Part shown: positions 1 through 64,000 of the stretch, piece by piece
Layout: every line of letters starts with the position of its first letter
Position numbering within the stretch: the stretch's first letter is position 1
IMG/VR virus record: IMGVR_UViG_3300024346_000012
Reading direction: 5' to 3' (one strand)
From: a virus
DNA length: 64,000 bases
Notes under the pieces: model-generated
Told to the model about the DNA's origin: nothing
Databases searched by the model: none
The model's input: only the letters and a program-made list of their open reading frames with translations
Made by a program: the position numbers and the translations under genes

Positions 1-134
1 GCAGTTTTAAGTTTTACATTATTCTCTCTTAAAGTCCCTATTGTAGCTTCTGACCAGATATAATAGTTATATCCGCCATAACCGACGCCGCTTAATAAGC
101 TTACTACAATAATAATTAAATATAATTTAGCCAT
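1..134 (-). CDS. Partial (runs off window) N-terminally membrane-anchored protein, possible inner spanin
   Basis: Manual translation MAKLYLIIIVVSLLSGVGYGGYNYYIWSEATIGTLRENNVKLK: one TM segment followed by the start of a coiled coil. Confidence 0.45.
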   Translation of the reverse strand, partial: MAKLYLIIIVVSLLSGVGYGGYNYYIWSEATIGTLRENNVKLKT

Positions 135-594
135 CTATATATTTCCTAAACTTTTTTAATATTCTAGGAGTCTTATCCTTTCTCCGCCGCCTATCAGTAA
201 CGTTAATAGGCCGCCCAATATCCCTACGCAATATATTCGTAGGTAATCTACTTGGGCCCATATCCTTTGTATCGTGAGGTATGCCAGCATCAGCTGTAGT
301 AGTGACTTCTTCATCTACAGATTCGAACTTAAATGTTTTTGAATAGTCTGCCACCTTTTTACCTCTTTTATCGTATTGACCCATTTTCATTACCATTTCT
401 TTGGCATATCCTTTAGGACTATACGTGTCGCCCCATTCCCAATCATTAGTACGAGCATCCCACTCCATTACTTTCCACTCTCCCCTATGTCGCAAATTTG
501 CGTCCAACTGTTTTTCAACAAGGAATTTACGACCGGTAGGAAATTTTATTTCTTGTTCACCGTTGGGCCCAGCTTTTTTCCATTTAGGTGTCAT
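127..594 (-). CDS. Hypothetical phage protein
   Basis: 155-aa ORF, overlap-coupled to its neighbours. Confidence 0.6.
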   Translation of the reverse strand: MTPKWKKAGPNGEQEIKFPTGRKFLVEKQLDANLRHRGEWKVMEWDARTNDWEWGDTYSPKGYAKEMVMKMGQYDKRGKKVADYSKTFKFESVDEEVTTTADAGIPHDTKDMGPSRLPTNILRRDIGRPINVTDRRRRKDKTPRILKKFRKYIDG

Positions 595-1190
595 CTGGCT
601 AATTCACCAACTGAAACATATATTTTAGAATTAGTTCTTATATGAGTAGCTTCGTATATATTTATTCCAAACATTTCACCTATAGGATAGCATTTATCGT
701 TAACTCGTATTTTATCTCGTGGCATAACCATTTCAGACATAGTATCATTTAAAACTTTAGAGTTTAAAACTTTGTAAATTCCAGGAGATAGACTTGTATC
801 CTCCAGAACAAACCAGTCACTTTGCTCGTCTAAAAAATCTAGAGTGTCGATACCAAAATGAAGCATTCCCTCTTTAATTTGTTTATCAGTTATACTATAC
901 TTTTCTTTCAATAAAAAAAGAGCAGCTGCATATGATGCAAACTTGGTTTTTCCGCCTGGTACTTTGGCCATTAACTTTTTAATATTAAAAACTAATCGAT
1001 GGAACGGCGTAAAGTAGTTTCTATAGTCATCTCGTTTTTCCATATTATCGAGATCATAGCTTTTAATTCTTTTACCATCCTTATCTATAATACCAAGCTT
1101 ATAAGCTTCTGTATCTTCGAAGGCAGTTGTCAGCAATCTAAGAAACCTGAAGGTGTAAACTAAGTCACCAGCTCTTTTTATAATACCCAT
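591..1190 (-). CDS. Conserved hypothetical protein of marine T4-like phages
   Basis: AYKLGIIDKDG and TPFHRLVFNIKK motifs; ASYAAALFLLKE. Confidence 0.65.
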   Translation of the reverse strand: MGIIKRAGDLVYTFRFLRLLTTAFEDTEAYKLGIIDKDGKRIKSYDLDNMEKRDDYRNYFTPFHRLVFNIKKLMAKVPGGKTKFASYAAALFLLKEKYSITDKQIKEGMLHFGIDTLDFLDEQSDWFVLEDTSLSPGIYKVLNSKVLNDTMSEMVMPRDKIRVNDKCYPIGEMFGINIYEATHIRTNSKIYVSVGELAR

Positions 1191-1558
1191 TATATTTTCC
1201 TTAGTCTCTCTATTACTTCTTTATCCATATCAATTTGCGTATACTGATTATTATGGATATGCCTTAAATATACTAAAAACGGTTTTACTATAGGCCAATA
1301 CTTATTTTCTATTTGATAGTCTAACATTTTCAGCGAGGCCTCAACATCAAATAAGTTAAAAATAACTATTATATGATTTAGTATCAATCTTTCTGATAGC
1401 TCGCCGCCTCCATAATATTTTTTAAGCAATCTTCTAAGATAAATAAATCTTTTTAAATCATCATAGAATTCTTCAGCGTCAATGACATTGGGTTTATAAT
1501 AATGTCTTGCTGCGTACAAGACAAAATTGTCCTCACTCAGTTTATCAAATAATTTCAT
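1190..1558 (-). CDS. Conserved hypothetical T4-like phage protein
   Basis: LSEDNFVLYAARHY and ERLILNHIIV motifs recalled from cyano/pelagi-myophage ORFs. Confidence 0.7.
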   Translation of the reverse strand: MKLFDKLSEDNFVLYAARHYYKPNVIDAEEFYDDLKRFIYLRRLLKKYYGGGELSERLILNHIIVIFNLFDVEASLKMLDYQIENKYWPIVKPFLVYLRHIHNNQYTQIDMDKEVIERLRKI

Positions 1559-1564
1559 TAATCT

Positions 1565-1945
1565 TTATTTTAGAATAGATCGAAGCTGTGTAAGTAGTGC
1601 TTTTTTAGATTTACGACGATCGAGTTCAACTCCATGCTCACGAGCTAGTTTTTCTAGTTCTTTTTTATTCATATTAGATATATCATCTGGATCCTTAGTA
1701 TACTCTAAGTCTTTTTCCATTTCAATTTCAGCTGCACGAATTTTGCCTTCAGTAATAAGATCTGTTAAATCTTCTAGTACAGGCTTTTGAACTTTAGCAG
1801 GAGGTGTAGATACTCCCATAAATTCATCAATCTGAGCTTTAGTAAAACGATTAGACTGATAAACTTCTCCAGTTTTGGCATCAGTCCAACCGTTTTTACC
1901 TGGAATCGCGTCAGCACACCATGCAGGTGGTTTAATCATAGCCAT
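1565..1945 (-). CDS. Hypothetical protein with C-terminal HeH/Rho-N-like helical motif
   Basis: C-terminal MNKKELEKLAREHGVELDRRKSKKALL; GGAG RBS. Confidence 0.55.
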   Translation of the reverse strand: MAMIKPPAWCADAIPGKNGWTDAKTGEVYQSNRFTKAQIDEFMGVSTPPAKVQKPVLEDLTDLITEGKIRAAEIEMEKDLEYTKDPDDISNMNKKELEKLAREHGVELDRRKSKKALLTQLRSILK

Positions 1946-1957
1946 ATATAAATCTCC

Positions 1958-2926
1958 TTAGGTTTCTTTAGTTACTACACCTTTAGCTGGATTGATTATT
2001 TTTTTATCACCAGCTTTATTATCATTAGATCTAGCCTTTGTAGCAGGCCCTGATCTTGCTGCTTTAGATGCATCATCATGTCCATCTTTTTCTATATCAA
2101 TAACGTCTGGACTATTCGCTTTCATATCAGCTTTCATTTTCATAGAACCGGCATTATTTTTTTCTTTTTCGTTCCAATCTTCAGGAGCTGTGGCGCTCTT
2201 ATAGTGATCAGCACGCTTTTCCATAATACGAGAATATACTGGCCATTCTACTGATTCCTTTTTCGGAATTTCAAAAGGAGCCTTTGGAAGTGTTACTGCA
2301 GCTTTACCCTTTTCTGTAGTGGCAGCTGCTTTTGCAATCTTCTTCATTAAAGACGCCTTACTATTTTCACTCTTATAGCTAGCAGTAAGCTTATCCACAG
2401 CTTTGTTAATACCCTTTACACGATTGTTAGATTTATCCGTAGCACGTTGAGACTTAGCATAATGCTTATACATGTCTTTATCTTTATCAGCCATATCACC
2501 AGCATCCGCATGACGAGCAGCTTTGGCTTTCTGGACTTCTCTATCAACTCCTGCTTTTTTAATATAAGAGCCTAGAGTCTTTTTATCAAGCTCGTTTACT
2601 GTTTCTTCAGTAGCCATTTCAGCTTCTACATTGGGATCTTTTTTATCTTTCTTATCCTTTTTAGGATTCATTACCACTTCTTCTTCGCCCTTGTTTTCTT
2701 TTTGGTCAGCAATAGCATTTGCTGTATCTTTTTTCATAGTAACTGGGTATTTTTTACCAGAAAAATTAAAATGAGATTTACCAGCTTTATGAGCACCAGC
2801 GGCCGCGCCGTGAAACGCAGTGCGTTCTGCAGCTTGAATAGTTTCCGGGATCTCAAATTCGTTAAGTTTACTTTCTGCGACTTGTTGCAACGCCGCAGCC
2901 ATTTTGCTAATTGTGTGTTTATTCAT
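1958..2926 (-). CDS. Lys/Ala-rich putative internal head protein
   Basis: Low complexity; several (L/V)xE prohead-protease-type sites; lies in a late region. Confidence 0.5.
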   Translation of the reverse strand: MNKHTISKMAAALQQVAESKLNEFEIPETIQAAERTAFHGAAAGAHKAGKSHFNFSGKKYPVTMKKDTANAIADQKENKGEEEVVMNPKKDKKDKKDPNVEAEMATEETVNELDKKTLGSYIKKAGVDREVQKAKAARHADAGDMADKDKDMYKHYAKSQRATDKSNNRVKGINKAVDKLTASYKSENSKASLMKKIAKAAATTEKGKAAVTLPKAPFEIPKKESVEWPVYSRIMEKRADHYKSATAPEDWNEKEKNNAGSMKMKADMKANSPDVIDIEKDGHDDASKAARSGPATKARSNDNKAGDKKIINPAKGVVTKET

Positions 2927-2935
2927 TGTGTTTCC

Positions 2936-3229
2936 TTACATCCATATCTGGGCTGCGATTGCACTGGCGCCTACAGCTATAGCTATCCAGAACAACTTGT
3001 TAATTACGTGCACAGTGTGTGCATTATCTTTTACTTGATCTTCTATTCTATCAAGCTTTTCACTGAACTTATTCATTCTATCCCAAGAATCTTCGCGATA
3101 CTTATTATACGCTTCCATCTTTTCTTCAAATCTGGCTAGACTAACCAAAGCTTCGGCCATCTTATCCATTTTATCCTCTATTCGTTCGAGCCGCGCGTCT
3201 GAGACGTCTGTATTTTTTGTAGTAGGCAT
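2936..3229 (-). CDS. Coiled-coil protein with C-terminal TM helix
   Basis: Heptad pattern followed by LFWIAIAVGASAIAAQIW; TATAAATA upstream. Confidence 0.6.
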   Translation of the reverse strand: MPTTKNTDVSDARLERIEDKMDKMAEALVSLARFEEKMEAYNKYREDSWDRMNKFSEKLDRIEDQVKDNAHTVHVINKLFWIAIAVGASAIAAQIWM

Positions 3230-3257
3230 CAGCCCGCTCCAATTCTTTTATTTACAC

Positions 3258-3265
3258 TATTTATA
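3258..3265 (-). promoter_or_regulatory. T4-type late promoter TATAAATA
   Basis: Exact consensus in the intergenic gap; gp55 is encoded in the window. Confidence 0.75.
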
Positions 3266-3269
3266 CTAT

Positions 3270-3578
3270 TTACCACTTTACTTTATCAGCCCAATAAGCT
3301 GCTGACATTTTACCTTTAGCAATGTTTTTACCATGACGTGCTTTAAACGATTTTCTTTTTGCCTTCATTTTTGCCGATTCACCAGCCTTTGGATCACCTG
3401 CAGTACTAGCGCCCTGTTGGCCAAACCTAATTGTTTTTACTTTATCACCATCTTTAGCTACTACAATATGAGATTTAGTTGGATGGCTAGGTGTTCCCTT
3501 TGCTTTATTAAAACCTGATACACCAGCCTTTGCTAGTCTAGGATCTTTTTTCTCGTAGAATGTCTTAAATTTATCCAC
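3270..3578 (-). CDS. Basic hypothetical protein with capsid-targeting-like N-terminus
   Basis: MDKFKTFYE start; IRFGQQG, SFKARH and SAAYWA motifs. Confidence 0.65.
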   Translation of the reverse strand: MDKFKTFYEKKDPRLAKAGVSGFNKAKGTPSHPTKSHIVVAKDGDKVKTIRFGQQGASTAGDPKAGESAKMKAKRKSFKARHGKNIAKGKMSAAYWADKVKW

Positions 3579-3804
3579 CGAACTCGTGCCCCGCTACTCT
3601 TTGCATCTGCTTATTAAATTCTGCCTGATCAGGCTTAGACTTATATAACTTGATAGAAATCTCAGGACGTTCCTTACCTTTGATTCTCCAATTATACCCG
3701 TCAGCTTTATGGTCGGCATCTGTAGTCTTAATAACACGGCGCTTATAGCCGGCTTCCCAAGTCTCAGATTTTTTTTCTGATACGAACCTCTTAAAACCTA
3801 TCAT
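3571..3804 (-). CDS. Small protein with capsid-targeting-like N-terminus
   Basis: MIGFKRFVSE start. Confidence 0.6.
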   Translation of the reverse strand: MIGFKRFVSEKKSETWEAGYKRRVIKTTDADHKADGYNWRIKGKERPEISIKLYKSKPDQAEFNKQMQRVAGHEFGG

Positions 3805-3998
3805 TTTTTAGCACTCTTAACTATATCTTTGCAAGTATCTGTAGCAGTAGATGTAAACCATCTAGGAACAAAGGCATGCAAAAATACAGCCCATGCTGCT
3901 TTTTCAAGTCTCCAACTAATATGACAAGCATGCTTAAAGTGCTGCCATCTTGTCATATTTGCTTCTTCTAGATGCAGTTTACATTTCTTACTAATCAT
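3801..3998 (-). CDS. Small protein, DUF6356-like
   Basis: HLEEANMTRWQHF and LHAFVPRWFTSTAT pattern. Confidence 0.5.
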   Translation of the reverse strand: MISKKCKLHLEEANMTRWQHFKHACHISWRLEKAAWAVFLHAFVPRWFTSTATDTCKDIVKSAKK

Positions 3999-3999
3999 T

Positions 4000-5586
4000 T
4001 TATTTCTTAATAGCCTTTTCTCTGTCTAGCATTTTACGAATTGCAGATAGTTTATCCATATCACTTTTCTTGATAGGGTCTCTTTTAGTAAGCGCTGTCT
4101 GACCATCAGGGATAGTAGCTTCTCCGCTATAACCTCTGCCAATTGATTTACGAAACTGCTTGGCTCTCACGTTCGTAGCCATGTCCATACCTTTTTCGCG
4201 CTTGCGAATAACATCTTTTTCTTTTGAGATGTCTTTATTTCCTCTTACAATCTTTGCAGTTGCAGAGTTACGTGCACGATCACTTTGAGCTTTAGCTTTG
4301 TTATGATAACTATCCATTGCTTTTGGTGTATCTAATACTTCATCAACCGATTCTTTTTTATTCTTAAAGTTATCATAGTCTGTTTGTGCTGCTTTTTGGC
4401 GTTCTTTTGCCGCTGCAGCATCTTTAACATTTTGATTATGCAACTTACTTACATCAACGCCCTTTTTCTTTAGCTGTTGAGCAAACCGTGCACGACCAAA
4501 TGTTTCTTTGATGCCTGCTGCTTTTTTGCCATGATCCATAACCCTTTTACCTAGTGGAGTAAGGTTACCTTTTTTGTCATACATTTGATTGACAAGTTTC
4601 TTTTCGGCTGCTGTTAACTCATCGAGAGTTTCTTCATTCATATCTTCATTTTGTCTTTTCAAAACAGCAGAAACTTGTGGATGATTCGAAATGCCAGGTT
4701 TCATTTTGTCCATTGCTTTTACAGCGCCAGTCATATTGCCGCCCTTATATCTTTTATCGGATGCAATACCTATTGCCATTTTGACGTGTTTAGGCGAAAA
4801 CTTTGCTTCATCAAGTTCAACAGATTCTCTTCTCTGGTTTGATCTGAATCTATATTTCTTGAATAGAATGTCTAAGACGTCATCAATAAATTCTCTATCG
4901 GTAGCAAGACTTTTTTGCTTTGGTGATTTATTCATAATATCTTTAATCACTGCAATTTGGTCATAGCTGTCCGCATTTCTCCTATTATCTAATCTTTTAG
5001 CAACCATTTTGGCAACATCTTCATCCGACATCAGTTTTGCTTCGTTCATGTCTTTGACTTTACCATTCTTTAAATGGCGCTTAATAGTTTTACCAGCTTG
5101 TGTTTGCAGAGTCACAATATGACCACCATCGGGGTGAGGCTTACGATCGATGATTTTCATTTTGTCACGTTGACCTACATATGTGTTAGCTTCATTTTTC
5201 TTTTGAGCCGCAATATATTCTTTTCTGCTGCACCAATTTTCTCCGGCCATATCATAAGCATCATACATGCAGGTTTCGTTTGTAGGTTTACCATATGTAT
5301 CACCGCAAGATTCGCATACCATTTCTTTCATAGAATAAGCTTCATTGCGAATTTGGTCAAAAGTTTTACCTTCTGATTTTAGTTTACCCTCCCGATCGCG
5401 ATCAGCTTTTTCTTTATCCATGCGAGCCTTTTGTAATGGAGACGCTATACGTTTTGCTTGGCCTTGTGGCTCATCGTATGCTTCATTCTTCACAACTTCT
5501 TTATCTACAGAAACCATACGAATCTTTGGTTTTCCATCAGGTCCTACATATTTTTCAGGTTTTTTATCTGCTGATTTTACGGTCAT
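4000..5586 (-). CDS. Large Lys-rich modular putative internal head protein
   Basis: 528 aa made of short modules separated by LDE/VDE/MNE-type cleavage sites. Confidence 0.55.
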   Translation of the reverse strand: MTVKSADKKPEKYVGPDGKPKIRMVSVDKEVVKNEAYDEPQGQAKRIASPLQKARMDKEKADRDREGKLKSEGKTFDQIRNEAYSMKEMVCESCGDTYGKPTNETCMYDAYDMAGENWCSRKEYIAAQKKNEANTYVGQRDKMKIIDRKPHPDGGHIVTLQTQAGKTIKRHLKNGKVKDMNEAKLMSDEDVAKMVAKRLDNRRNADSYDQIAVIKDIMNKSPKQKSLATDREFIDDVLDILFKKYRFRSNQRRESVELDEAKFSPKHVKMAIGIASDKRYKGGNMTGAVKAMDKMKPGISNHPQVSAVLKRQNEDMNEETLDELTAAEKKLVNQMYDKKGNLTPLGKRVMDHGKKAAGIKETFGRARFAQQLKKKGVDVSKLHNQNVKDAAAAKERQKAAQTDYDNFKNKKESVDEVLDTPKAMDSYHNKAKAQSDRARNSATAKIVRGNKDISKEKDVIRKREKGMDMATNVRAKQFRKSIGRGYSGEATIPDGQTALTKRDPIKKSDMDKLSAIRKMLDREKAIKK

Positions 5587-5841
5587 TTACTTGCCTCTTA
5601 CTTTCGCTGCTAGATCTTTGTCTGCTTTTCCCCATGTACCAGATGATTTGGTAACAAATGAATTTACTCTTGCAAAACCCCATTGCTGTGGAGTCGTACC
5701 AGGTCTATGACCGGTTTTCCATGCGGCCACACCTCTATTATAAACTGAACGAAGAACGCTCAATGGCATTCCTGATTTCTCGGCTTTTTTCTTTAAACCA
5801 GCCGTTGCATCTTCTGCAATGTATGCGCCGAATCTAACCAT
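5587..5841 (-). CDS. DUF5824-like protein (C-terminal half)
   Basis: VYNRGVAAWKTGHRPG and QWGFARVNSF motifs; MVRFGAYIAE start. Confidence 0.65.
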   Translation of the reverse strand: MVRFGAYIAEDATAGLKKKAEKSGMPLSVLRSVYNRGVAAWKTGHRPGTTPQQWGFARVNSFVTKSSGTWGKADKDLAAKVRGK

Positions 5842-7303
5842 TCTTAGGCCCTTTCATTGGCTTTTGCTTTAAGTATTCTGCTCTAGAGATCGGAGGCCCG
5901 CCATATTCTTTCATATTAGCTACCTTTACATCTTTTAAGCGTGCACGGTCTAGCATTCTATCGTGTTTCTTTTTATCAGCTTCTTTTTCTCTACTTATCT
6001 TATCTTTAGCTGCTGTAGTGGCTAAAGATTCACCAAACATTTTTCTAAATTTTAGAGTGTGTTTTGAAGTTTTTGTTTTAGCTGTGGCGTCACCTGCTGC
6101 AGGTTTGTATGCACCTGGATCTTTATCAGACATATTAGCTTGTTTTTTAAACTGCCTGTCTCTAGATATTTTTTGAGCTTTACTCAAACCTACATGATAT
6201 TTTTTAGGCTGAGAACCTGGCCGATCTTTTATATCTTGGTCTTGAGACTCTTTTGGTACGCAATTAGGAACCATCTTGTTTCCCTTCTTCTTCGTACCAA
6301 TTTGTTTATGAGTATCCCAACAAGCTTCGTCGGCTTGGCCTGGAGTCATTGCTTTTGCTTTGGTTACAGACTCGGGTGTCCCCCAATCTGGCTGACGTTC
6401 TTCACTAATCATATTTCTGTACGGACCATCTTCGGGTGTCGCGCCAAAATCTGCAGTAGCGTGTTTAGGGGGAATATCGTTCGGGTTAACTTTAGATACG
6501 TCATTTAACCAACATCTCCAGGTCTCACCCTTCGATTCGATGATTAAATAATTAGTGCCAAGATACTTAATATTTCCAACAATACCGTTTCTTGTCATTA
6601 CCACTTCTTCGCCAGTTTTGAATATATCATCTCTAAGATATGCTTCTCTTATGTCTGATACAGGATCTAACTGAATATGGTTTTTAAACTCTTTGGCCTC
6701 TTTTAAGCCCATCCCTTTACGTACATCATTAAATAACTTTTTAGCTTCTGGATTAGACATAGCCTTTGGAAGACCTTGCGCAAATGAAACAAAATCATCT
6801 TCACTTGCTGCATGCCTTTGCTTAGTAGCAGAAGCGCCTTCTGCCCCTTCAGCGTCTGGATCTCTTTGTCCGGCCGATACTATATCAATTTTATTGAAGT
6901 TATAAAAACCATGCCTACCCTTTTTACCGTTATACTTATTTAATAGTATATCAAATTCTGAAAGTCTATCTGCGCCAACGACGACAGAAACATTACGGTA
7001 GCCTTCATCATAAAGTGTTGCCAAAACATCAATAATAGTTTTTACTTTTTTATTTGATACAATAGATCTAGCATGCTTAGGAAACATTTTTCTAGCATGT
7101 TTTATTTTATCTTTATATTGTAATGGGTTTTTTTTCTTATCTTGCGATTGAGATACATACACACGATAAGGACTACGTCCTGCTTTCGAGGCAAGAGCAT
7201 CTAGTAATTTTCCATGGCCAATAGTAGGAGGATTCATTCTACCAAACGTAAAATAAATAGACTTTTCTTCTTCAACAAGAAATTGGCTAAACTTATTAAT
7301 CAT
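5834..7303 (-). CDS. HIGH-superfamily nucleotidyltransferase (phage cytidylyltransferase-like) with C-terminal accessory modules
   Basis: FTFGRMNPPTIGH, KNPL, VVVGADR and SAT motifs; MINKFSQFLVEE start. Confidence 0.75.
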   Translation of the reverse strand: MINKFSQFLVEEEKSIYFTFGRMNPPTIGHGKLLDALASKAGRSPYRVYVSQSQDKKKNPLQYKDKIKHARKMFPKHARSIVSNKKVKTIIDVLATLYDEGYRNVSVVVGADRLSEFDILLNKYNGKKGRHGFYNFNKIDIVSAGQRDPDAEGAEGASATKQRHAASEDDFVSFAQGLPKAMSNPEAKKLFNDVRKGMGLKEAKEFKNHIQLDPVSDIREAYLRDDIFKTGEEVVMTRNGIVGNIKYLGTNYLIIESKGETWRCWLNDVSKVNPNDIPPKHATADFGATPEDGPYRNMISEERQPDWGTPESVTKAKAMTPGQADEACWDTHKQIGTKKKGNKMVPNCVPKESQDQDIKDRPGSQPKKYHVGLSKAQKISRDRQFKKQANMSDKDPGAYKPAAGDATAKTKTSKHTLKFRKMFGESLATTAAKDKISREKEADKKKHDRMLDRARLKDVKVANMKEYGGPPISRAEYLKQKPMKGPKNG

Positions 7304-7310
7304 ATAGATG

Positions 7311-7760
7311 TCACCCGCGCTTTTTAGATATTTCTGCTTTACGTATTTTTGGGAGCAAGCGTTTGGCTAAACGATTGACTCTAGGCTGCATTTTATCCAA
7401 CCTTTTTTCAATCTCTTGCTTTCTTGCGGGGGTAAGATCTACTTTAGCTATACCTTTAGTCATCTTTTTGGCCATAGCATTTCTAGCAGCCTTACGCGCT
7501 CTTCTTGCAAGAACCGGGCCTGTTGCTATTTTCATAGAAGCTTTTTTACGACCTATTTTAAGTCGTGCTGCAAACTTCTTCATTTGAATAGCTCTTTTTC
7601 GCCTTTGCTGCATATTCAATGCTTCATCAGCTGGCTCTACAGTTTCAGCTGTATTACCTGTTGGTGTATCCATTTTACGCTTTTTAGCATTACGTGCTAG
7701 TTGCCCATCGCCAGTTTGCGTATAATCAACTGTTAGAAAATCTTTAAATCCTACTGCCAT
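7311..7760 (-). CDS. Arg/Lys-rich putative prohead core/internal protein
   Basis: MAVGFKDFL start; highly basic helix after DEAL. Confidence 0.55.
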   Translation of the reverse strand: MAVGFKDFLTVDYTQTGDGQLARNAKKRKMDTPTGNTAETVEPADEALNMQQRRKRAIQMKKFAARLKIGRKKASMKIATGPVLARRARKAARNAMAKKMTKGIAKVDLTPARKQEIEKRLDKMQPRVNRLAKRLLPKIRKAEISKKRG

Positions 7761-7761
7761 T

Positions 7762-8988
7762 TTAGTTCCTTGCTGGCTTATCCCATCCTTTTAATATATC
7801 TGGTGAAAAGTTGTTGTATGAAAATTCCATACGATCAACAATTTTCACTGCATCACCGCCTATTTTGTCAATTGCTACATAACCTTCAGCTCCGGTTACT
7901 TTATAACCTTTACTTGTTTTTACGAAGGTATCAATATTACCAAGTTTGTTAAGGTTATTTATAAGTTTTAATTTTGCTAAAACCAAGACTTTTTGCAAAT
8001 CGAACATATATTTTAAACTATTTCTATTTTTTTCTGAGAAAAACGATAGAATACTATCTAATTTATCTTGTTGAGTTGCTTTACCTTTAACTGACTTCCT
8101 CTTATCTATCTCTTTTTTATACCTCTTATTAATCCAAGAAATAAGAAGTGCTACATGCTTATTGGTATCAGTGATAACTTTACCATCTCTAACATAAGTA
8201 TTATTAAATTGTTCTACAAGTTGTGCTAGCTGTTGATTAGACTCCAGCTGACGTAAAGTGGATCCCGCAATTTTGTTAAAAATAAATCCAGCCTGAGAAA
8301 GGTACTCATTTACCAATTCAGTATCTTTCTTACTCATTGTGGCTTTTGTTAGATCTCTAAGCATTGCGTCTTGTGACCACACCGTTTTAGATGAATTAAG
8401 CTTCGAAACATCAACTCCATAAGAAGCTTTCATTGCTTCAAAAGTTCTACCAGTATAAGTTGTATGCCACACAATTCCGATTTTAGAAGACTTAACAGCT
8501 TTTGCACCTGCAGAATCGGCTGGTAAAGCATAGACTATAGTATTAGGATGAAATGTAACGTATGCTTGCCCTTTAATTTTTTTGGTTTTTACGTCTCCTG
8601 GACTAAATAAGAAGTCACCTTGTATTACACCTTTAATTCCTAAAGACGGAAGGTGCTTAAGAGCCAGCTTAAGTTTAACTGCAAGATCACCAGAAGTGTC
8701 AGCGTCCACGTCAGCATCAGACTTATAAACCTTAGGATTCTTATTGAAGATTCCCTTCTTAGCAATAAAGAAATTGCCATCGCGGGGATCAACGCCAGCA
8801 AAGATGGCAGGTGCTCCGTCCCACTTAACACTGACAGATCCATTATGTTCTCCTTTTAGCATATCTCTCAATTCACGTAAAGCCATAATTGCTTGTCTCG
8901 TACCTTTAACTCCGCCATAGATGACTTTGTCTTCTATGTGGGTCATATGCGTATTCTTTTGTTCAGTTATGTATTCTTTAAAACTCAT
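7762..8988 (-). CDS. ATP-dependent ligase-like protein (DUF6267-like)
   Basis: Motif I KWDG, motif III-like IQGD, motif IV EGYV, motif V-like VKIVDR; MSFKEYITE start. Confidence 0.6.
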   Translation of the reverse strand: MSFKEYITEQKNTHMTHIEDKVIYGGVKGTRQAIMALRELRDMLKGEHNGSVSVKWDGAPAIFAGVDPRDGNFFIAKKGIFNKNPKVYKSDADVDADTSGDLAVKLKLALKHLPSLGIKGVIQGDFLFSPGDVKTKKIKGQAYVTFHPNTIVYALPADSAGAKAVKSSKIGIVWHTTYTGRTFEAMKASYGVDVSKLNSSKTVWSQDAMLRDLTKATMSKKDTELVNEYLSQAGFIFNKIAGSTLRQLESNQQLAQLVEQFNNTYVRDGKVITDTNKHVALLISWINKRYKKEIDKRKSVKGKATQQDKLDSILSFFSEKNRNSLKYMFDLQKVLVLAKLKLINNLNKLGNIDTFVKTSKGYKVTGAEGYVAIDKIGGDAVKIVDRMEFSYNNFSPDILKGWDKPARN

Positions 8989-9686
8989 TTGTCCACCAAT
9001 ACAAGTTCAAATCCTGCGCTAACTGCAGCCGATCCGGCACTTGCCTTTGCTCTAACTTCGACGTCGTGTTTCTCATCTATCTCAATAGGAATATTAAAGT
9101 TCTTTTCTAAAAACCCACCACGGGTTGTAATAAACGCCTTTGTTTGCCAAACATTAGTTGTACCATTTCTTTCAACTATTTTAGCTTCTAGCTCCTGATC
9201 CTTTGAACAACCAATATCTAGTTGAAATAGATAACCTCTTTTTCTTCTCGGGATAGTGTATAAACACATCAGTGTCTGACCATAACCAATTGGTATGATT
9301 GCCACTGACTTTGAATCAACAGTTACCGTGATGGCCCCTTGGTTTGTATCACCAGTGTTTGCTGTCGCAAGCGATGCTCTATGCACTCTGTGAAATACAG
9401 CAGAACCTGCAGGCCCACCTACAGTAAGAGTTTCTGAAATTTCATTATATTCTGCATCTAATCCTTGGATAAGAACTGTTCCACCATTATCATCTGAATC
9501 TCCACTTGTTACAATAGCTGTTCCTGGAGTAGTTATATAAGTGTAACGGTTGTTGCCACTCCAAATAGTTTCGTAAGTATTACCAAGCGCACTGTTGTAT
9601 CCAAACTTATCTATTGAAGAAGTTTTAAGTACTTGGCCGGCTGCTATTTGTAGTGTTATGAGTTCTAAGTATTGATTGCGTGCCAT
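8985..9686 (-). CDS. Putative virion structural beta-rich protein
   Basis: KFGYN and ETIW motifs; Gly/Thr-rich strands. Confidence 0.45.
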   Translation of the reverse strand: MARNQYLELITLQIAAGQVLKTSSIDKFGYNSALGNTYETIWSGNNRYTYITTPGTAIVTSGDSDDNGGTVLIQGLDAEYNEISETLTVGGPAGSAVFHRVHRASLATANTGDTNQGAITVTVDSKSVAIIPIGYGQTLMCLYTIPRRKRGYLFQLDIGCSKDQELEAKIVERNGTTNVWQTKAFITTRGGFLEKNFNIPIEIDEKHDVEVRAKASAGSAAVSAGFELVLVDK

Positions 9687-10681
9687 TAAGCTATGTGTCC
9701 AGCACTTTTTAACGTGGATAAGGGATCTGATTGCGAATCAAATTTGTGCGATTGCGTTACTACCTTTTTACCGTTATGATGAAAGTTAACTGAACCTCCT
9801 GCAGTGTGAGTAATCTTTAGCTTATGAGGTTCTTTGCGAATGGCCGCAAATATATGTTCATGATCTTTTCCTGGATTTGCTGATTTGGTCTGAACACCTT
9901 TAGAAGAACGCCATGTCGTGTGCTTAATATGGTCGTGTCCTTTTGATTGCATCGGAGTAGATTTTGCATGCATAACTTGACGCATATGATCTATAACGTG
10001 GTCTACATGGCCAACACGAATCCTAGCATTAAGCTCTCTCGCTTGCTTTTTAGCAACGTCTCCTAGAAACTTTTTATTAGAGGCTTTGATATCAGCATGA
10101 GCTTTAGGATTTTCTTTTGCCCAATCTTTTCTACTCTGTTTATTAGACGTAGTTGCTAAACCTTTATGTCTATCTGCAATAGCTTTCTTATGCGCAGTTC
10201 CTAATCTTGCGGCCTTACGTCCGCCTGAAGTCTGCCCTAAACTCGAAGCAGGAACCTTAGATGTTTTTTTAGATACCTTCAAAGATATCCCTATCTGTTT
10301 ACCTTTATGGGTTGTAACCATAATATCAGAAGGATCTTCTTTTTGAGAAGACTTAACTCCAGTTACTCTCTCTACGTCCCCTGGTTTTGAAGTCCAATGT
10401 ACATGTTTTATGGTATGGCCTGCTTTTTTAACCTGCCTTTTTATATCTTCAGCTGCTACTTTAGCTTTTTCCAGATGATCTTTTACCAGTGCATCACCGC
10501 CATGTGCTTTAGCTGCTTTTTCTAATTTATCATGTGCATCCTTAGATGATTCACCTGGCCGTCCCTTTGGATCGTGCATATGTTTACCGTTCGATAAATG
10601 CTTACCCACCAGTATTTCATGATAGACACCAGCTTCGTTATTACCAAAGCCTTCTGATAAAAATTTTATAAAAGAATGCAT
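9686..10681 (-). CDS. PD-(D/E)xK-fold nuclease-like protein
   Basis: YHE helix, DPSDIMV and IGISLK motifs; MHSFIKFLSE start. Confidence 0.55.
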   Translation of the reverse strand: MHSFIKFLSEGFGNNEAGVYHEILVGKHLSNGKHMHDPKGRPGESSKDAHDKLEKAAKAHGGDALVKDHLEKAKVAAEDIKRQVKKAGHTIKHVHWTSKPGDVERVTGVKSSQKEDPSDIMVTTHKGKQIGISLKVSKKTSKVPASSLGQTSGGRKAARLGTAHKKAIADRHKGLATTSNKQSRKDWAKENPKAHADIKASNKKFLGDVAKKQARELNARIRVGHVDHVIDHMRQVMHAKSTPMQSKGHDHIKHTTWRSSKGVQTKSANPGKDHEHIFAAIRKEPHKLKITHTAGGSVNFHHNGKKVVTQSHKFDSQSDPLSTLKSAGHIA

Positions 10682-10706
10682 GTTAGAACCTCTAAAGTAT
10701 ATAGTG

Positions 10707-10714
10707 TATTTATA
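10707..10714 (-). promoter_or_regulatory. T4-type late promoter TATAAATA
   Basis: Exact consensus just upstream of the ATG at 10681. Confidence 0.8.
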
Positions 10715-10716
10715 AT

Positions 10717-10740
10717 AAAAAAAAGAGGCAAAAGCCTCTA
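10717..10740 (-). terminator. Intrinsic terminator
   Basis: AGAGGC-TTTT-GCCTCT followed by a T run. Confidence 0.75.
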
Positions 10741-10748
10741 AATTTAGT

Positions 10749-10931
10749 CTACAAACGGTTGATGTAAAGCTTATCTCTCTTTTTTACAACTTTGTACTCA
10801 TATTGATCGTAACCAGAATCTTTTAGATCTTGATTAAGATTATCTACCCATTTTTCGTATTCATCAATGCGATCAGCAGGTTCAAGAACCCCTAACAACG
10901 AGGGGTTCTTTTTATCATTTATAATTTTCAT
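10749..10931 (-). CDS. Hypothetical protein
   Basis: 60-aa ORF with ATGA overlap to the DUF932 gene. Confidence 0.55.
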   Translation of the reverse strand: MKIINDKKNPSLLGVLEPADRIDEYEKWVDNLNQDLKDSGYDQYEYKVVKKRDKLYINRL

Positions 10932-11884
10932 GCTGCTGTCGCAAATTCTACTGCTTTGTTAGCAGCATTAATTTTTCGTCCTTGATTGTAACCAAACCAT
11001 TGGTTATTCAAACGACTCTCTGCACTACGACCTTGAATGTGGTCAGTCATATATGTAACAGAGTTAAATGCCTGCCACCAAGTTCCTTGACCAAACTCTG
11101 CACCAGGCTGAGTTTCGATGTTGGAAGCTGCTAACTGAGCTGTACGTGATAAATCATCGAACGCTGAAACAGTACGCTGCTCACGATGTGGGAATACTTC
11201 GTTATAGTATTGAATCAGCGATTCTGCGTTATAACGACGAGTTGACAAGAATTCTGCCATCTCTTTATACTGTGCAAACTTTTCAGAAGCAAGTCCCATT
11301 TGCTCTTTAACCATATCAGCATCGAAGACTGAACGATGGCCAACTTTTACAAAGTTTTTAGACTTTGAATTTAAAGAAAATGTGAGCGTGTTATTGCATA
11401 CAACACGAATGGGAGTAAAGCGAATATCAACAGCTTTACCATATTGGTGAGGATTGCTAAACAAAAGATAGGAGTCAACTTGGTCTTCGCCGAGAATAGT
11501 GAAAGACTCTTTGACTTTTGCGAGAGCGAATACATTTTTTCCATCCTTTAAAGATCCTGCCACATTCATTTCCATATCACCTGCCATTACGAAATCTGAG
11601 AAGAATTCGAAAGCTTGTGTATTTTGTACAGGATTCCAGTCGTCACCGACCATATCTAAAACTGAACCGTCAGAAGAACGAACCAAAGCTTTTTTACCAG
11701 GAATTTTTACACCTGATACTGTTTGTACTTCTTCTTTTTCAACTGTCCAATCAAGGCCAGCTTTTACCATAATCTGCTCAGGTGTCATATCGTTCCGAAC
11801 TTCAACACCAAGACCGTGCCAAGGTACATCACCAACGTATGCTAGTTGAGCTTGACCGTTAATCATTTCTACTTCGTGTGCCAT
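10928..11884 (-). CDS. DUF932 / phage-plasmid TIGR03299-like protein
   Basis: PWHGLG, AGLDWTV, PVQN, TPIRVVCNNT and GTWWQAFNSVTY motifs. Confidence 0.85.
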   Translation of the reverse strand: MAHEVEMINGQAQLAYVGDVPWHGLGVEVRNDMTPEQIMVKAGLDWTVEKEEVQTVSGVKIPGKKALVRSSDGSVLDMVGDDWNPVQNTQAFEFFSDFVMAGDMEMNVAGSLKDGKNVFALAKVKESFTILGEDQVDSYLLFSNPHQYGKAVDIRFTPIRVVCNNTLTFSLNSKSKNFVKVGHRSVFDADMVKEQMGLASEKFAQYKEMAEFLSTRRYNAESLIQYYNEVFPHREQRTVSAFDDLSRTAQLAASNIETQPGAEFGQGTWWQAFNSVTYMTDHIQGRSAESRLNNQWFGYNQGRKINAANKAVEFATAA

Positions 11885-11912
11885 TATATAATCTCCATCA
11901 TTTGATAAGTAT

Positions 11913-11941
11913 ATCTTACTACATTACAAACTGTTTGTACA
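11913..11941 (-). promoter_or_regulatory. Sigma70-like early promoter TGTACA-N17-TAAGAT
   Basis: Member of a promoter family repeated across the window. Confidence 0.7.
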
Positions 11942-11960
11942 CAGTTAATTTCACTTTTTT

Positions 11961-12176
11961 TTAAATTTTTTCGATGTTTTTATGGGGATATGAAAGTTGG
12001 TCGCACAATTTTTGAATAGAATCGAGAGAATTAGATGTGAAATCGCATAAGTGATTTCCGCCGGCAGGGCCGAGAGGTTGGAATTTTGATAGAATACAAT
12101 TGTGTTCGGAAGCGAATTGTTTAATTTCGGATTGTGTTGCGGTATGTGCGATATCGGTTTGTATAGTGTAAGTCAT
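11961..12176 (-). CDS. Hypothetical early protein
   Basis: GPAGGN motif; AGGAG RBS; own promoter. Confidence 0.65.
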   Translation of the reverse strand: MTYTIQTDIAHTATQSEIKQFASEHNCILSKFQPLGPAGGNHLCDFTSNSLDSIQKLCDQLSYPHKNIEKI

Positions 12177-12199
12177 GTTTATCTCCTATTGATAAGTAT

Positions 12200-12228
12200 A
12201 CTCTACACTGTTACAAACCATATGTACA
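12200..12228 (-). promoter_or_regulatory. Sigma70-like early promoter TGTACA-N17-TAGAGT
   Basis: Shares TATACTTATCA and GTTTGTAA with the promoter at 11913. Confidence 0.7.
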
Positions 12229-12302
12229 CGTTTATTTTTTTAATAGCGCAAAAGTTAGCACTACCATTTTATAGATAAGTTATCTTATGTAAAGGAGTAG
12301 CT

Positions 12303-12554
12303 ATGTGTACGCCATTCGTTCGTAAAGAAGCCAATCGACTTAACTGGCTAGTTAAGGGGCAACTAATCAACATAAACGAATCAGACGCCACTGTTGAACA
12401 GTTATACGATTCATATTTTAAAAGACTTTGGAATAACACTGAAAGAAGCGAATACGGTTCGATCGGATTTGAAACAGCTTACAAGCAACGAGAAGTAGAA
12501 GTATATAATAGAGAAATAACTAAGGTTGCTGTATTAGGTGGTCACTATGACTAG
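12303..12554 (+). CDS. Hypothetical protein (only convincing plus-strand gene)
   Basis: AAAGGAG RBS before the ATG; fills an otherwise empty gap. Confidence 0.7.
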   Translation: MCTPFVRKEANRLNWLVKGQLININESDATVEQLYDSYFKRLWNNTERSEYGSIGFETAYKQREVEVYNREITKVAVLGGHYD

Positions 12555-12817
12555 CCTTCTGACCATTCATCTCCAGGACTTGTTCCAGTAATAGCATTGC
12601 CGAATTCTGCAGCGGCCCATGTCATTACTAAAATAGCAAGTAATCCAATAAAAACCCATTTCATTTTCATGTCATCGACTATCATCTTAATGCCGATCAT
12701 TTCATTACCTAAAACTCGGAATTGAAGTTCCATTTTACCTTCTGGTGTATCTTCATCTCTAATTGCATGCGGCGCTTTAGCTACTAGTTTAGCTTTAACT
12801 TTTTCTTCTTCGGCCAT
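12551..12817 (-). CDS. Small single-TM membrane protein
   Basis: WVFIGLLAILVMTWAAA helix; last gene of the exported-protein operon. Confidence 0.65.
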   Translation of the reverse strand: MAEEEKVKAKLVAKAPHAIRDEDTPEGKMELQFRVLGNEMIGIKMIVDDMKMKWVFIGLLAILVMTWAAAEFGNAITGTSPGDEWSEG

Positions 12818-12828
12818 TTAGATCTCCG

Positions 12829-13407
12829 TTAGTTTGCTAGTGGATTATTTAGGGCTCTTTGTAATTTATCATTTAATAGAGTATCAAGCTCTCTCATGTC
12901 TCTCTCGATCATCGCTCGCAGTGATTCTAAGTCGCGTTCTACTTTAGTTTCTAGATCGTTCATACGACTGTTATTTGAGTTTCTTAAACTATTCGCCTTT
13001 GTGTCATAATCATTAGATAATGCGTCTCGCTTGTTTTCAAAGCGCTCTTCTGCATTCTGTACAATCTCTCTTGTCGTTTGCTCGCTTTCCCGCAACTCAT
13101 CTTCTGTGCGATCCACTTGCTTTTCAATACCAAGTATATCATCTCTAAGACCAGTTTTAATATCACGAGTATATTCAATGGCCTCGTTAATACGAACCAT
13201 ATTTTCTTCCATTCTAAGAATAACTTTTTCGTTTTCGGCTGCAATAGAATCTACATCAATATTTTCTACAATCTCTTTCATATTTCTATAATCATTGTAG
13301 AACTCAAAGCCTCCCCAAGCTGCGCCACCTAACGTTGATAGCGCCGTAAGAACAGCAAACATCTTGCCGCCTTTAAACTTAACTCCTCCAAATTCTAGCT
13401 CTGACAT
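12829..13407 (-). CDS. Membrane-anchored long coiled-coil protein
   Basis: N-terminal TM helix followed by a long heptad region. Confidence 0.7.
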   Translation of the reverse strand: MSELEFGGVKFKGGKMFAVLTALSTLGGAAWGGFEFYNDYRNMKEIVENIDVDSIAAENEKVILRMEENMVRINEAIEYTRDIKTGLRDDILGIEKQVDRTEDELRESEQTTREIVQNAEERFENKRDALSNDYDTKANSLRNSNNSRMNDLETKVERDLESLRAMIERDMRELDTLLNDKLQRALNNPLAN

Positions 13408-13417
13408 TTATTAACTC

Positions 13418-13843
13418 CTAGTTCTCAAATGTGCTTGCTTCAGAATTGTTTAAACGTCTTAACGCTTCCAGTTCTTGTTGCAGCTTTAGCACTTCTAATC
13501 TTTTTTTTCTCAGCTCTAATTGATACAAGCTGTTACAATTAATTCTTTCTTTAGGCTTATCGAGTGGTATAACTATTCTAGCATATACTCCAACATCCTT
13601 TTCAGTGTTACCGTAATCTGGAGAGTTGAATGGACTACTATAGTTATCGATAACGCCTGTTATACCAAACTCAAAATTTGTGGCGCCGCCAATAGAATTT
13701 GAGCAGTTTAAGTCTCCAGCTTTGATGCTATCACTACCATATGAGACAGAAGCTCCAGGTAGTGTTAGTCCAATCCCACTGTTATCTGCTAATGCTGTAA
13801 TAGGAAACATTGATAAGGTTAATAATATAATACACTTTTTCAT
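13418..13843 (-). CDS. Exported protein with Cys-flanked beta-hairpin and C-terminal coiled coil
   Basis: Signal peptide ending ALA; amphipathic strands NFEFGITG and VGVYARIVIPL. Confidence 0.65.
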   Translation of the reverse strand: MKKCIILLTLSMFPITALADNSGIGLTLPGASVSYGSDSIKAGDLNCSNSIGGATNFEFGITGVIDNYSSPFNSPDYGNTEKDVGVYARIVIPLDKPKERINCNSLYQLELRKKRLEVLKLQQELEALRRLNNSEASTFEN

Positions 13844-14247
13844 TCACCTAGCCTTTTTATCTTTGAGCAAATCCTAGAAGACACTATAGTTCGCGTTTCA
13901 TATGACCTACGCAGTTTCGATTTAGAGCATATATACCTTACTTTTTTTCTATCAATATTACGTATAAACAGCTCGTTTGTTACTGTGCTTAAAAAGGGGA
14001 CTGGAAAGATTTTGTATGTAGAAACAAACGGTATTGATTCCCAATCTTCTGTAAATACCCCAATTTCATAATACTCAACTTCTGGTCTTTTATTGAATAT
14101 TGTTACCTTTGTTTTATATAGCCCTTGTATATGAGATGGTTCCAATTTTGGGTATGTTGGAACCATCTCATGGGCCTTAACACTTAAAGCGCATGTTAAA
14201 AAAATAGCTATAAAGACTGAGAATAAACCATAACGTAGCATAGTCAT
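13840..14247 (-). CDS. Exported fimbrial chaperone-like (PapD-N-like single domain) protein
   Basis: Signal peptide VKA/HEMVPTY; VTIFN and YEIGV strand pattern; adjacent to the pilin-like gene. Confidence 0.45.
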   Translation of the reverse strand: MTMLRYGLFSVFIAIFLTCALSVKAHEMVPTYPKLEPSHIQGLYKTKVTIFNKRPEVEYYEIGVFTEDWESIPFVSTYKIFPVPFLSTVTNELFIRNIDRKKVRYICSKSKLRRSYETRTIVSSRICSKIKRLGE

Positions 14248-14250
14248 TTC

Positions 14251-14775
14251 CTACTTTGCAATACACTCAGCTTCTACTAATGCAGTGTAGTTTCCGCCGG
14301 GAAATGCTCTTGAACCTCCAAGAGTAGCTTTTGACTCTGTTTCAAACCATGTAGAACCAACAACAGTTAGGTCATACTTATCTACCATTCCTAGTTCCTG
14401 CTTACCAGTTTCGTACCCACTCATTCCTGTCGCATCTGATAGCGTTTTAACAGTTGTATCTCCAGTCCAAGTTACAGTGTCAGGTAAAGTTGGGCTGTTT
14501 GAAAATGACGATGGTGCAGTAATATTAACATAATATGAATCGGCCAGTGTTACATCAACGCGAATTACAGCGTTGTTCCCACCAGCTGTTGCGGCTGTAT
14601 TTAATTCATACGCATTAGGGTTGCCGTATGTTCCTGCGGTATCTGCTTGAATTACACAACGCGATTGAACAGTGCCGTTAATAGGAACTGATCCTTCTTG
14701 TTGTGCTAAAGCCTGACTTGCCACAACCATAGTAGATAGTGCAAACAGACTAGTCTTAATTTTAAACATATTCAT
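14251..14775 (-). CDS. Exported chaperone-usher pilin-like subunit
   Basis: Signal peptide ALA/QQ; N-terminal GSVPINGTVQSRCVI; C-terminal PGGNYTALVEAEC. Confidence 0.55.
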   Translation of the reverse strand: MNMFKIKTSLFALSTMVVASQALAQQEGSVPINGTVQSRCVIQADTAGTYGNPNAYELNTAATAGGNNAVIRVDVTLADSYYVNITAPSSFSNSPTLPDTVTWTGDTTVKTLSDATGMSGYETGKQELGMVDKYDLTVVGSTWFETESKATLGGSRAFPGGNYTALVEAECIAK

Positions 14776-14786
14776 ATTATGTTTCC

Positions 14787-15695
14787 TTAGTTCTCTTCGT
14801 TTATTTGATATTGCATCTCAACCATCTGGTTGTGCAATAACTGTTGGGCTAGTCCATTACGTAATCCATTCTTTGAGTCTGGCAACTTTGAATCTGCCAG
14901 TACCACGCTATCTTTATATTCTCCGCCTGGTATTTTCATTACTAGATATGTCTTATTTATCTCGTTTTGCATATTGTTATTCATTTGTTCTATTATAGAA
15001 TTCTCAGCTAAAAGTTGAGAAGCTTGCAGATCTGACAAAACCTTTTCAAGTCTGTACCTTCTTTTACGCTCTTCCTCTTCTTCTTCATCTTCTTCTTTTG
15101 CTTTAGCCTTATTTATCTTATCTTGTTCGATTGTTTTATTTCGTTCCATGTTAACATTATCGTCATCGAATACATCATAAACATCTTCTAAGCCAACTTC
15201 TGGTATGTCAGGGATTGGCTCTACATATCCTGGGCAGTTAGTATTAAACTGCGGATTAAAACAAGGATCGACTCTATACGTATATACTATACTTGCATCG
15301 TATACTGATCCGTTGCCATCTACATCTATGCTTCCCTCTCCCCATAATGCTCTGGGTAAATTGCCTACTGGAACTGCTTTACTAATTCCAGTACCGGCTA
15401 CTGATCCTGGTTTCCACTCGTCAGTCTCTCTAAAAATATAACCAGTGGCATTAGCATTTTCATTCTGCACATGTACTGTTACCCATTCACCAGTTTCTTT
15501 CTGTATCTTATAACTGTATATTACATTCTGTATATCTAATCCAGATGGATCAGGCAATATGTTTGGCATAGACCAAGCGAGAGATTGGTCCGTTATAGCA
15601 TTTCCAGTATACCCAAAGTACGGAGCAATACTTTCAGAGTAAGAGTAAGAGGGCGATAATACCAGCGCTAACGGCAGGAGCAGCTTTTTCAGCAT
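14787..15695 (-). CDS. Exported protein with beta-rich domain, C-x8-CPGY motif and acidic helical tail
   Basis: Signal peptide MLKKLLLPLALVL; DPCFNPQFNTNCPGY. Confidence 0.65.
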   Translation of the reverse strand: MLKKLLLPLALVLSPSYSYSESIAPYFGYTGNAITDQSLAWSMPNILPDPSGLDIQNVIYSYKIQKETGEWVTVHVQNENANATGYIFRETDEWKPGSVAGTGISKAVPVGNLPRALWGEGSIDVDGNGSVYDASIVYTYRVDPCFNPQFNTNCPGYVEPIPDIPEVGLEDVYDVFDDDNVNMERNKTIEQDKINKAKAKEEDEEEEEERKRRYRLEKVLSDLQASQLLAENSIIEQMNNNMQNEINKTYLVMKIPGGEYKDSVVLADSKLPDSKNGLRNGLAQQLLHNQMVEMQYQINEEN

Positions 15696-16224
15696 CTATA
15701 GGTCCCATCAAATTAAGTTCTTTTTCAGTTTCTTCAACGTGAGTTTCCCAACCCAACTTAGCAGCATCACCGATTAAACCATTATACGGGCATGGCGTAC
15801 CAGCATTCATCATTGCCTTAAACACGTTTTCATCTTGACACATAGTTGATACCGCAGCCACTTTCATTCCCATATCATATAAGACTTTTGCATTTTTTAA
15901 TCTTTTACAATTCTCTTCAGTATAAGTGCCTCCTGCAGATATGCCTAAAATCTGAGTTTGTACTGAAGCAGAAGCTCCGATAGTACACAGATCAGAATTA
16001 TTACCTGCACTAAATTGTGGCGCAATCGCAGAAGGAGGAGGTTGTTTTATGGTTGTGGTCATTTGACCATCAGTTGTTATATTGGAATCAGTCCCTGATA
16101 ATGTGCAGACATACCCGACAGGACATTCTGCTGCATCTTGGGCTTTAACCTGAATAGCAACTATCAATAGCGTAAACAAACTTAATGCCATTAACAAAAA
16201 TAATCTATGCAACTTTTTATACAT
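15634..16224 (-). CDS. Exported Cys-rich protein with Cys-flanked beta-hairpin and hydrophobic C-tail
   Basis: Signal peptide; PPPSAIAP; CTIGASASVQTQILGISAGGTYTEENC; AGTPCP. Confidence 0.65.
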   Translation of the reverse strand: MYKKLHRLFLLMALSLFTLLIVAIQVKAQDAAECPVGYVCTLSGTDSNITTDGQMTTTIKQPPPSAIAPQFSAGNNSDLCTIGASASVQTQILGISAGGTYTEENCKRLKNAKVLYDMGMKVAAVSTMCQDENVFKAMMNAGTPCPYNGLIGDAAKLGWETHVEETEKELNLMGPIDAEKAAPAVSAGIIALLLLL

Positions 16225-16256
16225 TTAAATACCACCAATCATTGTAAGTCATACAG

Positions 16257-16264
16257 TATTTATA
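16257..16264 (-). promoter_or_regulatory. T4-type late promoter of the exported-protein operon
   Basis: Exact TATAAATA about 30 nt upstream of 16224. Confidence 0.8.
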
Positions 16265-16268
16265 TACC

Positions 16269-16625
16269 TTATAGATCTTCTTTTGTTTTTATTTTATCCC
16301 ACGGCTGAGGTCCAGCATATGGCTCCCACTCTGCTCCAGCAATAATTAAGCATGACATTGGAGGCTTGTCTCCATTGGGAAAAGATAAGACAACAGCTAA
16401 AGTACCAGTGTCTTGGTTTAAGAATATTCCAGCTTCGGAAGTAAATGTCTTTCCATTTTTAGCAGATATTGTACCTGTTCCACTAAGCAATAAAGAGTTC
16501 TTATACTGTATCATTATTCTCATTACTTCGGGCGATGGATCGCATGGCACATTTATTTGTAACATATCAGCGTGCGCTGGAGCACAAGCAGTGATGAATC
16601 CTAAGGCCAATAATAGTTTTTTCAT
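16269..16625 (-). CDS. Exported hypothetical protein
   Basis: Likely start MKKLLLALG after AAAGGA RBS; AHA/D signal cleavage site; paired Cys. Confidence 0.65.
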   Translation of the reverse strand: MKKLLLALGFITACAPAHADMLQINVPCDPSPEVMRIMIQYKNSLLLSGTGTISAKNGKTFTSEAGIFLNQDTGTLAVVLSFPNGDKPPMSCLIIAGAEWEPYAGPQPWDKIKTKEDL

Positions 16626-16643
16626 AGTATAGTCCTTTCTCAT

Positions 16644-16673
16644 AAAAAAAAGGGGGGCTCACCATGGCCCCCC
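16644..16673 (-). terminator. Intrinsic terminator
   Basis: GGGGGGC-loop-GCCCCCC followed by T8. Confidence 0.85.
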
Positions 16674-16702
16674 GCGCACTTATTAAGTAAGTGACCCTAT
16701 GG

Positions 16703-16710
16703 TATTTATA
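16703..16710 (-). promoter_or_regulatory. T4-type late promoter TATAAATA
   Basis: Exact consensus right after the OMP stop codon. Confidence 0.65.
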
Positions 16711-17103
16711 TCAGAAGGCGAAAGTAGCACCTACTTTAGTAGCTACATTGTCTGATGCGTCAAAATCCCAAGTTGTTTCACCGAACAACTCAAAGCCGCC
16801 AAACACTTCATATGTGGCACCAAGATTGACTTTTGGGTCGTCAAACGCGTTGCTCAATTGAAACTCTTCATTGTTATAAACTGGCAAGTCCATATCAGCT
16901 GACAAGCCAATACCGAACATTGAATAACCGATTTCAGGAGTTACCTTTACACCGAAATCATCTACTGCGTTACCTGCAGCATCGTTAATTGTGTATGCTG
17001 CTTCTGATGTTACACCCCAAGTGATGCCTGTTCCACCGATCTCATTGGCTGAGACTGATGTTGCCGTTACTAAAGCGGCTGCTGCGATTGCTGCGATTTT
17101 CAT
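16711..17103 (-). CDS. Small outer-membrane beta-barrel protein
   Basis: Signal peptide; alternating amphipathic strands; C-terminal KVGATFAF beta-signal ending in Phe. Confidence 0.75.
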   Translation of the reverse strand: MKIAAIAAAALVTATSVSANEIGGTGITWGVTSEAAYTINDAAGNAVDDFGVKVTPEIGYSMFGIGLSADMDLPVYNNEEFQLSNAFDDPKVNLGATYEVFGGFELFGETTWDFDASDNVATKVGATFAF

Positions 17104-17140
17104 TTTCTTTTTTCCTAGATTAAATTAAACATTATAAAAG

Positions 17141-17355
17141 TTGCCACTTTTCTGTTGCTAGGTAAGTGGCCAACCCCCTGTGATCATGCCGCTAAGGCAA
17201 ATCCAGATGGTGCAAAATTGTCGTTTGCATTTGTGTTTGTAAACTTGAATACATGTCGATCCTAGTTCAGCCCCATCAGAAATACACCTTATGTACTTGT
17301 GGTGGAGCTGCTCGGTACTGCCCCGAGGTCCATACATCCGTTATTAACGCTTACA
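17141..17355 (-). ncRNA. ssrA: Circularly permuted two-piece tmRNA (alphaproteobacterial type)
   Basis: Acceptor piece about 17355-17300 ending CTCGG-GGCAGTA-CCGAG CAGCTCC-ACCA; 25-nt intervening sequence; coding piece from 17274 (GGGGCTGAACTAGGATCGAC); G3-U70 pair; tag ANDNFAPSGFALAA-stop at 17228-17184; 3' GCAACAGAA motif. Confidence 0.95.
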
Positions 17356-17361
17356 TCTTAT

Positions 17362-17390
17362 ATATTACTTTATAGCCAATACTTTGTACA
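17362..17390 (-). promoter_or_regulatory. Sigma70-like promoter TGTACA-N17-TAATAT for the tmRNA
   Basis: Predicted start near 17355 coincides with the 5' end of the helix-2 strand. Confidence 0.7.
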
Positions 17391-17459
17391 TAGCTTTCAA
17401 CAATGTATCTGTCCTGTGATATAATTATTACACTTCCGTTCTCGGTATAAGCGTAATAC

Positions 17460-17756
17460 TTATTCTTCCTTTTCACTATCGTGGATATAGAGTTGGATGA
17501 GGGCATAGTGGAGAACTTTCATTAAATCTTTACGGGCGTCATCACGACTACCTTTTTTCCCATAACGATTTGAATACTTGTCGACATTTCCCATGCAAAA
17601 ACCTGTGCCATGACCACGTTCAATGATTACTTCTGTTGATTGAAATTTATTTGTGGCGTAATGCCCATCATATGTAGCATCGATATACGCTTGAAACTCA
17701 TTAATCAATGCGCCTTCGTTAAATTTATATTCTACATTACTTATTTCTTTTGCCAT
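17460..17756 (-). CDS. DUF3310-like protein
   Basis: GHY, GFCMGNVDKY, RYGKK and DLMKVLHY motifs. Confidence 0.7.
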   Translation of the reverse strand: MAKEISNVEYKFNEGALINEFQAYIDATYDGHYATNKFQSTEVIIERGHGTGFCMGNVDKYSNRYGKKGSRDDARKDLMKVLHYALIQLYIHDSEKEE

Positions 17757-17926
17757 AATTCAAGCTTCTCCATTATATTTATTCTTTGTTCTTCACTATA
17801 AGAAGACCACTCAGTGATCTCCTGAGAAGTGCGTTTACACCCTATGCACGTACCAGTAAATGCATCAATTTTACATATCTGAGTACAAGGACTAGATGCT
17901 TTTACTAATCCCAAGTGCCGTCCCAC
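17741..17926 (-). CDS. DUF1289 family small Cys protein
   Basis: SPCTQIC and CIGCKRT-x2-EI-x2-W motifs. Confidence 0.8.
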   Translation of the reverse strand: MGRHLGLVKASSPCTQICKIDAFTGTCIGCKRTSQEITEWSSYSEEQRINIMEKLELWQKK

Positions 17927-18390
17927 ACATAAAACACGTGTTTATCAATTATTTTACTTACTTCCATTTGATCTGCCCACACCGGATTCACATACGTAGC
18001 GTGATAAAATGTAGCTCCCTTTGTAGGATCATCTACGTTTCCTATCATCACATCTCTGGCAATAGCCCGAGCTTGCTTCCACGATTTGTTTTCTTTGGGC
18101 GTCTGATCTTTAATCATAAACGTCCAACTAAACTGCTTTGGTTGGTAGACTACATCGCATATACTATTAGGCCATTCCTTATGCTCTACTCTATTCATGG
18201 TAACATGGGCAACAGCGATTTGGCCTTCAATGACCTCGCCGCGAGCCTCGTGATATATATTCATCGCCAAACAATTTTGGCTTTTAGGATCTATATCGGG
18301 TTGACCACCCATAGAAAGAGTTATGACAAGTGCCCCAGTTAGTACTGACATAGTTAATAATCCGCTTGTTATGTTTAAAGTTCTTGACAT
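17905..18390 (-). CDS. Cell wall hydrolase (SleB/Hydrolase_2)
   Basis: CLAMNIYHEARGE, VAHVTMNRV, QFSW, GATFYHA and HVFY motifs; N-terminal TM. Confidence 0.9.
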   Translation of the reverse strand: MSRTLNITSGLLTMSVLTGALVITLSMGGQPDIDPKSQNCLAMNIYHEARGEVIEGQIAVAHVTMNRVEHKEWPNSICDVVYQPKQFSWTFMIKDQTPKENKSWKQARAIARDVMIGNVDDPTKGATFYHATYVNPVWADQMEVSKIIDKHVFYVWDGTWD

Positions 18391-18406
18391 AGGATATTTA
18401 TAAACC

Positions 18407-18622
18407 TTACAGTCCTAGAACACGACCTGCGTGTTCTTTTAAACCCTTATAGGGATTTTCAGTTAAAAACTCTGCAATCTGCTCGAAATAAAACGCAGAT
18501 TTTTCCTCGCCTTCAAGTTCTAAAACTCCGGCGCATTCACTCATGAAATCAATAACTTCACGCAGAGCAACACGGCCATCGTTTCCCATGGCCGCTTTAT
18601 GTGATTTACCTTTACGCTGCAT
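18407..18622 (-). CDS. Hypothetical protein
   Basis: Likely start MQRKGKSH after GGAGG RBS. Confidence 0.55.
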   Translation of the reverse strand: MQRKGKSHKAAMGNDGRVALREVIDFMSECAGVLELEGEEKSAFYFEQIAEFLTENPYKGLKEHAGRVLGL

Positions 18623-18842
18623 TAGAAGGTTCCTCCATTGTAAGTTCAGTCCTCCAGAGATCATGTTGAAGTTCCATCTCAGCTTCCATCCTTTCAATGT
18701 TTTGCTGAAGATCGTCAACAATATCAAGCAGTTCAATTAAAACAGTGGCACGACTATGGCCAAAATTATGAGAACGACGAACAATGCTCATCAATTTCTT
18801 TCTCATCATCAATGCATCTTGAATATCATTTACAATAATCAT
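18612..18842 (-). CDS. Hypothetical protein
   Basis: 76-aa ORF, TAATG-coupled; ends NAA. Confidence 0.6.
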   Translation of the reverse strand: MIIVNDIQDALMMRKKLMSIVRRSHNFGHSRATVLIELLDIVDDLQQNIERMEAEMELQHDLWRTELTMEEPSNAA

Positions 18843-19243
18843 TACGCTACTTCCTCCATATTATAAACTAAATTAGCGGCTGACATTTCAGGCTTAAATC
18901 CGATTGCAACAAAACCATAGTTAGCTACAACCATTACATTACCTTCTACATCAACGATGATATCACCGACTGAAAGTGAAGACATACGTGAGAAACGCGT
19001 AATCGCTGACTCAGGGCCAATGTTACCGATTTCAAAGCAATGCTCAGGAGTTTCAGCACGAATGTCAGAAACATGAGTATAAAGACCATCTGTAAGAGCT
19101 TGATCAGCGATACCAGAAATGTTATTTCCGCTAAAATCAAAGTTCATCTCTGTTTTAGCTTCACGCTTAGCGTTAGTTTCGCCAGCATTGATGGCTGCGA
19201 TATCTGCTTTAGAGTATTGAATTTGCCAAACTGTAAAAATCAT
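18842..19243 (-). CDS. Early protein with YodL-like SLSVGDI motif
   Basis: RMSSLSVGDIIV; start MIFTVWQ after GGAG RBS. Confidence 0.55.
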   Translation of the reverse strand: MIFTVWQIQYSKADIAAINAGETNAKREAKTEMNFDFSGNNISGIADQALTDGLYTHVSDIRAETPEHCFEIGNIGPESAITRFSRMSSLSVGDIIVDVEGNVMVVANYGFVAIGFKPEMSAANLVYNMEEVA

Positions 19244-19268
19244 GTTATTATCTCCATTTGATAATACC

Positions 19269-19297
19269 ATCCTACAGCATATTAAAAGCAATGTACA
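19269..19297 (-). promoter_or_regulatory. Sigma70-like early promoter TGTACA-N17-TAGGAT
   Basis: Promoter family match; 21-bp identity with the unit at 25487-25507. Confidence 0.75.
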
Positions 19298-19431
19298 CAA
19301 AAAAGCGCCGATCGAAATCGTTTAAAAACAACAACTTGTAAAATAAATTTATTTAAACTGCTTTAATGCTTGTAGAATGTATCTTCTATGCAGTCTATAT
19401 TCTGCCACTATCTGAGCAAATGATTTTTCTG

Positions 19432-20502
19432 TCATACTAGAAACTCCGCTAAAGTTGCTTTTTGTTGTTTTGCTTCAAGCGCTTCAGGGCGCCAAATATC
19501 AGGATACATAGGCTTATCATTTTTATCCATCATATAATAACCTGAAGCATTTTTAAGACCTCGGCCAGAACGATCGAGATTATTTAAAAACCTGATATAG
19601 ATGCATAAGGTATCTTCGTGTGCCACAGCATTTGTACCAAGGTTTTCTGTAAGATCTGCTAGTGCTCGATCGTGATATTCTACTTGACTCATCCCTTTTG
19701 GCTTTCGAAACATTTGTTCGATTGCTTGTCTAGCATTATTACCACAATATAAACTACTATTAGGATCTACATATTGTGGATGATACGTAGCAATGTCTGC
19801 AATGGCTTGTGCATATGGAAAGTTCCAACGACGAATCCCGTTGTCTATATTTTTCTGGTTAAGTCTATCAGTTAAACTCTTTTGTTCAAGCGGTGGATTA
19901 CCTGCATTATAGTTTTCTTTAAGATGTTCTGTCAGTTCGCCCATTAGTTCTAAACCAAAACTCGTTATATGTTCAGGAAGATTCATACCTTTCTTCGGAG
20001 TAGGGTTCTGGTTACCAATAGTAGAAAACATCTTTTTACCAGCTTTTTTCCACTGCTTCATAAGATTCGCCATCTCATCTGCAGTTTCATACATTCCGAA
20101 ATGACTAACTATGCTATGATGATATCCGTGCCATGGTTTGCCAGCATAAAATCCTGATCCAGTACTACGATGCGTATAATAAGCAAACACATATTCTCGA
20201 AGAGTCCATTTATTTGTCACATATTTCTGAACTCGTTCTTGTACCTCTTTCGGCCTTTTCTTAAATACTACTTGATTAGTGCCGTGATTTAAATCTTGGT
20301 TTACGTTATTGAATCCTTCATACGTTCTAGACACACAGTTGTAAGCAGGGATATTTTGCATTAACTCGTCGTTCACGTGTTCGTCAGCTTCAGGTCCAAG
20401 ATAATCAGCATCGCCGATTAGGCAATTCTCTTCAAGCCATTTTGAACGAGGCCAGAAATAATCCACATAACAATCGTAATTTGGTCGTCTTTCTAATTCC
20501 AT
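19432..20502 (-). CDS. Putative DNA base-hypermodification transferase (aGPT-PPlase / amino acid:DNA transferase-like)
   Basis: Ordered motifs NCVSR, FPYAQAIADI, YCGNNA and HEDTLC; C-terminal clamp-type motif ATLAEFLV. Confidence 0.5.
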   Translation of the reverse strand: MELERRPNYDCYVDYFWPRSKWLEENCLIGDADYLGPEADEHVNDELMQNIPAYNCVSRTYEGFNNVNQDLNHGTNQVVFKKRPKEVQERVQKYVTNKWTLREYVFAYYTHRSTGSGFYAGKPWHGYHHSIVSHFGMYETADEMANLMKQWKKAGKKMFSTIGNQNPTPKKGMNLPEHITSFGLELMGELTEHLKENYNAGNPPLEQKSLTDRLNQKNIDNGIRRWNFPYAQAIADIATYHPQYVDPNSSLYCGNNARQAIEQMFRKPKGMSQVEYHDRALADLTENLGTNAVAHEDTLCIYIRFLNNLDRSGRGLKNASGYYMMDKNDKPMYPDIWRPEALEAKQQKATLAEFLV

Positions 20503-21437
20503 TACATAAAACTTTCTAGTGTGTTTTCGCTCTCACCCCAATTCATACGGCGATAAAACATGGGATTAAGATGTACTGATTGGGGTCTTTCCATTTTATC
20601 TATAGCATATTTTTCTTCATTCATATCATACCAAGCTTGAGGTGGTTTTACTAATTTCATTTCATATATTTTCATACAGCCTTCCATATCCCAAGCTGCT
20701 TTCATTCTTTCATCTCTTGAGCCCCAAAATGGTTGCTTCTTGTAATACCCGGTCTGAGGAAGTTTACGGCCTTCGAATTCAATTGGCCACGGCACCGCGT
20801 ATTCTACTTCAATGCCAAGACTCTTTCCGAAATCGCTATATGCTTCGACCATTTTATAGATGCTAGTTTCTACTCTGCATAAATGGTGACGTACATCAAT
20901 ATTGCCAAGAGATATGGTAACACCTTTATGATGCGGTTTGATATGAGACCTGATGTATGCAAAATCTTCATTGATTTGGCCAAACAATGTAGTACCATCT
21001 TGCTTGACTACACTACTATTCTTCGGTGCATATGCGCACACGTGACTGTCACCGATTGCTAACCATTCGTGTGGTAAATCACTGCCTACAAGAGGCTTAG
21101 CTTCAGAAAGCTTCTCAGTTATTGCATCGCACCAATCTTTGTCAGTTACGTCTTTTCGCTTCTTTAACTGCGCACCGTAGTCAACTGGAGAGCCGTCCAG
21201 TACTGTTATTGTTTCTGAAGCGAGCAAGTTATCGATCCAAACCTTAATAACTTCGTTAAACCCACCCATAAGATTAATAGTACCACCAAAATTAGCACCA
21301 GGCAAAAGATAAACATCTTTGTGCTTTCCATTCGTATGGTCAATGGGTACATTAAGATTTTCTGACCAAGTTCTGGCATAGCCATAACTGTGGCTTGATG
21401 TCTTCTTAGGTATTTTACTAAAGGTTCCGACTATCAT
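20502..21437 (-). CDS. SGNH-hydrolase-like protein in the DNA-modification locus
   Basis: IGDSH, LGNIDVRHHL and SVHL blocks; C-terminal NTLESFM. Confidence 0.5.
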   Translation of the reverse strand: MIVGTFSKIPKKTSSHSYGYARTWSENLNVPIDHTNGKHKDVYLLPGANFGGTINLMGGFNEVIKVWIDNLLASETITVLDGSPVDYGAQLKKRKDVTDKDWCDAITEKLSEAKPLVGSDLPHEWLAIGDSHVCAYAPKNSSVVKQDGTTLFGQINEDFAYIRSHIKPHHKGVTISLGNIDVRHHLCRVETSIYKMVEAYSDFGKSLGIEVEYAVPWPIEFEGRKLPQTGYYKKQPFWGSRDERMKAAWDMEGCMKIYEMKLVKPPQAWYDMNEEKYAIDKMERPQSVHLNPMFYRRMNWGESENTLESFM

Positions 21438-21874
21438 TCTATAAACTCATAATCAACACCAGCTTCACTAAAGAGTTCCGATGAATATGCAAACGACTCG
21501 ATCCATCGTTGTGGGTATTCTGCTAGCGGCATAACAACTCTCTTAATTCCAACCTGAATAATACCCTTTGCGCAATCAGAGCAGACAGGTAATCCATGAA
21601 CATAGAGAGTTGCACCGTCAAGTGATACACCATTATATGTAGCATTGTATATGCAGTTCATTTCAGCATGAACTACAAACTTATACTTAACATCTTTGTT
21701 TGCATATCGATCAAAACTATCACTAATTCCTCTTGGAAATCCGTTGTAGCCTTGAGCAAGCACTTGTCCTTTTGATCCTACAGCAATCGCACCGATTTTA
21801 GATGAAGGATCTTTCGACCAATTAGCGACTCCAGATGCTAGATCAAGATATCGCTTATCCCATTTATTAACCAT
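21434..21874 (-). CDS. cd: dCMP deaminase
   Basis: WSKDPS, GYNGFPRG, HAEMN and PVCSDC motifs; likely true start MVNKWDKRY. Confidence 0.9.
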   Translation of the reverse strand: MVNKWDKRYLDLASGVANWSKDPSSKIGAIAVGSKGQVLAQGYNGFPRGISDSFDRYANKDVKYKFVVHAEMNCIYNATYNGVSLDGATLYVHGLPVCSDCAKGIIQVGIKRVVMPLAEYPQRWIESFAYSSELFSEAGVDYEFIE

Positions 21875-21895
21875 AATATAAACCTTTTTTTGTGT

Positions 21896-21951
21896 CGAGT
21901 AGGACTTTCGCCCTACTCGTTTATTATACACTATTTTTTCATGATTGTAAA
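21896..21951 (-). promoter_or_regulatory. Promoter TTTACA-N17-TATAAT followed by a 5' leader hairpin with GAAA loop
   Basis: Near-consensus boxes at 21946-21951 and 21923-21928; hairpin CGAGTAGGGC-GAAA-GTCCTACTCG. Confidence 0.75.
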
Positions 21952-23322
21952 ATAAATAATTCCACCGAGTGCGGCACCAATTACCCATCCGAATCCTGAT
22001 AAGAAGCCAAGAACTGGCAACCATACCGTTCCAAGAGAGAACGCTGCAGGCAATGCCCAAGCTGCGAGTGCTTTCTTGTTCCAACCATTGTCATAATAGT
22101 ATTCACCATCTTCAGATGCATTAAATAGTTCATCAATATCTAGTGCTTCTTTCTTGATCATATAGTGATCGACCATCATAATACCATAGATCGGAGCGAG
22201 TACAGCGCCAAAGGTATTTACAAAATTGAAGATACCCATTTGACTTACTACTGAAACCCAAAGACCACCAATTACGAGAGCAAATGCCGATGTAATCAAA
22301 CCACCAAGTCTAAAGTCGATCTTAGCTGGTGCTAGATTGGCAAGATCATAAGCAGGTGGAATAAAGTTAGCCACCATATTAATGCCAACAGTCGCAAAGA
22401 AGAACGCGATAGCAGCTACAATAGTAAGTGGTAAAGATCCGACAGCTGCCACAATATCAGTAGGATTTGTCATTGGTTCACCGAAGACTACAATAGTACC
22501 AGCAGTAACTACTAAAGCGATTAACGAAAAGAAAGCAATGTTTAATGGCAAGCCAAGTAGATTGCCCTTTCTCATTTCCTTTTGTGATTTTACAAATCTA
22601 GAGAAATCACCGTAGTTAATTACAACAGCCGCAAAGTATGCAATCATTGTACCAACTACTGCGAACCACGCACTGAGTGCTGTTCCACTATAATCACCTA
22701 CGCCTTGAAAGATAGTACCTACTTCTGTCATGAGTCCTGATCCGGCCGCATTCCAAATAAGAAGAGCAAGAACAATCATAACAGCATATACAAACACTCC
22801 CGCAAAATTTAAGAACTTAGCGATAGTATCAATGCCTTTCATAAACAAGAAGATCTGAAAACCCCACACAATTAAGAACGATACCCAATCAATGCCAGTC
22901 ATACCAAGCCACATACTCGATGGCTCAATTCCTAAAAGAGATTTAATTAAGAGAGACAAAGCTGTTGATGCAAAATAAGTTTGCGCGCCATACCAGAAGA
23001 TGGCTACAACAGCTCGTAATACAGCCGGAAAGTTAGCGCCCTTTACACCCATACTCGCTCGAGCCATAACTGGAAATGGAATGCCATGCTGTACAGAAGG
23101 TTTACCCATTAGGTTTACCAGCACCATAACAAAAAGTCCTGCTACCAAAATAGCAGAAAAGACAGACCAGCCAGAAAGGCCATATGATAAGAATAGTGAT
23201 GCTGCTAAAGTATATCCAAAGAGTGATTGAATATCGTTAGACCATACATTGAAAATTTCAAACCAACCCCATGTTTTTTTATCCTCGGTTACAGGGCCGA
23301 GGTCTTCATTATGAAGTTCCAT
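21931..23322 (-). CDS. NCS1 family nucleobase:cation symporter
   Basis: About 12 TM helices; GIPFPVMARASMG, WYGAQT, NYGDFSRF and NMVANF motifs. Confidence 0.92.
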   Translation of the reverse strand: MELHNEDLGPVTEDKKTWGWFEIFNVWSNDIQSLFGYTLAASLFLSYGLSGWSVFSAILVAGLFVMVLVNLMGKPSVQHGIPFPVMARASMGVKGANFPAVLRAVVAIFWYGAQTYFASTALSLLIKSLLGIEPSSMWLGMTGIDWVSFLIVWGFQIFLFMKGIDTIAKFLNFAGVFVYAVMIVLALLIWNAAGSGLMTEVGTIFQGVGDYSGTALSAWFAVVGTMIAYFAAVVINYGDFSRFVKSQKEMRKGNLLGLPLNIAFFSLIALVVTAGTIVVFGEPMTNPTDIVAAVGSLPLTIVAAIAFFFATVGINMVANFIPPAYDLANLAPAKIDFRLGGLITSAFALVIGGLWVSVVSQMGIFNFVNTFGAVLAPIYGIMMVDHYMIKKEALDIDELFNASEDGEYYYDNGWNKKALAAWALPAAFSLGTVWLPVLGFLSGFGWVIGAALGGIIYFTIMKK

Positions 23323-23365
23323 ATTAAGTTCCTTGTTTTGTTGTTGTGTAGTAGATATAGCAGTT

Positions 23366-24079
23366 TTAAACTACTATATCAAAATGCCGTTCATAAACGT
23401 GCAAATTTTGTACTTGCCACGTCATCAAGGCTGGTTCAATAGCCTCGCCACTGCCGCTTGCAGTGCGTTCAAAACGTCGGAAGTTATAATCGTCGCATAG
23501 TTTTTGTACTACATGCATTTGCCATGCGTAATCATTTTTGTAACCAAAGACTACGTCATTAGAACGCATTTGGACTACAGCATGAAGCAGACCATCACGA
23601 ATATAATAAGTGACAGCGTTGGTACAGATGAAATCATTTTTGCCGTTATCTTTATAATCAAGCCAAATGCTAGGGCGATTATAAACCATGGTAGCACGTC
23701 TTCCATCAGGATTCTCTAGCAGTTCTGTTAATACATTATCGTACTGTTTATTGTAAGTATCACTGAAGATAAGTTTGCCATAGTTAGAGTTAATCTCACC
23801 ATGTGAATTGGAAGCATACTTCCATGCTGCTGGAGGATCACGATGTTCACCAAAAATGTCATTGATATTAGTCGACATGTTATGGTACCATAGCAGTTCT
23901 TGGTTAATGTAATCCTGGTTGGGTACACCAAATATAGACTTTTCGGTTGCAATAAAAGATGCACCGATTAATTCAATAGTTTTAGCGCCAGTTTTATCTA
24001 TAGTGAATGCTTCATCTTTAAGTTCATTAATAAAGAATTGCCGTACGTCGTTTACGCTATTTGCTTTCATATCTATCAT
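23366..24079 (-). CDS. 42: dCMP hydroxymethylase (T4 gp42-like)
   Basis: DKTGAKTIELIGASF, GEINSNYG, DFICTN, MRSNDVVFGYKNDYAWQ (cytosine-type Asp) and LHVYERHF closely track T4 gp42. Confidence 0.9.
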   Translation of the reverse strand: MIDMKANSVNDVRQFFINELKDEAFTIDKTGAKTIELIGASFIATEKSIFGVPNQDYINQELLWYHNMSTNINDIFGEHRDPPAAWKYASNSHGEINSNYGKLIFSDTYNKQYDNVLTELLENPDGRRATMVYNRPSIWLDYKDNGKNDFICTNAVTYYIRDGLLHAVVQMRSNDVVFGYKNDYAWQMHVVQKLCDDYNFRRFERTASGSGEAIEPALMTWQVQNLHVYERHFDIVV

Positions 24080-24365
24080 CCATATCTTTACCTTCTTCGT
24101 ATGCTACACGAAGAATCATAAGTTGCGTTAAAGCGTGATCGAGATGGAGAAGACCAGACTCAGGATCAGTATCTTCTTTATTCCAATATGCCATTAAGTG
24201 ACGCTGAAGAGAAGAATAAGATCTACTCCACTCAGTCGTGTTTATGTCATCACGCCAGTTGTTTTCACCGTATTTCTTTGCACCAAATTCTAGTACTCTC
24301 GCTGCAGATTCAATAGCGAGAGTTGGTACAAGGTGAATCGGGGGTTTGCCATTATCGTATTTCAT
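24057..24365 (-). CDS. dATP/dGTP diphosphohydrolase-like (DUF5664) protein
   Basis: KYDNGKP, FGAKKYG-x2-NW, RHL and DPESGLLHLDHA motifs. Confidence 0.8.
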   Translation of the reverse strand: MKYDNGKPPIHLVPTLAIESAARVLEFGAKKYGENNWRDDINTTEWSRSYSSLQRHLMAYWNKEDTDPESGLLHLDHALTQLMILRVAYEEGKDMDDRYESK

Positions 24366-24371
24366 AATTGT

Positions 24372-24400
24372 ATTCTACCATATTATAGAGGATATGTAAA
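24372..24400 (-). promoter_or_regulatory. Sigma70-like promoter TTTACA-N17-TAGAAT
   Basis: Promoter family match directly upstream of the DUF5664-gp42 genes. Confidence 0.65.
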
Positions 24401-24811
24401 TCTATTATTTTCATCTATGTGTTTTAATGCTTCTTTTGCGTCAACATAATCGATGACTGTATATTCTACTACTTGATTTTCTTCGAGCGGACCACCCCAG
24501 GGCCTCGACCACATCCAAATTCCAAGCTGATCGATTTTACCAGCTTTAATTTGTTTTTGAATATACTCAGATACATGAACACCAGACTTAGAGTACATTT
24601 TATAATCAATGGCTCCAAGTATCTGATGATATGTATCATATTCATAGCCATCATATAAAGTCTGAAATTGATCAACCTTTGCTTGATGGAATTCTACAAA
24701 TTCAGAATCCCATCTAAAATAGGGGTTTGGTCGATTATCTTTATTGACCTTTTCGTCACGCTGAATAATAAAAGCTTTATCGACCTTAGCTTTAAAGTGA
24801 GTCATTAACAA
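24383..24811 (-). CDS. Hypothetical protein
   Basis: 142-aa ORF in operon context. Confidence 0.6.
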   Translation of the reverse strand: MLMTHFKAKVDKAFIIQRDEKVNKDNRPNPYFRWDSEFVEFHQAKVDQFQTLYDGYEYDTYHQILGAIDYKMYSKSGVHVSEYIQKQIKAGKIDQLGIWMWSRPWGGPLEENQVVEYTVIDYVDAKEALKHIDENNRFTYPL

Positions 24812-25074
24812 TAATCTCTTGTATACACGTCAAAGTGAGTGGCATTTTCAATTGGTGTGTCGTGAGCATATGTAGAAAGGCGAGGGCCGCGAGGACGAAT
24901 ACGAAGACCTTTTGTAGAATATTTTTTGTAGCCAATAGCTTTATTAAATTTATTAAGATATTTGTTTTGGTTGCGAATCAGTAGTTTTAATTCTGAAATC
25001 GCAGGATCATCAATATCAGAACAAGAAAAACGATAGCTATCAGAAGAACGATTTTTAAAAGTTACGAATACCAT
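24805..25074 (-). CDS. Hypothetical early protein
   Basis: RGPR and ATHFDVY motifs; GGAG RBS. Confidence 0.6.
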   Translation of the reverse strand: MVFVTFKNRSSDSYRFSCSDIDDPAISELKLLIRNQNKYLNKFNKAIGYKKYSTKGLRIRPRGPRLSTYAHDTPIENATHFDVYTRDYC

Positions 25075-25075
25075 A

Positions 25076-25246
25076 TTATATTACTCCATTTTCCATAAGT
25101 TGAAAGATTTCAGTTGCAGTTGCATTGAACTCTTCTTGCGAAGATTGAGAGAAGTCAAAGCCAAGACCACCCATGTTATCAAAGATTTTTTCTGCATAGT
25201 CGAATGTGCAGTTGAACATTTTTTCGATTTCACGAATATAAAGCAT
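25076..25246 (-). CDS. Hypothetical early protein
   Basis: Likely start MLYIREIE (TAATG overlap); GFDFSQSS. Confidence 0.55.
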   Translation of the reverse strand: MLYIREIEKMFNCTFDYAEKIFDNMGGLGFDFSQSSQEEFNATATEIFQLMENGVI

Positions 25247-25449
25247 TACCAGATTACCTCCTCGGTTACAATCATGCGACGACCTAAGTTTTGTTCTACG
25301 CAATTTTCGGTGTAAGTTTTCACGGCACCATCGTCGTACATAACGCTAATAAGTGTTTCGCCATCCGCATCATCGTGAATAGAAGTGATTTCACCTTTTG
25401 CAGTATAATCTCTATATTGACGAATAATTCCCATTCCAACTTCAAACAT
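25246..25449 (-). CDS. Small SH3/Tudor-like hypothetical protein
   Basis: FEVGM, GEITSI and VMYDDG strand pattern; AGGAG RBS. Confidence 0.55.
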   Translation of the reverse strand: MFEVGMGIIRQYRDYTAKGEITSIHDDADGETLISVMYDDGAVKTYTENCVEQNLGRRMIVTEEVIW

Positions 25450-25472
25450 TGTTTTCTCCTTTTGTTATAACC

Positions 25473-25501
25473 TTTATAACACGTTTAAAAAGCAATGTAC
25501 A
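25473..25501 (-). promoter_or_regulatory. Sigma70-like early promoter TGTACA-N17-TATAAA
   Basis: Promoter family match. Confidence 0.75.
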
Positions 25502-25502
25502 C

Positions 25503-25528
25503 AAAAAAATGCGCCGAAGCGCATTTTT
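25503..25528 (-). terminator. Intrinsic terminator with UUCG loop abutting an early promoter
   Basis: AAAAATGCGC-TTCG-GCGCATTTTTTT. Confidence 0.85.
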
Positions 25529-25558
25529 GTTTTGTTTGTAATCAATGACTTAGAATTT

Positions 25559-26041
25559 TTATCCAAATCTAGCTAAATACTGCGCTATTCGTCCAACAAA
25601 AGGTAGTAGCATAAGAGCCATAAGTAGGTTCATTCCAGTATGTGCCATTGCAATTCGTAGCGTATCACCTTTAGGCATTCCATCAGAGACAAATAAACCA
25701 GCCAGCCATATTGTACCTGTCGTACCAATATTAGCACCAAGAACGCATGCAATAGCTGCAGGCAGCGGTAAAGCACCAGAAGCAACTAATGCAATAATAG
25801 CAGTAGTAGATAGTGAAGATGATTGCCATAGCAATGTCATGATAATTCCACCAAAAAACATATAGATCGGACTACCTAGAAACCAGTTAAGGTGTTCCAT
25901 ATTCCCCATAGATTTCATTCCACCTGAGAATGTCTTAAGTCCAATATAAAAAATGACCAGCCCAACAAGGGCTGTTATCATCGGGTTTCCTAGATCCATT
26001 TTCTTCACCTTTTTCCAAAGTTTTTCACCTTCATTTTTCAT
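25559..26041 (-). CDS. Na+/Pi cotransporter family protein (single repeat)
   Basis: LWQSSSLST and LGANIGTT signature motifs; several TM helices. Confidence 0.85.
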   Translation of the reverse strand: MKNEGEKLWKKVKKMDLGNPMITALVGLVIFYIGLKTFSGGMKSMGNMEHLNWFLGSPIYMFFGGIIMTLLWQSSSLSTTAIIALVASGALPLPAAIACVLGANIGTTGTIWLAGLFVSDGMPKGDTLRIAMAHTGMNLLMALMLLPFVGRIAQYLARFG

Positions 26042-26463
26042 TAGACGATACTCGGCAGATCGCCATGATTGCCTTCGTGTGATGGCCCTTGCCAACCACT
26101 TGGCTTTAGTAAATCGGGCAATCCAAAACGATTAGGGCGACCAGGCTTTACGCCTGGCTCTTTTGCCATATTAGCTTGGTATATAGCATCCCATGCTTTA
26201 TTAGCATCAACACCCATAATATCAAGAGTGCCGATAGCAAATACGCACATATCAATTAGACCATCAACGACTTCCTCTGCATCAGAATTATTAATAGCAG
26301 ACAATGTCTCTTGGTATTCTTCACCGATCATAAGCATACGAAACATGAGATATTTCTGCATAAGATCTTTATTTTCTTTATTGGCTTCAAACCACTCACG
26401 TACGCCGAATTTGTTATGCATCATGTACATGTCATTAGCAAAATCACTCATTTTATTCTCCAT
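26041..26463 (-). CDS. MazG-like all-alpha dNTP pyrophosphatase (possible dCTPase/dUTPase)
   Basis: EEYQE, EVVDGLID, ANMAK and DLLKPSGW motifs. Confidence 0.8.
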   Translation of the reverse strand: MENKMSDFANDMYMMHNKFGVREWFEANKENKDLMQKYLMFRMLMIGEEYQETLSAINNSDAEEVVDGLIDMCVFAIGTLDIMGVDANKAWDAIYQANMAKEPGVKPGRPNRFGLPDLLKPSGWQGPSHEGNHGDLPSIV

Positions 26464-26477
26464 ATTTAATATAATTT

Positions 26478-26506
26478 ATTCTACAATATTTTACAAGCAT
26501 TGTACA
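26478..26506 (-). promoter_or_regulatory. Sigma70-like promoter TGTACA-N17-TAGAAT
   Basis: Promoter family match. Confidence 0.7.
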
Positions 26507-26508
26507 TA

Positions 26509-26751
26509 CTATAATAATCCAAGCTGAAAGTTTCCATCAAGTTTTTTAATTCCTAACGCCCAATTCTGCGCAGCGTCTTCAACATAGCGTGTGGTCTTAT
26601 TGGGGAAATCCTCTTCGAAAAACTTAACATCATTATCATCAAAGTATTTTATAAAAGCCACTTCTTCTTTAAAGTCCATCCATACTTCCGCATATCCCTT
26701 TCCGCTATCTGCGTGAAAGGTGCTAATCTTTCTTTGACGACCGTGAAACAT
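26509..26751 (-). CDS. Hypothetical protein
   Basis: YVEDAAQNWALG motif; AAGGAG RBS. Confidence 0.65.
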   Translation of the reverse strand: MFHGRQRKISTFHADSGKGYAEVWMDFKEEVAFIKYFDDNDVKFFEEDFPNKTTRYVEDAAQNWALGIKKLDGNFQLGLL

Positions 26752-26754
26752 ATT

Positions 26755-27441
26755 TTACTCCTTTATAAAGTCTATGATACTAGGATATATTATACTTATG
26801 GCGTTCGCTATTTCTTTTGCCAGGTCCATGTGCTCTTGTTGTGTACCATTTGAGGATCTTAGATCAATATAGTGAATCCATGACCTAATAGTACCATTTA
26901 CGTAGAGCCGAGAGACAGTATTTCCTTCTGGTAAAACTGCACGGGCTTGCTCTTTCGCAATACCGTTTGCTAGTGCCCAGCTGTATGCCGCCTTTGAGCA
27001 GGCGATCACATCGGCTTGCATCTCAGCCCAACGTTCTTGTAGATCGGCATCATCTGTTACGACAGAGTTTTGACGATTTTTAGGATCTTGCATTCGAGCA
27101 TCACGAATTACAAAATTATCATTAAGATCACGGATGTCAGCATACCGCTGAGAAAACTCTTGAAACGAAAATGATCGGTGACGTAGAAACTGTCTAGCGA
27201 TATCTCTTGTTGTTTCAATTTCCATGGTAACAGAAGCCATTTCAAACGGAGACCAATGCTTATGCTCAATAAGATAATTAAGAAGTTTTGCTGTAGTTTT
27301 TGTATTACTTTGATTATTTGGATTTGATACTCGAGCGCAATACGCAATCAAATCTTGAATGTTATCTAAACCCATAATACCAAGATCACCTGAGTGAACA
27401 TGTCTTACTGGTTGAGTATATGATAGGAGACGAGTTTTCAT
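26755..27441 (-). CDS. thyX: Flavin-dependent thymidylate synthase
   Basis: HWSPFE and RHRSFSFQEFSQRY signature motifs. Confidence 0.95.
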   Translation of the reverse strand: MKTRLLSYTQPVRHVHSGDLGIMGLDNIQDLIAYCARVSNPNNQSNTKTTAKLLNYLIEHKHWSPFEMASVTMEIETTRDIARQFLRHRSFSFQEFSQRYADIRDLNDNFVIRDARMQDPKNRQNSVVTDDADLQERWAEMQADVIACSKAAYSWALANGIAKEQARAVLPEGNTVSRLYVNGTIRSWIHYIDLRSSNGTQQEHMDLAKEIANAISIIYPSIIDFIKE

Positions 27442-27557
27442 TACTTACCTTGACCTCTGTACTTTTTAAAACTTCTTTTCTTTGATTTGTTCATAGAAGA
27501 CGTTTTAACATTACGACTTCCGATACTTGTCTTTTTATTTTTTTCTATTACAGCCAT
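27441..27557 (-). CDS. 38-aa basic protein ending KKYRGQGK (not in ORF track)
   Basis: MAVIEKNKKTSIGSRNVKTSSMNKSKKRSFKKYRGQGK; AAGGA RBS; TAATG coupling to thyX. Confidence 0.7.
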   Translation of the reverse strand: MAVIEKNKKTSIGSRNVKTSSMNKSKKRSFKKYRGQGK

Positions 27558-27570
27558 TATTTATTTCCTT

Positions 27571-28938
27571 TCATTGTATTTTAAAGTCCTTAAACCTTTG
27601 GTTCATTTCAGTTTTATCAAAAGTGGGAACATCATTTACTACACCTTCAGTTCCATTTTCTTCATCTATCAGCCTCATACGAGATTTATCAATTCCAATA
27701 ACAAATCTCTTATTGTTATTAGGATCGTTATATCTATTCTTTAATTGTTTAACCATTATTTGGCCTTGAGCTTCAAGCTCTTCTGAAGATATAAGGGCAA
27801 ACATTAGATCTGCCGTTGCGGGTAATCCAAAAGACTCGCTCGTATCTTCAAGCCCAGGATCCGAGCTACCAAAACCACTACGCGTCGTTTGCGTTGCAGA
27901 TACAAGCGGGACGTTAAACTCAACTGCAAGTCCTCGTAATTCTTCAGCAATTGCTTTGATATAAGTGTAAGAGTTAATTGCACCACCCATTCCTTTCATT
28001 CGAGAAGAAGAACATATATTAAGGTAATCAATAAATATCATTTCTGGCACAAAGTTCTTCTTGAGTTTAAGCTCATTTAACAGTGCTCTAAAATGGCCTG
28101 TATGAGCAGAACCAGTGGGATATTCTTTGATAATGAGCTTGCCGTTTGTTCTAGATGCGAGCTTATCTACCTTCGAAGTTAGCATCTCTTTAGTGATATG
28201 CTGTAGCTGGTCAAGAGGGATATTTAGCAGATTGGCATCAATCCGTTCTGCAATACGTTCTTCTGCCATTTCCATAGTTATGTATAATACGTTTTTACCT
28301 TGAGTTAAAACATTACCTGCCATGTGGCACATAAACAATGATTTACCTACACCTGTACCAGCAAGAGCAATGTTAAGAGTTTTGTTAGGTAATCCGCCTT
28401 TTGTGATTTGATTAAAGTATTCTAAATCAAAAGGAATACGCTCTTCATCTTCATGATAAAAATCATATCGTTTTTCAACATCTTCAATATAGTCGTGACC
28501 TACTGAAGGATCAAAGGTTACTGCTAAAGCTTTTGTTAGGAGATCTGGCATAGCATTCTTAGTAAGAGACTTATGCTTCCCATCAATAATACTTATTGAT
28601 TCCATGACAGCATTATGAATAGCCCTATCTTGACACCATTTTTCAGTAGTGCTCATAAGCCATTCTTGATCAGCATTATCCTTTTCAAACAGCACTGGAA
28701 TAATCTCCATGGCTGCACCATACATATCTTGATTAAACCTATCAGATCCATCGACTTCAATCTTAAGAGAATCTTTAGTCGGCAGTGTATTGAATTTTGC
28801 TACATATGCTGCAGCTTCTTTAAAAAGAAGATTGTAAACTCCTTGAAAATAATCTGGCTGAATAAACGGTAGAACCTTACGCATATAAGATTCGTTATTC
28901 AACACATTTCGTAATATTACTTGTTCTACGTTACTCAT
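27571..28938 (-). CDS. 41: Replicative DNA helicase
   Basis: Walker A AGTGVGKS; YITMEMAE, IKEYPT and SESFGLPATAD motifs. Confidence 0.95.
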   Translation of the reverse strand: MSNVEQVILRNVLNNESYMRKVLPFIQPDYFQGVYNLLFKEAAAYVAKFNTLPTKDSLKIEVDGSDRFNQDMYGAAMEIIPVLFEKDNADQEWLMSTTEKWCQDRAIHNAVMESISIIDGKHKSLTKNAMPDLLTKALAVTFDPSVGHDYIEDVEKRYDFYHEDEERIPFDLEYFNQITKGGLPNKTLNIALAGTGVGKSLFMCHMAGNVLTQGKNVLYITMEMAEERIAERIDANLLNIPLDQLQHITKEMLTSKVDKLASRTNGKLIIKEYPTGSAHTGHFRALLNELKLKKNFVPEMIFIDYLNICSSSRMKGMGGAINSYTYIKAIAEELRGLAVEFNVPLVSATQTTRSGFGSSDPGLEDTSESFGLPATADLMFALISSEELEAQGQIMVKQLKNRYNDPNNNKRFVIGIDKSRMRLIDEENGTEGVVNDVPTFDKTEMNQRFKDFKIQ

Positions 28939-29203
28939 TTTGCCCCATCGCGCTAGCCTGTTCTAATACATCATATAGTATACTGCCTACGTTCTTTTGT
29001 AAACCAATATCTTCATCAGGAACTAAATCTTCTATAGGTGAGGAGATTACTTCAAAATTAAAGCTTAAAGACTCATCTCCTTCATTTACTGCTAAAGCTC
29101 CGAACTGAAACACAGTCTCTATATAATCTCCTGTTTTTATTCTTATATTCCAGTTATCTTGACCCTCAACTGGAATAAATTCATAATCAGTGTTTTCTTT
29201 CAT
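28931..29203 (-). CDS. Hypothetical protein at the gp40 position
   Basis: Lies between uvsX and gp41. Confidence 0.55.
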   Translation of the reverse strand: MKENTDYEFIPVEGQDNWNIRIKTGDYIETVFQFGALAVNEGDESLSFNFEVISSPIEDLVPDEDIGLQKNVGSILYDVLEQASAMGQNE

Positions 29204-30249
29204 TATGCTTCTTCCACAATCTTATCCATATCTACTAGAGATTGATGACCAATACTGTATTGTTTTTTCAAGAAGTCTTTAAAATCTGTATTAGCAAAGA
29301 TTGGACTCCAGAAGGATTCATCAAGAGTGTCAGCGTGCCGAACCTTATGTCCAATTTCTCCAGTACTTTGATCAACCGCAGCATACCAGCCATTGGAAGG
29401 CTTAGTGACATAATTACCAGCAAGAGCACAATCGAGCAAGCCAGAGTACTTACGGACACCACCATCCCAAGAGACAGTGATAGGAATTTTAGATTTTTCT
29501 TTAACATAACGGCTTTTCTCCACGTTAATTACGAAATGATAACCTTGTATTTCTGTACCCTTTTTATCTTGTTGACGACCTAAGATCCAAATATTATCTG
29601 CAGAATAATAAATTCCGGTGCCACCACCTACAATGGCTTTTGGAAACAAGCCAATTTCCATATACGTATGGTTAACAGCAATCAGAGGAATATTCTTCAT
29701 TGTAAGATATGGTGTCGACATACGAAATAAACCTTTTAAAGCTTTCGCACGTGACATATCTGCTACTGATTTTTCATTGATTGCATCATCTAGCTCTTTC
29801 TTAGAAGCTAAGTTACCAATAGAATCAATTACAACAATTACTTTGTCATCTCTCGAAATTTCTTCTAATTGAGAAATAAGATCAAATTTAAGCTCTTCTA
29901 CATTTGTAATTGGTGTATGTAAAATGCGGGTTGTATCAATATCAAACTGCTCGAAATAAGCTTGAGGAGAACCAAACTCTGAATCATAAAATAGCATAAC
30001 AGCTTCTGGGTGCTTTTTCAGATACGATGCTGCCATCAGTAAAGCAAACGATGTTTTAAAATGTTTTGAAGGCCCAGCCAGTACTGTAAGTCCAGGTGCC
30101 AGTCCTCCATCGACAGAACCTGAAAGTGCTACGTTAATCATAGGTACATCAGTTGGTGTCATATCTACTTCTGTAAAGAATTTTGAGTCCGCAAGAACTT
30201 CAGAAGTTTTGATTTTACTGTTTTTCTTCAGTTTGTCCATAATCGACAT
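29203..30249 (-). CDS. uvsX: RecA-like recombinase
   Basis: AGPSKHFKT, FYDSEFG, DSIGNLAS and GGGTGIYYSAD motifs. Confidence 0.95.
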   Translation of the reverse strand: MSIMDKLKKNSKIKTSEVLADSKFFTEVDMTPTDVPMINVALSGSVDGGLAPGLTVLAGPSKHFKTSFALLMAASYLKKHPEAVMLFYDSEFGSPQAYFEQFDIDTTRILHTPITNVEELKFDLISQLEEISRDDKVIVVIDSIGNLASKKELDDAINEKSVADMSRAKALKGLFRMSTPYLTMKNIPLIAVNHTYMEIGLFPKAIVGGGTGIYYSADNIWILGRQQDKKGTEIQGYHFVINVEKSRYVKEKSKIPITVSWDGGVRKYSGLLDCALAGNYVTKPSNGWYAAVDQSTGEIGHKVRHADTLDESFWSPIFANTDFKDFLKKQYSIGHQSLVDMDKIVEEA

Positions 30250-31063
30250 GTTGTTCTATTTCCCTTTGGTCTAATTCATATTGAGATCTGTATTCATTAT
30301 TAATTCTAACACATTCTCCTAGTAATGTAAACCCTTTATCTAAATTAAATAACGCGCTTGTATCCTTTGGAAAGCAAGCTCCTCCGTATCCTCGCTTATT
30401 ATCAAGCCCAGGAACTGCAGAATGAGATCTACCTATTCTACTATCCGATGTTATAGCATTCACTATCTTATTATAAGCTGCTTCGTTATTTTCTACTACA
30501 TCATATAGCTGATTAAAAAACAGAACTTTCATAGCTAAGAAAGAGTTAATTCCATATTTTACAAAACTAGCGTCTACCGCAGACATTCGATGTACTGGAC
30601 AAGGTCTACAAAGGCTATATTCTTTATAGTAGAATTCTAGGTTGTCGATAAATCCGTCGTTTCCGCCAAAGATATGCTTATCAGGATTTATGAAATCATC
30701 TATAGCATTCTTTTCTGTTAAAAACTCTGGGTTATATACGATTCTAGTACCGCCCGAACCTACTACGAGTTTTTTAATTATATCAGGAGTTACCGTAGAT
30801 TTGATAACAATTATTCCGGACATTCGTTCTTTTAGCTCTTTAACTGTATCTACCAGAATGGTGGAATCTATAGAACCGTCTTTATTCATAGGAGTTGGTA
30901 CACAAACAAACGTTATATTTTCTTCTAGATTAACGTCCTTTAAACTGTTATAGCAGGTTTTACCGTATTTAGGATCAACAATTTGCATTCTTACTTTAGG
31001 AGTTCTAAATCCATACTCTACAGCTCTACCCACAAAACCATAGCCAACTATAGTTATTTTCAT
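30215..31063 (-). CDS. UDP-glucose/GDP-mannose dehydrogenase family protein
   Basis: GYGFVG, CVPTP, KSTV, NPEFL and GYGGACFPKD motifs. Confidence 0.9.
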   Translation of the reverse strand: MKITIVGYGFVGRAVEYGFRTPKVRMQIVDPKYGKTCYNSLKDVNLEENITFVCVPTPMNKDGSIDSTILVDTVKELKERMSGIIVIKSTVTPDIIKKLVVGSGGTRIVYNPEFLTEKNAIDDFINPDKHIFGGNDGFIDNLEFYYKEYSLCRPCPVHRMSAVDASFVKYGINSFLAMKVLFFNQLYDVVENNEAAYNKIVNAITSDSRIGRSHSAVPGLDNKRGYGGACFPKDTSALFNLDKGFTLLGECVRINNEYRSQYELDQREIEQHVDYGQTEEKQ

Positions 31064-31497
31064 GTAAGACCTCCAATGTCTTTTTTAAGTTCTTCTCCAT
31101 ACACTCTATCGCGTAAATCGCTAGTGGAGAATCTATGGTCTCTTTTATTAAAATAAATTTCTATTCCTCGGGCAGAGCAAGTAGCTCTTCCAGTAAATTT
31201 TCCGTCTTTATATTCTTGACCTATAATTCTAACATCTATATCAAACATTTTTAAAATATCTTCTATGTCTGTTTCGGTCTCATAGGGTATAATTTCATTT
31301 ACATATTTTACAGCTTGTAGTTGCATCCATCTTTCTACTAGTGTTTGAACTGGTGTGTTTTTTTCAGATCTTTCCGCGGCAGGATTTACTTGTAAACCAC
31401 AGATTAGATAATCACATTGATTTTTTGCTTCTCTTAGCATAGCGATATGACCTGCGTGTAACAAATCAAAAGTGCTAAATGTTATTCCTATAGCCAT
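31060..31497 (-). CDS. TagD-like cytidylyltransferase
   Basis: STFDLLHAGH and RDHRFSTS motifs. Confidence 0.85.
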   Translation of the reverse strand: MAIGITFSTFDLLHAGHIAMLREAKNQCDYLICGLQVNPAAERSEKNTPVQTLVERWMQLQAVKYVNEIIPYETETDIEDILKMFDIDVRIIGQEYKDGKFTGRATCSARGIEIYFNKRDHRFSTSDLRDRVYGEELKKDIGGLT

Positions 31498-31530
31498 AGC
31501 TCTTTTAAGACCTTCCATGTTGCTTGCCAA

Positions 31531-31707
31531 TTAGTCAATTGATATTTCCTCATCTTCTTCAAACTGAACAAACAATTTTAGTGTTCTCATATCGTCTTGA
31601 AGCTGTACTTTCACCTCACCTACTCGGTTTTTAGTGTATGAGCGACCATTGTTATCAATAACTTCTACTCTATTTACATCTAAAAACAGCTTATCAAGTA
31701 CCATCAT
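31531..31707 (-). CDS. Hypothetical protein
   Basis: RVEVIDNNGRSY and LQDDMRTLKLF motifs; start probably MMVLDK. Confidence 0.55.
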   Translation of the reverse strand: MMVLDKLFLDVNRVEVIDNNGRSYTKNRVGEVKVQLQDDMRTLKLFVQFEEDEEISID

Positions 31708-32062
31708 GCTCAATCTCATCTTGGTGAAATCCAACACTTTCTCGTTCAATATCGTTATGATTAAACTCGGCCCAATATAGTTCATATGCTATACCATCTT
31801 CAACACACTCAAATTGATGATAAAGACCAGGTTTAACTTTATGATAATCGCCTTCTTCTAGAATAGTAACATCAACTAAATCGTAGTCGCGTTGCCATGT
31901 ACGAATAAGCATTCTGCCTGACTCTACATAGAACCCATTCCACTTGTAGCGGTGCAAATGCTTCGAGCATACACCGCCTTCAAACATTTCAATACGGTGA
32001 AACTCTAAAGCGCCATTTGCTTCAATCAGTTCTGTCGTACCCCATACTTTTCCAGCTTTCAT
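31694..32062 (-). CDS. Cupin (sugar isomerase-like)
   Basis: KVWG, CSKHLH-x2-KWNGFYV and PGLYHQF motifs. Confidence 0.75.
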   Translation of the reverse strand: MKAGKVWGTTELIEANGALEFHRIEMFEGGVCSKHLHRYKWNGFYVESGRMLIRTWQRDYDLVDVTILEEGDYHKVKPGLYHQFECVEDGIAYELYWAEFNHNDIERESVGFHQDEIEHDGT

Positions 32063-32727
32063 TTTTCATTCCACTTCTTTGCATCTTCTGGTGTGTTGAT
32101 TTCTACTCCGTTAAACTCACATGGAAATACACCGATATCCCATCCATTTTTTAACCAGCGGAGTTGTTCTAGTTCTTCAATACGCTCTTCACGTGTGCCT
32201 GTCAAACCAGGATACATTTCTAACGCATTCCTCTTGTATCCATAAATTCCCAAGTGCCAATCACCATACCCAGTCATGCCTCTACCAAACCATAAACACT
32301 TATCTGCAGCTCTTACTAGTTTAACTGTATTAGGATCATTCTGTTGTTCCTCTGGCATCATAGCACACATAGTAGTAACAGGATAGTTTTTTAAATGCCA
32401 AATCGTCTTTTCGATCATTTCCTCTGTCACATCAGGCATATCACCTTGAACATTAATATACTGGTCATACTTACGAATTAGATTTATTGCGCCAGCACAT
32501 CTTTCAGTTCCATTTTGGTAATCAGTATTATCTATCCTACAATCATTATCATTAAATAGATGCGCAATAGACATATCGTCTGTTAGTACATATGTGTCGT
32601 AGCCAGTTGCTACACACTTATCATATACTCGTTTAACCATAGGAACACCATCTAAAAGTGTTAGTGGCTTACCAGGAAAACGTGTGCTGCCGTATCTAGC
32701 CGGTATAAGAATAGCGGTGGATGTCAT
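32059..32727 (-). CDS. kdsB: CMP-Kdo synthetase
   Basis: IPARYGSTRFPGKPL, NGTER, NVQGD, HLGIYGY and LEQLRWL motifs. Confidence 0.9.
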   Translation of the reverse strand: MTSTAILIPARYGSTRFPGKPLTLLDGVPMVKRVYDKCVATGYDTYVLTDDMSIAHLFNDNDCRIDNTDYQNGTERCAGAINLIRKYDQYINVQGDMPDVTEEMIEKTIWHLKNYPVTTMCAMMPEEQQNDPNTVKLVRAADKCLWFGRGMTGYGDWHLGIYGYKRNALEMYPGLTGTREERIEELEQLRWLKNGWDIGVFPCEFNGVEINTPEDAKKWNEK

Positions 32728-33469
32728 CTACGGTCCTTTCAAAATCTTCTAGTTTTAACATATTAGGACCATCGCTTGGTGCTAGATCAGGTTCAGGATG
32801 GACTTCCAAGAAAAAAGATTTAATCCCAAGAGCAGCCCCGCTACGAGCCAGCCCAGGCACGTAATCCCTATTACCGCCTGAACTATTGCCCTGTCCTCCG
32901 GGTTTTTGGGCAGAGTGCGTACAATCGAAAACAATATCATGTTTAAAATTGTCGAGCATATACATAAGCCCAGTATAGTCAACGACAAGAGTGTTATAGC
33001 CAAAACTAGTTCCTCGCTCAGTTATCCAAACGTCTTTAGCGCCTTCAGTCTTACTTATCACTCCTTTCATATCCCAAGGGGCCATGAACTGACCTTTTTT
33101 TATATTTACTATCTTGTCTGTGGCACAGGCTGCTTGGATTAAATCAGTCTGCCTGCACAAAAATGCAGGTATCTGATAGACATCAACAGCATCTTTAAAC
33201 TGTCGTTCAATGCGCCTAACTTGTACGTGGTCGTGCACATCAGTAAGTGTCTTTATACCTAACTCTGTTTTTATTGCAAGAAAGTCAGTAAGTGTTGCTT
33301 CTAGGCCCGTGCCACGTTTGCCTTGCATACTTGAGCGGTTTGCTTTATCGAAGCTTGCTTTGAAATAATACTCAAAGCCGTACTTATCGCACACTCGTTT
33401 ACACTCTCGTGCAATATCTGCTGACTCAGCTAACGACTCATGTTGACAAGGTCCTGCTATAATTCTCAC
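32696..33469 (-). CDS. kdsA: Kdo-8-phosphate synthase
   Basis: IAGPC, KASFDKANRSS, QIPAFLCRQTDL, NIKKGQF and APSDG motifs. Confidence 0.95.
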   Translation of the reverse strand: MRIIAGPCQHESLAESADIARECKRVCDKYGFEYYFKASFDKANRSSMQGKRGTGLEATLTDFLAIKTELGIKTLTDVHDHVQVRRIERQFKDAVDVYQIPAFLCRQTDLIQAACATDKIVNIKKGQFMAPWDMKGVISKTEGAKDVWITERGTSFGYNTLVVDYTGLMYMLDNFKHDIVFDCTHSAQKPGGQGNSSGGNRDYVPGLARSGAALGIKSFFLEVHPEPDLAPSDGPNMLKLEDFERTVDDIHRYSYTG

Positions 33470-33657
33470 CCTTCAAATCCTTTATGATTGCGGACAATAA
33501 ATTCAGTTTCTTCAGGAGTCAATTGAGTAATACGCTTATGCGCAGCATTCAATTGTTCTTGTAACTCTCTCACGTTCTGTTGAAGAATCTCGATTGTATT
33601 TGACTGTGATACAATTATCTTGCGGTTCTTTTCGGCTTCCATTTCATCTGGTAACAC
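33466..33657 (-). CDS. Small coiled-coil protein
   Basis: LQQNVRELQEQLNAAHKRI. Confidence 0.55.
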   Translation of the reverse strand: MLPDEMEAEKNRKIIVSQSNTIEILQQNVRELQEQLNAAHKRITQLTPEETEFIVRNHKGFEG

Positions 33658-34604
33658 TATTGTATAACTCCATTTTTATATGCGTATTCAAGCGCATTAT
33701 TAGCTTCGGTATCTAATGGCCTATTTTCGTATATATTAGCAGTATCTTTATCAAGCTGTCTTACTAGATCAACTATCTGGCTTGCAGTAATAGGATATTG
33801 CTTTTCAATAGCGTTTCCAGCAATAGAGATCATCATCTTATAAATCATTCTATATCTTCCAGTGCCATCAATGTTAGCGATGCTCATATACTCACGTAGA
33901 AGGGTTTTATTTACAAACGGGCAATCGCTATAGCTTGACCACACATAACTAGTATTATCTAGTTTAGATTTTCTGTAATCAATAATTTGTTCTTTCCAAG
34001 CATCTGGTAATCTGTCTAAAAAGTCTTTACTATTTTGTTTTTCGCTGTATTCCCATTTAGCCATAAGCGCTGATGGATCTATATCTACTCCATCGTCATT
34101 AGAGAATATGAAGTTATTAGCTTTATTGTAAGCTGCAGGCACATAATACATACGAGATAGGTCTTTAGTCTGTTTATCTCCAAGAGAATTAATCTCTGAG
34201 TTTAGAGCAAACCAAAAGTGTTTAATTCTATCCGCTTCAAGCCTTTCTGTAAGAGGAAATACAATACGAAACTTAGGTAGAGTATCATTGCTGCTAGCAG
34301 TAGAATAAACTATAAATCTATAGTTTCCAAATTTACCTATAAGATCACTCTCTAAGTCTCCTTGTGGCTCATAGTCGTCAACATCTACAGCAGCCCAACC
34401 TCCCCAATCTAGAACATTTTTATTAGCGCGTGTGGTATTCTTAACATAAGAAGAAGGAGAGATTAGCTCAGCATCTAGCTTATCATTTAATGGCCGTTCG
34501 GATAACTTGTATAGAAACTTCTTAAACTTATCCCATGAGTCAAAGTCTAGACGCCTATGAGTTTTATTATCATATCTATTTTTAAAAACAGTAAGAGAGT
34601 ACAT
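33657..34604 (-). CDS. AEP-superfamily primase/primase-polymerase-like protein
   Basis: AVDVDD, YSTASS, KFRIVFPL and KDLSRMYYVP motifs; helical C-terminal domain. Confidence 0.7.
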   Translation of the reverse strand: MYSLTVFKNRYDNKTHRRLDFDSWDKFKKFLYKLSERPLNDKLDAELISPSSYVKNTTRANKNVLDWGGWAAVDVDDYEPQGDLESDLIGKFGNYRFIVYSTASSNDTLPKFRIVFPLTERLEADRIKHFWFALNSEINSLGDKQTKDLSRMYYVPAAYNKANNFIFSNDDGVDIDPSALMAKWEYSEKQNSKDFLDRLPDAWKEQIIDYRKSKLDNTSYVWSSYSDCPFVNKTLLREYMSIANIDGTGRYRMIYKMMISIAGNAIEKQYPITASQIVDLVRQLDKDTANIYENRPLDTEANNALEYAYKNGVIQ

Positions 34605-37186
34605 TACATAAAAAATTCTTCTAAGGTTGCAACAGGTTCAGGTTTCCAATCGACCGCATCTAGAATAGGTAGAAGAGGGTCAATGAATGTCTTCTGAAAC
34701 ATTATACCATAGTCTACATACTTATGTAAACCAATTTCTTTTGGTAAAACGCCTGGAAACGAAATAACATTTTCTTTTATAGGGTTAGGGAGTTTAAGAT
34801 ACAAAAACTTGATCTTTTCTCCAGTTTTAACTAACTCATATCTTTTATCTAGCTTATAGTCTTTGACAGTTTTATTGTACAAAATAGAACCTCGTACATG
34901 GATAGGAGTACCTTTAGCATATATGGTACGCCTATCTTTCCACTTGTCAAGTTGAGTTACGCCACGAGGAAACGCTACCTTTTCAGGATCTAAAGAGCTA
35001 AACTCGTTTTTAAAGTCAGATATAAATTTCTGTGTAGTTCTTTCGTCACTATTTATAATTACCTTAAATATTTCTTTAAACTTATCGCGTACAACCTCAG
35101 GAGTAGAAGACTTAATAGCTTCGATACCCATCATCTTAAGTTTAGGCTCAGCAAACTGCACGCCTTCAGAATTGTGTACATTTAGAATATACCTTTTCTT
35201 AGCCGTCCAGATGCCACGATCTGCAATAACTTCACGAGCCATTTCCATACGAGGTATATAGCCATTCATAACAAAGAAGAACTGGTCGTAGGATTTTGCC
35301 ATGACTGGTTCAAAATGGTCTTTACATATTTTGTCTAAGAATTTGACAGGATCTTTTGGTTCGAACTTCTTAACAAGGGGACCCATATTGACATAGATTG
35401 AATCAGTATCAATAGCGACTATATAATCCTTATTTGCTTGTGTGATATCGTTCATAGCTTTGTTCATACACTGCTCAGCCCACTTGATAACAGTCTGGCC
35501 AGTAAGTGTAACAGATTCTGCTAGAGCGTTATCGAAGTACTTAAAGTACTTGTTAGCAAGAGCGCCATATAAAGAGTTAAGTAAGATTTTAATAGCCATC
35601 TGGTTATTTTCAAGCTGATTGATCTTAGACTCTAGTTTTTTATCTTTAGTTTTTTCATATTCAGATTGAGTGGCAAGCATTTCTTTTTTAATAGTGCTTC
35701 TTTCTGCATAATAATCTACAATCAACTCTGGAATAATACCCTGTTTAGAGCGCTCAAACGGTACACCAGAAGCACACACGGCATACTTGTCGTCTATAGT
35801 TGTAGATCTATCATGCTTGGAAAGATAGTAATCAACTCCTTGTGGGAACCGAATAGTGTGATCTCTACATATAGTTTCTGGTGATATATTATGTTGAACA
35901 ATTATATTAGGATATAGAGAGTTAAGGTCGAATGATACAACCCAGTCATGAGATCCGACATGAGGATCTTTTACGTAACCACCAGCAATTGCATGCGACT
36001 TACCTTTTTCTCTGGCTTCAGAACCAGGCTTTGCTACTGAAGTTTCTGTAGCACCAACTATTGCATATGGTACCTTTTGAATTTGTTTAGCTGGACATAT
36101 CACATTGTTATTAAGTAGTCTGCGATAAATGATAGACTCCCATATGCCAACAACACCAAATGTATCGCTCACGTTTACACCACCACGATATGCCATAGTT
36201 AAGGCAAGAGAGATAAGACCCATCTTTTGGTCAATGCGATCTACGAGTTGAACATCTTTAATGTTATAGTCAATAAACTTTTGATGATCTTCTTTATATA
36301 GAGTATAAAGATTACCATGCTCTTCGTACGATAACTTCTTTTCACCAAGGACTGTATAAGCAATGTGGTCAAGCTTAAAGGATTCTTGATTGCCGTATGA
36401 GTAACCAAACTTTTTAAATAGTTCAAGGTAATCTGCCTGCTGAATACCTACTAACTCAAAGGCCAAAAGCTCACGATTTAGAGATTTAACAGTGCGTTCA
36501 TTTACTGAACCCCAAGGTGAGAGTCTTTTCATAGCAGCTTCGGAGCCAAGCATAGAAATGCGGTTTACTATATAAGGGATATCAAAGAAGCGTGAATTCC
36601 AACCAGTAATAACATCTGGATAGTTTTTAGTCCAATATCCTAAAAATTTGGCAAGCAGATCTTCTTCTGAATTGCAATGATGGTATTGAATTAAATCTCC
36701 ATGCATATCAATTTCGGTTTTAGAAGAGTCATAAGTATCTAAACCCCACACTTGGTAAACAGAAGACTTACTTGACTTAAGTGCTATAGAAATAATAGGG
36801 TATGCAGCTTCTTCAGGTGTAGGAAATCCATTATCAGATGCAACCTCGATATCAAAGTTAACGACATTCACATCGCTAATGTTAAATTTTATATCTTTTG
36901 GAAACTTGTCAGTAATAAATTGGTGAATATAATTGGTGGTGCCATGTACAGCAAAATTAGGTACGCCTTCATATTTTTCTGCGAATTCCTTTGCCTCGCG
37001 CATAGAATCAAATTGTATGGGTTGTAATGGTTTACCAAATAAAGAATGGTATCTAGAATCTTCTCTGGATTCCATATACAATGTAGGTTTAAATTTGTAT
37101 TTTTGAGATATTGCTGCTCCGCTATCGTTATAGCCTCGGTACAATATTGAATTACCGTATCTGTTTACGGATGTATAAAAAGCCAT
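34604..37186 (-). CDS. 43: Family B DNA polymerase
   Basis: FDIEV exonuclease motif, [23 protein letters not shown] and KKRY; C-terminal ATLEEFFM; start MAFYTSV. Confidence 0.97.
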
Positions 37187-37208
37187 GGGTTCTCCTATCA
37201 ACAATACC

Positions 37209-37237
37209 ATTCTAACACGAAAAAGGGGAGTTGTAAA
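37209..37237 (-). promoter_or_regulatory. Promoter TTTACA-N17-TAGAAT for gp43
   Basis: Promoter family match; overlaps a terminator hairpin. Confidence 0.7.
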
Positions 37238-37248
37238 CCCCCCTTTTT
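37220..37248 (-). terminator. Intrinsic terminator (possibly bidirectional)
   Basis: AAAAAGGGGGG-TTTACAA-CTCCCCTTTTT. Confidence 0.7.
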
Positions 37249-37282
37249 AAAAATCTTTACTTTAGCTGTTATATCTTGGCTA

Positions 37283-37462
37283 TCATGAAGATCTGGTCCG
37301 ATAGTACGAACGATATATCTCGGTCAGCTCTTGTTGATCAGTAGATTCTTGTACAATATAATCTTCTTTATCTACTCTATGACCGTCTGCAATAGACATA
37401 GCGTCTTCTAAACGCGATGCTATAGCCAATATCTCTCCATCTTTTTTTCTGACTATATGCAC
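37283..37462 (-). CDS. 59-aa hypothetical protein (not in ORF track)
   Basis: GTG start overlapping the upstream TAG; VHIVRKKDGEILAIASRLEDA... Confidence 0.5.
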   Translation of the reverse strand: MHIVRKKDGEILAIASRLEDAMSIADGHRVDKEDYIVQESTDQQELTEIYRSYYRTRSS

Positions 37463-37620
37463 TATTCTAAACCTATACAGGGAATAAGAATAGACTGCTT
37501 GCAGTTATCTGGATAAGCAATGGCTGAGCCGAGTATAGGCAGACCTACCATACCAATGATAATAATTAAAAAGGCCCAACCTAGACCTTTTGTGGTGCAA
37601 TAGTTTGTTTGCTCACTCAT
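37462..37620 (-). CDS. 52-aa single-TM protein (not in ORF track)
   Basis: MSEQTNYCTTKGLGWAFLIIIIGMVGLPILGSAIAYPDNCKQSILIPCIGLE. Confidence 0.65.
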   Translation of the reverse strand: MSEQTNYCTTKGLGWAFLIIIIGMVGLPILGSAIAYPDNCKQSILIPCIGLE

Positions 37621-37621
37621 A

Positions 37622-37858
37622 TTAACGCTCCGCCAGTACTATAGTACTTTGAGAATCATGATAGTCCCCGCTTTCATAGTAGTCTCGGAATGCCATTTCC
37701 TTTATCATCGTACCATCTTTTACACGATACGTTACGATTTCCCTGCGAACAACATTCTTGATGTCTGCATCAAATGCAGATTTAAAAGGTCCTTCATCAC
37801 TCATTTTTATAAAGTCTCCAGCACTAGTAAATTTCAAGTCTTGCATATCATTATTCAT
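37622..37858 (-). CDS. Hypothetical protein
   Basis: Likely start MNNDMQDL; EGPFKSAF and DYHDS motifs. Confidence 0.55.
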   Translation of the reverse strand: MNNDMQDLKFTSAGDFIKMSDEGPFKSAFDADIKNVVRREIVTYRVKDGTMIKEMAFRDYYESGDYHDSQSTIVLAER

Positions 37859-38147
37859 GTTCGCCGCCATCACCTCTGCCGCTATAGCTACCAAATACAT
37901 TTGGTTTACGATTAGCAGTTTCAAATGTTGCTACCGTAATAGCAACAGCGCCCAATAGCAATGTATGTAACATCATACTGAATACTCCAGCCCACATGCT
38001 TCCTACAATAATTGCGAATACGATACACCACATCCATGCAAGAACTTGCATAATCATGTGGCGAGTGCTAAAATCTGGAATATTGCTTAAAGGATTTTTT
38101 TCATGGTCCATTACTACATTCCAGCAGTTAATAACAAAAGCTCTCAT
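37851..38147 (-). CDS. Small two-TM membrane protein
   Basis: NPLSNIPD and QVLAWMWCIVF motifs; ends GGEHE. Confidence 0.7.
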   Translation of the reverse strand: MRAFVINCWNVVMDHEKNPLSNIPDFSTRHMIMQVLAWMWCIVFAIIVGSMWAGVFSMMLHTLLLGAVAITVATFETANRKPNVFGSYSGRGDGGEHE

Positions 38148-38359
38148 TATTTTTTATCCGATACAAAAGAATACATTTCCTTTGCTTTTTCTTGAAGTTC
38201 TTCCATAGTATACATTGCTGGGACTTCTTCAATAGTTTTCTTACCAGCTTCTACCATTTGGGCAAACAAAGCTGTATTTAATTCTACTTGTTTATCCATG
38301 TAGTCTTTTGCCATAGCAAGAATGTCTGCACGGATTTCGAATGGATTTTTATTAGTCAT
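38147..38359 (-). CDS. Small helical hypothetical protein
   Basis: KNPFEIRADILAMAKD and AKEMYSFVS motifs; AGGAG RBS. Confidence 0.7.
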   Translation of the reverse strand: MTNKNPFEIRADILAMAKDYMDKQVELNTALFAQMVEAGKKTIEEVPAMYTMEELQEKAKEMYSFVSDKK

Positions 38360-38432
38360 AATAGACTCCTATATGTTGTGTGTGTGACTAAGAGGGCGAT
38401 CTCCCGCCCTCTAGCTTTTTAAAGCATTCTCA

Positions 38433-38582
38433 TTATAATGAGGTATTTATAATACATTCGCTTGACTGACTATATGTATCGAATACTGCATAAAATCCTA
38501 TCAGTATGCAAACAACAGTTAGTGTCGACATTACTATAAAAGAAGCTAGTCCAAGCTTCTCTACCAACTCTGATGCTACCAT
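38433..38582 (-). CDS. 49-aa single-TM peptide coupled to the atpE-like gene (not in ORF track)
   Basis: [49 protein letters not shown]; TAATG overlap. Confidence 0.55.
   Translation of the reverse strand: MVASELVEKLGLASFIVMSTLTVVCILIGFYAVFDTYSQSSECIINTSL
38444..38451 (-). promoter_or_regulatory. T4-type late promoter TATAAATA
   Basis: Exact consensus upstream of the structured leader of the 38359 gene. Confidence 0.65.
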
Positions 38583-38803
38583 TATACGGCAAACATTAAT
38601 AGAAGTGAAATAAGAAATGCAAAGATTCCTAATGCTTCTGCAAATGCTATACCGACAAACATCGTTGAATTGTCAGCTTTTTTAGGCATGTGCTTTAATA
38701 CACTACCTACTACCATCGAAACTCCAATAGCCGCTCCGCCCATTGCAAAAGTTGCTAGGCCAGCGCCTATATATGCGCCCATTGTTGCAATATCACCGGT
38801 CAT
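38582..38803 (-). CDS. atpE: F0F1 ATP synthase subunit c homologue with divergent loop
   Basis: IGAGLA-x3-MGGAAIGV helix 1; [14 protein letters not shown] with the ion-binding Glu; ends LLLMFAV. Confidence 0.9.
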
Positions 38804-38972
38804 CGTGTAATTCCCGTATTTGCATCATACAACGTTTGGCTTCCTCGGTGTAACCCATTCTTGCGAGTTCCGCAGCCGCTCTCGAGTATCCCACCGTCTG
38901 GGTGAAACGATCTAGAGAAGACCACAAACCCGACAATGGCGAGAAGACATAGTTTGCTACTAAAGTCGTCAT
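38793..38972 (-). CDS. Small Rhodobacteraceae-like hypothetical protein
   Basis: [19 protein letters not shown] motif. Confidence 0.6.
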
Positions 38973-39226
38973 TAGACCCATCCTCGCAAATTTTTGTTTG
39001 CTTTGACGTGTGATATTGACGATTTTAATCGAGCAACATCATAGATGTCACCTCGACATAGACCAATGTCTGCTAAGTCATAGTCAGATAGGTTGCCTAA
39101 AGCTTTTTCAGTTTCACGAATTGCTTTACGTTCAATCCGATTATTGTAAACACTTTTCAGCGTTTCAATGATTAGTTCAAGTGCTTTCGTTGAGTAGCTG
39201 TGCGCTACTAGTATTGCTTGTGTCAT
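38972..39226 (-). CDS. DUF1127 family small protein
   Basis: TEKALGNLSDYDLADIGLCRGDI signature; start MTQAIL after GAGG RBS. Confidence 0.85.
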   Translation of the reverse strand: MTQAILVAHSYSTKALELIIETLKSVYNNRIERKAIRETEKALGNLSDYDLADIGLCRGDIYDVARLKSSISHVKANKNLRGWV

Positions 39227-39647
39227 TTTGTTTCCTCGTTTGACCAATATTGATTTTACGAGGACGCATTTCTTCTGGAATGACATACTGCAATTCAATT
39301 GCCAGAATACCATCCTGAATATCTGCTCCGTTTACATTTACATGTTCGGACAGCCTAAAGGTTCGTTTAAATTTCTTTGTCGAAATGCCACGATGGATAA
39401 ACTCTCTACCTTTAGAGACGTGCTCTCCCTTTACTGTTAAAGTCCTGTCTTTGACTTCAATATTAATTTCATCCTTTGAAAACCCCGCAATAGCAAGTTC
39501 AATCAGATAATCAGATTCTGATGTCTTAATAATGTTATGTGGGGGATAGTGGTCTTGAGCATGTTTTGCAGTGAACTCTAGTTCATTAAACAAATGGTCA
39601 AAACCAACAAAAGATGAACGCGGGAAAAGTGTTTGTAAGCCTGTCAT
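39177..39647 (-). CDS. hsp20: Small heat-shock protein Hsp20 (IbpA-like)
   Basis: VGFD, YPPHNI, IELAIAGF, HRGIS, DGIL and PEEMRPRKINI motifs. Confidence 0.95.
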   Translation of the reverse strand: MTGLQTLFPRSSFVGFDHLFNELEFTAKHAQDHYPPHNIIKTSESDYLIELAIAGFSKDEINIEVKDRTLTVKGEHVSKGREFIHRGISTKKFKRTFRLSEHVNVNGADIQDGILAIELQYVIPEEMRPRKINIGQTRKQNDTSNTSSAQLLNEST

Positions 39648-39652
39648 TGTTA

Positions 39653-39702
39653 TCTCCTTTTGAGCAAGCAAGATTAAAAATGGACCCAGTTAACTGGCAT
39701 CC
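39653..39702 (-). promoter_or_regulatory. ROSE-like RNA thermometer in the hsp20 leader
   Basis: UCUUGCUU pairs with the SD AAGGAGA with a bulged G; upstream hairpin GGATGCCAG-TTAA-CTGGGTCC. Confidence 0.75.
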
Positions 39703-39707
39703 GTAGT

Positions 39708-39750
39708 TATTTATATATCTATTATATAATACTTTTATGCAAAATGTACA
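39708..39750 (-). promoter_or_regulatory. Tandem promoters: TGTACA-N18-TATAAT and late TATAAATA
   Basis: Boxes at 39745-39750, 39721-39726 and 39708-39715. Confidence 0.65.
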
Positions 39751-39767
39751 TAGCCAATATGTATTTT

Positions 39768-40040
39768 TTACACTTCTAAGTCAATTAATTGACCCTGTGG
39801 AATTGGGCTCGGATCTACCGAGCCACTGCCGTTATATCGGAGAGCAGCTTGCTCTCTTAGAGTTTGAATTTCTTCAGCTCTGGCTATAACTTCTTTGCGG
39901 CTGTTAATTCTAATTTCAGCCCGCGTGGCTGCTTCAACCACGCGGAGCCTTTCTTTTTTTAGATGCGCATCAATGTTTTCTGAATTCGGATATACTGGCA
40001 CGTATGGTACAAATTTAGAATTTGATACTGCGCTTGTCAT
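39768..40040 (-). CDS. Hypothetical protein ending GQLIDLEV
   Basis: ATGA overlap with regA. Confidence 0.6.
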   Translation of the reverse strand: MTSAVSNSKFVPYVPVYPNSENIDAHLKKERLRVVEAATRAEIRINSRKEVIARAEEIQTLREQAALRYNGSGSVDPSPIPQGQLIDLEV

Positions 40041-40450
40041 TGAGACCTATTTCCTATATTATATTTAGGACAAAGCTCCCAGTTATTCTTTTCTTTAAAT
40101 GGGATTATTTTAATAAGCCTTAAAGGAGCACAATCTAGTTCTCTCTTTGTTTCGAACTCAATTAATCCCCAATCACTTAGTAGTTGTGCAATCGTATTAC
40201 GTCTTTGTATATCGCTTTTTTCTAAATTAGCTTTCTTACCGTCAAGCAAAAATAGCTCTTTAAAATGTACTATGAAGTATCTACCTTGCTTATGTAATAT
40301 ATGACATGATTGAAATAGTTTCTTATCTTTACGTGAAGCCACTCCAATACGAGTAAGTGTTTCTCTCACCTTTAAGAAATCATCTGGTTCGTTTAAATGG
40401 ATCTCGAACATATCAGTCGGGCTCCATTCTATTAAATTACTTTCTTCCAC
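40037..40450 (-). CDS. regA: Translational repressor RegA
   Basis: DDFLKVRETLTRIG and QSCHILHKQGRYFIVHFKELF motifs. Confidence 0.95.
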   Translation of the reverse strand: MEESNLIEWSPTDMFEIHLNEPDDFLKVRETLTRIGVASRKDKKLFQSCHILHKQGRYFIVHFKELFLLDGKKANLEKSDIQRRNTIAQLLSDWGLIEFETKRELDCAPLRLIKIIPFKEKNNWELCPKYNIGNRSQ

Positions 40451-40814
40451 CTTTGCTCACCTTCTTTTTTATTACAGTTATCTGCTCTGGTGATAGGAGA
40501 GGTAAAACTTGTCTAGCTTTTTCATTGCTGTATGCATAGTACTCTTTAACCGCTTCAATATCACTGTGTGTTTCAGGTTTTATCCATTTAGAAAAACGCT
40601 TGCGTTTTCTGATTGTATTTATAAGAAAGTGATATTGCAGTTTTTTGTCGATATGGTGGTATTGGTTTACCACATTAGCCAGACCAACAGTGTCATTAAA
40701 ATAAGAAAGACTACGATTAACAATATAAGAGTTGTATCCTCGCTCATCTATATCGTCCTCCATTATGTCTTTTTTTGTAAAGTTAATACTATTTAAATAA
40801 TCAAACGGGTTCAT
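40437..40814 (-). CDS. 62: Clamp loader small subunit
   Basis: PFDYLNSI, NRSLSYF, RKRKRFSKW and YYAYSNEKA motifs. Confidence 0.9.
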   Translation of the reverse strand: MNPFDYLNSINFTKKDIMEDDIDERGYNSYIVNRSLSYFNDTVGLANVVNQYHHIDKKLQYHFLINTIRKRKRFSKWIKPETHSDIEAVKEYYAYSNEKARQVLPLLSPEQITVIKKKVSKGGRK

Positions 40815-41107
40815 AAGGATCCTTCAATACCGCTATCTTGCCAAGGCCAGACAGAAGCTTTTTCTTCATCAATAAGAGTTTTTAGTTCTTCAGCTGTATA
40901 ATCACGCGTGTTGGGCTTCTTATTAATATGTGTAGACCCGACATATAGCTGAGGCACAGTTTTATGGCCTTCGTAATACAAAAATTCTTTTGCTGCTGGT
41001 CTTTCTTTTATATCGTATGTTTCGTACTCGACTCCAGCTTCATTCAGCATTTCTTTCATAATATCGCAGTACGGACACATAGGTTGTGTGTATAAAAATA
41101 CTTTCAT
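40811..41107 (-). CDS. Glutaredoxin
   Basis: CPYC and TVPQ motifs. Confidence 0.9.
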   Translation of the reverse strand: MKVFLYTQPMCPYCDIMKEMLNEAGVEYETYDIKERPAAKEFLYYEGHKTVPQLYVGSTHINKKPNTRDYTAEELKTLIDEEKASVWPWQDSGIEGSL

Positions 41108-41115
41108 TTATTTTC

Positions 41116-41217
41116 CTAACCTACTAAGCTAATAATAAAATTATGAAGAGCTTTAAACAGTACTGCGTTATCATATATTAACAACCATAATATAACTATT
41201 CCAACAGCAAGTCTCAT
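41116..41217 (-). CDS. 33-aa hydrophobic peptide (not in ORF track)
   Basis: MRLAVGIVILWLLIYDNAVLFKALHNFIISLVG; ATGA overlap with gp44. Confidence 0.45.
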   Translation of the reverse strand: MRLAVGIVILWLLIYDNAVLFKALHNFIISLVG

Positions 41218-42152
41218 TTAAAATTAACCTGAGCCATAATTTCTGTTAGGCATGCTACAATATTTAATTCGTGATCAGCGACAAAAGCATCTTTATATTG
41301 GTAGTCTGCAAGTATTAGCACAAGCTGAGGAATACTTTGCGTTTGTACTGTTTCTTGCATATTGTCATACAGACCTCTAAATATAGAAGAAGTATCAATA
41401 TCCATATGATTTACTACCCACTTACGCATACTTTTAAAATCTTTACCTTTTAAGTACTGCGTAAGATCGTTAAAGTTCCCAGTGTTTGACTCAGTATCAC
41501 TCATAATATTAGATCCGCCGATAGACAGGCGCTGACACTCATTTAAAACTCTACGCCAGTCGGGCGCGTGCTTCATAATAAGTTTTACCAGACCAGGAAC
41601 CTGATAATCAACTGACTCCTGATCTAAAATATATATAAGATTTTTAAGGAATGATTCGCATAACTGAGCTAAATCTTTTTTAGAAGTATTGAATTCATAT
41701 ACTCCACAACGTGAGTGTAGAGGCTCAATAATTCTATTCTTGAAGTTACAAGTTAAGATAAACCGGCAGTTGTTTGAGAACTCTTCAATGAATCCTCGAA
41801 GAGCTGGTTGAGTAGATTGTGGGTTAAGATAATCTGCTTCGTCAAGAATACATACTTTGTATCCGCCCGATAAAGAAACCGTGGATGCAAATTGCTTTAT
41901 TTTCCCTCTGAGAGTGTCGATGTTACCTTCTTCAGACCCGTTAATAAGAATATAATCTAGGCCTAGTTCATTGCATAAGGCTTTGGCTACTGTGGTTTTA
42001 CCTAAACCTGCAGAGCCGGTGAACAACATGTTAGGAAGTTCACCGGTCTCTACAATACTCTGAAACGTTTTCATAAGAGAAGGAGGGAGGATTGTTTCAG
42101 AGATTTTAGTTGGACGATATTTTTCACACCAAAGAAATTGATCTTTGTTCAT
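41214..42152 (-). CDS. 44: Clamp loader AAA+ subunit
   Basis: WCEKYRP, GSAGLGKTT, ILDEAD and PLHSRC motifs. Confidence 0.95.
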   Translation of the reverse strand: MNKDQFLWCEKYRPTKISETILPPSLMKTFQSIVETGELPNMLFTGSAGLGKTTVAKALCNELGLDYILINGSEEGNIDTLRGKIKQFASTVSLSGGYKVCILDEADYLNPQSTQPALRGFIEEFSNNCRFILTCNFKNRIIEPLHSRCGVYEFNTSKKDLAQLCESFLKNLIYILDQESVDYQVPGLVKLIMKHAPDWRRVLNECQRLSIGGSNIMSDTESNTGNFNDLTQYLKGKDFKSMRKWVVNHMDIDTSSIFRGLYDNMQETVQTQSIPQLVLILADYQYKDAFVADHELNIVACLTEIMAQVNFK

Positions 42153-42169
42153 AATATAATAATACCTTT

Positions 42170-42400
42170 TTATTCAGACTCAGCTGCCTGATCTTGTTGG
42201 AATGTTTCACACATCTGGATCATTTGTACACCTTGATCTCGTAACTGACCGAGTGTAGATAGTTCTTCACCCTTTACAGCTCCACGCTGTACCATTGTAT
42301 CAATTACTGCAATAGTTGAACGACAGATACGATTTGCTAGATCGTATGTCGGTGCATGACTTTCATGCGCTAGTTTTACTTTATCTTCTTTAGACATCAT
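42170..42400 (-). CDS. Hypothetical protein
   Basis: IDTMVQRGAVKGEELSTLGQLRD; start near MSKEDK. Confidence 0.6.
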   Translation of the reverse strand: MMSKEDKVKLAHESHAPTYDLANRICRSTIAVIDTMVQRGAVKGEELSTLGQLRDQGVQMIQMCETFQQDQAAESE

Positions 42401-43074
42401 TGTTCTCCATATGTAGATGTTTTTTCGAGAGCAACCCAATAAGTAACATTGGTATTTTGCCCTTTAAATTCTGATATTAGTTTGGATGATACTCTTACAT
42501 CATATGTATCGGTAATCATTTTTAAGTTAGCTATATTTAAAATAAATCTAAAGTCTTCTTCTTTATAACCTCCATCAACTTCAATTGAGTATTCATTGGC
42601 TGTAGCGTTTTCTGGGTCGAATACGGACAGTTTGATGGCTCCACTAGATGGTTCAATACAGAACTGACTAGTTCCAAGAGCAGCTGAAGCTCTTTTTAAG
42701 GAGTTAAGCGTATTTTCATCTAGGGTAAACCATACATCTTCATCGGGCATGTTAATAGGCTTAGTGGGCTGAGTTAGCATCTCAATATCTGCGTAGTAGT
42801 ACCTTAGGTTTTCTCTGCCGCTTTGGCTTTTAATGACCATATGATTTTCTTCAAACTTGACATTTGGGTTATCAACCAATCCTAACACATTTAGAAACTC
42901 TTGTAAATCATAAATTCCTATACAGTTTTCAAATGTTTCGGGTAACTCCGCTTTGGCTAGAATGTTTTTGGCCGGAGATATAGTCATTAAGCTATTTCCG
43001 GGTTTGATTACTATATTACTATTGATTGCAGCGAAGTTCTTAAGAACGCTGACGGTATTTCCACTTATTTCCAT
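42397..43074 (-). CDS. 45: Sliding clamp
   Basis: LKNFAAINSNI, IYDLQEFL and YWVALE motifs. Confidence 0.93.
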   Translation of the reverse strand: MEISGNTVSVLKNFAAINSNIVIKPGNSLMTISPAKNILAKAELPETFENCIGIYDLQEFLNVLGLVDNPNVKFEENHMVIKSQSGRENLRYYYADIEMLTQPTKPINMPDEDVWFTLDENTLNSLKRASAALGTSQFCIEPSSGAIKLSVFDPENATANEYSIEVDGGYKEEDFRFILNIANLKMITDTYDVRVSSKLISEFKGQNTNVTYWVALEKTSTYGEQ

Positions 43075-43076
43075 AA

Positions 43077-44798
43077 TTAATTACCTTTAATTTTACTAAA
43101 ATTCTTTTCTTTGTAGACTTCGATCTTATTATCAAATCTACTGTCTAACATTTCACCCTTATGGGATATCACAAAGACATTGGTATCATCACCAAGTGTC
43201 TGAATAATTTTCATTAGGTTATCTACTCCTTCATAGTCAAGGGACGAGTCGAATGTCTCATCCAGCATCAACAAGTTAGTTGATACGCTGTTTTTCATTT
43301 TAGCTATTTGGCGCCAAGTAAATAGTAAGGCCAAATCAATACGCTGCTTTTCACCTTCAGAAAAGGAATCATAAGAGAAATTATCTCTATGACGTGATCT
43401 AATTGTCTCGGAAAATGCTTCGTCTAAATAGAATGAAACGAAGAAGTCAAGCACCTGCAAGTACTTGTTTACGAGGTTATTTATAACAGGCAGATACTGC
43501 TTTATGATTTTTGTTTTGATGCCAGTATCTTTTAGCATCTCTAGTATAACAGTATTATAACTCAAACTTTCATTAATGTACAATCTTTTTTCAAACAAAT
43601 CATCTTTTAATTTTTTAAGAGATTCTAAGTCGCTGCGAGATTTACTTAGATCTCCGCTAGATCCACGTATTTGTTCAATAGAACTGCTAATAGTTGTAAT
43701 CTGTTCCTGTAGACGCCCTATCGATTTGTTATTAGAAGTAATAGTAGAAGTTTTATCTCTGATTTGGTTTGCAGTATCAGTAAGTTTCTCAATGTTTGAC
43801 TCTACTGTAACTGATCTCTCGTTAACATCTTGCACAGCATTATTCAGTACAGAGGCTTTCTCTTTAGCGGTTGCTAACTTTACGGCTTTAACTTCTTGAT
43901 CTATGTCTTGAGTACATGTGGGACACGTGTCATTCTCTTCATAAAACTTTGTTTCTTTGACTAATGTTTTAATCTTTTGGCTGAACTCGGCTTGGTAGTG
44001 TAACAAACTTTGCCTTTTATCATGATTTTCTTTAAGACTTTCTTGCAGGCCAACAGACCTTTCCTCGATCTCAGCTGATAATGAAACATTTTCACGTTGA
44101 AAGGAATTAATTTCTTCCTGTGCATCGCTGATGTTTGATTCTTTTTGATTGATTTGCTCAACTGATAAAGCCTCTACTTCTTTGATATACCGGTTTTGAA
44201 GATCGATCTTTTCTTTATTGAGATCTGCATCATAGTCAATAACTTTAAGATCATCTTTTAGTACACTATTTTTTTCTTTAAGTATTTGGTTCATTTTTGA
44301 AAAGACATTAATGTCCAGAAGATCCTCAATAACATCACGCCTATGCTGTGCAGGGAGCTGCATGAAAGGAATGAAGGAGGAAGATCCAAGCACAACAATT
44401 TGGTGAAACGACTTATGATTCAACTTAATGATGTTTTGTTCGAGGATCTTCTGGTACTCTTTGGCATGAGATGACTGGTTAATCATCGTGCCGTCTTTCC
44501 ATATTTCAAACTTATTTGGTTTAATACCGCGTACAACTTTGTAGGCCGAGCCTGATACGGCAAACTCAATAGCTACTACGCAATCTTTATTATTAATTGT
44601 ATTAACTAATTGAGGTTTACTAATATTTCGGTGCGCTTTACCGAATAATGCAAACGATAACGCGTCTAACATTGTAGATTTACCAGAACCATTATCTCCA
44701 ACTATTAAGTTAGATTTATGCTTGGTAAAGTTAATACTGCTATATGAATTTCCAGTTGATAGGAAATTTTTCCACTTTAGGTTTTCAAATATAATCAT
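43077..44798 (-). CDS. 46: Recombination endonuclease ATPase subunit (Rad50-like)
   Basis: GDNGSGKST, CPTC zinc hook, FSEGEK, LDETFDSSLD and ISHK motifs. Confidence 0.95.
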   Translation of the reverse strand: MIIFENLKWKNFLSTGNSYSSINFTKHKSNLIVGDNGSGKSTMLDALSFALFGKAHRNISKPQLVNTINNKDCVVAIEFAVSGSAYKVVRGIKPNKFEIWKDGTMINQSSHAKEYQKILEQNIIKLNHKSFHQIVVLGSSSFIPFMQLPAQHRRDVIEDLLDINVFSKMNQILKEKNSVLKDDLKVIDYDADLNKEKIDLQNRYIKEVEALSVEQINQKESNISDAQEEINSFQRENVSLSAEIEERSVGLQESLKENHDKRQSLLHYQAEFSQKIKTLVKETKFYEENDTCPTCTQDIDQEVKAVKLATAKEKASVLNNAVQDVNERSVTVESNIEKLTDTANQIRDKTSTITSNNKSIGRLQEQITTISSSIEQIRGSSGDLSKSRSDLESLKKLKDDLFEKRLYINESLSYNTVILEMLKDTGIKTKIIKQYLPVINNLVNKYLQVLDFFVSFYLDEAFSETIRSRHRDNFSYDSFSEGEKQRIDLALLFTWRQIAKMKNSVSTNLLMLDETFDSSLDYEGVDNLMKIIQTLGDDTNVFVISHKGEMLDSRFDNKIEVYKEKNFSKIKGN

Positions 44799-45856
44799 GC
44801 TATTTCTAAGGTTTGTGCCTCAATCATAAGATCATGCATTTCTTTTTTAATGCGATCTTTATCCAACTCAGTCTCTACATTATCAACGTAAGAATTAAGC
44901 AACGTACTCGTATCATCCATCGAGATATTATCATCCTCGACATTTTGACCTATGAACTCTGAAAAATTCTCTTGTATTTTTAGTTCGTGTATATTCTTAT
45001 TCTGTATTCTATCAACAAATCGGTCAAATGTAAACAGATCATTTTTATTTATTACAACTATTTTAACAAATTTATTATCGAGTGTGCTAGTATCATAATC
45101 GCCATAATTAGTGCTTCTGTCATCATAGATAATTTTATGATACAGTACATGAGGATTTTGTATAGCTTCCAGCTGCCTATTTTCTGTATTAAGTATGTGA
45201 AAGTATTTTTTATCGTGCGCATCATTCCAGAAAAACTCCATTTGAGAACCGAGATAGGTAATATTATTCTGAGAAGACTTAGTATGAAAATGTCCTGAAA
45301 GTACCGATTCAAACCTTTTAAAAATTTCAGGATCTAAACCATGCTCGTTCTTAATACCTTTTGCCATATCATATCCTGATATTTCAAAGTGACCTCCTAA
45401 CCAATCGCACTTAGCATTGGCTATAAAGTCTAAAGAATCTTTCTCATTCGTGTTAGAGATCCACGGAACTAATCCTAACTTAAACCCATCATAATCCATA
45501 ACTCGAGGCTCATGAATAATATTCACTTCATTCATGTAATGACCCAATAGCTCTTTTAAACTGTTTAAATCATTTGTATTTTTATAGTAAGTGTCATGAT
45601 TACCACAGATAATATCCATAGTAATACCATTGTCTCTTAACGGTTTAAGAAAGTGATGGCGGTTACGGTTAAGAGCACGGAAGTTGATAAACTTCCGGTT
45701 ATCGTAGTAATCACCAAGATGCACAATATGCTTAATATTATGTTCCAAAAGATAAGGAAAGAATACATCGCTATAAAATTTCTCTGCATTATCGAGAAAT
45801 ACGTCAGAGCTATTGCGGATACCACAATGAGTGTCATTAATTATGGCTATCTTCAT
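44795..45856 (-). CDS. 47: Recombination endonuclease subunit (Mre11-like)
   Basis: DTH, HLGD, GNHD and SGHFH motifs. Confidence 0.95.
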   Translation of the reverse strand: MKIAIINDTHCGIRNSSDVFLDNAEKFYSDVFFPYLLEHNIKHIVHLGDYYDNRKFINFRALNRNRHHFLKPLRDNGITMDIICGNHDTYYKNTNDLNSLKELLGHYMNEVNIIHEPRVMDYDGFKLGLVPWISNTNEKDSLDFIANAKCDWLGGHFEISGYDMAKGIKNEHGLDPEIFKRFESVLSGHFHTKSSQNNITYLGSQMEFFWNDAHDKKYFHILNTENRQLEAIQNPHVLYHKIIYDDRSTNYGDYDTSTLDNKFVKIVVINKNDLFTFDRFVDRIQNKNIHELKIQENFSEFIGQNVEDDNISMDDTSTLLNSYVDNVETELDKDRIKKEMHDLMIEAQTLEIA

Positions 45857-46589
45857 CTAGTATAGACCTTTTCGGTGACCAACCAAGCCGATACAAGTAG
45901 TCAACATTTGCCTGCGTTTTAATTCTTTCACCTTTAGGATTTTCATCTCTAATTTCTCCTTCATAATTAAATATATTTTGAGCCATGTCTAAAACTCTAA
46001 ATGCTTTTCCTGTACCAATATCTAAAACTGTTTCGTCTATCATAGACCAGTTAATAGATATCGTCCATATAGCAGCACATAAATCGTCAATGTGAATCCA
46101 GTCTCTATAATGCTGAGAGTTTATATAAGTTACTTCTTTCTTTTCTAGCTTTTTGTATAGCATATCATCTCGACCAGGCCACACGGTATGAAACCTCATA
46201 CCCTTTGCGTTACTTGACTTAGTAGCTAGTAGCTCACACATTTTTTTAGTAGCAGCATATGGATTACCCCACCACTCATATGCGTTAGAAGATGAAGCAT
46301 ATAAAACCTTTTTACAGAATAAATCTCCAAACTTTAAAGCGTTTTCTGTACCTACAACATTATTCTCATAGTAGAATTCAGGTTCCTCGAACGAACGCCG
46401 TACGCCAGGAATAGCAGCAAGATGAATTAACATATCCCATTTATCACCGGTATATTTATTATATTTGTGCCATTCACTCCATTGTACTATATCTCCATCG
46501 AAATGTACAACAGTATTTCCTTTATTTTCTAAGAATTTAGATAGATTAGATCCTACACAACCTTCCCAACCAGTTAACAATATTTTCAT
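45837..46589 (-). CDS. NAD-dependent epimerase/dehydratase (extended SDR)
   Basis: TGWEGCVG, HLAA, YASSS and YAATK motifs. Confidence 0.88.
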   Translation of the reverse strand: MKILLTGWEGCVGSNLSKFLENKGNTVVHFDGDIVQWSEWHKYNKYTGDKWDMLIHLAAIPGVRRSFEEPEFYYENNVVGTENALKFGDLFCKKVLYASSSNAYEWWGNPYAATKKMCELLATKSSNAKGMRFHTVWPGRDDMLYKKLEKKEVTYINSQHYRDWIHIDDLCAAIWTISINWSMIDETVLDIGTGKAFRVLDMAQNIFNYEGEIRDENPKGERIKTQANVDYLYRLGWSPKRSILDEDSHN

Positions 46590-46594
46590 ACTAA

Positions 46595-47191
46595 TTAGTT
46601 TCCCATAAATTTAGTAAGGTCTGAATCTACCATCACTTCTCTTTTCTTTCGAACTACTTTTTCTTTCTTAATAAATTTTTTAATCTTAGTATCTTTTTCT
46701 TTTATCTTATCCATTCGATCTTTTAGTTGATCTAGAAAAGTATTCAGTACGGCTGTAGAACCAACATCTTCATTTCCTCCATGTACATATTGATCGATAC
46801 CAGACTGAGCAAGATAACGCATTTTTAATTCTTGTTGCTTTTTTTCTTTTTCGATTCTTCGAAGAAAGGCATACCAACTAATCTGAGTAAAATAAGCAAA
46901 AGCGTTTGGCTTGCCAGTTCGAGTAGCTGCATCAACATTATAGTTGTTAATAGCTTTTAGACAGTTTTCTACAGCATCCATAACCATTTCTTCACGATAT
47001 GTATATCGAATAAAATTAGATTTATGCGACAAACCTTCAGCTATTTTTAGAAAGCATTGAGCTATATAATCTGGAACAAGAGGAAGCTCTAACTCCTTTG
47101 ATTTTGATTCGCTTAGTTCTCTACAATAATCAACTACAGCTTGAGAAAACTCAGCGTTATTTACGTAGTGAATGCTTTTCTTTTTTGCCAT
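46595..47191 (-). CDS. 55: Late-transcription sigma factor
   Basis: HYVNN, CFLKIAEGLS, YTYREEMVMDAVENC and NAFAYFTQI motifs. Confidence 0.95.
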   Translation of the reverse strand: MAKKKSIHYVNNAEFSQAVVDYCRELSESKSKELELPLVPDYIAQCFLKIAEGLSHKSNFIRYTYREEMVMDAVENCLKAINNYNVDAATRTGKPNAFAYFTQISWYAFLRRIEKEKKQQELKMRYLAQSGIDQYVHGGNEDVGSTAVLNTFLDQLKDRMDKIKEKDTKIKKFIKKEKVVRKKREVMVDSDLTKFMGN

Positions 47192-47217
47192 AACAAAATC
47201 CTTCATGTAATGTTTAT

Positions 47218-47246
47218 ATTCTACTGCATTTTTCGTAGTATGTAAA
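47218..47246 (-). promoter_or_regulatory. Promoter TTTACA-N17-TAGAAT for gp55
   Basis: Promoter family match with an A-tract UP element upstream. Confidence 0.7.
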
Positions 47247-47281
47247 TAGCATATTTTTTTTTATTTTTATGCGTTTTATGG

Positions 47282-47309
47282 TGTACAAACCCGCCCAGGT
47301 GTGTATAAT
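47282..47309 (+). promoter_or_regulatory. Divergent plus-strand promoter TGTACA-N16-TATAAT with no downstream gene
   Basis: Promoter family match back-to-back with the gp55 promoter. Confidence 0.5.
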
Positions 47310-47340
47310 AAATTAAGAGCTTTTTGGTGGGAGTAGTATA

Positions 47341-47787
47341 CTAATGTAATTTATCTGGTTTTGGAAATGAAAGCACGTTATTGGTTAATTCATCTAACTC
47401 ATCTTCGCCGATGTCATCTTCTCCTTGACCACTTAATAAAGCTTTTATCTTTAAAGCTACTTCTTCGTGAGTAAGATTTTCGTCTTCAAGACCTTCGTTT
47501 CCTAAAACGGCCTCTTTATAATACCCTAACATTTTGATGGAAGGGTTAGCTTCTGCTATTATACTAAAACCATTAAGTGATATAATTCCATCTGTATCAT
47601 CTACCATAGTTAACCATGGCTTAAGAGTATAGTACCTATAACCTCTCATGTCGTCATCATGAGCTACAATTAAGAGAGACTTTCTTACAATAATATCTGA
47701 AGCGCCCATTTCTTCATCTGGCCATTCAACTACTTCGCAAACTATCTCTTCACCGGTACTAAGTTTAAATTGCTTAATGTCATACAT
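47341..47787 (-). CDS. Conserved hypothetical (Sm-like) protein downstream of uvsW
   Basis: FKLSTGEEIVC and LKPW motifs; acidic tail ending NVLSFPKPDKLH. Confidence 0.65.
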   Translation of the reverse strand: MYDIKQFKLSTGEEIVCEVVEWPDEEMGASDIIVRKSLLIVAHDDDMRGYRYYTLKPWLTMVDDTDGIISLNGFSIIAEANPSIKMLGYYKEAVLGNEGLEDENLTHEEVALKIKALLSGQGEDDIGEDELDELTNNVLSFPKPDKLH

Positions 47788-49276
47788 TGATGTCTACCTT
47801 AATTATTTTATAGTTAAACTCTTCTTTTTCGTAAATCTTTACTCTCTCTGCTCCATGCATTAGAGTGTAGTTTTTCCTTCCTCTCCAGTGCAAATCATCT
47901 GTGATATCATATAGGGTTGTTTTTCTTCCATCGTCTGAGACTCTAAGACCACGGCCAATACTCTGCAGAACTTTGATTTGGGACTTGCTTGGTGAAGCGA
48001 ATATGATATTATGCAGATTGCGAATGTTAATACCAGTGCTGAATGTTCCCAAGGAGGCGACGATGATTGCATCTTTCTGTTTCTCTACTATTTTTCTTAT
48101 AGATTCTCGGTCCGCAGTATCAACTTCTCCTGAAACAAAAAACACCTTTCTATCCTCGCTTACTTTATTATTTATCATCTCATAGAGTGGCTTTCCATGA
48201 GCATCCACACGTAAAAATAAGACAAGAGTATTTCCCTTAGAGCTAACAGCCAAATTACGAATAAGGCGATTCCTAGCGTCATTTCTAATAATAAAGTCAA
48301 TCTCATCTTGATAGGTTTGTTTTCCAAAGTTTTTCCTTATTTCTTCTGAGTAGTTTAGCAATAACACATTAATATCAAGAGGAGCTAAAGTTTCATTATC
48401 TTGTAAAGCCTTGGTAGTCGTAACTTGATATACTGGCCCAAACAATCCTTCAAGGACAAGCTTATGTGTTTGTGTACCATCTAAAGTTCCCGTTGTACCA
48501 AACCGGTATTTTGCTTCAGTGGCTTTATTCATAATCGATGATAGCGACTTTGATTTAAATCCGTGACACTCATCACCTATAACCATACCAAACTGTTCAA
48601 ACCATTTCTTAGGGTATTTATATATGCTTTGCCATGTAGATATTATAACTGCTTTATCTGTAACTTTGTCTTTACCCGAATAAATACGATGCATCATTTC
48701 TTTAGTACCTCCATAATCAATGAAGTCTTGATGCATCTGTTCAACTAAAGATGTAGTTGGAACAATGATAAGCACTCTTCCACCTCTGGGGTCGTTAAAC
48801 CCGTTTGATAAATAGTGCAACCAGTACTTAACTAACAAATAAATTATAAATGATTTACCACTACCAGTTGGAGATAATAATATTGCTCGAGTTCTTTTTA
48901 GGGCTGTTTCAAGCGCATCGTATTGATAATCTCGAGGTTGAAATGGAAGTGTTGCGTCAGCTAGTAGATCAGGTAGTTGTTGAAGAGGTTGTGGATCATA
49001 ATGAGGAAAACCATAAGAAGATTCTTCAGTGTCAACAGCATATGATCTCTGAGATGCAAACTCTAACAAATACGCATATAGCCCAGCATTTAGCTCACCG
49101 TTCATGCGATTAAATAACCTAATTTTACCGTCCCATATCTTGTTTTTATAGGCAGGCATAAATTTATAGCCTGGTACAAAAAATGAAAAGTAGTCGGATA
49201 ATTCTGCGGCATGCCCTGCTTCGCAATCAACATACAGCATGCTATAATCTTTTAATCTTACAGTAAAGTCAGCCAT
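47780..49276 (-). CDS. uvsW: SF2 DNA helicase UvsW
   Basis: PRDYQ, SPTGSGKS, GDECH and LQSIGRGLR motifs. Confidence 0.95.
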   Translation of the reverse strand: MADFTVRLKDYSMLYVDCEAGHAAELSDYFSFFVPGYKFMPAYKNKIWDGKIRLFNRMNGELNAGLYAYLLEFASQRSYAVDTEESSYGFPHYDPQPLQQLPDLLADATLPFQPRDYQYDALETALKRTRAILLSPTGSGKSFIIYLLVKYWLHYLSNGFNDPRGGRVLIIVPTTSLVEQMHQDFIDYGGTKEMMHRIYSGKDKVTDKAVIISTWQSIYKYPKKWFEQFGMVIGDECHGFKSKSLSSIMNKATEAKYRFGTTGTLDGTQTHKLVLEGLFGPVYQVTTTKALQDNETLAPLDINVLLLNYSEEIRKNFGKQTYQDEIDFIIRNDARNRLIRNLAVSSKGNTLVLFLRVDAHGKPLYEMINNKVSEDRKVFFVSGEVDTADRESIRKIVEKQKDAIIVASLGTFSTGINIRNLHNIIFASPSKSQIKVLQSIGRGLRVSDDGRKTTLYDITDDLHWRGRKNYTLMHGAERVKIYEKEEFNYKIIKVDINV

Positions 49277-49940
49277 TCTCTTTTAATTCTTTATATTTTT
49301 GTCTCACATCAATAAACTGTGATAGGTAGTCATGAGTTTTTATCTTAAACACCTGAGGAGCATCATGGTCAACCGCTACAAGGATTACACCTTGTTTTAT
49401 AGGAACCCCGGTTATCTCATAAAATGCTGCAGCATAGAACGATGCTTGTATAAAATAGTTAGTAATCCATTCTTTTTTCTTTGGTTTTCTAGCTGTCTTA
49501 AAGTCTACGATAGAAAGCTCGCCGTCGAATTCTGCAATACAGTCTACTTGGCCAGCACATTTAAGTTTATCACTATATAAAAACTCTTCTTGAAACCATA
49601 CGTTGTTTAATCTCGTATCAATAATGCTTTTGATATGACTAAACGTATATAGGTTGTTAGGCATCGCGCCCTTATCCCAATCACTAATGTTATCTATATA
49701 ATCCTCAGCAAGCTTGTGTACAGCAGTACCTCTTGTTGCTGCTTGATGAGATATTTTATTAGCCTCTTCTTCGCCTACTCTTTTACGCCATTTCATAATA
49801 CCGTCTTTACTTAGAATGCCAAGAACAGTTGTAATAGATGGATATGAATTACCTTCAGGTGTAAAATACTTACGACTCTTTTCAGTAGTTTTACGAGTCA
49901 CTTTCGGTAGTATTACCCCATGATCAAAGTGTGTAAACAT
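49269..49940 (-). CDS. PD-(D/E)xK exonuclease (RecB/Cas4-like fold)
   Basis: YPSITTVL, RGTAVH, AGQVDC, VDFKT and Q-x3-Y motifs. Confidence 0.85.
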   Translation of the reverse strand: MFTHFDHGVILPKVTRKTTEKSRKYFTPEGNSYPSITTVLGILSKDGIMKWRKRVGEEEANKISHQAATRGTAVHKLAEDYIDNISDWDKGAMPNNLYTFSHIKSIIDTRLNNVWFQEEFLYSDKLKCAGQVDCIAEFDGELSIVDFKTARKPKKKEWITNYFIQASFYAAAFYEITGVPIKQGVILVAVDHDAPQVFKIKTHDYLSQFIDVRQKYKELKENG

Positions 49941-50383
49941 TATGTGCCAGCCTCAAATTGTTTCCATCTTATAATATTACCTATAGTCTGATGCCTCCAA
50001 TTGAGATTAGTGATAATTTCTGTAAGAGTTTCAACTATAGTTTTCCAATACTGCACCTTTTCTTCGCTTTTTTGTATTTCTGGGTCACTGTCGTAATAGT
50101 AATCCATTTCACCTTTCATGATTTTTAAACCATCAAGTGGATCATAGTCCCAGCCCAACTGTCGTATTTGCTCTTCAGACATTTTACCGTTATACCAAAG
50201 CCATTTGTGCTTGAGCAAGGTTTTTTGTTTGAATTCTTCACGCTTCTTTGCAAGTTTAGCTTCTGCTAACCACTGTAGATATTTTGCGTGTAATTTTGGT
50301 GTATCTCGAGATGTCTCATCTAATTTATGATCATCTATTTTTGAGTCGACAGACCACTCATCTAATATAGCCTTTAAGTCCAT
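49940..50383 (-). CDS. uvsY: Recombination mediator UvsY
   Basis: PKLHAKY, WLWYNGK and IGNIIRWKQF motifs; synteny. Confidence 0.88.
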   Translation of the reverse strand: MDLKAILDEWSVDSKIDDHKLDETSRDTPKLHAKYLQWLAEAKLAKKREEFKQKTLLKHKWLWYNGKMSEEQIRQLGWDYDPLDGLKIMKGEMDYYYDSDPEIQKSEEKVQYWKTIVETLTEIITNLNWRHQTIGNIIRWKQFEAGT

Positions 50384-50409
50384 AGTATCTCCATAATATA
50401 TAGTGTTAT

Positions 50410-50958
50410 TTATCTTAGTTCAAAGTATGAGAATCTAAACGATGCAGGATAAGTAATGTACTGCTGAGCGCCTGAGGTAGCCTCAAGTGACATATCACCT
50501 AGACTTACTGGCATGCAATCAATATAACGTATTTGCCTCGTTGAATTATTGTGGGAGCTTAGAATATTTACCGTGATATCCGCATAAGCCGGCGGCTTGC
50601 CTTCTATTTTATCTGTTGGATTTGTAGTATTATTTTCCACAAGCCTATGCATCCAATTATACATCTCTGTATAAGAATTTAGATTTTCATCTACTAAAAT
50701 AATAGCTGTTAGCTCACTGAATGTAAGTTTGTCTCCAACAAATGGAACAGAACTAATCTTTCTAAATGGCTGTTCTACAGAATTCATATTTAAAGAAGGG
50801 TGTAAAATAGCTTGACAGAAGAATTGCAAATTCGCATAATGTTTTCTATCTATAACCATGCTAAATGCACTTGGCTGCAAGTAGTTAAGGCCGTTTAAAC
50901 CAGAACTACTTATATCGTTACTAACACTAACATCAACGTTAGGATTTAAGGTCGCCAT
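50410..50958 (-). CDS. 3: Tail tube terminator / completion protein
   Basis: NYLQPSAF, GDKLTF, VDENL-x2-Y-x-EMYNWM and FRFSYF motifs; synteny. Confidence 0.85.
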   Translation of the reverse strand: MATLNPNVDVSVSNDISSSGLNGLNYLQPSAFSMVIDRKHYANLQFFCQAILHPSLNMNSVEQPFRKISSVPFVGDKLTFSELTAIILVDENLNSYTEMYNWMHRLVENNTTNPTDKIEGKPPAYADITVNILSSHNNSTRQIRYIDCMPVSLGDMSLEATSGAQQYITYPASFRFSYFELR

Positions 50959-50981
50959 AACTATTCTCCATAACTTTATCC

Positions 50982-51015
50982 TATTTATACTACCACATTC
51001 TGAAGGTAATGTACA
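50982..51015 (-). promoter_or_regulatory. Overlapping TGTACA-N17-TAGTAT and late TATAAATA promoters
   Basis: Boxes at 51010-51015, 50987-50992 and 50982-50989. Confidence 0.65.
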
Positions 51016-51030
51016 CCTTTATTAAAACAT

Positions 51031-51057
51031 AAAAAAAGGGCGCCGAAGCGCCCTTAG
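51031..51057 (-). terminator. Intrinsic terminator after the major capsid gene
   Basis: AAGGGCGC-TTCG-GCGCCC-T7. Confidence 0.9.
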
Positions 51058-51081
51058 TTATTGGAGAGTTAAATCTCTCTC

Positions 51082-52416
51082 TTATGTAAGGATATTGTCT
51101 ACGCGGAAGATTCTGTAGTACTGGTTTGTACGTGCAGTCGCAAGACCATCAGAACCATCTACGTATGGGTTTGAAGCCATGCCGTAACGTGTTTTGAACC
51201 CGATGCGTGGCTGGAAGTCATTCTCACCAACGGCACGGACCATAGTCAACGGTACATATGGGCAATAGAATACACCAGCGTCATATGGGTTAGTACCCTT
51301 ATAGCCTACGTTGATATAATCAGTTGTTGCATATGGATCGATGTACACTCTCATGCGACCGTTCATAACACCAGCAAATGTGTTGCCTGTGTCATCTACG
51401 TTCAAGTTAGTTGAAAGCGCAGGTGAATAGTCCAACATGCCTGAAGCTGCAAGAGCAGAAGCAACATCTGAAGAACATACGATAAAGTTACCTTTACCTC
51501 TACGTGTTTCTTTTGCAATTACGTTTGCTTCACGATCAAGTTGTACACCAAGACCTTTGAACTTCTCAGCTGACCAACGACCATCTGCATCTGTTGACAA
51601 GTCAAAGATACCTTTAGTTGTTACGTTAGCTTGAAGTGCACCGACTTTAGCTTGTGAGTTAATTGTACGAACTACTTCGCGGTTGATTTCTGCAAGAATT
51701 TCTGTTGACAAGATATTCGCCAACTCTGATTCTGCGTCAAGACCATGAATTGCTTTCAAGTCTTGTGCAAGTTCCAGAGTATATTCTGCTTTCAACGCAC
51801 GTGATTTAGCAGTCACAGTGGATTTTTCAATACTGAAACCCATTTCTGCGAATGCGCCACCAGTGTTACCCAGTGCTTCAGCATCTGCTGTATCATAACC
51901 AGCACCAGTACGTGGACCTGCAACTACTGAAGCTTCGTCAGCAATTGAAGAATCTGTATCAGCATCAGTTACGCCGGCCAAGCCAGATGGCGAACCGTTT
52001 GCAACGACATCTGAGTCTCCTGAGTAACCAACTGCAGCTTCGTTAAACAGTGCTTCGTCATTAGCTAGAACACCTGATTTTATAGATTTATACTTCGATT
52101 TCATTGCGAAGATCAAGCCTGTTGGGCCTGACATTGGCTGAACACCGCAAATGTCATATGCCATCATGTTTGGCATTGCACGGCGTACAAGTGAAATCAG
52201 TACTGGATTCCAGTTATCAGCTGCACCTGTTGCGGCTGTACCTGCACCAGCAGCGTTAGCTGCGGTTTCTTGTAAACCTTGCTCACGCAAAGCTTTTTCA
52301 GTGTTTTCAAGAACAACGGCTGTTACATTGCGACGATGTTGGTCCTCGATTTTACCAGCTGTTTCTTCGTTAAGAACTGGAGCCCATTTCTCCACGATCC
52401 GATCATAAGTATCCAT
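51082..52416 (-). CDS. 23: Major capsid protein
   Basis: PVLISLVRR, GVQPMSGPTG, LKAEYTLELAQDLKAIHGLDAE and FQPRIGFKTRYG motifs. Confidence 0.98.
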   Translation of the reverse strand: MDTYDRIVEKWAPVLNEETAGKIEDQHRRNVTAVVLENTEKALREQGLQETAANAAGAGTAATGAADNWNPVLISLVRRAMPNMMAYDICGVQPMSGPTGLIFAMKSKYKSIKSGVLANDEALFNEAAVGYSGDSDVVANGSPSGLAGVTDADTDSSIADEASVVAGPRTGAGYDTADAEALGNTGGAFAEMGFSIEKSTVTAKSRALKAEYTLELAQDLKAIHGLDAESELANILSTEILAEINREVVRTINSQAKVGALQANVTTKGIFDLSTDADGRWSAEKFKGLGVQLDREANVIAKETRRGKGNFIVCSSDVASALAASGMLDYSPALSTNLNVDDTGNTFAGVMNGRMRVYIDPYATTDYINVGYKGTNPYDAGVFYCPYVPLTMVRAVGENDFQPRIGFKTRYGMASNPYVDGSDGLATARTNQYYRIFRVDNILT

Positions 52417-52434
52417 TTAGGATCTCCTTTTTTA

Positions 52435-53376
52435 TTATTTACCGCCTTTGCGGATTGCTTGTAGATATGATTCCATCATTGATGAAGTTACAACAGAGTC
52501 ATCAGCTGATTCTGATTCAGTATCTTCTTCGATAATAGAGGTTGCAGTTTTTTCTTGCTTGAAATATGACTCTTTCAAAGTTGCAACTTTCGCTGCGAAA
52601 TCTTCTTCTGATTCAAAAGCAATTGATTCTGCTAGGTTAGAAAGCTTTTCTACTTGAGTTTCTGCAAGGCCACGTGACGCTTCACGAATAATCGAATCGC
52701 GCTTGTAAACTTCCAGTTCTTCTTGTAGGCTAATGCTTTTAGCTACTGCAGTGTTGAACTCTTCTTCAAGTTCTTCATGCGCAGTCGCCAGTTCATCTAC
52801 TAGGTCAACTTTAGACTCTGGTACATCAATGTAAGATTCGGTGAATACTTCTTTCAGTTTATTCATGAATCCTTCTGCGATCTCAGTACGTAAACCGGAC
52901 TGTACCGCTACTTTGTTGTCATCCATCCATTGCTCAACCACATAGTCGAGGTAGCTGTCAACTTTTTCTACGAGATCTGTTTTAACAGAAGCTACTTCCT
53001 CATCAAGCTGAGTAGCATATGCTTCTTCTAAACGGTTGATCTCTTCAACAAGTTTTGACTTTACCGCTGCTTCAAAAATTACTGCTGTTTTGGCTTTGAA
53101 CTCTTCTGAAAGAGTTGCCTCAGATTCTACTAGAGCATCTAAGTCTTCACTAAAATCTCCATCAAATTTAATTGACTCGGCTTTAGTAGTTCCACCAGAC
53201 ATTTTTTGCATTGGTTCGCTTGTTCCTTTATCTCCCTTGCGCTTCTTAGCTTTAGGGCCTTTTTCTTCGGCAGCATCTACAGATGCAACTGAATCGGCTT
53301 CAGCATTCTTTGGATCGTGAGCTTCTTCGATATCCTCGTCGAGCTCTACATCCTGGTCTTCTATTTGATCAGTCAT
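52435..53376 (-). CDS. 22: Prohead core scaffold protein
   Basis: LSEEFK, IFEAAV and VDSYLDYVVEQW motifs. Confidence 0.92.
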   Translation of the reverse strand: MTDQIEDQDVELDEDIEEAHDPKNAEADSVASVDAAEEKGPKAKKRKGDKGTSEPMQKMSGGTTKAESIKFDGDFSEDLDALVESEATLSEEFKAKTAVIFEAAVKSKLVEEINRLEEAYATQLDEEVASVKTDLVEKVDSYLDYVVEQWMDDNKVAVQSGLRTEIAEGFMNKLKEVFTESYIDVPESKVDLVDELATAHEELEEEFNTAVAKSISLQEELEVYKRDSIIREASRGLAETQVEKLSNLAESIAFESEEDFAAKVATLKESYFKQEKTATSIIEEDTESESADDSVVTSSMMESYLQAIRKGGK

Positions 53377-53390
53377 GTTTGACTCCTTTA

Positions 53391-54047
53391 TTAAGATTGT
53401 TTCAATAACGAGAGGAAATTTTTAAACTCACGTACCTGTGTCTCATACAAATCTGTACGAGAAGCACGCTTAATTTCAGTCTCTATTTTTTCAATTTCTC
53501 GAGCTTCAATGATTCCATTATTCCAGATCCAATCAACACCTTCCATTATTCCATTAACAAAAGCATTTGGTGCTGATGGGTCTTGTACGATATCAACCGT
53601 ATTAAGCATAAAGTCATCTTTGACGTACATAGTACCGTTACGTTGCTCAAGGCTACCCATACCACGAGTTGAGACACCTAGTTGAACACCACCTTCAAGC
53701 AAACCTTTTACGATATTACCCATTGGAGTATCCAATATACGCGCCTTCCCCATAACATCATTTCCCTTAAAATTAAGTTCTGTGATTTTATGAGATACTT
53801 TATCCAAGTTAACAGTAGGTCCTTCAGGGTGATTTAATTCACCAACCGCTCTGTCCTTGGAAACTTGTTCAGAAACATATTTATTGACAGCAGCTTCCAT
53901 TACTGCTTTGGGATAAATACGTCCGTTTCTATTCTTTGATTCAGCCTGCATGAAAACACCTTCAATCACATGTGACTTTGAACCGTCTTCTTTCTTTTCG
54001 ACGACGCATTGTACATCGGTCTCAGTGTATTCTGTAATTAGCTTCAT
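53391..54047 (-). CDS. 21: Prohead protease
   Basis: NRNGRIY, GELNHP, GVSTRGMGS and DIVQDPSAP motifs. Confidence 0.95.
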   Translation of the reverse strand: MKLITEYTETDVQCVVEKKEDGSKSHVIEGVFMQAESKNRNGRIYPKAVMEAAVNKYVSEQVSKDRAVGELNHPEGPTVNLDKVSHKITELNFKGNDVMGKARILDTPMGNIVKGLLEGGVQLGVSTRGMGSLEQRNGTMYVKDDFMLNTVDIVQDPSAPNAFVNGIMEGVDWIWNNGIIEAREIEKIETEIKRASRTDLYETQVREFKNFLSLLKQS

Positions 54048-54050
54048 CTT

Positions 54051-54266
54051 TTAACCTTTAGCCTGTTTAATAAATTCTTTACCCATTTTTTCAGCCTCTC
54101 CTTGAGAGCGATAAGAATCTAACTTTTCGTTATCTATATAGGTAGTAAACATACCTTTTTCTTTATGTATCATTAAAACAGCGCCATTTATCTTTTTGTC
54201 GTAAACATGCTTACCAGGAGGCATCCCAGTTGCTTTTTTTTCTCTTAACTGTTTAAATGTTTTCAT
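54051..54266 (-). CDS. Small prohead core protein
   Basis: MKTFKQLRE start; lies between portal and protease genes. Confidence 0.6.
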   Translation of the reverse strand: MKTFKQLREKKATGMPPGKHVYDKKINGAVLMIHKEKGMFTTYIDNEKLDSYRSQGEAEKMGKEFIKQAKG

Positions 54267-54286
54267 ATTTATTCTTCTTTAACTGT

Positions 54287-54294
54287 TATTTATA
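54287..54294 (-). promoter_or_regulatory. T4-type late promoter
   Basis: Exact TATAAATA. Confidence 0.75.
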
Positions 54295-54318
54295 CTTTTT
54301 AAAAATTCAATAATTTAG

Positions 54319-54582
54319 TTAAACTGGAACACCTTCGACATCGTCCATATCTAATTCGTCGATAGCAGCTTCAATATCTTCATCATCAGGATCCTCTTCT
54401 CCGTCATCAATATATTCAGCATCTTCTTCGCTTTCATCTTCATCGTAGACAGCTCTTGCAACAGCTACTTTCTCTTGCTCTAAAGAATCTTGGATTTTAT
54501 TATTCATAATATCCGCAAATGTAACACCAGCTTTTGCAAAATCTTGGTCACTTACATTGTTAATTAAATCTTCAATTTCCAT
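54319..54582 (-). CDS. Acidic prohead core protein (gp67-like)
   Basis: MEIEDLI start; Asp/Glu-rich tail; synteny. Confidence 0.6.
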   Translation of the reverse strand: MEIEDLINNVSDQDFAKAGVTFADIMNNKIQDSLEQEKVAVARAVYDEDESEEDAEYIDDGEEDPDDEDIEAAIDELDMDDVEGVPV

Positions 54583-56095
54583 CTTCTTCTCCATTATTAT
54601 CTTGAGGCCCATCAGGCTCTTCAGTTGGTTCCATATCTTTTATTTGATCAGTCATATTTTGTATATCATCATCATCGAACTGTAAAACGTTTTTCATCAC
54701 CCATTCTTTTGAGAAGTACTCTCCTACATACTGCTGCATGTTATCTAAAGTTTGCAGTCTATTTTGTAGCAGTTCTGCATCCTTTAGCTCAGAGAAATGA
54801 TTGTCTCTCTTATAGTCTACAACAATATCGTTTTTCCAGCTATCCCAATCTTCATCTACAATAATACCTTTCATAACTAGCTGCTTTTTAAGAATATCAG
54901 TAAACAAAGTAGAAAATCTATTGCGAAGTCTATCTATAAACTTTTGAAACTTTATTTCGTCTCTGTTTATTTCAGTAGATCTTCCAAGAGAAAACTGCGA
55001 TTCTTGCTCTAGTCTATTAATAGGTACGTTTAACGATCTATATAATCTTTTTTGGAAGTAGACAATATCGTCTATTTGTCCAAGATTTTCACCGCCTGGA
55101 AGTGTAGAGATTTCTGTTCCACGGCCACCTTCTCGACGAGGGAGCCAAAAATCTTCAAGCATCGACATATGTTTGCGATCATCTCTAATTGCTCCTGTAT
55201 TAGCATCATATACAAGCTTGTTACGATAGCGAGCCATGATATCTTTCATATATGTTTCAGCTTTACCTCTTGGCAAGTTACCAACATCAATGTAAAAAAT
55301 TCTACGCTCTGGCGCTCTAGCTAGTCTGTATATGACTAACGAGTCTTCCATCATGCGCAACTGGTTAATTGGCTTTAGTGCTTTATGTAGGTGTGATACT
55401 ACTCTTTTGCGATCAACATCTAATAAACCGGAAGTAACATAGCTTACGGAATCATTAGATAGTTTAACACCCTGGTTTGTTCCGCCTGGCTTTTCTTGAT
55501 ATATGTAGAATTCGTTTACGTTTTCAACAACAGAAGCTCCGCTAACAGGATCTTTTTTCTTTTTTATTTCTTTTACTTTACGAATTTTAGTAGCATCAAT
55601 ATTACGGATTTCTTGAATTCCGCTCTTTAAATTCTTTTCATCAACTACTAAATGATGGTAAACTCTACCGTCTATATACCATCTTCTAAAAATGTCATGA
55701 CCTAGATTGGTAAAATCCAGCATAGAGCATATGTTTTCAAATTCTTCTTGAATCTGTTTTTTTACACTATCGCTTGTTTTAACTTTATCTAATACAAGAC
55801 CTACTGGAGATTCATTTTCGTTTGATGTAATCGATTCGTTAATAATATCTTCGATCGCAGCATCTACCTCTGGGTGTATCGATACTGCTCGGTATTGTCT
55901 TACACTTTGTAAATTATCTTTTACAAAATTATCATCACCAATGTTTACGTAAGTGCCATAATGTGCACCTGCAGCCGTGACATAGCCTGCACCGTCTTGA
56001 TCTGTCGGCGGTACAATAGATTGCAGCTTTTCACCTGCCTTATCCTGCTTCCGCTTAATTTCAAAACCAAATAATGTTATACCTGTATCAGCCAT
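54572..56095 (-). CDS. 20: Portal vertex protein
   Basis: FRRWYIDGR, RAPERRIFYIDVGNLP and EDFWLPRREGGRGTEI motifs. Confidence 0.97.
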   Translation of the reverse strand: MADTGITLFGFEIKRKQDKAGEKLQSIVPPTDQDGAGYVTAAGAHYGTYVNIGDDNFVKDNLQSVRQYRAVSIHPEVDAAIEDIINESITSNENESPVGLVLDKVKTSDSVKKQIQEEFENICSMLDFTNLGHDIFRRWYIDGRVYHHLVVDEKNLKSGIQEIRNIDATKIRKVKEIKKKKDPVSGASVVENVNEFYIYQEKPGGTNQGVKLSNDSVSYVTSGLLDVDRKRVVSHLHKALKPINQLRMMEDSLVIYRLARAPERRIFYIDVGNLPRGKAETYMKDIMARYRNKLVYDANTGAIRDDRKHMSMLEDFWLPRREGGRGTEISTLPGGENLGQIDDIVYFQKRLYRSLNVPINRLEQESQFSLGRSTEINRDEIKFQKFIDRLRNRFSTLFTDILKKQLVMKGIIVDEDWDSWKNDIVVDYKRDNHFSELKDAELLQNRLQTLDNMQQYVGEYFSKEWVMKNVLQFDDDDIQNMTDQIKDMEPTEEPDGPQDNNGEEDGN

Positions 56096-56117
56096 ATTAC
56101 TTTCCAATATTAAATTT

Positions 56118-56149
56118 AGGAGGGCATCTCTGCCCTCCCACTATTTATA
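56118..56149 (-). promoter_or_regulatory. Late promoter TATAAATA followed by a GC hairpin
   Basis: Box at 56142-56149; GGAGGGCA-GAGA-TGCCCTCC. Confidence 0.65.
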
Positions 56150-56154
56150 TCTAC

Positions 56155-56682
56155 TTAAGAAGTAGTATTTGATTCCCAGTACTGTACCTGGAACTCCACT
56201 GTAAATCTTTCGATTTCATTTTCAGAAGCATAGCTTAAATCAATTGCTGAAATAGCAGTTGGAAAACAGCTTCTAAAGTTATAAGTCTTTAGAACCAAAC
56301 CTTCTCTATCGAGTTGATCCACTACTAGATCAGCTTCGTAGTCGACTGGGTTCGTAAGACCAGTGTTATTGGAATGAGCATTAATCCCATTCATCCAACG
56401 TTCCATCGCATCTCTGACATTAAAGTCAACGTCATTGATAATAGTAGCATTCCATGTATCAAATACACGGTCGCCAGCCATTTTCAAACGTCTGCCACGG
56501 AATGGCATTTCGATAACACTTACTGTTGATGCAGGCAACTGTGCTGCCTCGCATAAAAATGATGTTAATTCCACATCGCCATTTGCATAGCCTGGGAAAT
56601 TGATAGTAGCTTTAAAGAGATTTGGACGTGCGCCGCCACCTCTTAATTTTGCCTTAAAATCATCAACGCCTAATATTGCCAT
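56155..56682 (-). CDS. 19: Tail tube protein
   Basis: GGARPNLF, FRGR-x-LKMAGDRVF and FTVEFQVQYW motifs. Confidence 0.93.
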   Translation of the reverse strand: MAILGVDDFKAKLRGGGARPNLFKATINFPGYANGDVELTSFLCEAAQLPASTVSVIEMPFRGRRLKMAGDRVFDTWNATIINDVDFNVRDAMERWMNGINAHSNNTGLTNPVDYEADLVVDQLDREGLVLKTYNFRSCFPTAISAIDLSYASENEIERFTVEFQVQYWESNTTS

Positions 56683-56694
56683 TTTTTATCTCCT

Positions 56695-58344
56695 TTATAC
56701 CGAAAGTCCGGCGACTTCTTCGAAGTCAACACCAGATCTTACAGCTACAAAGTTAAGAGTAATGTAGTTGATTGACCGAGCTGGCTTAATGAAGATATTC
56801 GCAATAAATTCATTTCTATCTATAATAGCTGCTGTGTTATTAGTTTCATCGCATACTACTCTAAAATCTGTAATGCCTCTCCGGCCTTTGATTTCTCTCA
56901 GGAACGGTTCAACTATATTAACAAATTCTGCTCTTGTAAACTCATCATTCAATTCGAACAATGTGTTTCTTGCTGCCAACGCTATCGCTCTTTCTACAAC
57001 ATTAAACAATCTTCTTACATTGATTCTATCAAATGCTGAAGGTCTGTTCATGTGAGTTTTATCGCCGTAAAGCAAAATACCTTGACCAGGTAGATTAGCA
57101 ATGGGATTAACTCCAGCTTTATAAAGAGTATCTCTTTGGCTTTTCGTTGGAGTATATGCCAAGCTTGTTACACCCAGGTATCCACCTCTTCTAGAACCTG
57201 CGGGAGAAAACCATGGAGCTGAGTTAGCATCAGAAGCTGCCATGATACCTGCAGTTGAAGATGCGGCTGGAATCCAAGAATATACGTCATTATACTTATC
57301 GTATACTTTCAACCAGTTATTATCCATAAACTGATAAGATGTATATGCAAAATTGTTTGCCTCACCATTTGTTTTAGATACTGGATCGGATTGACCTATA
57401 ACGCTATTATATGCAGGAGAATTAACTACAACACAATCTTTACGGGTCGAGCTTGCGGTAGTAATAAGACTATCTACAATAGTTTTGTTATCAGCGCTGT
57501 CAGTCGAGCCTGGCGCAACTAAAAAATCTACCTGAACTGTATCTTTATCACTAAAGAGGTCATATCCAGTTATGTAATTTGCCGCGGTTGGACTACTGTC
57601 TCCGTCTGAACCTTTCGAAAGAGTTGCAGAATCAGTTTGTCCGATATTAGAGCTATCCACCCAAACCCAATTTGATGCTCTGTTAATAACGGTAGCTATA
57701 CTCTTCGATGATCCATCTGCACTAACAGCACTATCTGAAGTAGAAAGATATTCGTATTTTTCTAAAACAGTACCAGTAGTTCCAGTAATAGTTCCGTCAG
57801 CATCCATCACAAGAATATGTCTTTCGTTTCCTGCGGGTGCATCATCAAAATTCGATTTATAAGCAGCAGGCCAGGTGCCCCAAGCGCCCGAATCTGCATA
57901 TGCTATTTTAATAGAATTTCCAAGACCTCCAGGATATCTAGCTACAAACTTACGATTAATATTAGTAGTGTCTATATTATCGTTGTCAAAGTTTTGTATG
58001 ATACCAGACGCTGCTAATGAATCTTCTGACAGCAACTCATCGGCTGCAGTCAGCCAAGTTGCATTTTTTCTACCCGTTTCTCCTACTCTTACCACTTGTA
58101 AAGCATTTGAATACTTTAAAAAGTAAGATGCAGTTAAAAAGTCTCGGGATTTAGTTGTTGTGGGAGCAGTAAAAGTTGATACCAAACCAGCCTCATTTGA
58201 CGTGAGAGTTGGATCATTTACTGGTCCCCAATTAAAGTCGCCTACAAATGCCGCAGTTGTAGATTGTACATTGGGCACTCCGCCCGTAAGATCTACTTCT
58301 TTGACAATAATTGCTGGTGACTCTGATGGTACGCCAATTGCCAT
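56695..58344 (-). CDS. 18: Tail sheath protein
   Basis: FNWGP, PWFSPAG, SAFDRINVRRLF and IKPARSINYI motifs. Confidence 0.95.
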   Translation of the reverse strand: MAIGVPSESPAIIVKEVDLTGGVPNVQSTTAAFVGDFNWGPVNDPTLTSNEAGLVSTFTAPTTTKSRDFLTASYFLKYSNALQVVRVGETGRKNATWLTAADELLSEDSLAASGIIQNFDNDNIDTTNINRKFVARYPGGLGNSIKIAYADSGAWGTWPAAYKSNFDDAPAGNERHILVMDADGTITGTTGTVLEKYEYLSTSDSAVSADGSSKSIATVINRASNWVWVDSSNIGQTDSATLSKGSDGDSSPTAANYITGYDLFSDKDTVQVDFLVAPGSTDSADNKTIVDSLITTASSTRKDCVVVNSPAYNSVIGQSDPVSKTNGEANNFAYTSYQFMDNNWLKVYDKYNDVYSWIPAASSTAGIMAASDANSAPWFSPAGSRRGGYLGVTSLAYTPTKSQRDTLYKAGVNPIANLPGQGILLYGDKTHMNRPSAFDRINVRRLFNVVERAIALAARNTLFELNDEFTRAEFVNIVEPFLREIKGRRGITDFRVVCDETNNTAAIIDRNEFIANIFIKPARSINYITLNFVAVRSGVDFEEVAGLSV

Positions 58345-58406
58345 TTGTGTTTCCTTTTCCAGTAATCTAATTATATGTTTTCATAATACGTGATTTCAAT
58401 TACTAG

Positions 58407-58414
58407 TATTTATA
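58407..58414 (-). promoter_or_regulatory. T4-type late promoter
   Basis: Exact TATAAATA upstream of gp18. Confidence 0.8.
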
Positions 58415-58425
58415 ATAAATTGATT

Positions 58426-60021
58426 TTACCACATTGTACCTACGTCTTCGTACCATGGCTTTACATTTTCTATTATGTTGTCATCTTCTACTACATCATC
58501 TAAGCCGTCGTCTATGAATCCAAATGGAAGAACATCAGCTTCTATTTCTTGCATTCTTTGCTTAAACATCATATCTTTTAGACTTACATCTGTTATTTCC
58601 TCAAATGAATTACCTACTGCAAAATAACCGAACATCACTAGATTCATCATTAAGTCATCGTGGTTACCCTCTGAGGCTTCATAGGATTGCCCTCTAGCTA
58701 CAAACGTTGACATTTCTAATATAGTCTGCGTATCTTTTATTATAAGTTTGTCTTCTTCTAGTATATCTTTAATGCCAGAACACCCGATGCGCTTAGTTTT
58801 TCTTGTCATCTCCACGCCGATCCTGTCAGCCTTAACAAGAGAATCCATATGCAGATTTTCATATTCTAACTCTTGATAAAGACCATTCGTAACTAAAGTA
58901 CCCTGATCGTTTGCTTCTACGATAACATATGCCTCGTTATACACGTTAGCAAATTTATAAATAACATTAGGGAAGAGTAATGGAGAGATAGTGTTATTGC
59001 GATAAACAGCAACCTGTTCAAACGGGCGAACGCTAATATCGATCAAATTAAAAGTTGAGTAGTCCTGTCCTCTTCCCTTCGACACATCTACCGTCATAAT
59101 GTACTGATGGCCTTTTTCAGGTTCTTTGTATACTAAGCAATGGCCGTTTTCTACTATACGAATTGGCTCAGATGATCTTTGTCTTAATAAGCACTCTGGG
59201 TTAATAAGTGTATCACCTGTTCCGAAAAAGGTATTACCAAATTCTTGATCAAACTGCAACTGAGAAGTGTTTGATATAGTCTGCTTTTTCCAAGCTTCAT
59301 CTCTTCCAGGTACATCCCACCAATCAACTCTGAAAGGTATATATTCATTTGTACCTTGGGTGGCACCTTCCCACAACTTATGATAGATGTTTCCTAGGCC
59401 ATTAGCAGTAGATGTAATAATAACTTTAGTATTTTTACCTGATGATACAACAGGGTATGTAGATGTATAAAATTCAGATGCTCTTTCGACAAACGCGAAC
59501 TCGTCGAGATAGAGTAAGTTTACTGACATACCACGAATAGAAGATCCTGATGTAGCAGCAGCAATAATCCTACTGTTATTTGAAAATTCTATAGATCTTT
59601 TATTTAAAGCTCTACATCCAGGTTGCAGGAAGAAGGGTAGATTCTCAAGCATAAGAGTAATACGAGACAACATCTCTCCAGCTGTAGCACCCTTATTAGC
59701 TAATATAGCTACTGTTTTTTCTGGGTGGAATACTGCAAACCATAAAAGATAAGCTACGCTTGAAATAGATTTTCCTGATTGGCGGCAAGCTAATACAATA
59801 TTAAACCTATTAGAATTAAAAGTTTCAAACATTTTTTCTTGATAAGGATATAATTCAAAAGGAACTAAACCTCTATCTAGAGAAATTATTTTACAATAAT
59901 GCGTAGCAAAATATCCAGGATCTTTTAAGCACCTAGAGTATTCTTTTATTTCTTCTTTGGCAAAATTGTGAGTGACACCGTCTCGCTTGACGTTCATATT
60001 GCCTAAATATGTGTCATTCAT
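58426..60021 (-). CDS. 17: Terminase large subunit
   Basis: RQSGKS, YLDEFAF, ITSTANG and HDDLMM motifs. Confidence 0.97.
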   Translation of the reverse strand: MNDTYLGNMNVKRDGVTHNFAKEEIKEYSRCLKDPGYFATHYCKIISLDRGLVPFELYPYQEKMFETFNSNRFNIVLACRQSGKSISSVAYLLWFAVFHPEKTVAILANKGATAGEMLSRITLMLENLPFFLQPGCRALNKRSIEFSNNSRIIAAATSGSSIRGMSVNLLYLDEFAFVERASEFYTSTYPVVSSGKNTKVIITSTANGLGNIYHKLWEGATQGTNEYIPFRVDWWDVPGRDEAWKKQTISNTSQLQFDQEFGNTFFGTGDTLINPECLLRQRSSEPIRIVENGHCLVYKEPEKGHQYIMTVDVSKGRGQDYSTFNLIDISVRPFEQVAVYRNNTISPLLFPNVIYKFANVYNEAYVIVEANDQGTLVTNGLYQELEYENLHMDSLVKADRIGVEMTRKTKRIGCSGIKDILEEDKLIIKDTQTILEMSTFVARGQSYEASEGNHDDLMMNLVMFGYFAVGNSFEEITDVSLKDMMFKQRMQEIEADVLPFGFIDDGLDDVVEDDNIIENVKPWYEDVGTMW

Positions 60022-60370
60022 CCTTCTTATAGTCTGTAATGTCAACTACTTTATCATCCTCATTATCATCTAATAGCATTCGCTGCAAGTCACTGGTAGA
60101 ACCAATAAACACATTGTTAGTTGTTTGGTTAGCTAATTCCTTAGCTTCATCTGTTTTATCGAAGTCTTTTTTCTTTTTATGAAGGTCCATAAGAGAACCG
60201 TTTATATCCGCTATGTTTTTCATCATATTAGACAAAACTTCAAAAGCCCGAGGATGCTCAGTCGCTCTCGCAACTTCCATCATCTCTTCCATAGACTCAG
60301 AACCTTTGGCTAGAAGATCATGGTAGATCTGTCTAGAATACTCAAAATCATTATTAACATTATCTGTCAT
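60014..60370 (-). CDS. 16: Terminase small subunit
   Basis: DFEYSR, HPRAFEV and NNVFIGSTSDLQ motifs. Confidence 0.92.
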   Translation of the reverse strand: MTDNVNNDFEYSRQIYHDLLAKGSESMEEMMEVARATEHPRAFEVLSNMMKNIADINGSLMDLHKKKKDFDKTDEAKELANQTTNNVFIGSTSDLQRMLLDDNEDDKVVDITDYKKDE

Positions 60371-60507
60371 TATCTTTTATCCGGAAATTCCATAGCACAA
60401 CCACCACAGGTGCACGATTCACAGTCGCAATCATCTACGTTGCACGCATAGCTTTCTTCGTGACAGTCATGACCACAATTAGGACACTTAGCAATTTCTT
60501 CAGCCAT
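60370..60507 (-). CDS. 45-aa Cys/His-rich metallothionein-like protein (not in ORF track)
   Basis: MAEEIAKCPNCGHDCHEESYACNVDDCDCESCTCGGCAMEFPDKR; AGGAG RBS; TAATG coupling to gp16. Confidence 0.7.
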   Translation of the reverse strand: MAEEIAKCPNCGHDCHEESYACNVDDCDCESCTCGGCAMEFPDKR

Positions 60508-60522
60508 CTTTTTCTCCTATGT

Positions 60523-61293
60523 TCACGGATATGTTATAACAGTATTAAATCCAAAATCACTATCTGCCAGACCTATAACTCCGCTAGGATCCGGTGTAGT
60601 AGTTAAAGTCTCCATCAGTAGATCGCTATCGCTCAAACCAGCGTTCTGATCGAATACATTTGTAATTGATGTTCGAATAACGCCTCTATTATTGATAGGT
60701 CCATAAAAATTGATGTACATTTGGAAGGAAAGAGTGTATGTTATAATCCTTCTCTGCTCTAGCGCACCTTCATAGTCATCTGCAAAGTCTACTCCAACTA
60801 AAGATATTGGCACGTCTTCTTTTATGTCAGTGTGTTCATCGAAAGGTTTTACAGTAAGAGTATACTGAGGATTAAAATACGGCAAAATCTGCTCAACTAC
60901 TTGCAAAGCATCATCTTGCGTTTTTGCAAAAATACTTAATTGAAATCCGATGTTGTACGGAACTGCAGATGTAAAATTATCTCTTAGAGATCCGCCAGTA
61001 GATACAGTTTGAAAATTATTATTTTTTGGTAACTGTCTTCCTGCGTCGTAATCTATCGAAGTAATTTCAAAAGCCATTCTCGGCAATTTAATAGCTACAT
61101 TTGTATCATCGATTAGTGTGGGGTTTTCCCTAATACGATCTAGATATTTACGACTAGGAGCATAAGATAGTGGAACCTTAACCTGGCTATAAGATCTTGT
61201 CGATCCTTGTCTAATAACGTATATGTTATTAAATAAAGTACCGAATATGGCCACACTTTTTCTTATTCTCTGGTGATAAAAATAACTAAACAT
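60523..61293 (-). CDS. 15: Tail sheath stabilizer / completion protein
   Basis: FGTLFNNI, KVPLSYAP, LPRMAFE and QVVEQILPYF motifs. Confidence 0.93.
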   Translation of the reverse strand: MFSYFYHQRIRKSVAIFGTLFNNIYVIRQGSTRSYSQVKVPLSYAPSRKYLDRIRENPTLIDDTNVAIKLPRMAFEITSIDYDAGRQLPKNNNFQTVSTGGSLRDNFTSAVPYNIGFQLSIFAKTQDDALQVVEQILPYFNPQYTLTVKPFDEHTDIKEDVPISLVGVDFADDYEGALEQRRIITYTLSFQMYINFYGPINNRGVIRTSITNVFDQNAGLSDSDLLMETLTTTPDPSGVIGLADSDFGFNTVITYP

Positions 61294-61541
61294 TAATTAA
61301 GTGTACCTTTATAAATCTGTTGTAAATGAGTTTCAAACTGTTCTACTTTTTCATATCTATTAGGCCAAAGAATGTAATCTTTTTCTGGGTTCTTTTTAAG
61401 GTTATTCAAAAGAGGAATAACAGCGTTATATAAATCGTTCAGCCGTTCTTCAGTTGACGTTGCTTCACTCGCAACTTTTTGAACTGCTTCGAGCTCATCT
61501 TCATCTACTGCAGTAAATCCGAAATCAAAAATTTCTGTCAT
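61293..61541 (-). CDS. Conserved hypothetical protein
   Basis: FDFGFTAVDE and PLLNNLKKNPEKDYILWPNR motifs. Confidence 0.7.
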   Translation of the reverse strand: MTEIFDFGFTAVDEDELEAVQKVASEATSTEERLNDLYNAVIPLLNNLKKNPEKDYILWPNRYEKVEQFETHLQQIYKGTLN

Positions 61542-62413
61542 GATGGATCACCAAATGGATTAGATTCTGAGAAATCTAAGAAACCATCTCCAATTGTATC
61601 GAAGTCTGAGTTTTGTTCATTGTTAGATATATTATTTTCTTCTGTCACAGCTTCAATCAAAACACTACCATTTATACTGTTAATACTTCTTCCACTTACG
61701 AATGTATGCAAATTACCTGGATCATTTGATCCTACACCTACAAGTGAAAGTGATCGAGTAGATTCTTTCCAATACGATACTTCGCCATACATTACAGTTC
61801 CGTCTGCCAATGTCTGAGTTACTTCTTCTCCTACCTCAAAATTAACATCGGTATTTGCAGTTCTTACATTGTATGTATAAGAATATTCTCTTTCTATATC
61901 GTCAATTTCTTCAACACCAGTGTCCATAATTTCGCCTGAATATTCGAATAGTTCACACCTCAGTTTAAAAACCGGTAGATTGCTCAACTGATAAAACGGC
62001 GATTCGTGTTCTACAGCCATCACTTGAAACAATTTTTTAGTTAGTCCTAAATATATGAGGTCTCCTTCAAAGGGCCTTGAGCCCTCAACCTCATTATCAT
62101 ATCTAGCTACAAGCTGTTTCCATCTTCTTCGAGATACCACAAACGTGGCTTGATCTCTAATTTCTACACCAAATTTTGTAAAAAGATCACCTTCTCCGTC
62201 AAAGCCCTCAATGTTTTCAATGTACATTTCAATTCTATGAGATGAATTAAACTGAGAAGGTATATCGTCGCTAAGAATCCTATCTTCTTCAAGAATATCT
62301 CTGGGTATATAATACACGTCTTGACCGTACATCCTAAGAGATTCTATTACTAGATCCTCATAAAGATTTTGTTCCGATCTTACTTTTTGACTAAAATAAA
62401 AATTAGTTGCCAT
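61538..62413 (-). CDS. 14: Neck protein
   Basis: EQNLYEDLVIE, YYIPR, PFYQL and DFSESNPFG motifs. Confidence 0.92.
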   Translation of the reverse strand: MATNFYFSQKVRSEQNLYEDLVIESLRMYGQDVYYIPRDILEEDRILSDDIPSQFNSSHRIEMYIENIEGFDGEGDLFTKFGVEIRDQATFVVSRRRWKQLVARYDNEVEGSRPFEGDLIYLGLTKKLFQVMAVEHESPFYQLSNLPVFKLRCELFEYSGEIMDTGVEEIDDIEREYSYTYNVRTANTDVNFEVGEEVTQTLADGTVMYGEVSYWKESTRSLSLVGVGSNDPGNLHTFVSGRSINSINGSVLIEAVTEENNISNNEQNSDFDTIGDGFLDFSESNPFGDPS

Positions 62414-62416
62414 GAG

Positions 62417-63169
62417 TTATCCTACGAAAAAATCTGCAGGAAGCTCGTGTTCTAATCTAATTCTTTCTCTTAGTTTTTCTATTTCTTGCATAGCGTCTTC
62501 ATATATCTGTCTACCGTTGATCTGTACTCCGCCAGGCAACTGCATCCCATCAAACTTCATTAAGTTAGTACCCCACTGCCTTTTAACCAGAGCTACAGCA
62601 TATTCTTTTAGCCAAATATCATTCCATATACTTGAAAATGTATTTTCATCTATATAGGCATATGCCTCTAAAATTATATAATCTCCTTCAAGAAGATCTT
62701 TATCTTCAATTTCTCCACGTATATAGAGTCTATACTGTCTACGAACAAAATTTACTTGAGGCGTTCCAGTTAGTTGCATATCTAAAAGCGATAGGTACTG
62801 CTGCATCTGCTCATAATATCCAAGATCTCCGATATAAGAATGCAAATCAGCAATGTCATTCAGATGCATCTGGTATTTTATATCAAAGAAATTTCTTGAT
62901 GAAGTAGTGCTTGACCCTGGACTAAACATTCGAACGACATGAAGAGTATCACTTGGTACAGTAACAAACTTGTTGGTAATATCTTCTGCTGTTAACTGAT
63001 GTTTGATATAAGTTCTATGGACAGCATCAGAGTGGTACTCTCTCCAATACGCAAGAGCTTCATCTATGCGGTCATCTAGCTGCTGTTCTTCAACATTTAT
63101 CTCGATTACAGGATCGCCTAAATCTCTTTTTATATAGTCTATAAATTCGTCTCTGCTATTAATTGCCAT
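62417..63169 (-). CDS. 13: Neck protein
   Basis: LGDPVIEINV and QWGTNLMKFDGMQLPGGVQING motifs. Confidence 0.93.
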   Translation of the reverse strand: MAINSRDEFIDYIKRDLGDPVIEINVEEQQLDDRIDEALAYWREYHSDAVHRTYIKHQLTAEDITNKFVTVPSDTLHVVRMFSPGSSTTSSRNFFDIKYQMHLNDIADLHSYIGDLGYYEQMQQYLSLLDMQLTGTPQVNFVRRQYRLYIRGEIEDKDLLEGDYIILEAYAYIDENTFSSIWNDIWLKEYAVALVKRQWGTNLMKFDGMQLPGGVQINGRQIYEDAMQEIEKLRERIRLEHELPADFFVG

Positions 63170-63199
63170 CGCGACCTCTGAAGCTAAAATTCTTAGTGT

Positions 63200-63207
63200 T
63201 ATTTATA
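63200..63207 (-). promoter_or_regulatory. T4-type late promoter
   Basis: Exact TATAAATA upstream of gp13. Confidence 0.8.
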
Positions 63208-63211
63208 ATAG

Positions 63212-64000
63212 TTATAATCTACTAAAGTAATAGTCTTTGTCAAATTCATTTTCTACTTTAGAAATAAGCTTAAATTCCATATCAACTAGATGTTGAAGTA
63301 TGTTATCCGTATCAGGTTGGTCATTTAAAATTCTAACTACAACTTCTTCGCATTTTTCTAACACCAGTGTTGATCCATTTAGTATTTCTAACTCCTTTTT
63401 TCGTGAGTCAATTCTAATACATTTAGGGAATTCGATGAGATGCTGAGGAATAAGTATGTCTAGAGACGCGTCATTGCAATTTTCTAGTAGCAAAGTCTTT
63501 TGATCATTAGATGTACTATATAAGTTATCTCCTTCAATATCATATGTAAGTTTTTTAACTTCTAGTGCTTCTTTTTCTTCAGAAGCCATCATAGACCCTA
63601 CCTTAAAATTGTGCTTGCCAATATGGTCACATATAATACTTGTATCTGCGTATAATTTAAACCTATTCTCTTTTGCCTTCATGCAAAAATATACATCTTC
63701 AGATAAAGTTTGTGAGTGATCTAATGCAGAAGAATACACAAAATGCGGATAATCTATATTTTTAAATACCTCACTCTTTATAAGAGCGCACCCTAAACCA
63801 AATGCATCAACCTCAATTACACTATTCTGGGGTAGTTCATTTGTTTGGTAGTTTAAATGACGTCCATCTTTCAAGTAATATAATTCACTAGTTTGCTTAT
63901 CATGGAATCTTTGAATATAAACACCACTTACCGCATCTTTATTGTAGGATAGCATTTTAGTAAGGGCATCTTTAGGCACAATAATATCGCTATCAATGCT
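63212..64000 (-). CDS. GT-A fold (family 2-like) glycosyltransferase, 5' part outside window
   Basis: Frame is open to the window end and includes IDSD (DxD); FGLGCALIK and SEDVYFC motifs. Confidence 0.8.
   Translation of the reverse strand, partial: SIDSDIIVPKDALTKMLSYNKDAVSGVYIQRFHDKQTSELYYLKDGRHLNYQTNELPQNSVIEVDAFGLGCALIKSEVFKNIDYPHFVYSSALDHSQTLSEDVYFCMKAKENRFKLYADTSIICDHIGKHNFKVGSMMASEEKEALEVKKLTYDIEGDNLYSTSNDQKTLLLENCNDASLDILIPQHLIEFPKCIRIDSRKKELEILNGSTLVLEKCEEVVVRILNDQPDTDNILQHLVDMEFKLISKVENEFDKDYYFSRL

Follow-up and report, generated by a model that had tools for sequence, protein, structure and literature searches.

A common late block of exported proteins in a marine T4-like phage comprises two conserved modules, one of them a candidate usher-less pilus-like system

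The stretch of viral DNA analyzed here (the window; 64,000 nucleotides of IMG/VR virus record IMGVR_UViG_3300024346_000012) belongs to a T4-like phage and carries, on the minus strand at 12551-16224, seven tightly packed genes (G1-G7) behind an exact TATAAATA, which confirms the coordinates and promoter match given in an earlier note made from the letters of the sequence. The seven ORFs are separated by gaps of 3-11 nt or overlap, the overlap of G1 and G2 being 62 nt as called:

16257..16264, minus strand: T4-type late promoter motif TATAAATA, about 33 nt upstream of the G1 start; letters read directly
15634..16224, minus strand: G1, 196 aa, putatively exported, module A; alignment A3, match to phrog_20531
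14787..15695, minus strand: G2, 302 aa, putatively exported, module A; alignment A4
14251..14775, minus strand: G3, 174 aa, putatively exported beta-sandwich subunit, module B; alignment A1
13840..14247, minus strand: G4, 135 aa, putatively exported, module B; structure model
13418..13843, minus strand: G5, 141 aa, putatively exported, module B; alignment A5, match to phrog_37374
12829..13407, minus strand: G6, 192 aa, module A; alignment A6
12551..12817, minus strand: G7, 88 aa, one membrane segment (residues 52-73); ORF call and hydrophobicity check

Since the phage is T4-like, the earlier reading of TATAAATA as a late promoter is a sensible one, and it is strengthened by the recurrence of the octamer: of 95 related loci, 61 have it at most 150 nt upstream of G1, as against 0.014 expected. 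Among 108 IMG/VR loci, G1-G5 are adjacent and in unchanged order wherever the locus is uncut; the order G1-G6 is contiguous in 59 of them, with another 29 showing an insert ahead of G6. This co-conservation is well beyond chance, and the cassette, a late block encoding exported proteins, is very common. G7 is not conserved with it, its homologues being confined to two related loci, where they lie on the opposite strand adjoining a SleB-type endolysin gene; it is possibly holin- or antiholin-like. Thus, what had been taken for one operon is indeed co-conserved as a block, but resolves into two conserved, separable modules (A: G1-G2-G6; B: G3-G4-G5) and the unconserved G7.

In a simple check based on hydrophobicity and the -3/-1 rule, the N-termini of G1-G5 are each signal-peptide-like, with a basic n-region, a hydrophobic core and an AXA-type site, and membrane segments are present in G6 and G7, in agreement with the five signal peptides and two anchors originally proposed. 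Additionally, the alignments show an even number of cysteines in each mature G1-G5, invariant across homologues, as is expected if these proteins are exported.

Turning to module B, the model of G4 (pLDDT 88.5) is a single PapD-like Ig domain resembling the N-terminal domain of PapD, which bears out the suggestion of a single-domain fimbrial chaperone at 13840-14247. Its best Foldseek matches are DraB, PapD, SfaE, FimC, FaeE, SafB and Caf1M (E from 8.9e-5), the top ranks being almost all chaperone-usher chaperones, and VIA-align gives Z 10.7 with FimC and 10.5 with SafB. G3 has a conserved N-terminal extension (I32-x-G34-x-V36...C40), whose motif SVPINGTVQSRC resembles the mature N-terminus of FimG, ADVTITVNGKVVAKPC, and a conserved C-terminal strand, GGNYTALVEAEC171. 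To this extent the pilin hallmarks previously read in G3 stand; however, the matches of its fold are generic (best VIA Z 7.4; pilins at TM 0.35-0.45 only). The monomer model (pLDDT 82.7, with low confidence for residues 26-39) is already a full beta-sandwich. Further, the only two cysteines of G3 lie in its first and last strands, as opposed to strands A and B in the chaperone-usher systems, and a disulfide between them, if formed, means that the groove for an inserted strand may be absent.

In the complex model, which scores strongly, parallel strand pairing is the predicted mode of docking between G3 and G4, in keeping with the donor-strand features noted earlier, with ipSAE values of 0.84, 0.84 and 0.82 against 0.00 for the best control; 58 of 80 solved complexes attain the mark used for such models, as do 2 of 110 mismatched pairs. 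At least 96% of the contacts (116-119) are common to three runs and the partner pLDDT is 88. The pairs 170:125, 169:124, 168:123 and 167:122 are in parallel register, so that the last strand of G4 is predicted to run parallel to the C-terminal strand of G3 as in donor-strand complementation; the N-terminal strand of G4 and its K53/R54 also contact G3 in the model. While this docking is a prediction, it points to G4 as a chaperone-like partner of G3. The heterodimer model makes no use of the conserved N-terminal strand of G3.

In G5, the third member of the module, a single Cys pair closes a beta-rich domain, and a charged helix forms the C-terminus. Homologues of G5 are present in Vibrio phages and in bacteria, in some of which they carry a fused OmpA_C domain, which binds peptidoglycan. 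Of 201 Vibrionaceae and 201 Sphingomonadales genomes searched, 18 and 4, respectively, contained G5-like genes. In the bacterial module B operons, G4-like genes number one or two and subunit paralogues between one and four, a two-domain subunit among them, and some operons carry the G5-OmpA_C fusions. On the basis of a partial profile match (E 2e-6 over 43 columns), shared motifs and synteny, the bacterial subunits appear to be homologous to G3. An hhalign comparison of alignments A2 and A7 gave a probability of 96.8 (E 2.6e-10, 110 columns), and comparison of both with FimC was not significant. No usher is encoded in the bacterial module B operons, and the ushers found elsewhere in these genomes, where there are any, lie far from the operon. 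As the three-gene core thus also occurs on Vibrio and sphingomonad chromosomes, it looks like an undescribed envelope- or surface-building route that phages have borrowed.

Module B may be compared to the chaperone-usher systems (FimC-FimG/FimA, PapD-PapK, Caf1M-Caf1, SafB-SafA, CsuC-CsuA/B), with which it shares a putatively exported subunit accompanied by an exported PapD-like Ig-fold chaperone, the predicted parallel pairing of the last strand of the chaperone with the C-terminal strand of the subunit, and a phi-N-G-x-V...C motif at the N-terminus of G3 like that of FimG; the several subunit paralogues and two-domain subunit of the bacterial relatives likewise recall fimbrial operons. Unlike those systems, G4 has one domain (~110 mature residues) instead of the two of classical chaperones, the cassette is encoded by lytic phages, and a small G5, sometimes OmpA_C-fused, stands in the place of the usher. 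The claim that an usher is missing holds both for the window and for the related phage genomes: no usher-like ORF lies within the window, where the ORFs of at least 500 aa encode DNA polymerase, an SbcC-like protein, portal, sheath, terminase and one unknown of 528 aa. Membership in the chaperone-usher sequence families, on the other hand, is not borne out by any search. The seven proteins gave no sequence family match, Pfam, NCBIfam and PDB sequence searches linked none of them to chaperone-usher families, and none of the families PapD_N, Fimbrial, SCPU and Usher was matched.

The proteins of module A are of a different build. In G1, a Cys-rich core (residues ~60-150) that is very conserved is accompanied by a Thr/Ser-rich stretch, a PPPSA motif and a hydrophobic C-terminal tail. 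This core is also found in the Pelagibacter phages HTVC115P, HTVC023P, HTVC202P and Mosig, as well as in Roseobacter phages and Ralstonia phage RSP15. G2, for which Pfam, PHROG and BLAST returned no match, has a beta-rich N-terminal domain with one Cys pair, which an acidic linker of varying length joins to a conserved C-terminal segment that ends in ..H..MV.MQY, this C-terminus being common to G2 and HTVC115P gp53. G6 runs from a weakly hydrophobic, Gly/Ala-rich N-terminal membrane segment through a coiled coil of variable length to an invariant C-terminal tip, KLQxALxNPLxN; HTVC115P gp49, HTVC023P gp48 and Mosig_00200 are its homologues, and in one locus (L036) it is placed between G2 and G3.

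We favor, with a probability of about 0.55, the interpretation that these genes specify a late set of envelope-targeted proteins, in which module B is an undescribed usher-less pilus-like system and module A a separate envelope-spanning set. It draws on in silico results throughout, namely the export signals, co-conservation, folds, G3-G4 docking and bacterial homologues. The block would then supply late-expressed proteins to the host cell envelope in two independent modules, with module B being the phage's version of a bacterial system, so far undescribed, that is chaperone-usher-like without the usher. G4 would act as a periplasmic single-domain PapD-like chaperone that caps G3 through its last beta-strand, parallel to the C-terminal strand of G3; the N-terminal strand of G3 could displace the G4 strand on a neighboring subunit, giving short polymers. 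G5 might be an outer-membrane or cell-wall-associated partner, either standing in for the usher or anchoring the product. In module A, G6 would be an inner-membrane anchor whose variable-length coiled coil reaches across the periplasm, its invariant NPLxN tip presumably docking on G1 or G2. As to purpose, our guess is a surface or periplasmic structure whose building falls late in the infection and which has a functional connection to the lysis period. Fibre formation, a pore made of G1 and G5, and the ecological roles put forward in the earlier note are likewise conjectural.

The link to lysis could alternatively be direct, with the whole block forming an envelope-spanning accessory complex that helps to break the outer membrane or times its breaking, in which G6 is i-spanin-like, G1, G2 and G5 are its outer-membrane partners, and G3-G4 is a structural pair and not a fibre system. 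The late promoter is consistent with such a role, as is the membrane segment, periplasmic coiled coil and conserved tip of G6, a layout shared with the i-spanins of two-component systems (lambda Rz/Rz1, T4 PseT.3/PseT.2), which the cassette also resembles in its presumably late expression. Gene neighborhoods point in the same direction. In SAR11 phages, module A is found again, next to a holin or M15 peptidase gene (a GTA-type holin in Mosig, the M15 peptidase in HTVC023P). Module B alone, with unchanged gene order, lies just upstream of holin and endolysin genes in Vibrio T5-like phages, and in Vibrio phage Morian directly upstream of small lipoprotein, holin and endolysin genes. A SleB-type endolysin gene is found at 17905-18390 of the window and within 5 kb of the cassette in 24 of 95 related loci, and a class 3 lipase gene is often inserted between G5 and G6. 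However, a relative (L101) has a canonical overlapping Rz/Rz1-like pair, and a homologous i-spanin start occurs at 3-134 of the window; hence the phage already possesses a spanin outside the cassette, which argues against a simple spanin role. Further, the signal-peptide check revealed no lipoprotein partner gene in the cassette, whether within or overlapping G6, and five further exported proteins have no spanin counterpart. The bacterial chromosomal copies of module B lie outside prophages and lysis cassettes, and the surroundings of the phage cassette are variable, with the gain and loss of many unrelated genes. On balance, we consider an accessory lysis role unlikely. The recurrent placement next to lysis genes and the bacterial chromosomal homologues are both finds additional to the earlier note.

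Another conceivable function of module B would have G3 and G4 form a stable, non-polymerising periplasmic or outer-membrane heterodimer, which together with G5 hides or modifies a receptor or an envelope component of the host, serving in superinfection exclusion or in keeping progeny phage from sticking to cell debris. The tight predicted interface, the complete sandwich of the G3 monomer, the lack of an usher or other evident export pore and the export signals on all the parts agree with this, and there is a precedent in the phage T5 lipoprotein Llp, which blocks T5's own receptor FhuA. Nevertheless, the bacterial operons, with their several subunit paralogues, two-domain subunit and sometimes two chaperone-like genes, have the layout of fibre operons, and such a heterodimer would leave the conserved N-terminal strand of G3 without use. 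Moreover, T4 expresses its superinfection-exclusion genes, imm and sp, early, in contrast to the late promoter seen here; we therefore regard a masking heterodimer as quite unlikely. It is highly improbable that the proteins are virion parts or assembly factors with N-termini not used for export: the late promoter, the position of module A between capsid and other late genes in podophages, and the beta-sandwich, a common fold of capsid-decoration proteins, would fit, but five consecutive proteins have canonical signal-peptide features and invariant Cys pairs, homologues reside in bacterial chromosomes, some of them OmpA_C-fused, and the cassette is far from the head and tail genes at 49-64 kb.

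A further comparison under the usher-less pilus-like interpretation is offered by the curli (type VIII secretion) module of the pelagimyophages HTVC008M, Mosig and Melnitz (PMC9004378, PMC9599517). A search of five related phage records, including one that is 100% complete, found no CsgG, and zero of the seven proteins matched Pfam above threshold, so there is no curli (CsgG/CsgF/CsgA) family match; the principle of the cassette is predicted strand complementation, as opposed to amyloid nucleation. Both are host-independent exported gene sets of marine T4-like phages, for a fibre or pore in curli and putatively so in the cassette, and the suggested roles of the curli module, i.e., aggregation, exclusion or lysis timing, are the same questions that the cassette raises. 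In Melnitz, the curli module sits just downstream of the phage tmRNA gene (PMC9004378, PMC9599517), and the cassette likewise comes after a tmRNA gene, at 17139-17394 of the window.

The source of the window is a marine T4-like myophage that encodes a T4-type portal, sheath, large terminase, gp43-like DNA polymerase, UvsW and a replicative helicase, with all genes of the window carried on the minus strand. At the level of the portal protein, identity is 67% with Phage C48C1 and ~52% with the Pelagibacter phage HTVC008M, the Melnitz phages and cyanophages. The seven close-packed genes considered here, G1-G7 in the order of their transcription (16224 to 12551; together the cassette), are accompanied by the following features:

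3-134, minus strand: start of an i-spanin-like gene cut by the window edge; N-terminal membrane segment, then coiled coil; homologous to the spanin-like pair of the related locus L101
16257-16264, minus strand: exact TATAAATA ahead of the seven close-packed ORFs G1-G7
16269-16643 and 16711-17103, minus strand: two further exported-protein genes, between the tmRNA gene and the late promoter
17139-17394, minus strand: permuted alphaproteobacterial-type tmRNA gene (Rfam alpha_tmRNA, 74.7 bits; tmRNA_permuted, 83 bits)
17905-18390, minus strand: SleB-type cell-wall hydrolase (PF07486, E 8e-29) with a hydrophobic N-terminal segment
21931-23322, minus strand: cytosine/purine/uracil permease gene (PF02133, E 5.5e-79)

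By a simple rule check, G1-G5 possess basic n-regions, hydrophobic cores and AXA sites, with G1 additionally bearing a C-terminal hydrophobic tail; G6 has a weakly hydrophobic, Gly/Ala-rich N-terminal segment and G7 a single membrane segment. Further, each of the mature G1-G5 proteins contains an even number of cysteines, all of them invariant across the alignments of 13-14 homologues. Such a pattern fits export to an oxidizing compartment, and the claim of the earlier note that these proteins leave the cytoplasm is sustained by both the signal-peptide-like N-termini and the cysteine pattern.

Relatives of G3 and G4 comprise more than 950 and more than 3,200 clusters, respectively, at 90% identity, almost all of which come from marine metagenomes, lie on phage-sized contigs of up to ~220 kb and carry no annotation. 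Inspection of 108 IMG/VR loci shows that G1-G2-G3-G4-G5-G6 are contiguous in 59 and interrupted by an insert between G5 and G6 in 29, the remaining loci being interrupted by contig ends. In 61 of 95 loci, TATAAATA stands no more than 150 nt ahead of G1 (0.014 expected). G7 lies outside the conserved block, and the other six genes of the seven-gene unit proposed in the earlier note fall into two separable modules. The G5-G6 inserts mostly encode a SNase-family nuclease and a class 3 lipase; these genes, which have no evident signal peptide, are found either at this position or just downstream of it (L009, 3807-4337; L058, 6848-7672; and ~30 other related loci). Cassette-bearing phage contigs (L116-L122) have also been binned into MAGs labelled Rhodobacteraceae, Methanobacteriota, Polaribacter, Saprospiraceae and Melainabacteria, labels that probably reflect binning contamination and provide no evidence on hosts.

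No sequence family claims any cassette protein, and Pfam, NCBIfam and PDB sequence and profile searches with G1-G5 returned nothing. An exhaustive profile search with G3 ended in a closed family of 111 clusters, unconnected to the fimbrial families of bacteria, and an ESM Atlas feature search with G1 and G5 recovered only viral hypothetical clusters. Against cultured phages, neither megablast of the region nor tblastn of G3 and of G2 gave a match.

The G4 model (pLDDT 88.5) is a seven-stranded Ig domain, for which the top ranks of a Foldseek search of the PDB are occupied almost entirely by N-terminal domains of chaperone-usher chaperones, namely DraB (E 8.9e-5), PapD, SfaE, FimC, FaeE, SafB and Caf1M, with TMq values of 0.45-0.58. 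The VIA-align Z-scores for FimC (10.7; 102 aligned residues, rmsd 3.4), SafB (10.5), YadV (10.2) and CsuC (9.2) tie with those for MSP domains of the same fold class (10.6) and a glycosidase Ig domain (10.8). As modelled, G4 would have the s-type Ig fold of a PapD-like N-terminal domain, and its likeness to a single-domain fimbrial chaperone, remarked upon earlier from the sequence, is corroborated by both model and Foldseek matches. The two-domain boomerang with a C-terminal domain is absent: G4 has 135 residues (~110 when mature) forming one domain in the model, and a length of 115-135 aa is conserved across 14 phage and 14 bacterial or Vibrio-phage homologues. G4 had no Pfam match at E up to 1 and no NCBIfam or PDB profile match, and its homologues from Vibrio phages and the related locus L036 had no Pfam match at E up to 10. 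Comparison by hhalign of the phage (A2) and Vibrio-phage/bacterial (A7) G4 alignments with E. coli FimC was not significant (E 0.19 and 0.44); the best local match within this overall non-significant comparison is the FimC G1 strand.

The model of G3 (pLDDT 82.7) is a β-sandwich spanning residues 40-174, with its two cysteines in the first and last strands, preceded by a conserved mature N-terminus (26-39) that is of low confidence and unpacked. This N-terminal segment, a putative strand for completing the next subunit by donor-strand exchange during polymerization, displays alternating hydrophobic residues and an invariant glycine, and its motif SVPINGTVQSRC is similar to the donor strand of FimG in E. 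coli K-12, ADVTITVNGKVVAKPC. Foldseek and VIA-align against the PDB gave only generic β-sandwich matches (best Z 7.4), among which FimF, FimG and CfaB attain only TM 0.35-0.45. In the Atlas, the closest cluster with a name is DUF4402 (TM 0.55), and a literature search on DUF4402 and usher-less systems found nothing relevant. For 14 members of the G3 family there was no Pfam match at E up to 10, Fimbrial/SCPU included. Of the pilin hallmarks previously ascribed to G3, the donor-strand-like N-terminus is borne out by its resemblance to FimG; the fold matches are generic.

Complex prediction with mature G3 and mature G4 as input yielded ipSAE values of 0.84, 0.84 and 0.82, as against 0.00 for the best control, with at least 96% of contacts in common between runs and a partner pLDDT of 88. 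Of 80 solved complexes, 58 attain the pass mark for this score, as do 2 of 110 mismatched pairs; these counts apply only roughly here because user-made alignments served as input. In the predicted complex, the last strand of G4 (122-129) pairs with the C-terminal strand of G3 (166-173) at a constant offset (170:125, 169:124, 168:123, 167:122), and the pairing is therefore parallel; the first strand of G3 (37-44), the N-terminal strand of G4 (26-32) and K53/R54 of G4 also contribute to the predicted interface. In PapD-PapK and FimC-FimH, the chaperone G1 strand is inserted parallel beside the subunit F strand, which is the signature of donor-strand complementation, and two conserved basic residues of PapD, Arg8 and Lys112, grip the C-terminal carboxylate of the subunit. 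The invariant R54 and conserved K/R129 of G4 are predicted to lie in the interface near residues 173-174 of G3, at sequence positions differing from those of Arg8 and Lys112. At the in silico level only, the G3-G4 pairing would hence be of the donor-strand-complementation type; a disulfide between the two cysteines of G3, if formed, might not be compatible with such an inserted strand. The predicted interface also includes an invariant His26 of G4, which coincides exactly with the predicted mature N-terminus in all 14 T4-like homologues; an N-terminal histidine-brace copper site was considered on this account and dropped because Vibrio-phage and some bacterial homologues lack the histidine.

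The trio G3-G4-G5, or module B, extends beyond the marine T4-like phages. A G5-like gene is present in 80 Vibrio T5-like phage records, and phage Morian carries G3-, G4- and G5-like genes in the same order (hmmsearch against the ORFs of that locus: E 6e-7, 8e-8 and 2e-14), with genes for a 67-aa lipoprotein, a holin (phrog_860) and an endolysin coming next. Scanning species genomes with G5 recovered phage contigs mis-binned into MAGs and two true chromosomal loci, in Vibrio and Allosphingosinicella; of the 201 Vibrionaceae and 201 Sphingomonadales genomes searched, 18 and 4, respectively, contain a G5-like gene. In all 13 bacterial loci read, G5 is accompanied by either a single G4-like gene or two and by between one and four subunit genes, whose products follow the G3 design (N-terminal phi-x-F-x3-V-x3-C, C-terminal G-x-Y...C). 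Some of these operons include a ~300-aa two-domain subunit, and in several G5 bears an OmpA_C peptidoglycan-binding domain (E 8e-22). Profile-profile comparison of the phage and bacterial versions supports homology for G4 (A2 versus A7: probability 96.8, E 2.6e-10, 110 columns) and partially supports it for G3 (probability 89, E 2e-6, N-terminal 43 columns); only alignment-versus-alignment comparison worked, with hhalign of the phage G3 (A1) and G4 (A2) alignments against single bacterial sequences being weak. In one Sphingomonadales genome (L143; G400, C2:568400-580800) the trio is immediately followed by co-directional genes that look like a tol-pal cluster, with TolB-sized and Pal-like ORFs judged by size and termini.

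In agreement with what was claimed from the sequence at the outset, the window contains no ~800-aa usher-like ORF. Five related phage records, one of them 100% complete (173.5 kb), have no match to the usher family PF00577. The 13 bacterial operons read likewise contain no usher; any ushers in the operon-bearing genomes are separated from the operon by more than 250 kb or sit on a different contig, and in one genome they are absent.

The best-supported picture is that of an exported, late-expressed pilin/chaperone-like pair with a small outer-membrane or cell-wall partner, derived from a bacterial usher-less system. Polymerization, site and function are matters of inference: tentatively, with a probability of about 0.3, G3-G4-G5 could represent a new minimal proteobacterial fibre pathway, wherein a one-domain PapD-like chaperone would pass subunits capped by donor-strand complementation to G5, a small, oligomeric protein anchored in the outer membrane or cell wall that would take the place of an usher; abundant marine and Vibrio phages would have captured the pathway to display fibres on infected cells at a late stage. 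Should the docking prediction hold, donor-strand complementation would operate with half a chaperone and no usher, widening the known range of pilus-type assembly and providing a very small model system. It would also be the second case, following the curli genes of pelagiphages, in which phages abundant in the ocean give their hosts an exported structure that these hosts lack, and would be relevant to aggregation and superinfection as well as to the timing of lysis and to marine particle export. Direct tests of the question are possible in cultured T5-like phages of Vibrio and with the operons in Vibrio chromosomes.

The organization of the cassette is best pictured as two modules, with G1-G2-G6 (module A) forming a separate, inner-membrane-anchored strut module beside the pilin/chaperone-like pair. 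One JGI contig has the gene order G1-G2-(51 aa)-G6-G3-G4-G5. The Pelagibacter podophage HTVC115P, which lacks G3-G5, encodes G1 (gp54), an evident G6 homologue (gp49) and a G2-like protein (gp53) that is larger than G2 but shares its C-terminus, and the same layout recurs in HTVC023P (gp45, gp46, gp48), where it adjoins an M15 peptidase, and in the myophage Mosig (00202, 00201, 00200), where it adjoins a GTA-type holin. The kinship of G6 with the proteins of the latter two phages was recognized directly from common termini (..DNPLAQ in HTVC023P, ..KNPLAG in Mosig), hhalign of G6 and G2 against these neighbours having failed to match. In the G6 alignment (A6) the ends are conserved and the coiled-coil length is variable, a pattern to be expected of a periplasm-spanning strut. 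The Cys-rich core of G1 is also seen in two alphaproteobacterial chromosomes (L152, 8931-9881; L153, 8541-9599), in proline-rich proteins of 316-352 aa near FliQ/FliR/FlhB-like flagellar export ORFs, as judged by eye, a setting that gave no functional lead.

The cassette may have a lysis-linked role, in view of its recurrent placement beside holin and endolysin genes in three phage lineages. Homologues of the SleB-type hydrolase, itself possibly a signal-anchor-release endolysin on account of its hydrophobic N-terminal segment, lie within 5 kb of the cassette, on either side, in 24 of 95 related loci. G6 has the layout of an i-spanin, with an only weakly hydrophobic N-terminal membrane anchor followed by a periplasmic coiled coil; there is no lipobox in G1-G5 or G7, and no cognate o-spanin lipoprotein in, overlapping or adjoining G6. 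That the cassette is the phage's only spanin was rejected in view of the canonical overlapping Rz/Rz1-like pair of the relative L101 (6216-6728 and 6541-6978, lipobox FLSGC) and the homologous i-spanin start at 3-134.

A curli module is known from pelagimyophages (PMC9004378, PMC9599517), and the cassette occupies a similar place downstream of a tmRNA gene. Identity with that module was rejected, as the five related phage records, including the 100% complete one, have no match to the CsgG pore lipoprotein family (PF03783), and no cassette protein has a Pfam match and thus none has a hit to a curli family. ARAGORN reported nothing in the window, the tmRNA gene at 17139-17394 included. This gene lies just upstream of the cassette, as the tmRNA gene of Melnitz does of the curli genes there. 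The pair of genes at 16269-16643 and 16711-17103, one for a 124-aa protein with a possible lipobox (ITAC) and the other for a 130-aa, Phe-ending protein resembling a small outer-membrane protein, is kept in the closest relatives only.

Follow-up and report, generated by a model that had tools for sequence, protein, structure and literature searches.

Nearly all tag-encoding tmRNAs carry a pseudoknot, PK1, that separates helix 2 from the resume codon; the Rfam models do not require it. A two-piece tmRNA of Caulobacter was reportedly described by Keiler and co-workers in 2000. Among phages, a two-piece alpha-type tmRNA is known from Melnitz, where a glutamine riboswitch and an early promoter accompany it (Buchholz et al. 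2022, PMC9004378), and permuted tmRNAs were noted in related pelagimyophage contigs using ARAGORN (PMC9004378). In Escherichia coli, the resume codon lies 12 nt past PK1, behind a run of A's (PMC2481249). There, tagging is not lost when a hairpin takes the place of PK1, which is thought mainly to prevent misfolding (PMC3968760). As cited in that review, the E. coli tmRNAs of Tanner et al. 2006 and Wower et al. 2009 have PK1 converted to a hairpin or a single strand (PMC3968760). Reduction of another kind is found in CDS-less mitochondrial and plastid tmRNAs and in mycobacteriophage DS6A, whose TLD-only RNA is reported to act as an inhibitor of tmRNA, perhaps through SmpB titration (PMC4131195, PMC11915505). 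It is already known that phages have two-piece tmRNAs and that PK1 can be dispensed with in the laboratory. We found no description of PK1-less phage tmRNAs in the literature searched, and a natural, widespread, virus-specific tmRNA of this kind seems to be undescribed in print.

The DNA analysed here is a 64-kb stretch, referred to below as the window. It contains a two-piece (circularly permuted, alpha-type) tmRNA gene on the minus strand, at 17355-17139. An Rfam scan matched the gene over the full model length, both with RF04321 (tmRNA_permuted; 83 bits, gathering score 47) and with RF01849 (alpha_tmRNA; 74.7 bits, gathering score 50; 256 nt). Infernal with the alpha_tmRNA model was one of the checks proposed in an initial annotation of the DNA. 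The other program proposed there, ARAGORN, reported no tmRNA gene when run on the whole window, which we read as a failure of the detector and not as absence of the gene. All the sequence elements named in that annotation were located by reading the minus strand, and its description of a circularly permuted RNA of about 190 nt holds. Sequence, Rfam alignment and minimum free energy (MFE) fold agree on the permuted order, CCA (17302-17300), a 25-nt segment, then GGGG from 17274. The MFE fold of the precursor reproduces P2b, P2a, the T arm, the acceptor stem and the intervening hairpin (z = -3.0). An attP-type tmRNA fragment from an integrating phage was ruled out because both pieces and the complete tag are present, and a 59-aa ORF that overlaps the tmRNA (17158-17337) is regarded as spurious.

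The acceptor piece (56 nt, 17300-17355, minus strand as are all parts of the gene) is delimited by sequence, Rfam alignments, MFE fold and covariation, with a predicted 5' end. It opens with the 5' strand of P2b (UGUAAGC, 17355-17349), which pairs with GUUUACA at 17244-17238, and continues with an asymmetric 9-nt loop, GUUAAUAAC (17348-17340), the 5' strand of P2a, GGAUGUAUG (17339-17331), which pairs with CAUGUAUUC at 17255-17247, and a linker GAC. The T arm, CUCGG-GGCAGUA-CCGAG (17327-17311), has 5 bp and the T-loop GGCAGUA. The acceptor 3' strand CAGCUCC (17310-17304) pairs with GGGGCUG (17274-17268) in a stem of 7 bp that includes G3:U70, and is followed by the discriminator A and the encoded CCA. 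The 25-nt intervening segment (17275-17299) is presumed to be excised; in the MFE fold of the precursor it forms a hairpin that prolongs the acceptor stem.

The coding piece begins at G17274, to which its 5' end in the initial annotation was corrected. Its 5' part (17229-17274), devoid of PK1, consists of the acceptor 5' strand, a D-loop-like AACUAGGAUCGA, the P2a 3' strand, AA, the P2b 3' strand, and an A-rich 9-nt spacer, AACACAAAU (17237-17229), between helix 2 and the resume codon. Helix 2 is shortened to 9 bp (P2a) and 7 bp (P2b), and only 46 nt lie between the mature 5' end and the resume codon. The tag frame (17184-17228) has 14 codons, encoding ANDNFAPSGFALAA, with GCA as resume codon (17228-17226) and UGA as stop (17186-17184). 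Downstream, an H-type pseudoknot region (17139-17183), detected by covariation, matches the 3' end of the RF01849 consensus (positions ~320-355, at high posterior probability). The 3' module had initially been described as GCCACUU...AAGUGGC; this helix is present (S2, 17170-17164 with 17149-17143, seen in the stem variants of relatives), but it is only half of the pseudoknot, in which covariation identifies GGGU (17176-17173) and ACCU (17163-17160) as a further stem, S1. The conserved pseudoknot loop AGCAACAGAA (17159-17150) holds an AACAGAA element, and a short tail, AACU, follows S2.

The window covers part of the genome of a T4-like myophage, a distant relative of Pelagibacter phage HTVC008M and Methylophilales phage Melnitz. 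Of its 87 ORFs, 84 lie on the minus strand, and PHROG matches include a T4-type major head protein, portal, tail sheath, large terminase, DNA polymerase, a DnaB-like helicase and an SbcC-like nuclease. At the level of the major capsid protein, identity is 65% to Phage C48C1 and about 59% to HTVC008M and the Melnitz isolates. The tmRNA gene lies downstream of genes for a cell-wall hydrolase (17905-18390) and a DUF3310 protein (17460-17756), and T4-type phage genes stand on both sides of it on the same strand. The gene is phage-borne, as had been claimed, given the T4-type capsid, portal, sheath, terminase and DNA polymerase genes in the same window; the phage-borne two-piece form was already published for the same phage group (PMC9004378). 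Since the tmRNAs of Melnitz and HTVC008M are in print, the question is the reduction, not the permutation or the phage origin.

Rfam recovers a tmRNA in Melnitz and in HTVC008M; none was found with Rfam in C48C1. Both genes resemble that of the window in being permuted and alpha-type, in belonging to marine T4-like myophages of the same broad group, and in their TLD, AN... tag start, ALAA end and AACAGAA 3' pseudoknot. They differ in that the distance from 5' end to resume codon is 82 nt in Melnitz and 75 nt in HTVC008M, both with a PK1-like region, compared to 46 nt and no such region in the window. Moreover, Melnitz has a strong TTGACA/TATAAA promoter and, just downstream, a glutamine riboswitch, whereas the window has neither, and no blastn-level similarity was found between the window gene and the Melnitz or HTVC008M genes. 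The Melnitz riboswitch (L004, 1886-1934, 52.8 bits) has no counterpart in the window, where an Rfam scan at the gathering scores, covering the full 64 kb, yielded nothing beyond the two tmRNA matches.

With the alphaproteobacterial tmRNAs of RF01849, the window gene shares the gene order, a T-loop GGCNGUA, G3:U70, a D-loop-like GANNUAGGNUCGAC, an ANDN tag start, and a 3' pseudoknot with a GCAACAGAA loop. The cellular alpha tmRNAs, however, score 123-313 bits over at least 283 nt of the model, compared to 74.7 bits over 256 nt in the window; their helix 2 is longer by about 10 nt per strand, and they keep a canonical PK1 (for instance CGGUAUUGUACCACCGUUAUCGG in SAR11), which the window gene does not. 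Its tag, ANDNFAPSGFALAA, also differs from the SAR11 tags ANDELALAA and ANESYAIAA. The engineered E. coli tmRNAs likewise have no PK1 before the linker and keep an A-rich linker with the -4 A; these, however, are one-piece laboratory constructs with a full helix 2 and PK2-PK4, whereas the window form is natural, two-piece and evolutionarily maintained, with a short helix 2 and a single pseudoknot. The DS6A RNA, also phage-borne, and the CDS-less organellar RNAs are similarly reduced, but have no tag frame, whereas the window gene keeps its 14-codon tag and frame-setting context.

The window gene is not a one-off oddity: PK1-less phage tmRNAs form a large family, of which it is one member. IMG/VR was scanned with two patterns, which differed only in the allowed distance between GAC and UGCAAAC and yielded at least 118 and at least 120 contigs. 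tmRNA genes were called in the contigs by T arm and acceptor-stem complementarity, and the distance from 5' end to resume codon was recorded. The loci on viral contigs, among the IMG/VR matches listed, were assigned to class A (46-50 nt, at least 78 loci), class B (53-59 nt, at least 32), class C (61-68 nt, at least 15) and class D (77-88 nt, at least 96), these counts being lower bounds whose proportions carry no meaning. At 46 nt, the window gene stands at the extreme of its class range among the matches listed. Class B has a full-length helix 2, yet no PK1; in class A, besides PK1, about 10 nt per strand of helix 2 are gone. At least 68 distinct class-A variants (46-50 nt) are present in IMG/VR. 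Their intervening segment ranges from 5 to 369 nt among relatives, with conserved flanking parts; the long ones (short-class L019, L022, L029, L090, L105, L115, L123 and others) may carry inserted elements.

Selection on structure was assessed on alignment A1, made of 24 of the 68 distinct class-A sequences. In A1, 87.4% of cells were paired, compared to 36 to 49% when the partners were slid by 1-3 columns, and compensatory changes were found in 21 of 39 pairs. Taken with the Rfam scores and the MFE fold, this goes well past what chance would produce. The T arm, with three covarying pairs, and the acceptor stem were paired throughout (100%), and G3:U70 was invariant in 24/24 sequences while neighbouring acceptor pairs, such as 2:71, covaried. 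Pairing reached 91% in P2b (three covarying pairs), 71% in P2a on the MAFFT alignment (four covarying pairs) and 99% in S1 (two covarying pairs), where the variants GGGU/ACCU, GAGC/GCUU, GGGC/GCCU and GGCG/UGCC occur. In S2, at least 5 bp form in 67/68 relatives; its strands match perfectly in at least 20 different versions, while the AACAGAA loop that they enclose is conserved. RNAalifold, applied to the relatives, recovers P2b, part of P2a, the T arm, the acceptor stem and S1.

The tag is conserved as a protein. Its frame is intact in 68/68 class-A relatives while the codons drift synonymously, and the terminal Ala-Leu-Ala-Ala is kept through all four GCN codons and CTA, TTA and CTC. All three stop codons are used, TAA by 53 and TAG by 14 of the class-A tags, UGA by the window alone (1/68). 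Upstream of the resume codon, the spacer of the 68 sequences is A-rich, with an A at -4 and U or C at -5 in 68/68, and a U at -1. The E. coli counterparts of the -4 and -5 nucleotides are A86 and U85; A86 is essential for frame choice, and the change U85C is tolerated (PMC2481249). The mini form thus looks like a helix 2 fused directly to the A-rich linker known from E. coli.

The claim that PK1 has no space was borne out, with only 9 A-rich nucleotides after helix 2. A substitute for PK1 was also considered and ruled out: when all columns of the mature RNA were scanned in the 68 sequences, no covarying partner was found for any spacer column, the only coincidences being one-sided (U/C opposite G) and forming no helix.

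Some local foldings were noted along the way. RNAalifold proposes a candidate 6-bp hairpin, UGCAAA-CGACAAU-UUUGCA (17229-17211, minus strand), that contains the resume codon. It is sequence-invariant in most of the 24 relatives, so that covariation is silent either way; its pairing may simply follow from the codons for ANDNFA, and it could affect how accessible the resume codon is. The loop GUUAAUAAC, with the flanking C and G, may form a tiny hairpin, CGUU-AAU-AACG (17348-17340, minus strand), and a 5-bp hairpin, CGUUG-AAG-CAACG, is found at the matching place in three syntenic, PK1-bearing loci (L213, L146 and L233). With such hairpins, helix 2 would be a three-way junction in the window's lineage.

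To what extent are short forms found in cells? One genome for each of 185,579 species was scanned with a short-distance pattern, which recognises only about 40% of cellular alpha tmRNAs. Of the 10 places it matched, four hold genuine short tmRNAs, each carried by a contig of 6-19 kb in marine-looking metagenome-assembled genomes (MAGs) labelled Verrucomicrobiales, Opitutia and Rhodobacteraceae. One of these bins (G001, labelled Rhodobacteraceae) has eight alpha_tmRNA matches, one at 284 bits and seven at 31-114 bits on small contigs; a single cell-like score among eight indicates phage contigs in the bin. Together with G002 and G003, it illustrates how phage contigs are binned with a bacterial genome, so that phage tmRNAs could pass as bacterial.

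Infernal was also run on 151 alphaproteobacterial genomes sampled across the class (including the unpublished G043, which was counted but contributed no sequence). A match was obtained in 148, and every score in the range of cellular ssrA (at least 123 bits) spans at least 283 nt. For 42 of 44 alphaproteobacterial tmRNAs, the resume codon lies 82-103 nt from the 5' end; one has 127 nt, and another was called at 72 nt with a doubtful tag start. The 1.3-Mb genome G392 contains an exact match to what we take to be the sequence of the SAR11-441R probe, and on this basis its order is treated as the SAR11 order. In all 41 genomes sampled from that order, Infernal finds one tmRNA, of 293-302 nt and 210-244 bits, and all 29 SAR11-order tmRNAs analysed have 82-84 nt to the resume codon, a canonical PK1 and 9-residue tags such as ANDELALAA. 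The initial annotation was therefore right that alphaproteobacterial tmRNAs keep PK1, those of the SAR11 order included, with nearly all at 82 nt or more; equally short tmRNAs in likely hosts, which it had named as a possible refutation, did not appear among the tmRNAs searched (44 alphaproteobacterial and 29 of the SAR11 order). The short class is found almost only in viral DNA and seems confined there. A blastn search of 50,697 phage records gave no match at 1e-5 and two short ones at E = 1, one of which, PQ867850, had no Rfam tmRNA match; no named isolate with the short form was thus found.

The origin of the short form can be approached through its neighbourhood. The DUF3310 gene adjoins the tmRNA in 59/84 class-A loci, and the hydrolase gene does so in 48/84 class-A and 29/100 class-D loci. 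In the class-D loci L213, L146 and L233, neighbour proteins are 82-86% identical to those of the window, the tag is the same or nearly so and the 3' pseudoknot is the same, and PK1 is kept. When these three were aligned with the window type (alignment A2), the latter was seen to differ mainly in having no counterpart of a 36-nt block of the coding piece, which covers the middle of helix 2 and the roughly 25 nt of PK1, and in a 7-nt gap in the acceptor piece. Since syntenic relatives with the same tag keep PK1, the mini form descends from a phage allele that had PK1 at this locus and was shortened, within phage lineages, by internal deletions.

Concerning expression, the phage of the window uses T4-type late promoters: 12 intergenic copies of TATAAATA lie on the minus strand of the window, 5-520 nt (mostly 21-63 nt) upstream of ORFs. 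Among relatives, TATAAATA is found at a fixed offset before the T arm in 30/69 class-A loci (30-31 nt) and in 54/95 class-D loci (38-41 nt), which suggests late expression, with a transcript starting at the acceptor piece. This canonical motif was not found before the window tmRNA. The putative promoter region there (17356-17394, minus strand) holds a weak sigma-70-like UGUACA-N17-UAAUAU, and a TATATAAG motif lies just upstream of the acceptor piece, in the place taken by TATAAATA in many relatives; a promoter scan of 17356-17394 gave nothing on the minus strand, and the first 40 positions of RF01849 align to this region only at low posterior probability.

The gene is confirmed as genuine and is probably functional, and, judging from sequence comparison, it would stand for a miniaturised, PK1-less, virus-restricted class. 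We hold it for quite probable that it is a functional, phage-encoded, miniaturised two-piece tmRNA of alpha type, derived by deletions from a PK1-bearing phage allele. Its most likely function, as we infer it, is trans-translation with the SmpB, alanyl-tRNA synthetase (AlaRS) and EF-Tu of the host. The more specific roles put forward in the initial annotation, keeping rescue going under toxin attack, standing in for destroyed host tmRNA or titrating SmpB, are conjectural. A search for SmpB in 20 window ORFs, which took in the neighbours and every ORF of a size expected for SmpB, found none, and host SmpB, AlaRS, EF-Tu and processing enzymes are therefore presumed. A single precursor would be transcribed, from which host tRNA-processing enzymes would excise the 25-nt intervening hairpin, with RNase P acting at G17274 and the 3' end being trimmed to CCA. 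The products would be two pieces, the acceptor one of 56 nt and the coding one of about 134 nt, joined by the acceptor stem and the short helix 2. Host alanyl-tRNA synthetase would charge the RNA by way of G3:U70, and with host SmpB and EF-Tu it would enter stalled ribosomes, where translation would resume at GCA, positioned by the -4 A and the -5 U/C, and add the degradation tag ANDNFAPSGFALAA, which ends in ALAA. PK1 being absent, helix 2 would run into the A-rich linker, and the sole pseudoknot would be the alpha-type one after the stop codon.

The conservation of G3:U70, of the frame-setting nucleotides and of Ala-Leu-Ala-Ala argues that the RNA is charged and the tag translated. A tmRNA without PK1 is mechanistically plausible, by analogy with E. 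coli, where a hairpin can replace it. Several points count against this explanation. A short helix 2 and a 9-nt linker may not easily reach the decoding centre, and a possible hairpin, UGCAAA-N7-UUUGCA, would sequester the resume codon. The canonical upstream promoter is missing in the window, no SmpB was found among the 20 ORFs scanned, which implies reliance on the host protein, and the tag differs from those of SAR11.

The same conservation disfavours both a pure SmpB decoy and a relic. As a decoy, the RNA would bind host SmpB or enter ribosomes without productive tagging, thereby shutting down or diverting host trans-translation, as proposed for DS6A. The loss of PK1 and half of helix 2 would fit such a role, as would the SmpB-free set of scanned ORFs and the inhibition of tmRNA, perhaps by SmpB titration, reported for a TLD-only RNA (PMC4131195, PMC11915505). 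A decoy would have no use for a tag, yet the frame is intact in 68/68 sequences, with synonymous drift and the ALAA end; the -4 A is invariant as well, and the 3' pseudoknot is maintained by covariation. We therefore consider the decoy improbable. Even less probability is given to the view that the gene is a relic, left from the capture of a host or phage tmRNA gene, that no longer functions and is decaying. Signs of decay could be seen in the two internal deletions that set it apart from its syntenic, PK1-bearing relatives, in an Rfam score (about 75 bits) that is low compared to cellular tmRNAs (210-313 bits), and in the failure of ARAGORN to recognise it, but a relic would gather helix-breaking and frame-breaking changes, and this is contradicted by the covariation: among at least 68 diverged sequences the reduced architecture persists, each helix shows compensatory changes and the tag stays intact.

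The four short copies in contigs binned to Verrucomicrobiales, Opitutia and Rhodobacteraceae MAGs could also be taken to mean that the window gene is a functional cellular tmRNA on a chimeric or mis-assigned contig. The window tmRNA is flanked on both sides by T4-type phage genes on the same strand, however, and the MAG copies reside on contigs of only 6-19 kb, in one case in a bin (G001) with eight matches of which one is cell-like (284 bits). Furthermore, a pattern that is about 40% sensitive for cellular alpha tmRNAs found only four real cases among its 10 matches in 185,579 species genomes, and none of the 44 alphaproteobacterial and 29 SAR11-order tmRNAs is short. A cellular origin is thus very unlikely, to the same degree as the relic. 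As for the broader proposal, that marine T4-like phages evolved and selectively maintain a virus-specific, tag-encoding tmRNA class in which a halved helix 2 is joined directly to the resume-codon linker, we lean towards it, though by a small margin of belief.

If this proposal is true, trans-translation in a natural setting needs neither PK1 nor a full-length helix 2, and RNAs of about 190 nt in two pieces are among the smallest natural tag-encoding tmRNAs. The T4-type late promoters of many relatives would then imply a dedicated role late in infection, for example the clearing of ribosomes stalled on degraded host or phage messages. Viral confinement and late motifs together would point to phage-specific ribosome rescue during infection of abundant marine bacteria. 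The family amounts to a natural test of the minimal tmRNA, with dozens of diverged sequences that keep G3:U70, the -4 A and the ALAA degron although they have no PK1 and a shortened helix 2, and the short tmRNAs offer a ready minimal scaffold for structural and mechanistic study of resume-codon placement.

A practical consequence concerns detection. On locus slices, ARAGORN reported 7/85 class-A, 20/36 class-B, 14/16 class-C and 75/104 class-D loci, compared to 35/43 cellular ones. The 2025 tmRNA database holds only 79 bacteriophage sequences, from RefSeq viruses (PMC11915505). The yield of 7/85 means that ARAGORN-based counts of phage tmRNAs are too low, and exactly so for class A. Conversely, a short copy in a MAG bin can be taken for the ssrA gene of a bacterium.

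Finally, some observations were made on tags and on neighbouring genes. Some phage tmRNAs appear to have unusually long tags (L035 and L118; L010, L114, L014 and L038), one of them, ANDNVAQPKFMKKRNTFARKVGFTKGMALAA, with 31 residues. Other tags of 25-30 residues hold an internal ANDN, and their true resume codon may be further downstream. Directly downstream of the window tmRNA, on the minus strand, lies a 130-aa ORF (16711-17103) whose N-terminus is hydrophobic and signal-like; it matched no family in Pfam or PHROG, and it is conserved in place at 16 class-A and five class-D loci. Possible auxiliary genes of the window, at 25559-26095, 39177-39671, 5834-7303 and 31060-31530, include an ORF with a Na/Pi-cotransporter domain (178 aa), an Hsp20-family protein and two cytidylyltransferase-like proteins.

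Follow-up and report, generated by a model that had tools for sequence, protein, structure and literature searches.

A two-gene module that points to kinase-free, clamp-associated decoration of hydroxymethylcytosine in an uncultured T4-like phage

Our analysis suggests that this phage supplies 5-hydroxymethylcytosine (hmC) through a gp42-type hydroxymethylase and decorates the hmC in its DNA with a two-part enzyme, formed by two neighbouring proteins (ORF1 and ORF2), which would be tethered to the gp45 sliding clamp and would work without a DNA kinase. We give this reading as a whole a probability of about 0.58. No published description of a clamp-tailed pair of the ORF1/ORF2 type was found in the literature, nor any report of DNA-base-modifying enzymes as a class of gp45 clients.

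The window, that is, the whole stretch of 64,000 nucleotides that was analysed, comes from an uncultured, marine, T4-like phage with an hmC-building gene set (dCMP hydroxymethylase). All ORFs of the locus were found on the minus strand at the coordinates given in the initial annotation. The pair and the genes of nucleotide supply are the following.

19432-20502, minus strand: ORF1, 356 aa, helical protein of AADT/aGPT-PPlase fold, HhH-glycosylase-like (structure matches and the motif E296-D297-x-x-C300)
20502-21437, minus strand: ORF2, 311 aa, N-terminal Gly-rich domain (1-116) and SGNH/GDSL-fold domain (about 120-303) (AF2 model, structure matches, phrog_13881)
21434-21871, minus strand: dCMP deaminase (Pfam dCMP_cyt_deam_1, E 3e-19)
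21931-23322, minus strand: NCS1 nucleobase permease (Pfam Transp_cyt_pur, E 6e-79)
23366-24079, minus strand: gp42-type dCMP hydroxymethylase (T4 gp42 match, E 1.5e-64; C148 and D179 conserved)
24057-24365, minus strand: small all-alpha NTP pyrophosphohydrolase-like protein (Pfam dGTP_diPhyd_N, E 1.5e-29)
26041-26463, minus strand: MazG-like pyrophosphohydrolase (Pfam PRA-PH, E 5e-9; phrog_671)
26755-27441, minus strand: ThyX flavin-dependent thymidylate synthase (Pfam Thy1, E 5e-42)

The product of 23366-24079 matched the T4 gp42 structures (PDB 1B49/1B5E, E 1.5e-64) and shared 49% identity with T4 gp42 and about 51% with annotated gp42 proteins. Both T4 Cys148 (FICTN) and Asp179 (KNDYAW) are kept in it, which confirms the proposal in the initial annotation of a T4 gp42-like dCMP hydroxymethylase of the cytosine type. 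The cytosine-type sequence RSNDV..NDYAW was also present in 39 of the 44 hydroxymethylases that neighbour the pair in related loci. This enzyme would replace dCMP by 5-hydroxymethyl-dCMP before replication, while dTMP would be made apart by ThyX, which is indeed encoded separately as had been claimed, together with the dCMP deaminase. The end of the deaminase gene overlaps the start of ORF2 by 4 nt, and the 24057-24365 gene overlaps the start of the hydroxymethylase gene. A gp56-like dCTPase role could fall to either of the two pyrophosphohydrolase-like genes (24057-24365 and 26041-26463). The NCS1 permease, which just 4 of the 80 related loci contain, is an insertion and not part of the core of the module.

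The AF2 model of ORF1 had a pLDDT of 85. Its top match among 48,161 PDB chains was 8z2m, the 5-PmdU glycinyltransferase gp46 of PaMx11 (Z 8.9, rmsd 4.5, 210 residues aligned), a Z that for a helical protein falls in the range where the tool cautions of common architecture. The matches in BFVD were 'Amino acid:DNA transferase domain' proteins (TM 0.78, E 4e-13). An HhH-like transferase fold, which the initial annotation had expected of 19432-20502, was thus found by both searches. Atlas clusters that match the ORF1 fold carry PF18723/PF18724 (HMUDK_hel / ADDT), and weaker fold matches were 8-oxoG and 3-meA glycosylases and endonuclease III (Z 6-7). Of the 58 members of the ORF1 family, all keep E296, 57 keep C300 and 54 keep D297. 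The spacing of E296-D-T-L-C300 is exactly that of E243-T-I-L-C247 in PaMx11 gp46, an equivalence read from the motif and its position in the domain, without residue-level superposition. In gp46 (PUGT), E243 is a metal ligand and C247 is the C6 nucleophile (PMC11472151). ORF1 had no match in Pfam, PHROG or NCBIfam; a Pfam search at E up to 10 gave nothing for ORF1, 15 homologues or 10 distant relatives, the family profile (58 members) matched no PDB sequence, and hhalign of the family against gp46 was null. The earlier label 'aGPT-PPlase-like' therefore stands by fold and active-site motif and by no sequence model. As modelled, ORF1 has an AADT fold with the catalytic Glu/Cys motif intact.

The model of ORF2 (pLDDT 88) matched SGNH hydrolase structures (Z about 11; Foldseek E 1e-4), in agreement with its previous description as SGNH-like. 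In the structure search 61 chains had a Z of at least 8, and the best 50 were almost all SGNH/GDSL proteins, of flavodoxin-like alpha/beta fold; no match to Pfam Lipase_GDSL was found. ORF2 contains GDSH (129-132), G148, GNID (178-181) and SVH (287-289), and an alignment of 35 sequences shows no variation at G129-D-S131-H, G148, G178-N179-I-D and H289, so that the catalytic Ser, Gly, Asn and His (S131, G148, N179 and H289) are intact. The Asp of SGNH block V (DxxH) is missing in the family, in which Q, S or G stands three residues before the His. Enzymes of the SGNH class usually act as esterases or O-acyltransferases and are not known to act on DNA. No gene for an acyl donor was found in the locus. 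A GK[ST] string within ORF2 is due to chance.

The stop of ORF2 and the start of ORF1 overlap (TAATG). An ORF1-like gene adjoins the ORF2-like gene in 63 of 80 related IMG/VR viral loci, and where it is missing the contig is mostly truncated upstream. Moreover, at least seven metagenomic proteins of 639-790 aa are fusions, with an ORF2-like N end (E 1e-33 to 1e-56) and an ORF1-like C end (E 1e-72 to 1e-116). Because of this gene overlap, adjacency and fusion, all observed directly in the sequences, ORF1 and ORF2 are best read as a single two-part enzyme; the earlier claim of two enzymes holds for the presence of both proteins, which are better not taken as independent. The link of the pair to hmC goes beyond what was first proposed, as the pair is conserved beside cytosine-type hydroxymethylases over many contigs and is fused elsewhere. 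The trio of ORF1-like gene, ORF2-like gene and PLP enzyme recurs on an unrelated contig, and in relatives of the locus the pair is accompanied by a PLP enzyme and by another AADT-like gene, a paralogue.

The statements that the locus has no T4-type glucosyltransferase and the window no partner kinase were both borne out. T4 alpha-gt and beta-gt had no homologues in the whole window (tblastn E > 0.7). No candidate for a 5-hmdU-type DNA kinase was found near the locus or in the window, whose P-loop proteins are all of other kinds (helicase, clamp loader, gp46, terminase and similar). A search for PF18748 in four relatives of 101-152 kb gave no match, but it had no responding positive control, so that absence from the whole genome is unproven.

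Thymidine hypermodification in PaMx11, M6, ViI, SP10 and PhiW-14 uses a dUMP hydroxymethylase, a 5-hmdU DNA kinase, an AADT/aGPT-PPlase, and PLP or other tailoring enzymes (Lee et al., PMC8989533; PUGT structure, PMC11472151). The published thymidine clusters have the same make-up as those of the relatives of our locus (AADT paralogue, PLP enzyme) plus the kinase (PMC8989533). The system described here is similar to these pathways in that its 5-hydroxymethylpyrimidine comes from a thymidylate-synthase-family hydroxymethylase, ORF1 has the AADT-type fold and the Glu...Cys catalytic motif, the relatives carry the PLP enzyme and the AADT-like paralogue and, as proposed here, the work would be done on DNA after replication. 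Unlike in these pathways, the base is cytosine (Asp179-type hydroxymethylase) and not 5-hydroxymethyl-dU, ORF1 matches none of the aGPT-PPlase, ADDT and HMUDK_hel Pfam models, the proteins have polymerase-like putative clamp tails, and the position of the P-loop 5-hmdU kinase in the cluster is taken by an SGNH-fold protein, which is sometimes fused to an AADT-like domain.

Since no DNA kinase was found and the SGNH partner stands in its place, both in the cluster and in the fusions, we prefer ORF2 as the maker of a leaving group. We infer hmC already in DNA as the substrate of the two-part enzyme, as well as the order of its two steps and the product. ORF2 would act first and create the leaving group, for instance by esterifying the hydroxymethyl oxygen. 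ORF1 would flip the base out, and the attack of Cys300 on C6, as in AADTs, would enable substituent exchange on the 5-methylene carbon, where the group made by ORF2 would then be displaced by a host-supplied nucleophile.

Among cultured phages, ORF2-like genes were found only in Aeromonas and Stenotrophomonas T4-like phages, and they are present in Aeromonas phages 44RR2.8t, 31, and 25. These three have been reported to lack glucosyltransferases (PMC2993671), and gene 42 is present in 44RR and 25, the two that were checked. In 44RR2.8t, the N-terminal 334 residues of ORF233c (795 aa, phrog_17781) align with ORF2 (hhalign E 1e-38) and are fused to a C-terminal domain that weakly matches HMUDK_hel (E 9e-4, below the Pfam cut-off). 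ORF225c of phage 25 belongs to phrog_13881, the same PHROG as ORF2, and its gene lies beside those for a UDP-galactopyranose mutase and an uncharacterised protein. An ORF1-like gene was not detectable in phage 25, so a function of ORF2 apart from AADT chemistry is conceivable. Both ORF233c and ORF225c are annotated as hypothetical.

The alternative that survives best keeps hmC in DNA as the substrate and reverses the roles. ORF1 alone would exchange the hydroxyl via a C6-thiol adduct, and ORF2 would tailor the group once it is attached, by ester hydrolysis or O-acylation, or would make O-acyl-hmC as the end product. Direct exchange of the hydroxyl with thiols has been reported for cytosine-5 methyltransferases. 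The complete catalytic motif of ORF1, the activities typical of SGNH enzymes, the other partners of the ORF2-like gene in phage 25 and the tailoring enzymes that follow the AADT step in published pathways (PMC8989533) all speak for such an arrangement. However, the ORF2-like protein is the most constant member of the module, almost always has a polymerase-like tail, and in the fusions stands N-terminal of the AADT-like domain, an arrangement that recalls the kinase with its attached helical domain. Constancy, tail and N-terminal fusion fit a core step better than optional tailoring, and we regard the reversed roles as possible though unlikely.

In the preferred reading, with ORF2 as the maker of the leaving group, the tails of both proteins would sit on the gp45 clamp, so that decoration would follow the fork. 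The features concerned are given below.

19435-19458, minus strand: ORF1 tail ATLAEFLV, putative gp45-binding motif (residues 337-356, pLDDT < 50)
20505-20525, minus strand: ORF2 tail NTLESFM, putative gp45-binding motif (residues 301-311, pLDDT < 50)
34604-37210, minus strand: gp43 DNA polymerase, ending ATLEEFFM (tblastn to T4-like polymerases)
42397-43074, minus strand: gp45 sliding clamp (Pfam gp45-slide_C, E 1e-14; 31% identity to full-length T4 gp45)
46595-47206, minus strand: gp55 late sigma factor, ending SDLTKFMGN (phrog_234, E 6.5e-52; T4 gp55, E 1e-19)

Only ORF1, ORF2 and the polymerase end in the strict pattern [ST]LxxF[FLM]x{0,1}$, that is, 3 of the 99 proteins of the window against 0.03 expected from the internal frequency of the motif. 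This agrees with the claim of the initial annotation that the two tails match that of the polymerase. The likeness to the gp55 tail was upheld in part: the motif SDLTKFM is present, but it is not terminal and lies two residues inward. The motif of T4 gp55 is likewise inward of the C-terminus (SLDFLYEAND, T4 genome). No clamp motif is present in T4 alpha-gt and beta-gt, whose C-termini read FDIITK and KKAIDL, respectively (T4 genome).

Both tails are predicted to be disordered. Of 15 close homologues of ORF1, 11 keep its motif, preceded by a variable linker; for ORF2 the motif is retained by the majority of 120 homologues and at 66 of the 80 viral loci. Sixteen contigs contain both an ORF2-like gene and the polymerase gene, and in every one of them the two tails have the motif in common, including a lineage in which both have changed to an I-F ending. 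In the Aeromonas phages, where the polymerase ends in LFDMFDI, the ORF2-like tails of phage 25 (TLELFDI) and 44RR (SLDGLFAI) resemble the polymerase tail of their own phage, as in the phage studied here. The motif is limited to T4-like phages; family members elsewhere are without it. Judged by the sequences, tail use is not uniform among ORF1-like proteins, because the ORF1-like protein has no tail in 22 related loci and in 15 terminates with 'LPI', alongside a polymerase that still has SLESFFV. In many relatives the polymerase-like tail is kept by the SGNH partner alone.

When the clamp trimer was co-folded with the two tails, the score was 0.54, against 0.04 for the best of three controls, a result rated as weak support, with a contact agreement between runs of at least 61% and a partner pLDDT of at least 43. 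Of 80 solved complexes 58 pass the co-fold mark, as do 2 of 110 mismatched pairs; 0.54 lies in the passing range up to 0.60, which holds 7 of the 80 solved complexes and both passing mismatches, and the pass may reflect memory, as a complex of the RB69 clamp and the polymerase peptide has already been solved. A score in this shared range, the 'LPI' endings in lineages with the usual polymerase tail and the many tailless ORF1-like proteins would suit tails that do not bind the clamp and instead serve another shared replisome partner or are a functionless resemblance. We consider this improbable. The tails of T4 gp43, gp55 and gp33 bind gp45 and are interchangeable (PMC2988020), and ours have the properties described for these epitopes (SLDFL[FY]; Geiduschek and Kassavetis, PMC2988020), namely a place at the extreme C-terminus, acidic and hydrophobic residues, a linker that is variable and unstructured, and a sequence almost identical to the polymerase tail of the same phage. 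Their confinement to T4-like phages, the low chance expectation and the way in which they track variants of the polymerase tail in two lineages also argue against it. From this observed conservation and identity, we infer that the flexible tails of ORF1 and ORF2 most likely dock on the gp45 clamp. Unlike the T4 epitopes, they are carried by putative DNA-base-modifying enzymes.

ORF1 could also be a glycosylase-like protein of repair or exclusion that removes unmodified cytosine or uracil at the fork, with ORF2 as an unrelated esterase. Its fold is common to the glycosylases and endonuclease III mentioned above, and C-containing DNA is attacked by hmC phages (PMC2993671). Nevertheless, what is invariant is a Glu/Cys pair of the AADT kind instead of the Asp/Lys of glycosylases, the nearest structures are AADT and HMUDK_hel proteins, and the SGNH fusion, PLP enzyme and AADT paralogue are features of a biosynthetic cluster, which makes this role very improbable. 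Action on free hm-dCMP or hm-dCTP before incorporation, as the position of the genes among the deaminase, hydroxymethylase, pyrophosphohydrolases and ThyX might suggest, is scarcely credible for a fold of the DNA-binding, base-flipping type and for clamp-type tails, which are sensible only for proteins working on DNA.

In the T-even hmC pathway, gp56, gp42 and gp1 are followed by the alpha/beta-glucosyltransferases (T4) or by arabinosylation (RB69). The phage studied here is similar in its gp42 orthologue, in the logic of supplying hmC before replication and in the proposed decoration of hmC after synthesis, but it differs in having no alpha-gt or beta-gt homologue in the window and decorating enzymes of other folds. 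This set-up suggests that cytosine is decorated at the replication fork by an undescribed route that needs no kinase, and the Aeromonas phages, which are in culture, offer a route to testing it.

The genes that our analysis drew on in the window, all of whose genes lie on the minus strand, were as follows.

19432-20502, minus strand: ORF1, 356 aa, protein with an amino acid:DNA transferase (AADT/aGPT-PPlase) fold
20502-21437, minus strand: ORF2, 311 aa, SGNH-fold protein
21434-21871, minus strand: dCMP deaminase
21931-23322, minus strand: full-length NCS1 cytosine/purine/uracil permease, an insertion that separates the dCMP deaminase from the hydroxymethylase
23366-24079, minus strand: gp42-type dCMP hydroxymethylase
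26755-27441, minus strand: ThyX
34604-37210, minus strand: gp43, DNA polymerase
42397-43074, minus strand: gp45, sliding clamp

The 23366-24079 product aligned with T4 gp42 (E 1.5e-64) and keeps both Cys148, the nucleophile, and Asp179, the residue that specifies cytosine (window MRSNDVVFGYKNDYAW; T4 MRSNDVVFGFRNDYAW). This agrees with the initial annotation, which had called a T4 gp42-like dCMP hydroxymethylase with that Asp and a separate ThyX gene. ThyX, the dCMP deaminase and two pyrophosphohydrolase-like genes form a T-even-style nucleotide block. The hydroxymethylase was visible in 44 related loci, 39 of which carry the NDYAW (Asp) signature. No homologue of the T4 alpha- or beta-glucosyltransferase was found in the whole window, so that the absence of such an enzyme, first remarked for the locus, extends to all 64,000 nt. 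Everything after gp42 differs from the T-even pathway. The NCS1 permease was rejected as a part of the module since it occurs in 4 of 80 related loci; a sodium:solute symporter precedes the ORF2-like gene in Aeromonas phage 44RR2.8t, and in this sense transporters recur beside the module. Scanning 19000-27600 for sigma-70 promoters showed no enrichment (36 sites, 30.4 expected), and one good site, at 21951-21923 (minus strand), lies upstream of the deaminase-ORF2-ORF1 block.

No Pfam, PHROG or NCBIfam model matched ORF1 or its relatives, ten distant relatives had no matches in Pfam, and a profile of 58 family members found none among PDB sequences. ORF1 therefore fails the sequence-model test for the AADT family. 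Its AlphaFold2 model (16 homologues; pLDDT 85, pTM 0.81) consists of helices only, and residues 337-356 are disordered in it. Among 48,161 representative chains, the best solved match was the 5-phosphomethyl-dU glycinyltransferase gp46 of PaMx11 (Z 8.9), followed by queuine-salvage DUF2419 proteins and HhH glycosylases (Z 6-7.7). Among predicted viral structures, the top matches were 'Amino acid:DNA transferase domain' proteins (TM 0.78, E 4e-13), then 5-hmdU-kinase helical domains and aGPT-Pplase1, and the ESM Atlas neighbours of ORF1 bear PF18723/PF18724. The AADT-like assignment with an HhH-like fold made at the outset was thus borne out by structure, without a sequence-model match. In gp46, Cys247 attacks C6 and the metal is held by Glu243 and Thr244 (PMC11472151). 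The corresponding E-x-x-x-C motif is E296-D-T-L-C300 in ORF1 and E243-T-I-L-C247 in gp46; of 58 family members, which reach down to 22% identity, all have the Glu, 57 the Cys and 54 the Asp. An hhalign comparison of the ORF1 family with gp46 was null, being a profile against a single sequence and of low sensitivity. The fold matches and the conserved Glu and Cys argue that ORF1 belongs to the AADT superfamily as a divergent branch, lying beyond current sequence models, whose catalytic pair looks intact. The start of a 28-codon ORF (19348-19434, minus strand) overlaps the stop codon of ORF1 (ATGA).

The ORF2 model, built from 35 homologues, reached pLDDT 88. Its residues 120-303 matched dozens of SGNH/GDSL esterases and O-acetyltransferases (Z 9-11.4), and the name-giving residues are invariant in the family: S131 (GDSH), G148, N179 (GNID) and H289. 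The SGNH-like reading of this ORF was upheld by both results; the block V Asp is absent from ORF2. Residues 1-116 form an additional, highly conserved Gly-rich domain, and residues 301-311 are disordered in the model.

ORF1 and ORF2 behave as a unit. The ORF1 start overlaps the ORF2 stop (TAATG), and an ORF1-like gene adjoins the ORF2-family gene in 63 of 80 IMG/VR loci, most of the others being cut off on the relevant side. At least seven metagenomic proteins of 639-790 aa join an ORF2-like N-terminal half to an ORF1-like C-terminal half; one of them has a dCMP deaminase/dUTPase pair on one side and a thymidylate-synthase homologue on the other. The order ORF2-like, ORF1-like, PLP enzyme is repeated in a separate, unrelated contig. 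In relatives of the window, a fold-type-II PLP enzyme lies between the two genes (phrog_7093, E 2e-34; its Pfam PALP match fell below cut-off). Beside the pair, some of these relatives have a second AADT-like paralogue, which a language model scored at 0.98 to PF18723/PF18724 clusters, or a TagD-like cytidylyltransferase. In several lineages the ORF1-like gene is closely preceded by a conserved gene for a small DUF6552 membrane protein (related loci L036, 6737-7036, and L084, 7080-7358). The closest large relative is a 152-kb IMG/VR contig (L018, 10001-12826), with a polymerase 85% and an ORF2 91% identical to those of the window. Its ORF1 slot holds a PLP enzyme and an AADT-like protein with just 34% identity to ORF1. 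Judged from these sequences, the transferase part of the module is swapped between near-identical phages, which suggests that the two phages make different adducts. The module is common in marine T4-like phages, being represented by over 175 protein clusters and by 128 matches in IMG/VR. We conclude that it is real, conserved and previously uncharacterised, with putative chemistry and clamp binding.

Published thymidine clusters hold paired aGPT-PPlases, a PLP enzyme and a P-loop 5-hmdU kinase (PMC8989533), whereas here the SGNH protein is the constant extra member. No such kinase was found in the window, as had been noted before. A PF18748 kinase search of four relatives gave no match either, a weak negative since none was found in control genomes. 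The SGNH::AADT-like fusion has its counterpart in the kinase::HMUDK_hel architecture. From this analogy, together with the missing kinase and the constancy of the SGNH protein, we infer that the latter may do the kinase's job, turning the hydroxymethyl oxygen into a leaving group. We likened the system to thymidine hypermodification, from which it differs in the base, the missing kinase, the SGNH partner and the clamp tails. The boldest reading, with a probability of about three in ten, is an undescribed, widespread cytosine hypermodification. In it, the SGNH-fold protein would act on hydroxymethylcytosine (hmC) in DNA, activating its hydroxymethyl group through acylation or some other route that needs no kinase, and the divergent AADT would swap that group for a metabolite, both enzymes riding the gp45 clamp and decorating the new strand during synthesis. 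With the variable neighbours (PLP enzyme, second AADT-like paralogue, cytidylyltransferase), the pathway would then yield a range of distinct cytosine adducts.

ORF1 ends in ATLAEFLV, ORF2 in NTLESFM and the polymerase in ATLEEFFM. Exactly these three of the 99 window proteins fit the strict tail pattern (0.03 expected), so the resemblance of both tails to that of the polymerase held. The resemblance claimed for gp55 stood in part: a looser pattern adds gp55 alone, which actually ends SDLTKFMGN and falls outside the strict one. The T4 genome gives ...SLDFLFG for gp43 and ...SLDFLYEAND for gp55. T4 gp43, gp55 and gp33 share acidic-hydrophobic, gp45-binding, interchangeable C-termini after a divergent unstructured linker (PMC2988020), and the ORF1 and ORF2 tails fit this description in character, position and linker, which makes them putative gp45 ligands. 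T4 glucosyltransferases, unlike ORF1 and ORF2, lack the clamp motif. When the clamp trimer was co-folded with the two tails, binding was weakly supported: the score was 0.54, against 0.04 for the best of three controls, though memory of the solved RB69 clamp-peptide complex may contribute. Of 80 solved complexes 58 passed the mark, as did 2 of 110 mismatched pairs; passes with a score of 0.60 or less came from only 7 of the 80 and from both mismatches. Contacts agreed between runs to 61% or more, with a partner pLDDT of 43 or higher.

Most of 120 ORF2 homologues end [ST/Q]L[EDST]xF[FM]x, and polymerase and ORF2-like tails share the motif in 16 contigs holding both, one variant lineage having TMDDIFG and PLEIFMS. 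In Aeromonas phages the polymerase ends LFDMFDI and the ORF2-like protein TLELFDI (phage 25) or SLDGLFAI (44RR). The motif is absent from family members outside T4-like phages, all the fused forms among them, and 22 ORF1-like proteins have no tail; one tail would be enough if ORF1 and ORF2 act as a complex. Endings of the form ...(T/I/V)LPI occur in ORF1-like proteins and, in one lineage, in ORF2-like ones (L066, 6490-9319; L081, 7104-8177; L038-L040), 15 and 9 proteins respectively. Covariation with the polymerase tail was ruled out for them because their polymerase retains SLESFFV; LPI may be a second docking motif. The tails suggest that base decoration could be coupled to the fork through the clamp. 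This would resemble eukaryotic DNMT1-PCNA. No report of fork-coupled base decoration by gp45 clients was found in the literature.

A nucleotide-sugar gene block was also present between uvsX and primase/polymerase (30215-33328, minus strand).

Within 30215-33328, minus strand: UDP-glucose/GDP-mannose dehydrogenase-like, truncated, 282 aa
Within 30215-33328, minus strand: TagD-like cytidylyltransferase, 152 aa
Within 30215-33328, minus strand: cupin
Within 30215-33328, minus strand: CMP-KDO-synthetase-like cytidylyltransferase, 222 aa
Within 30215-33328, minus strand: KDO8P/DAHP-synthase-family protein, 210 aa

A link between this block and DNA modification is possible, because a TagD-like gene directly precedes the ORF1-like gene in L084 (7355-7768). 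An epimerase-like nucleotide-sugar gene (45837-46589, minus strand; phrog_540, E 1e-37) lies between gp55 and gp47, the slot filled in T4 by the alpha-glucosyltransferase.

Among cultured T4-like phages, ORF2-like genes occur in 38 records for Aeromonas phages and 2 for Stenotrophomonas phages. In ORF233c of 44RR2.8t (795 aa), residues 1-334 are ORF2-like (E 1e-38), and the C-terminal domain weakly matches HMUDK_hel (E 9e-4). Aligning the ORF1 family with this domain by hhalign, a low-sensitivity comparison of a profile with a single sequence, was null, as was an hmmsearch of the ORF1 profile against p227 of Aeromonas phage 25, where no ORF1-like partner was found. Gene 42 adjoins the split gene 43 in the 44RR2.8t and phage 25 genomes. 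For phages 44RR, 31 and 25, Petrov et al. (2010) noted the presence of genes 42 and 56 and the lack of a glucosyltransferase, and left undecided whether hmC undergoes further modification in such phages (PMC2993671). Since cultured 44RR2.8t, 31 and 25 carry the ORF2-like gene, that question is directly testable. In phage 25 (L002, 3767-7038), two genes come before the ORF2-like ORF225c, one for a UDP-galactopyranose mutase (Pfam GLF, E 5e-54) and one for a 358-aa protein, phrog_14998, ending SCLDLIMA. This locus could be a galactofuranose-based variant of hmC decoration.

The window belongs to an uncultured marine T4-like myophage. It has the T4-like order gp55 - (epimerase) - gp47 - gp46 - gp45 - gp44 - gp62 ... 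gp43, and its polymerase is 55% identical to that of Phage C48C1 and about 45% to those of cyanomyophages. Among 50,697 phage genomes no near-identical record was found, and neither megablast of the locus nor tblastn of ORF1 gave a match. Its permuted two-piece tmRNA of alphaproteobacterial type (17139-17394, minus strand; Rfam RF04321, 83 bits; alpha_tmRNA RF01849, 74.7 bits), missed by ARAGORN though matched by Rfam, hints at an alphaproteobacterial host.

To our knowledge, every characterised AADT pathway starts from 5-hydroxymethyluracil and needs a DNA kinase, and the phage hmC decorations known to us are sugars, with a carbamoyl group also reported. Full-text literature searches turned up neither AADT-like or SGNH enzymes tied to hmC nor clamp-tailed modification enzymes. 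If true, an AADT-type enzyme acting on hmC with an SGNH protein in place of the kinase would be new DNA enzymology and probably yield a new natural base. Because the module is common in marine T4-like phages, with alphaproteobacterial hosts indicated, it could affect how such viral DNA behaves in sequencing, restriction and defence studies.
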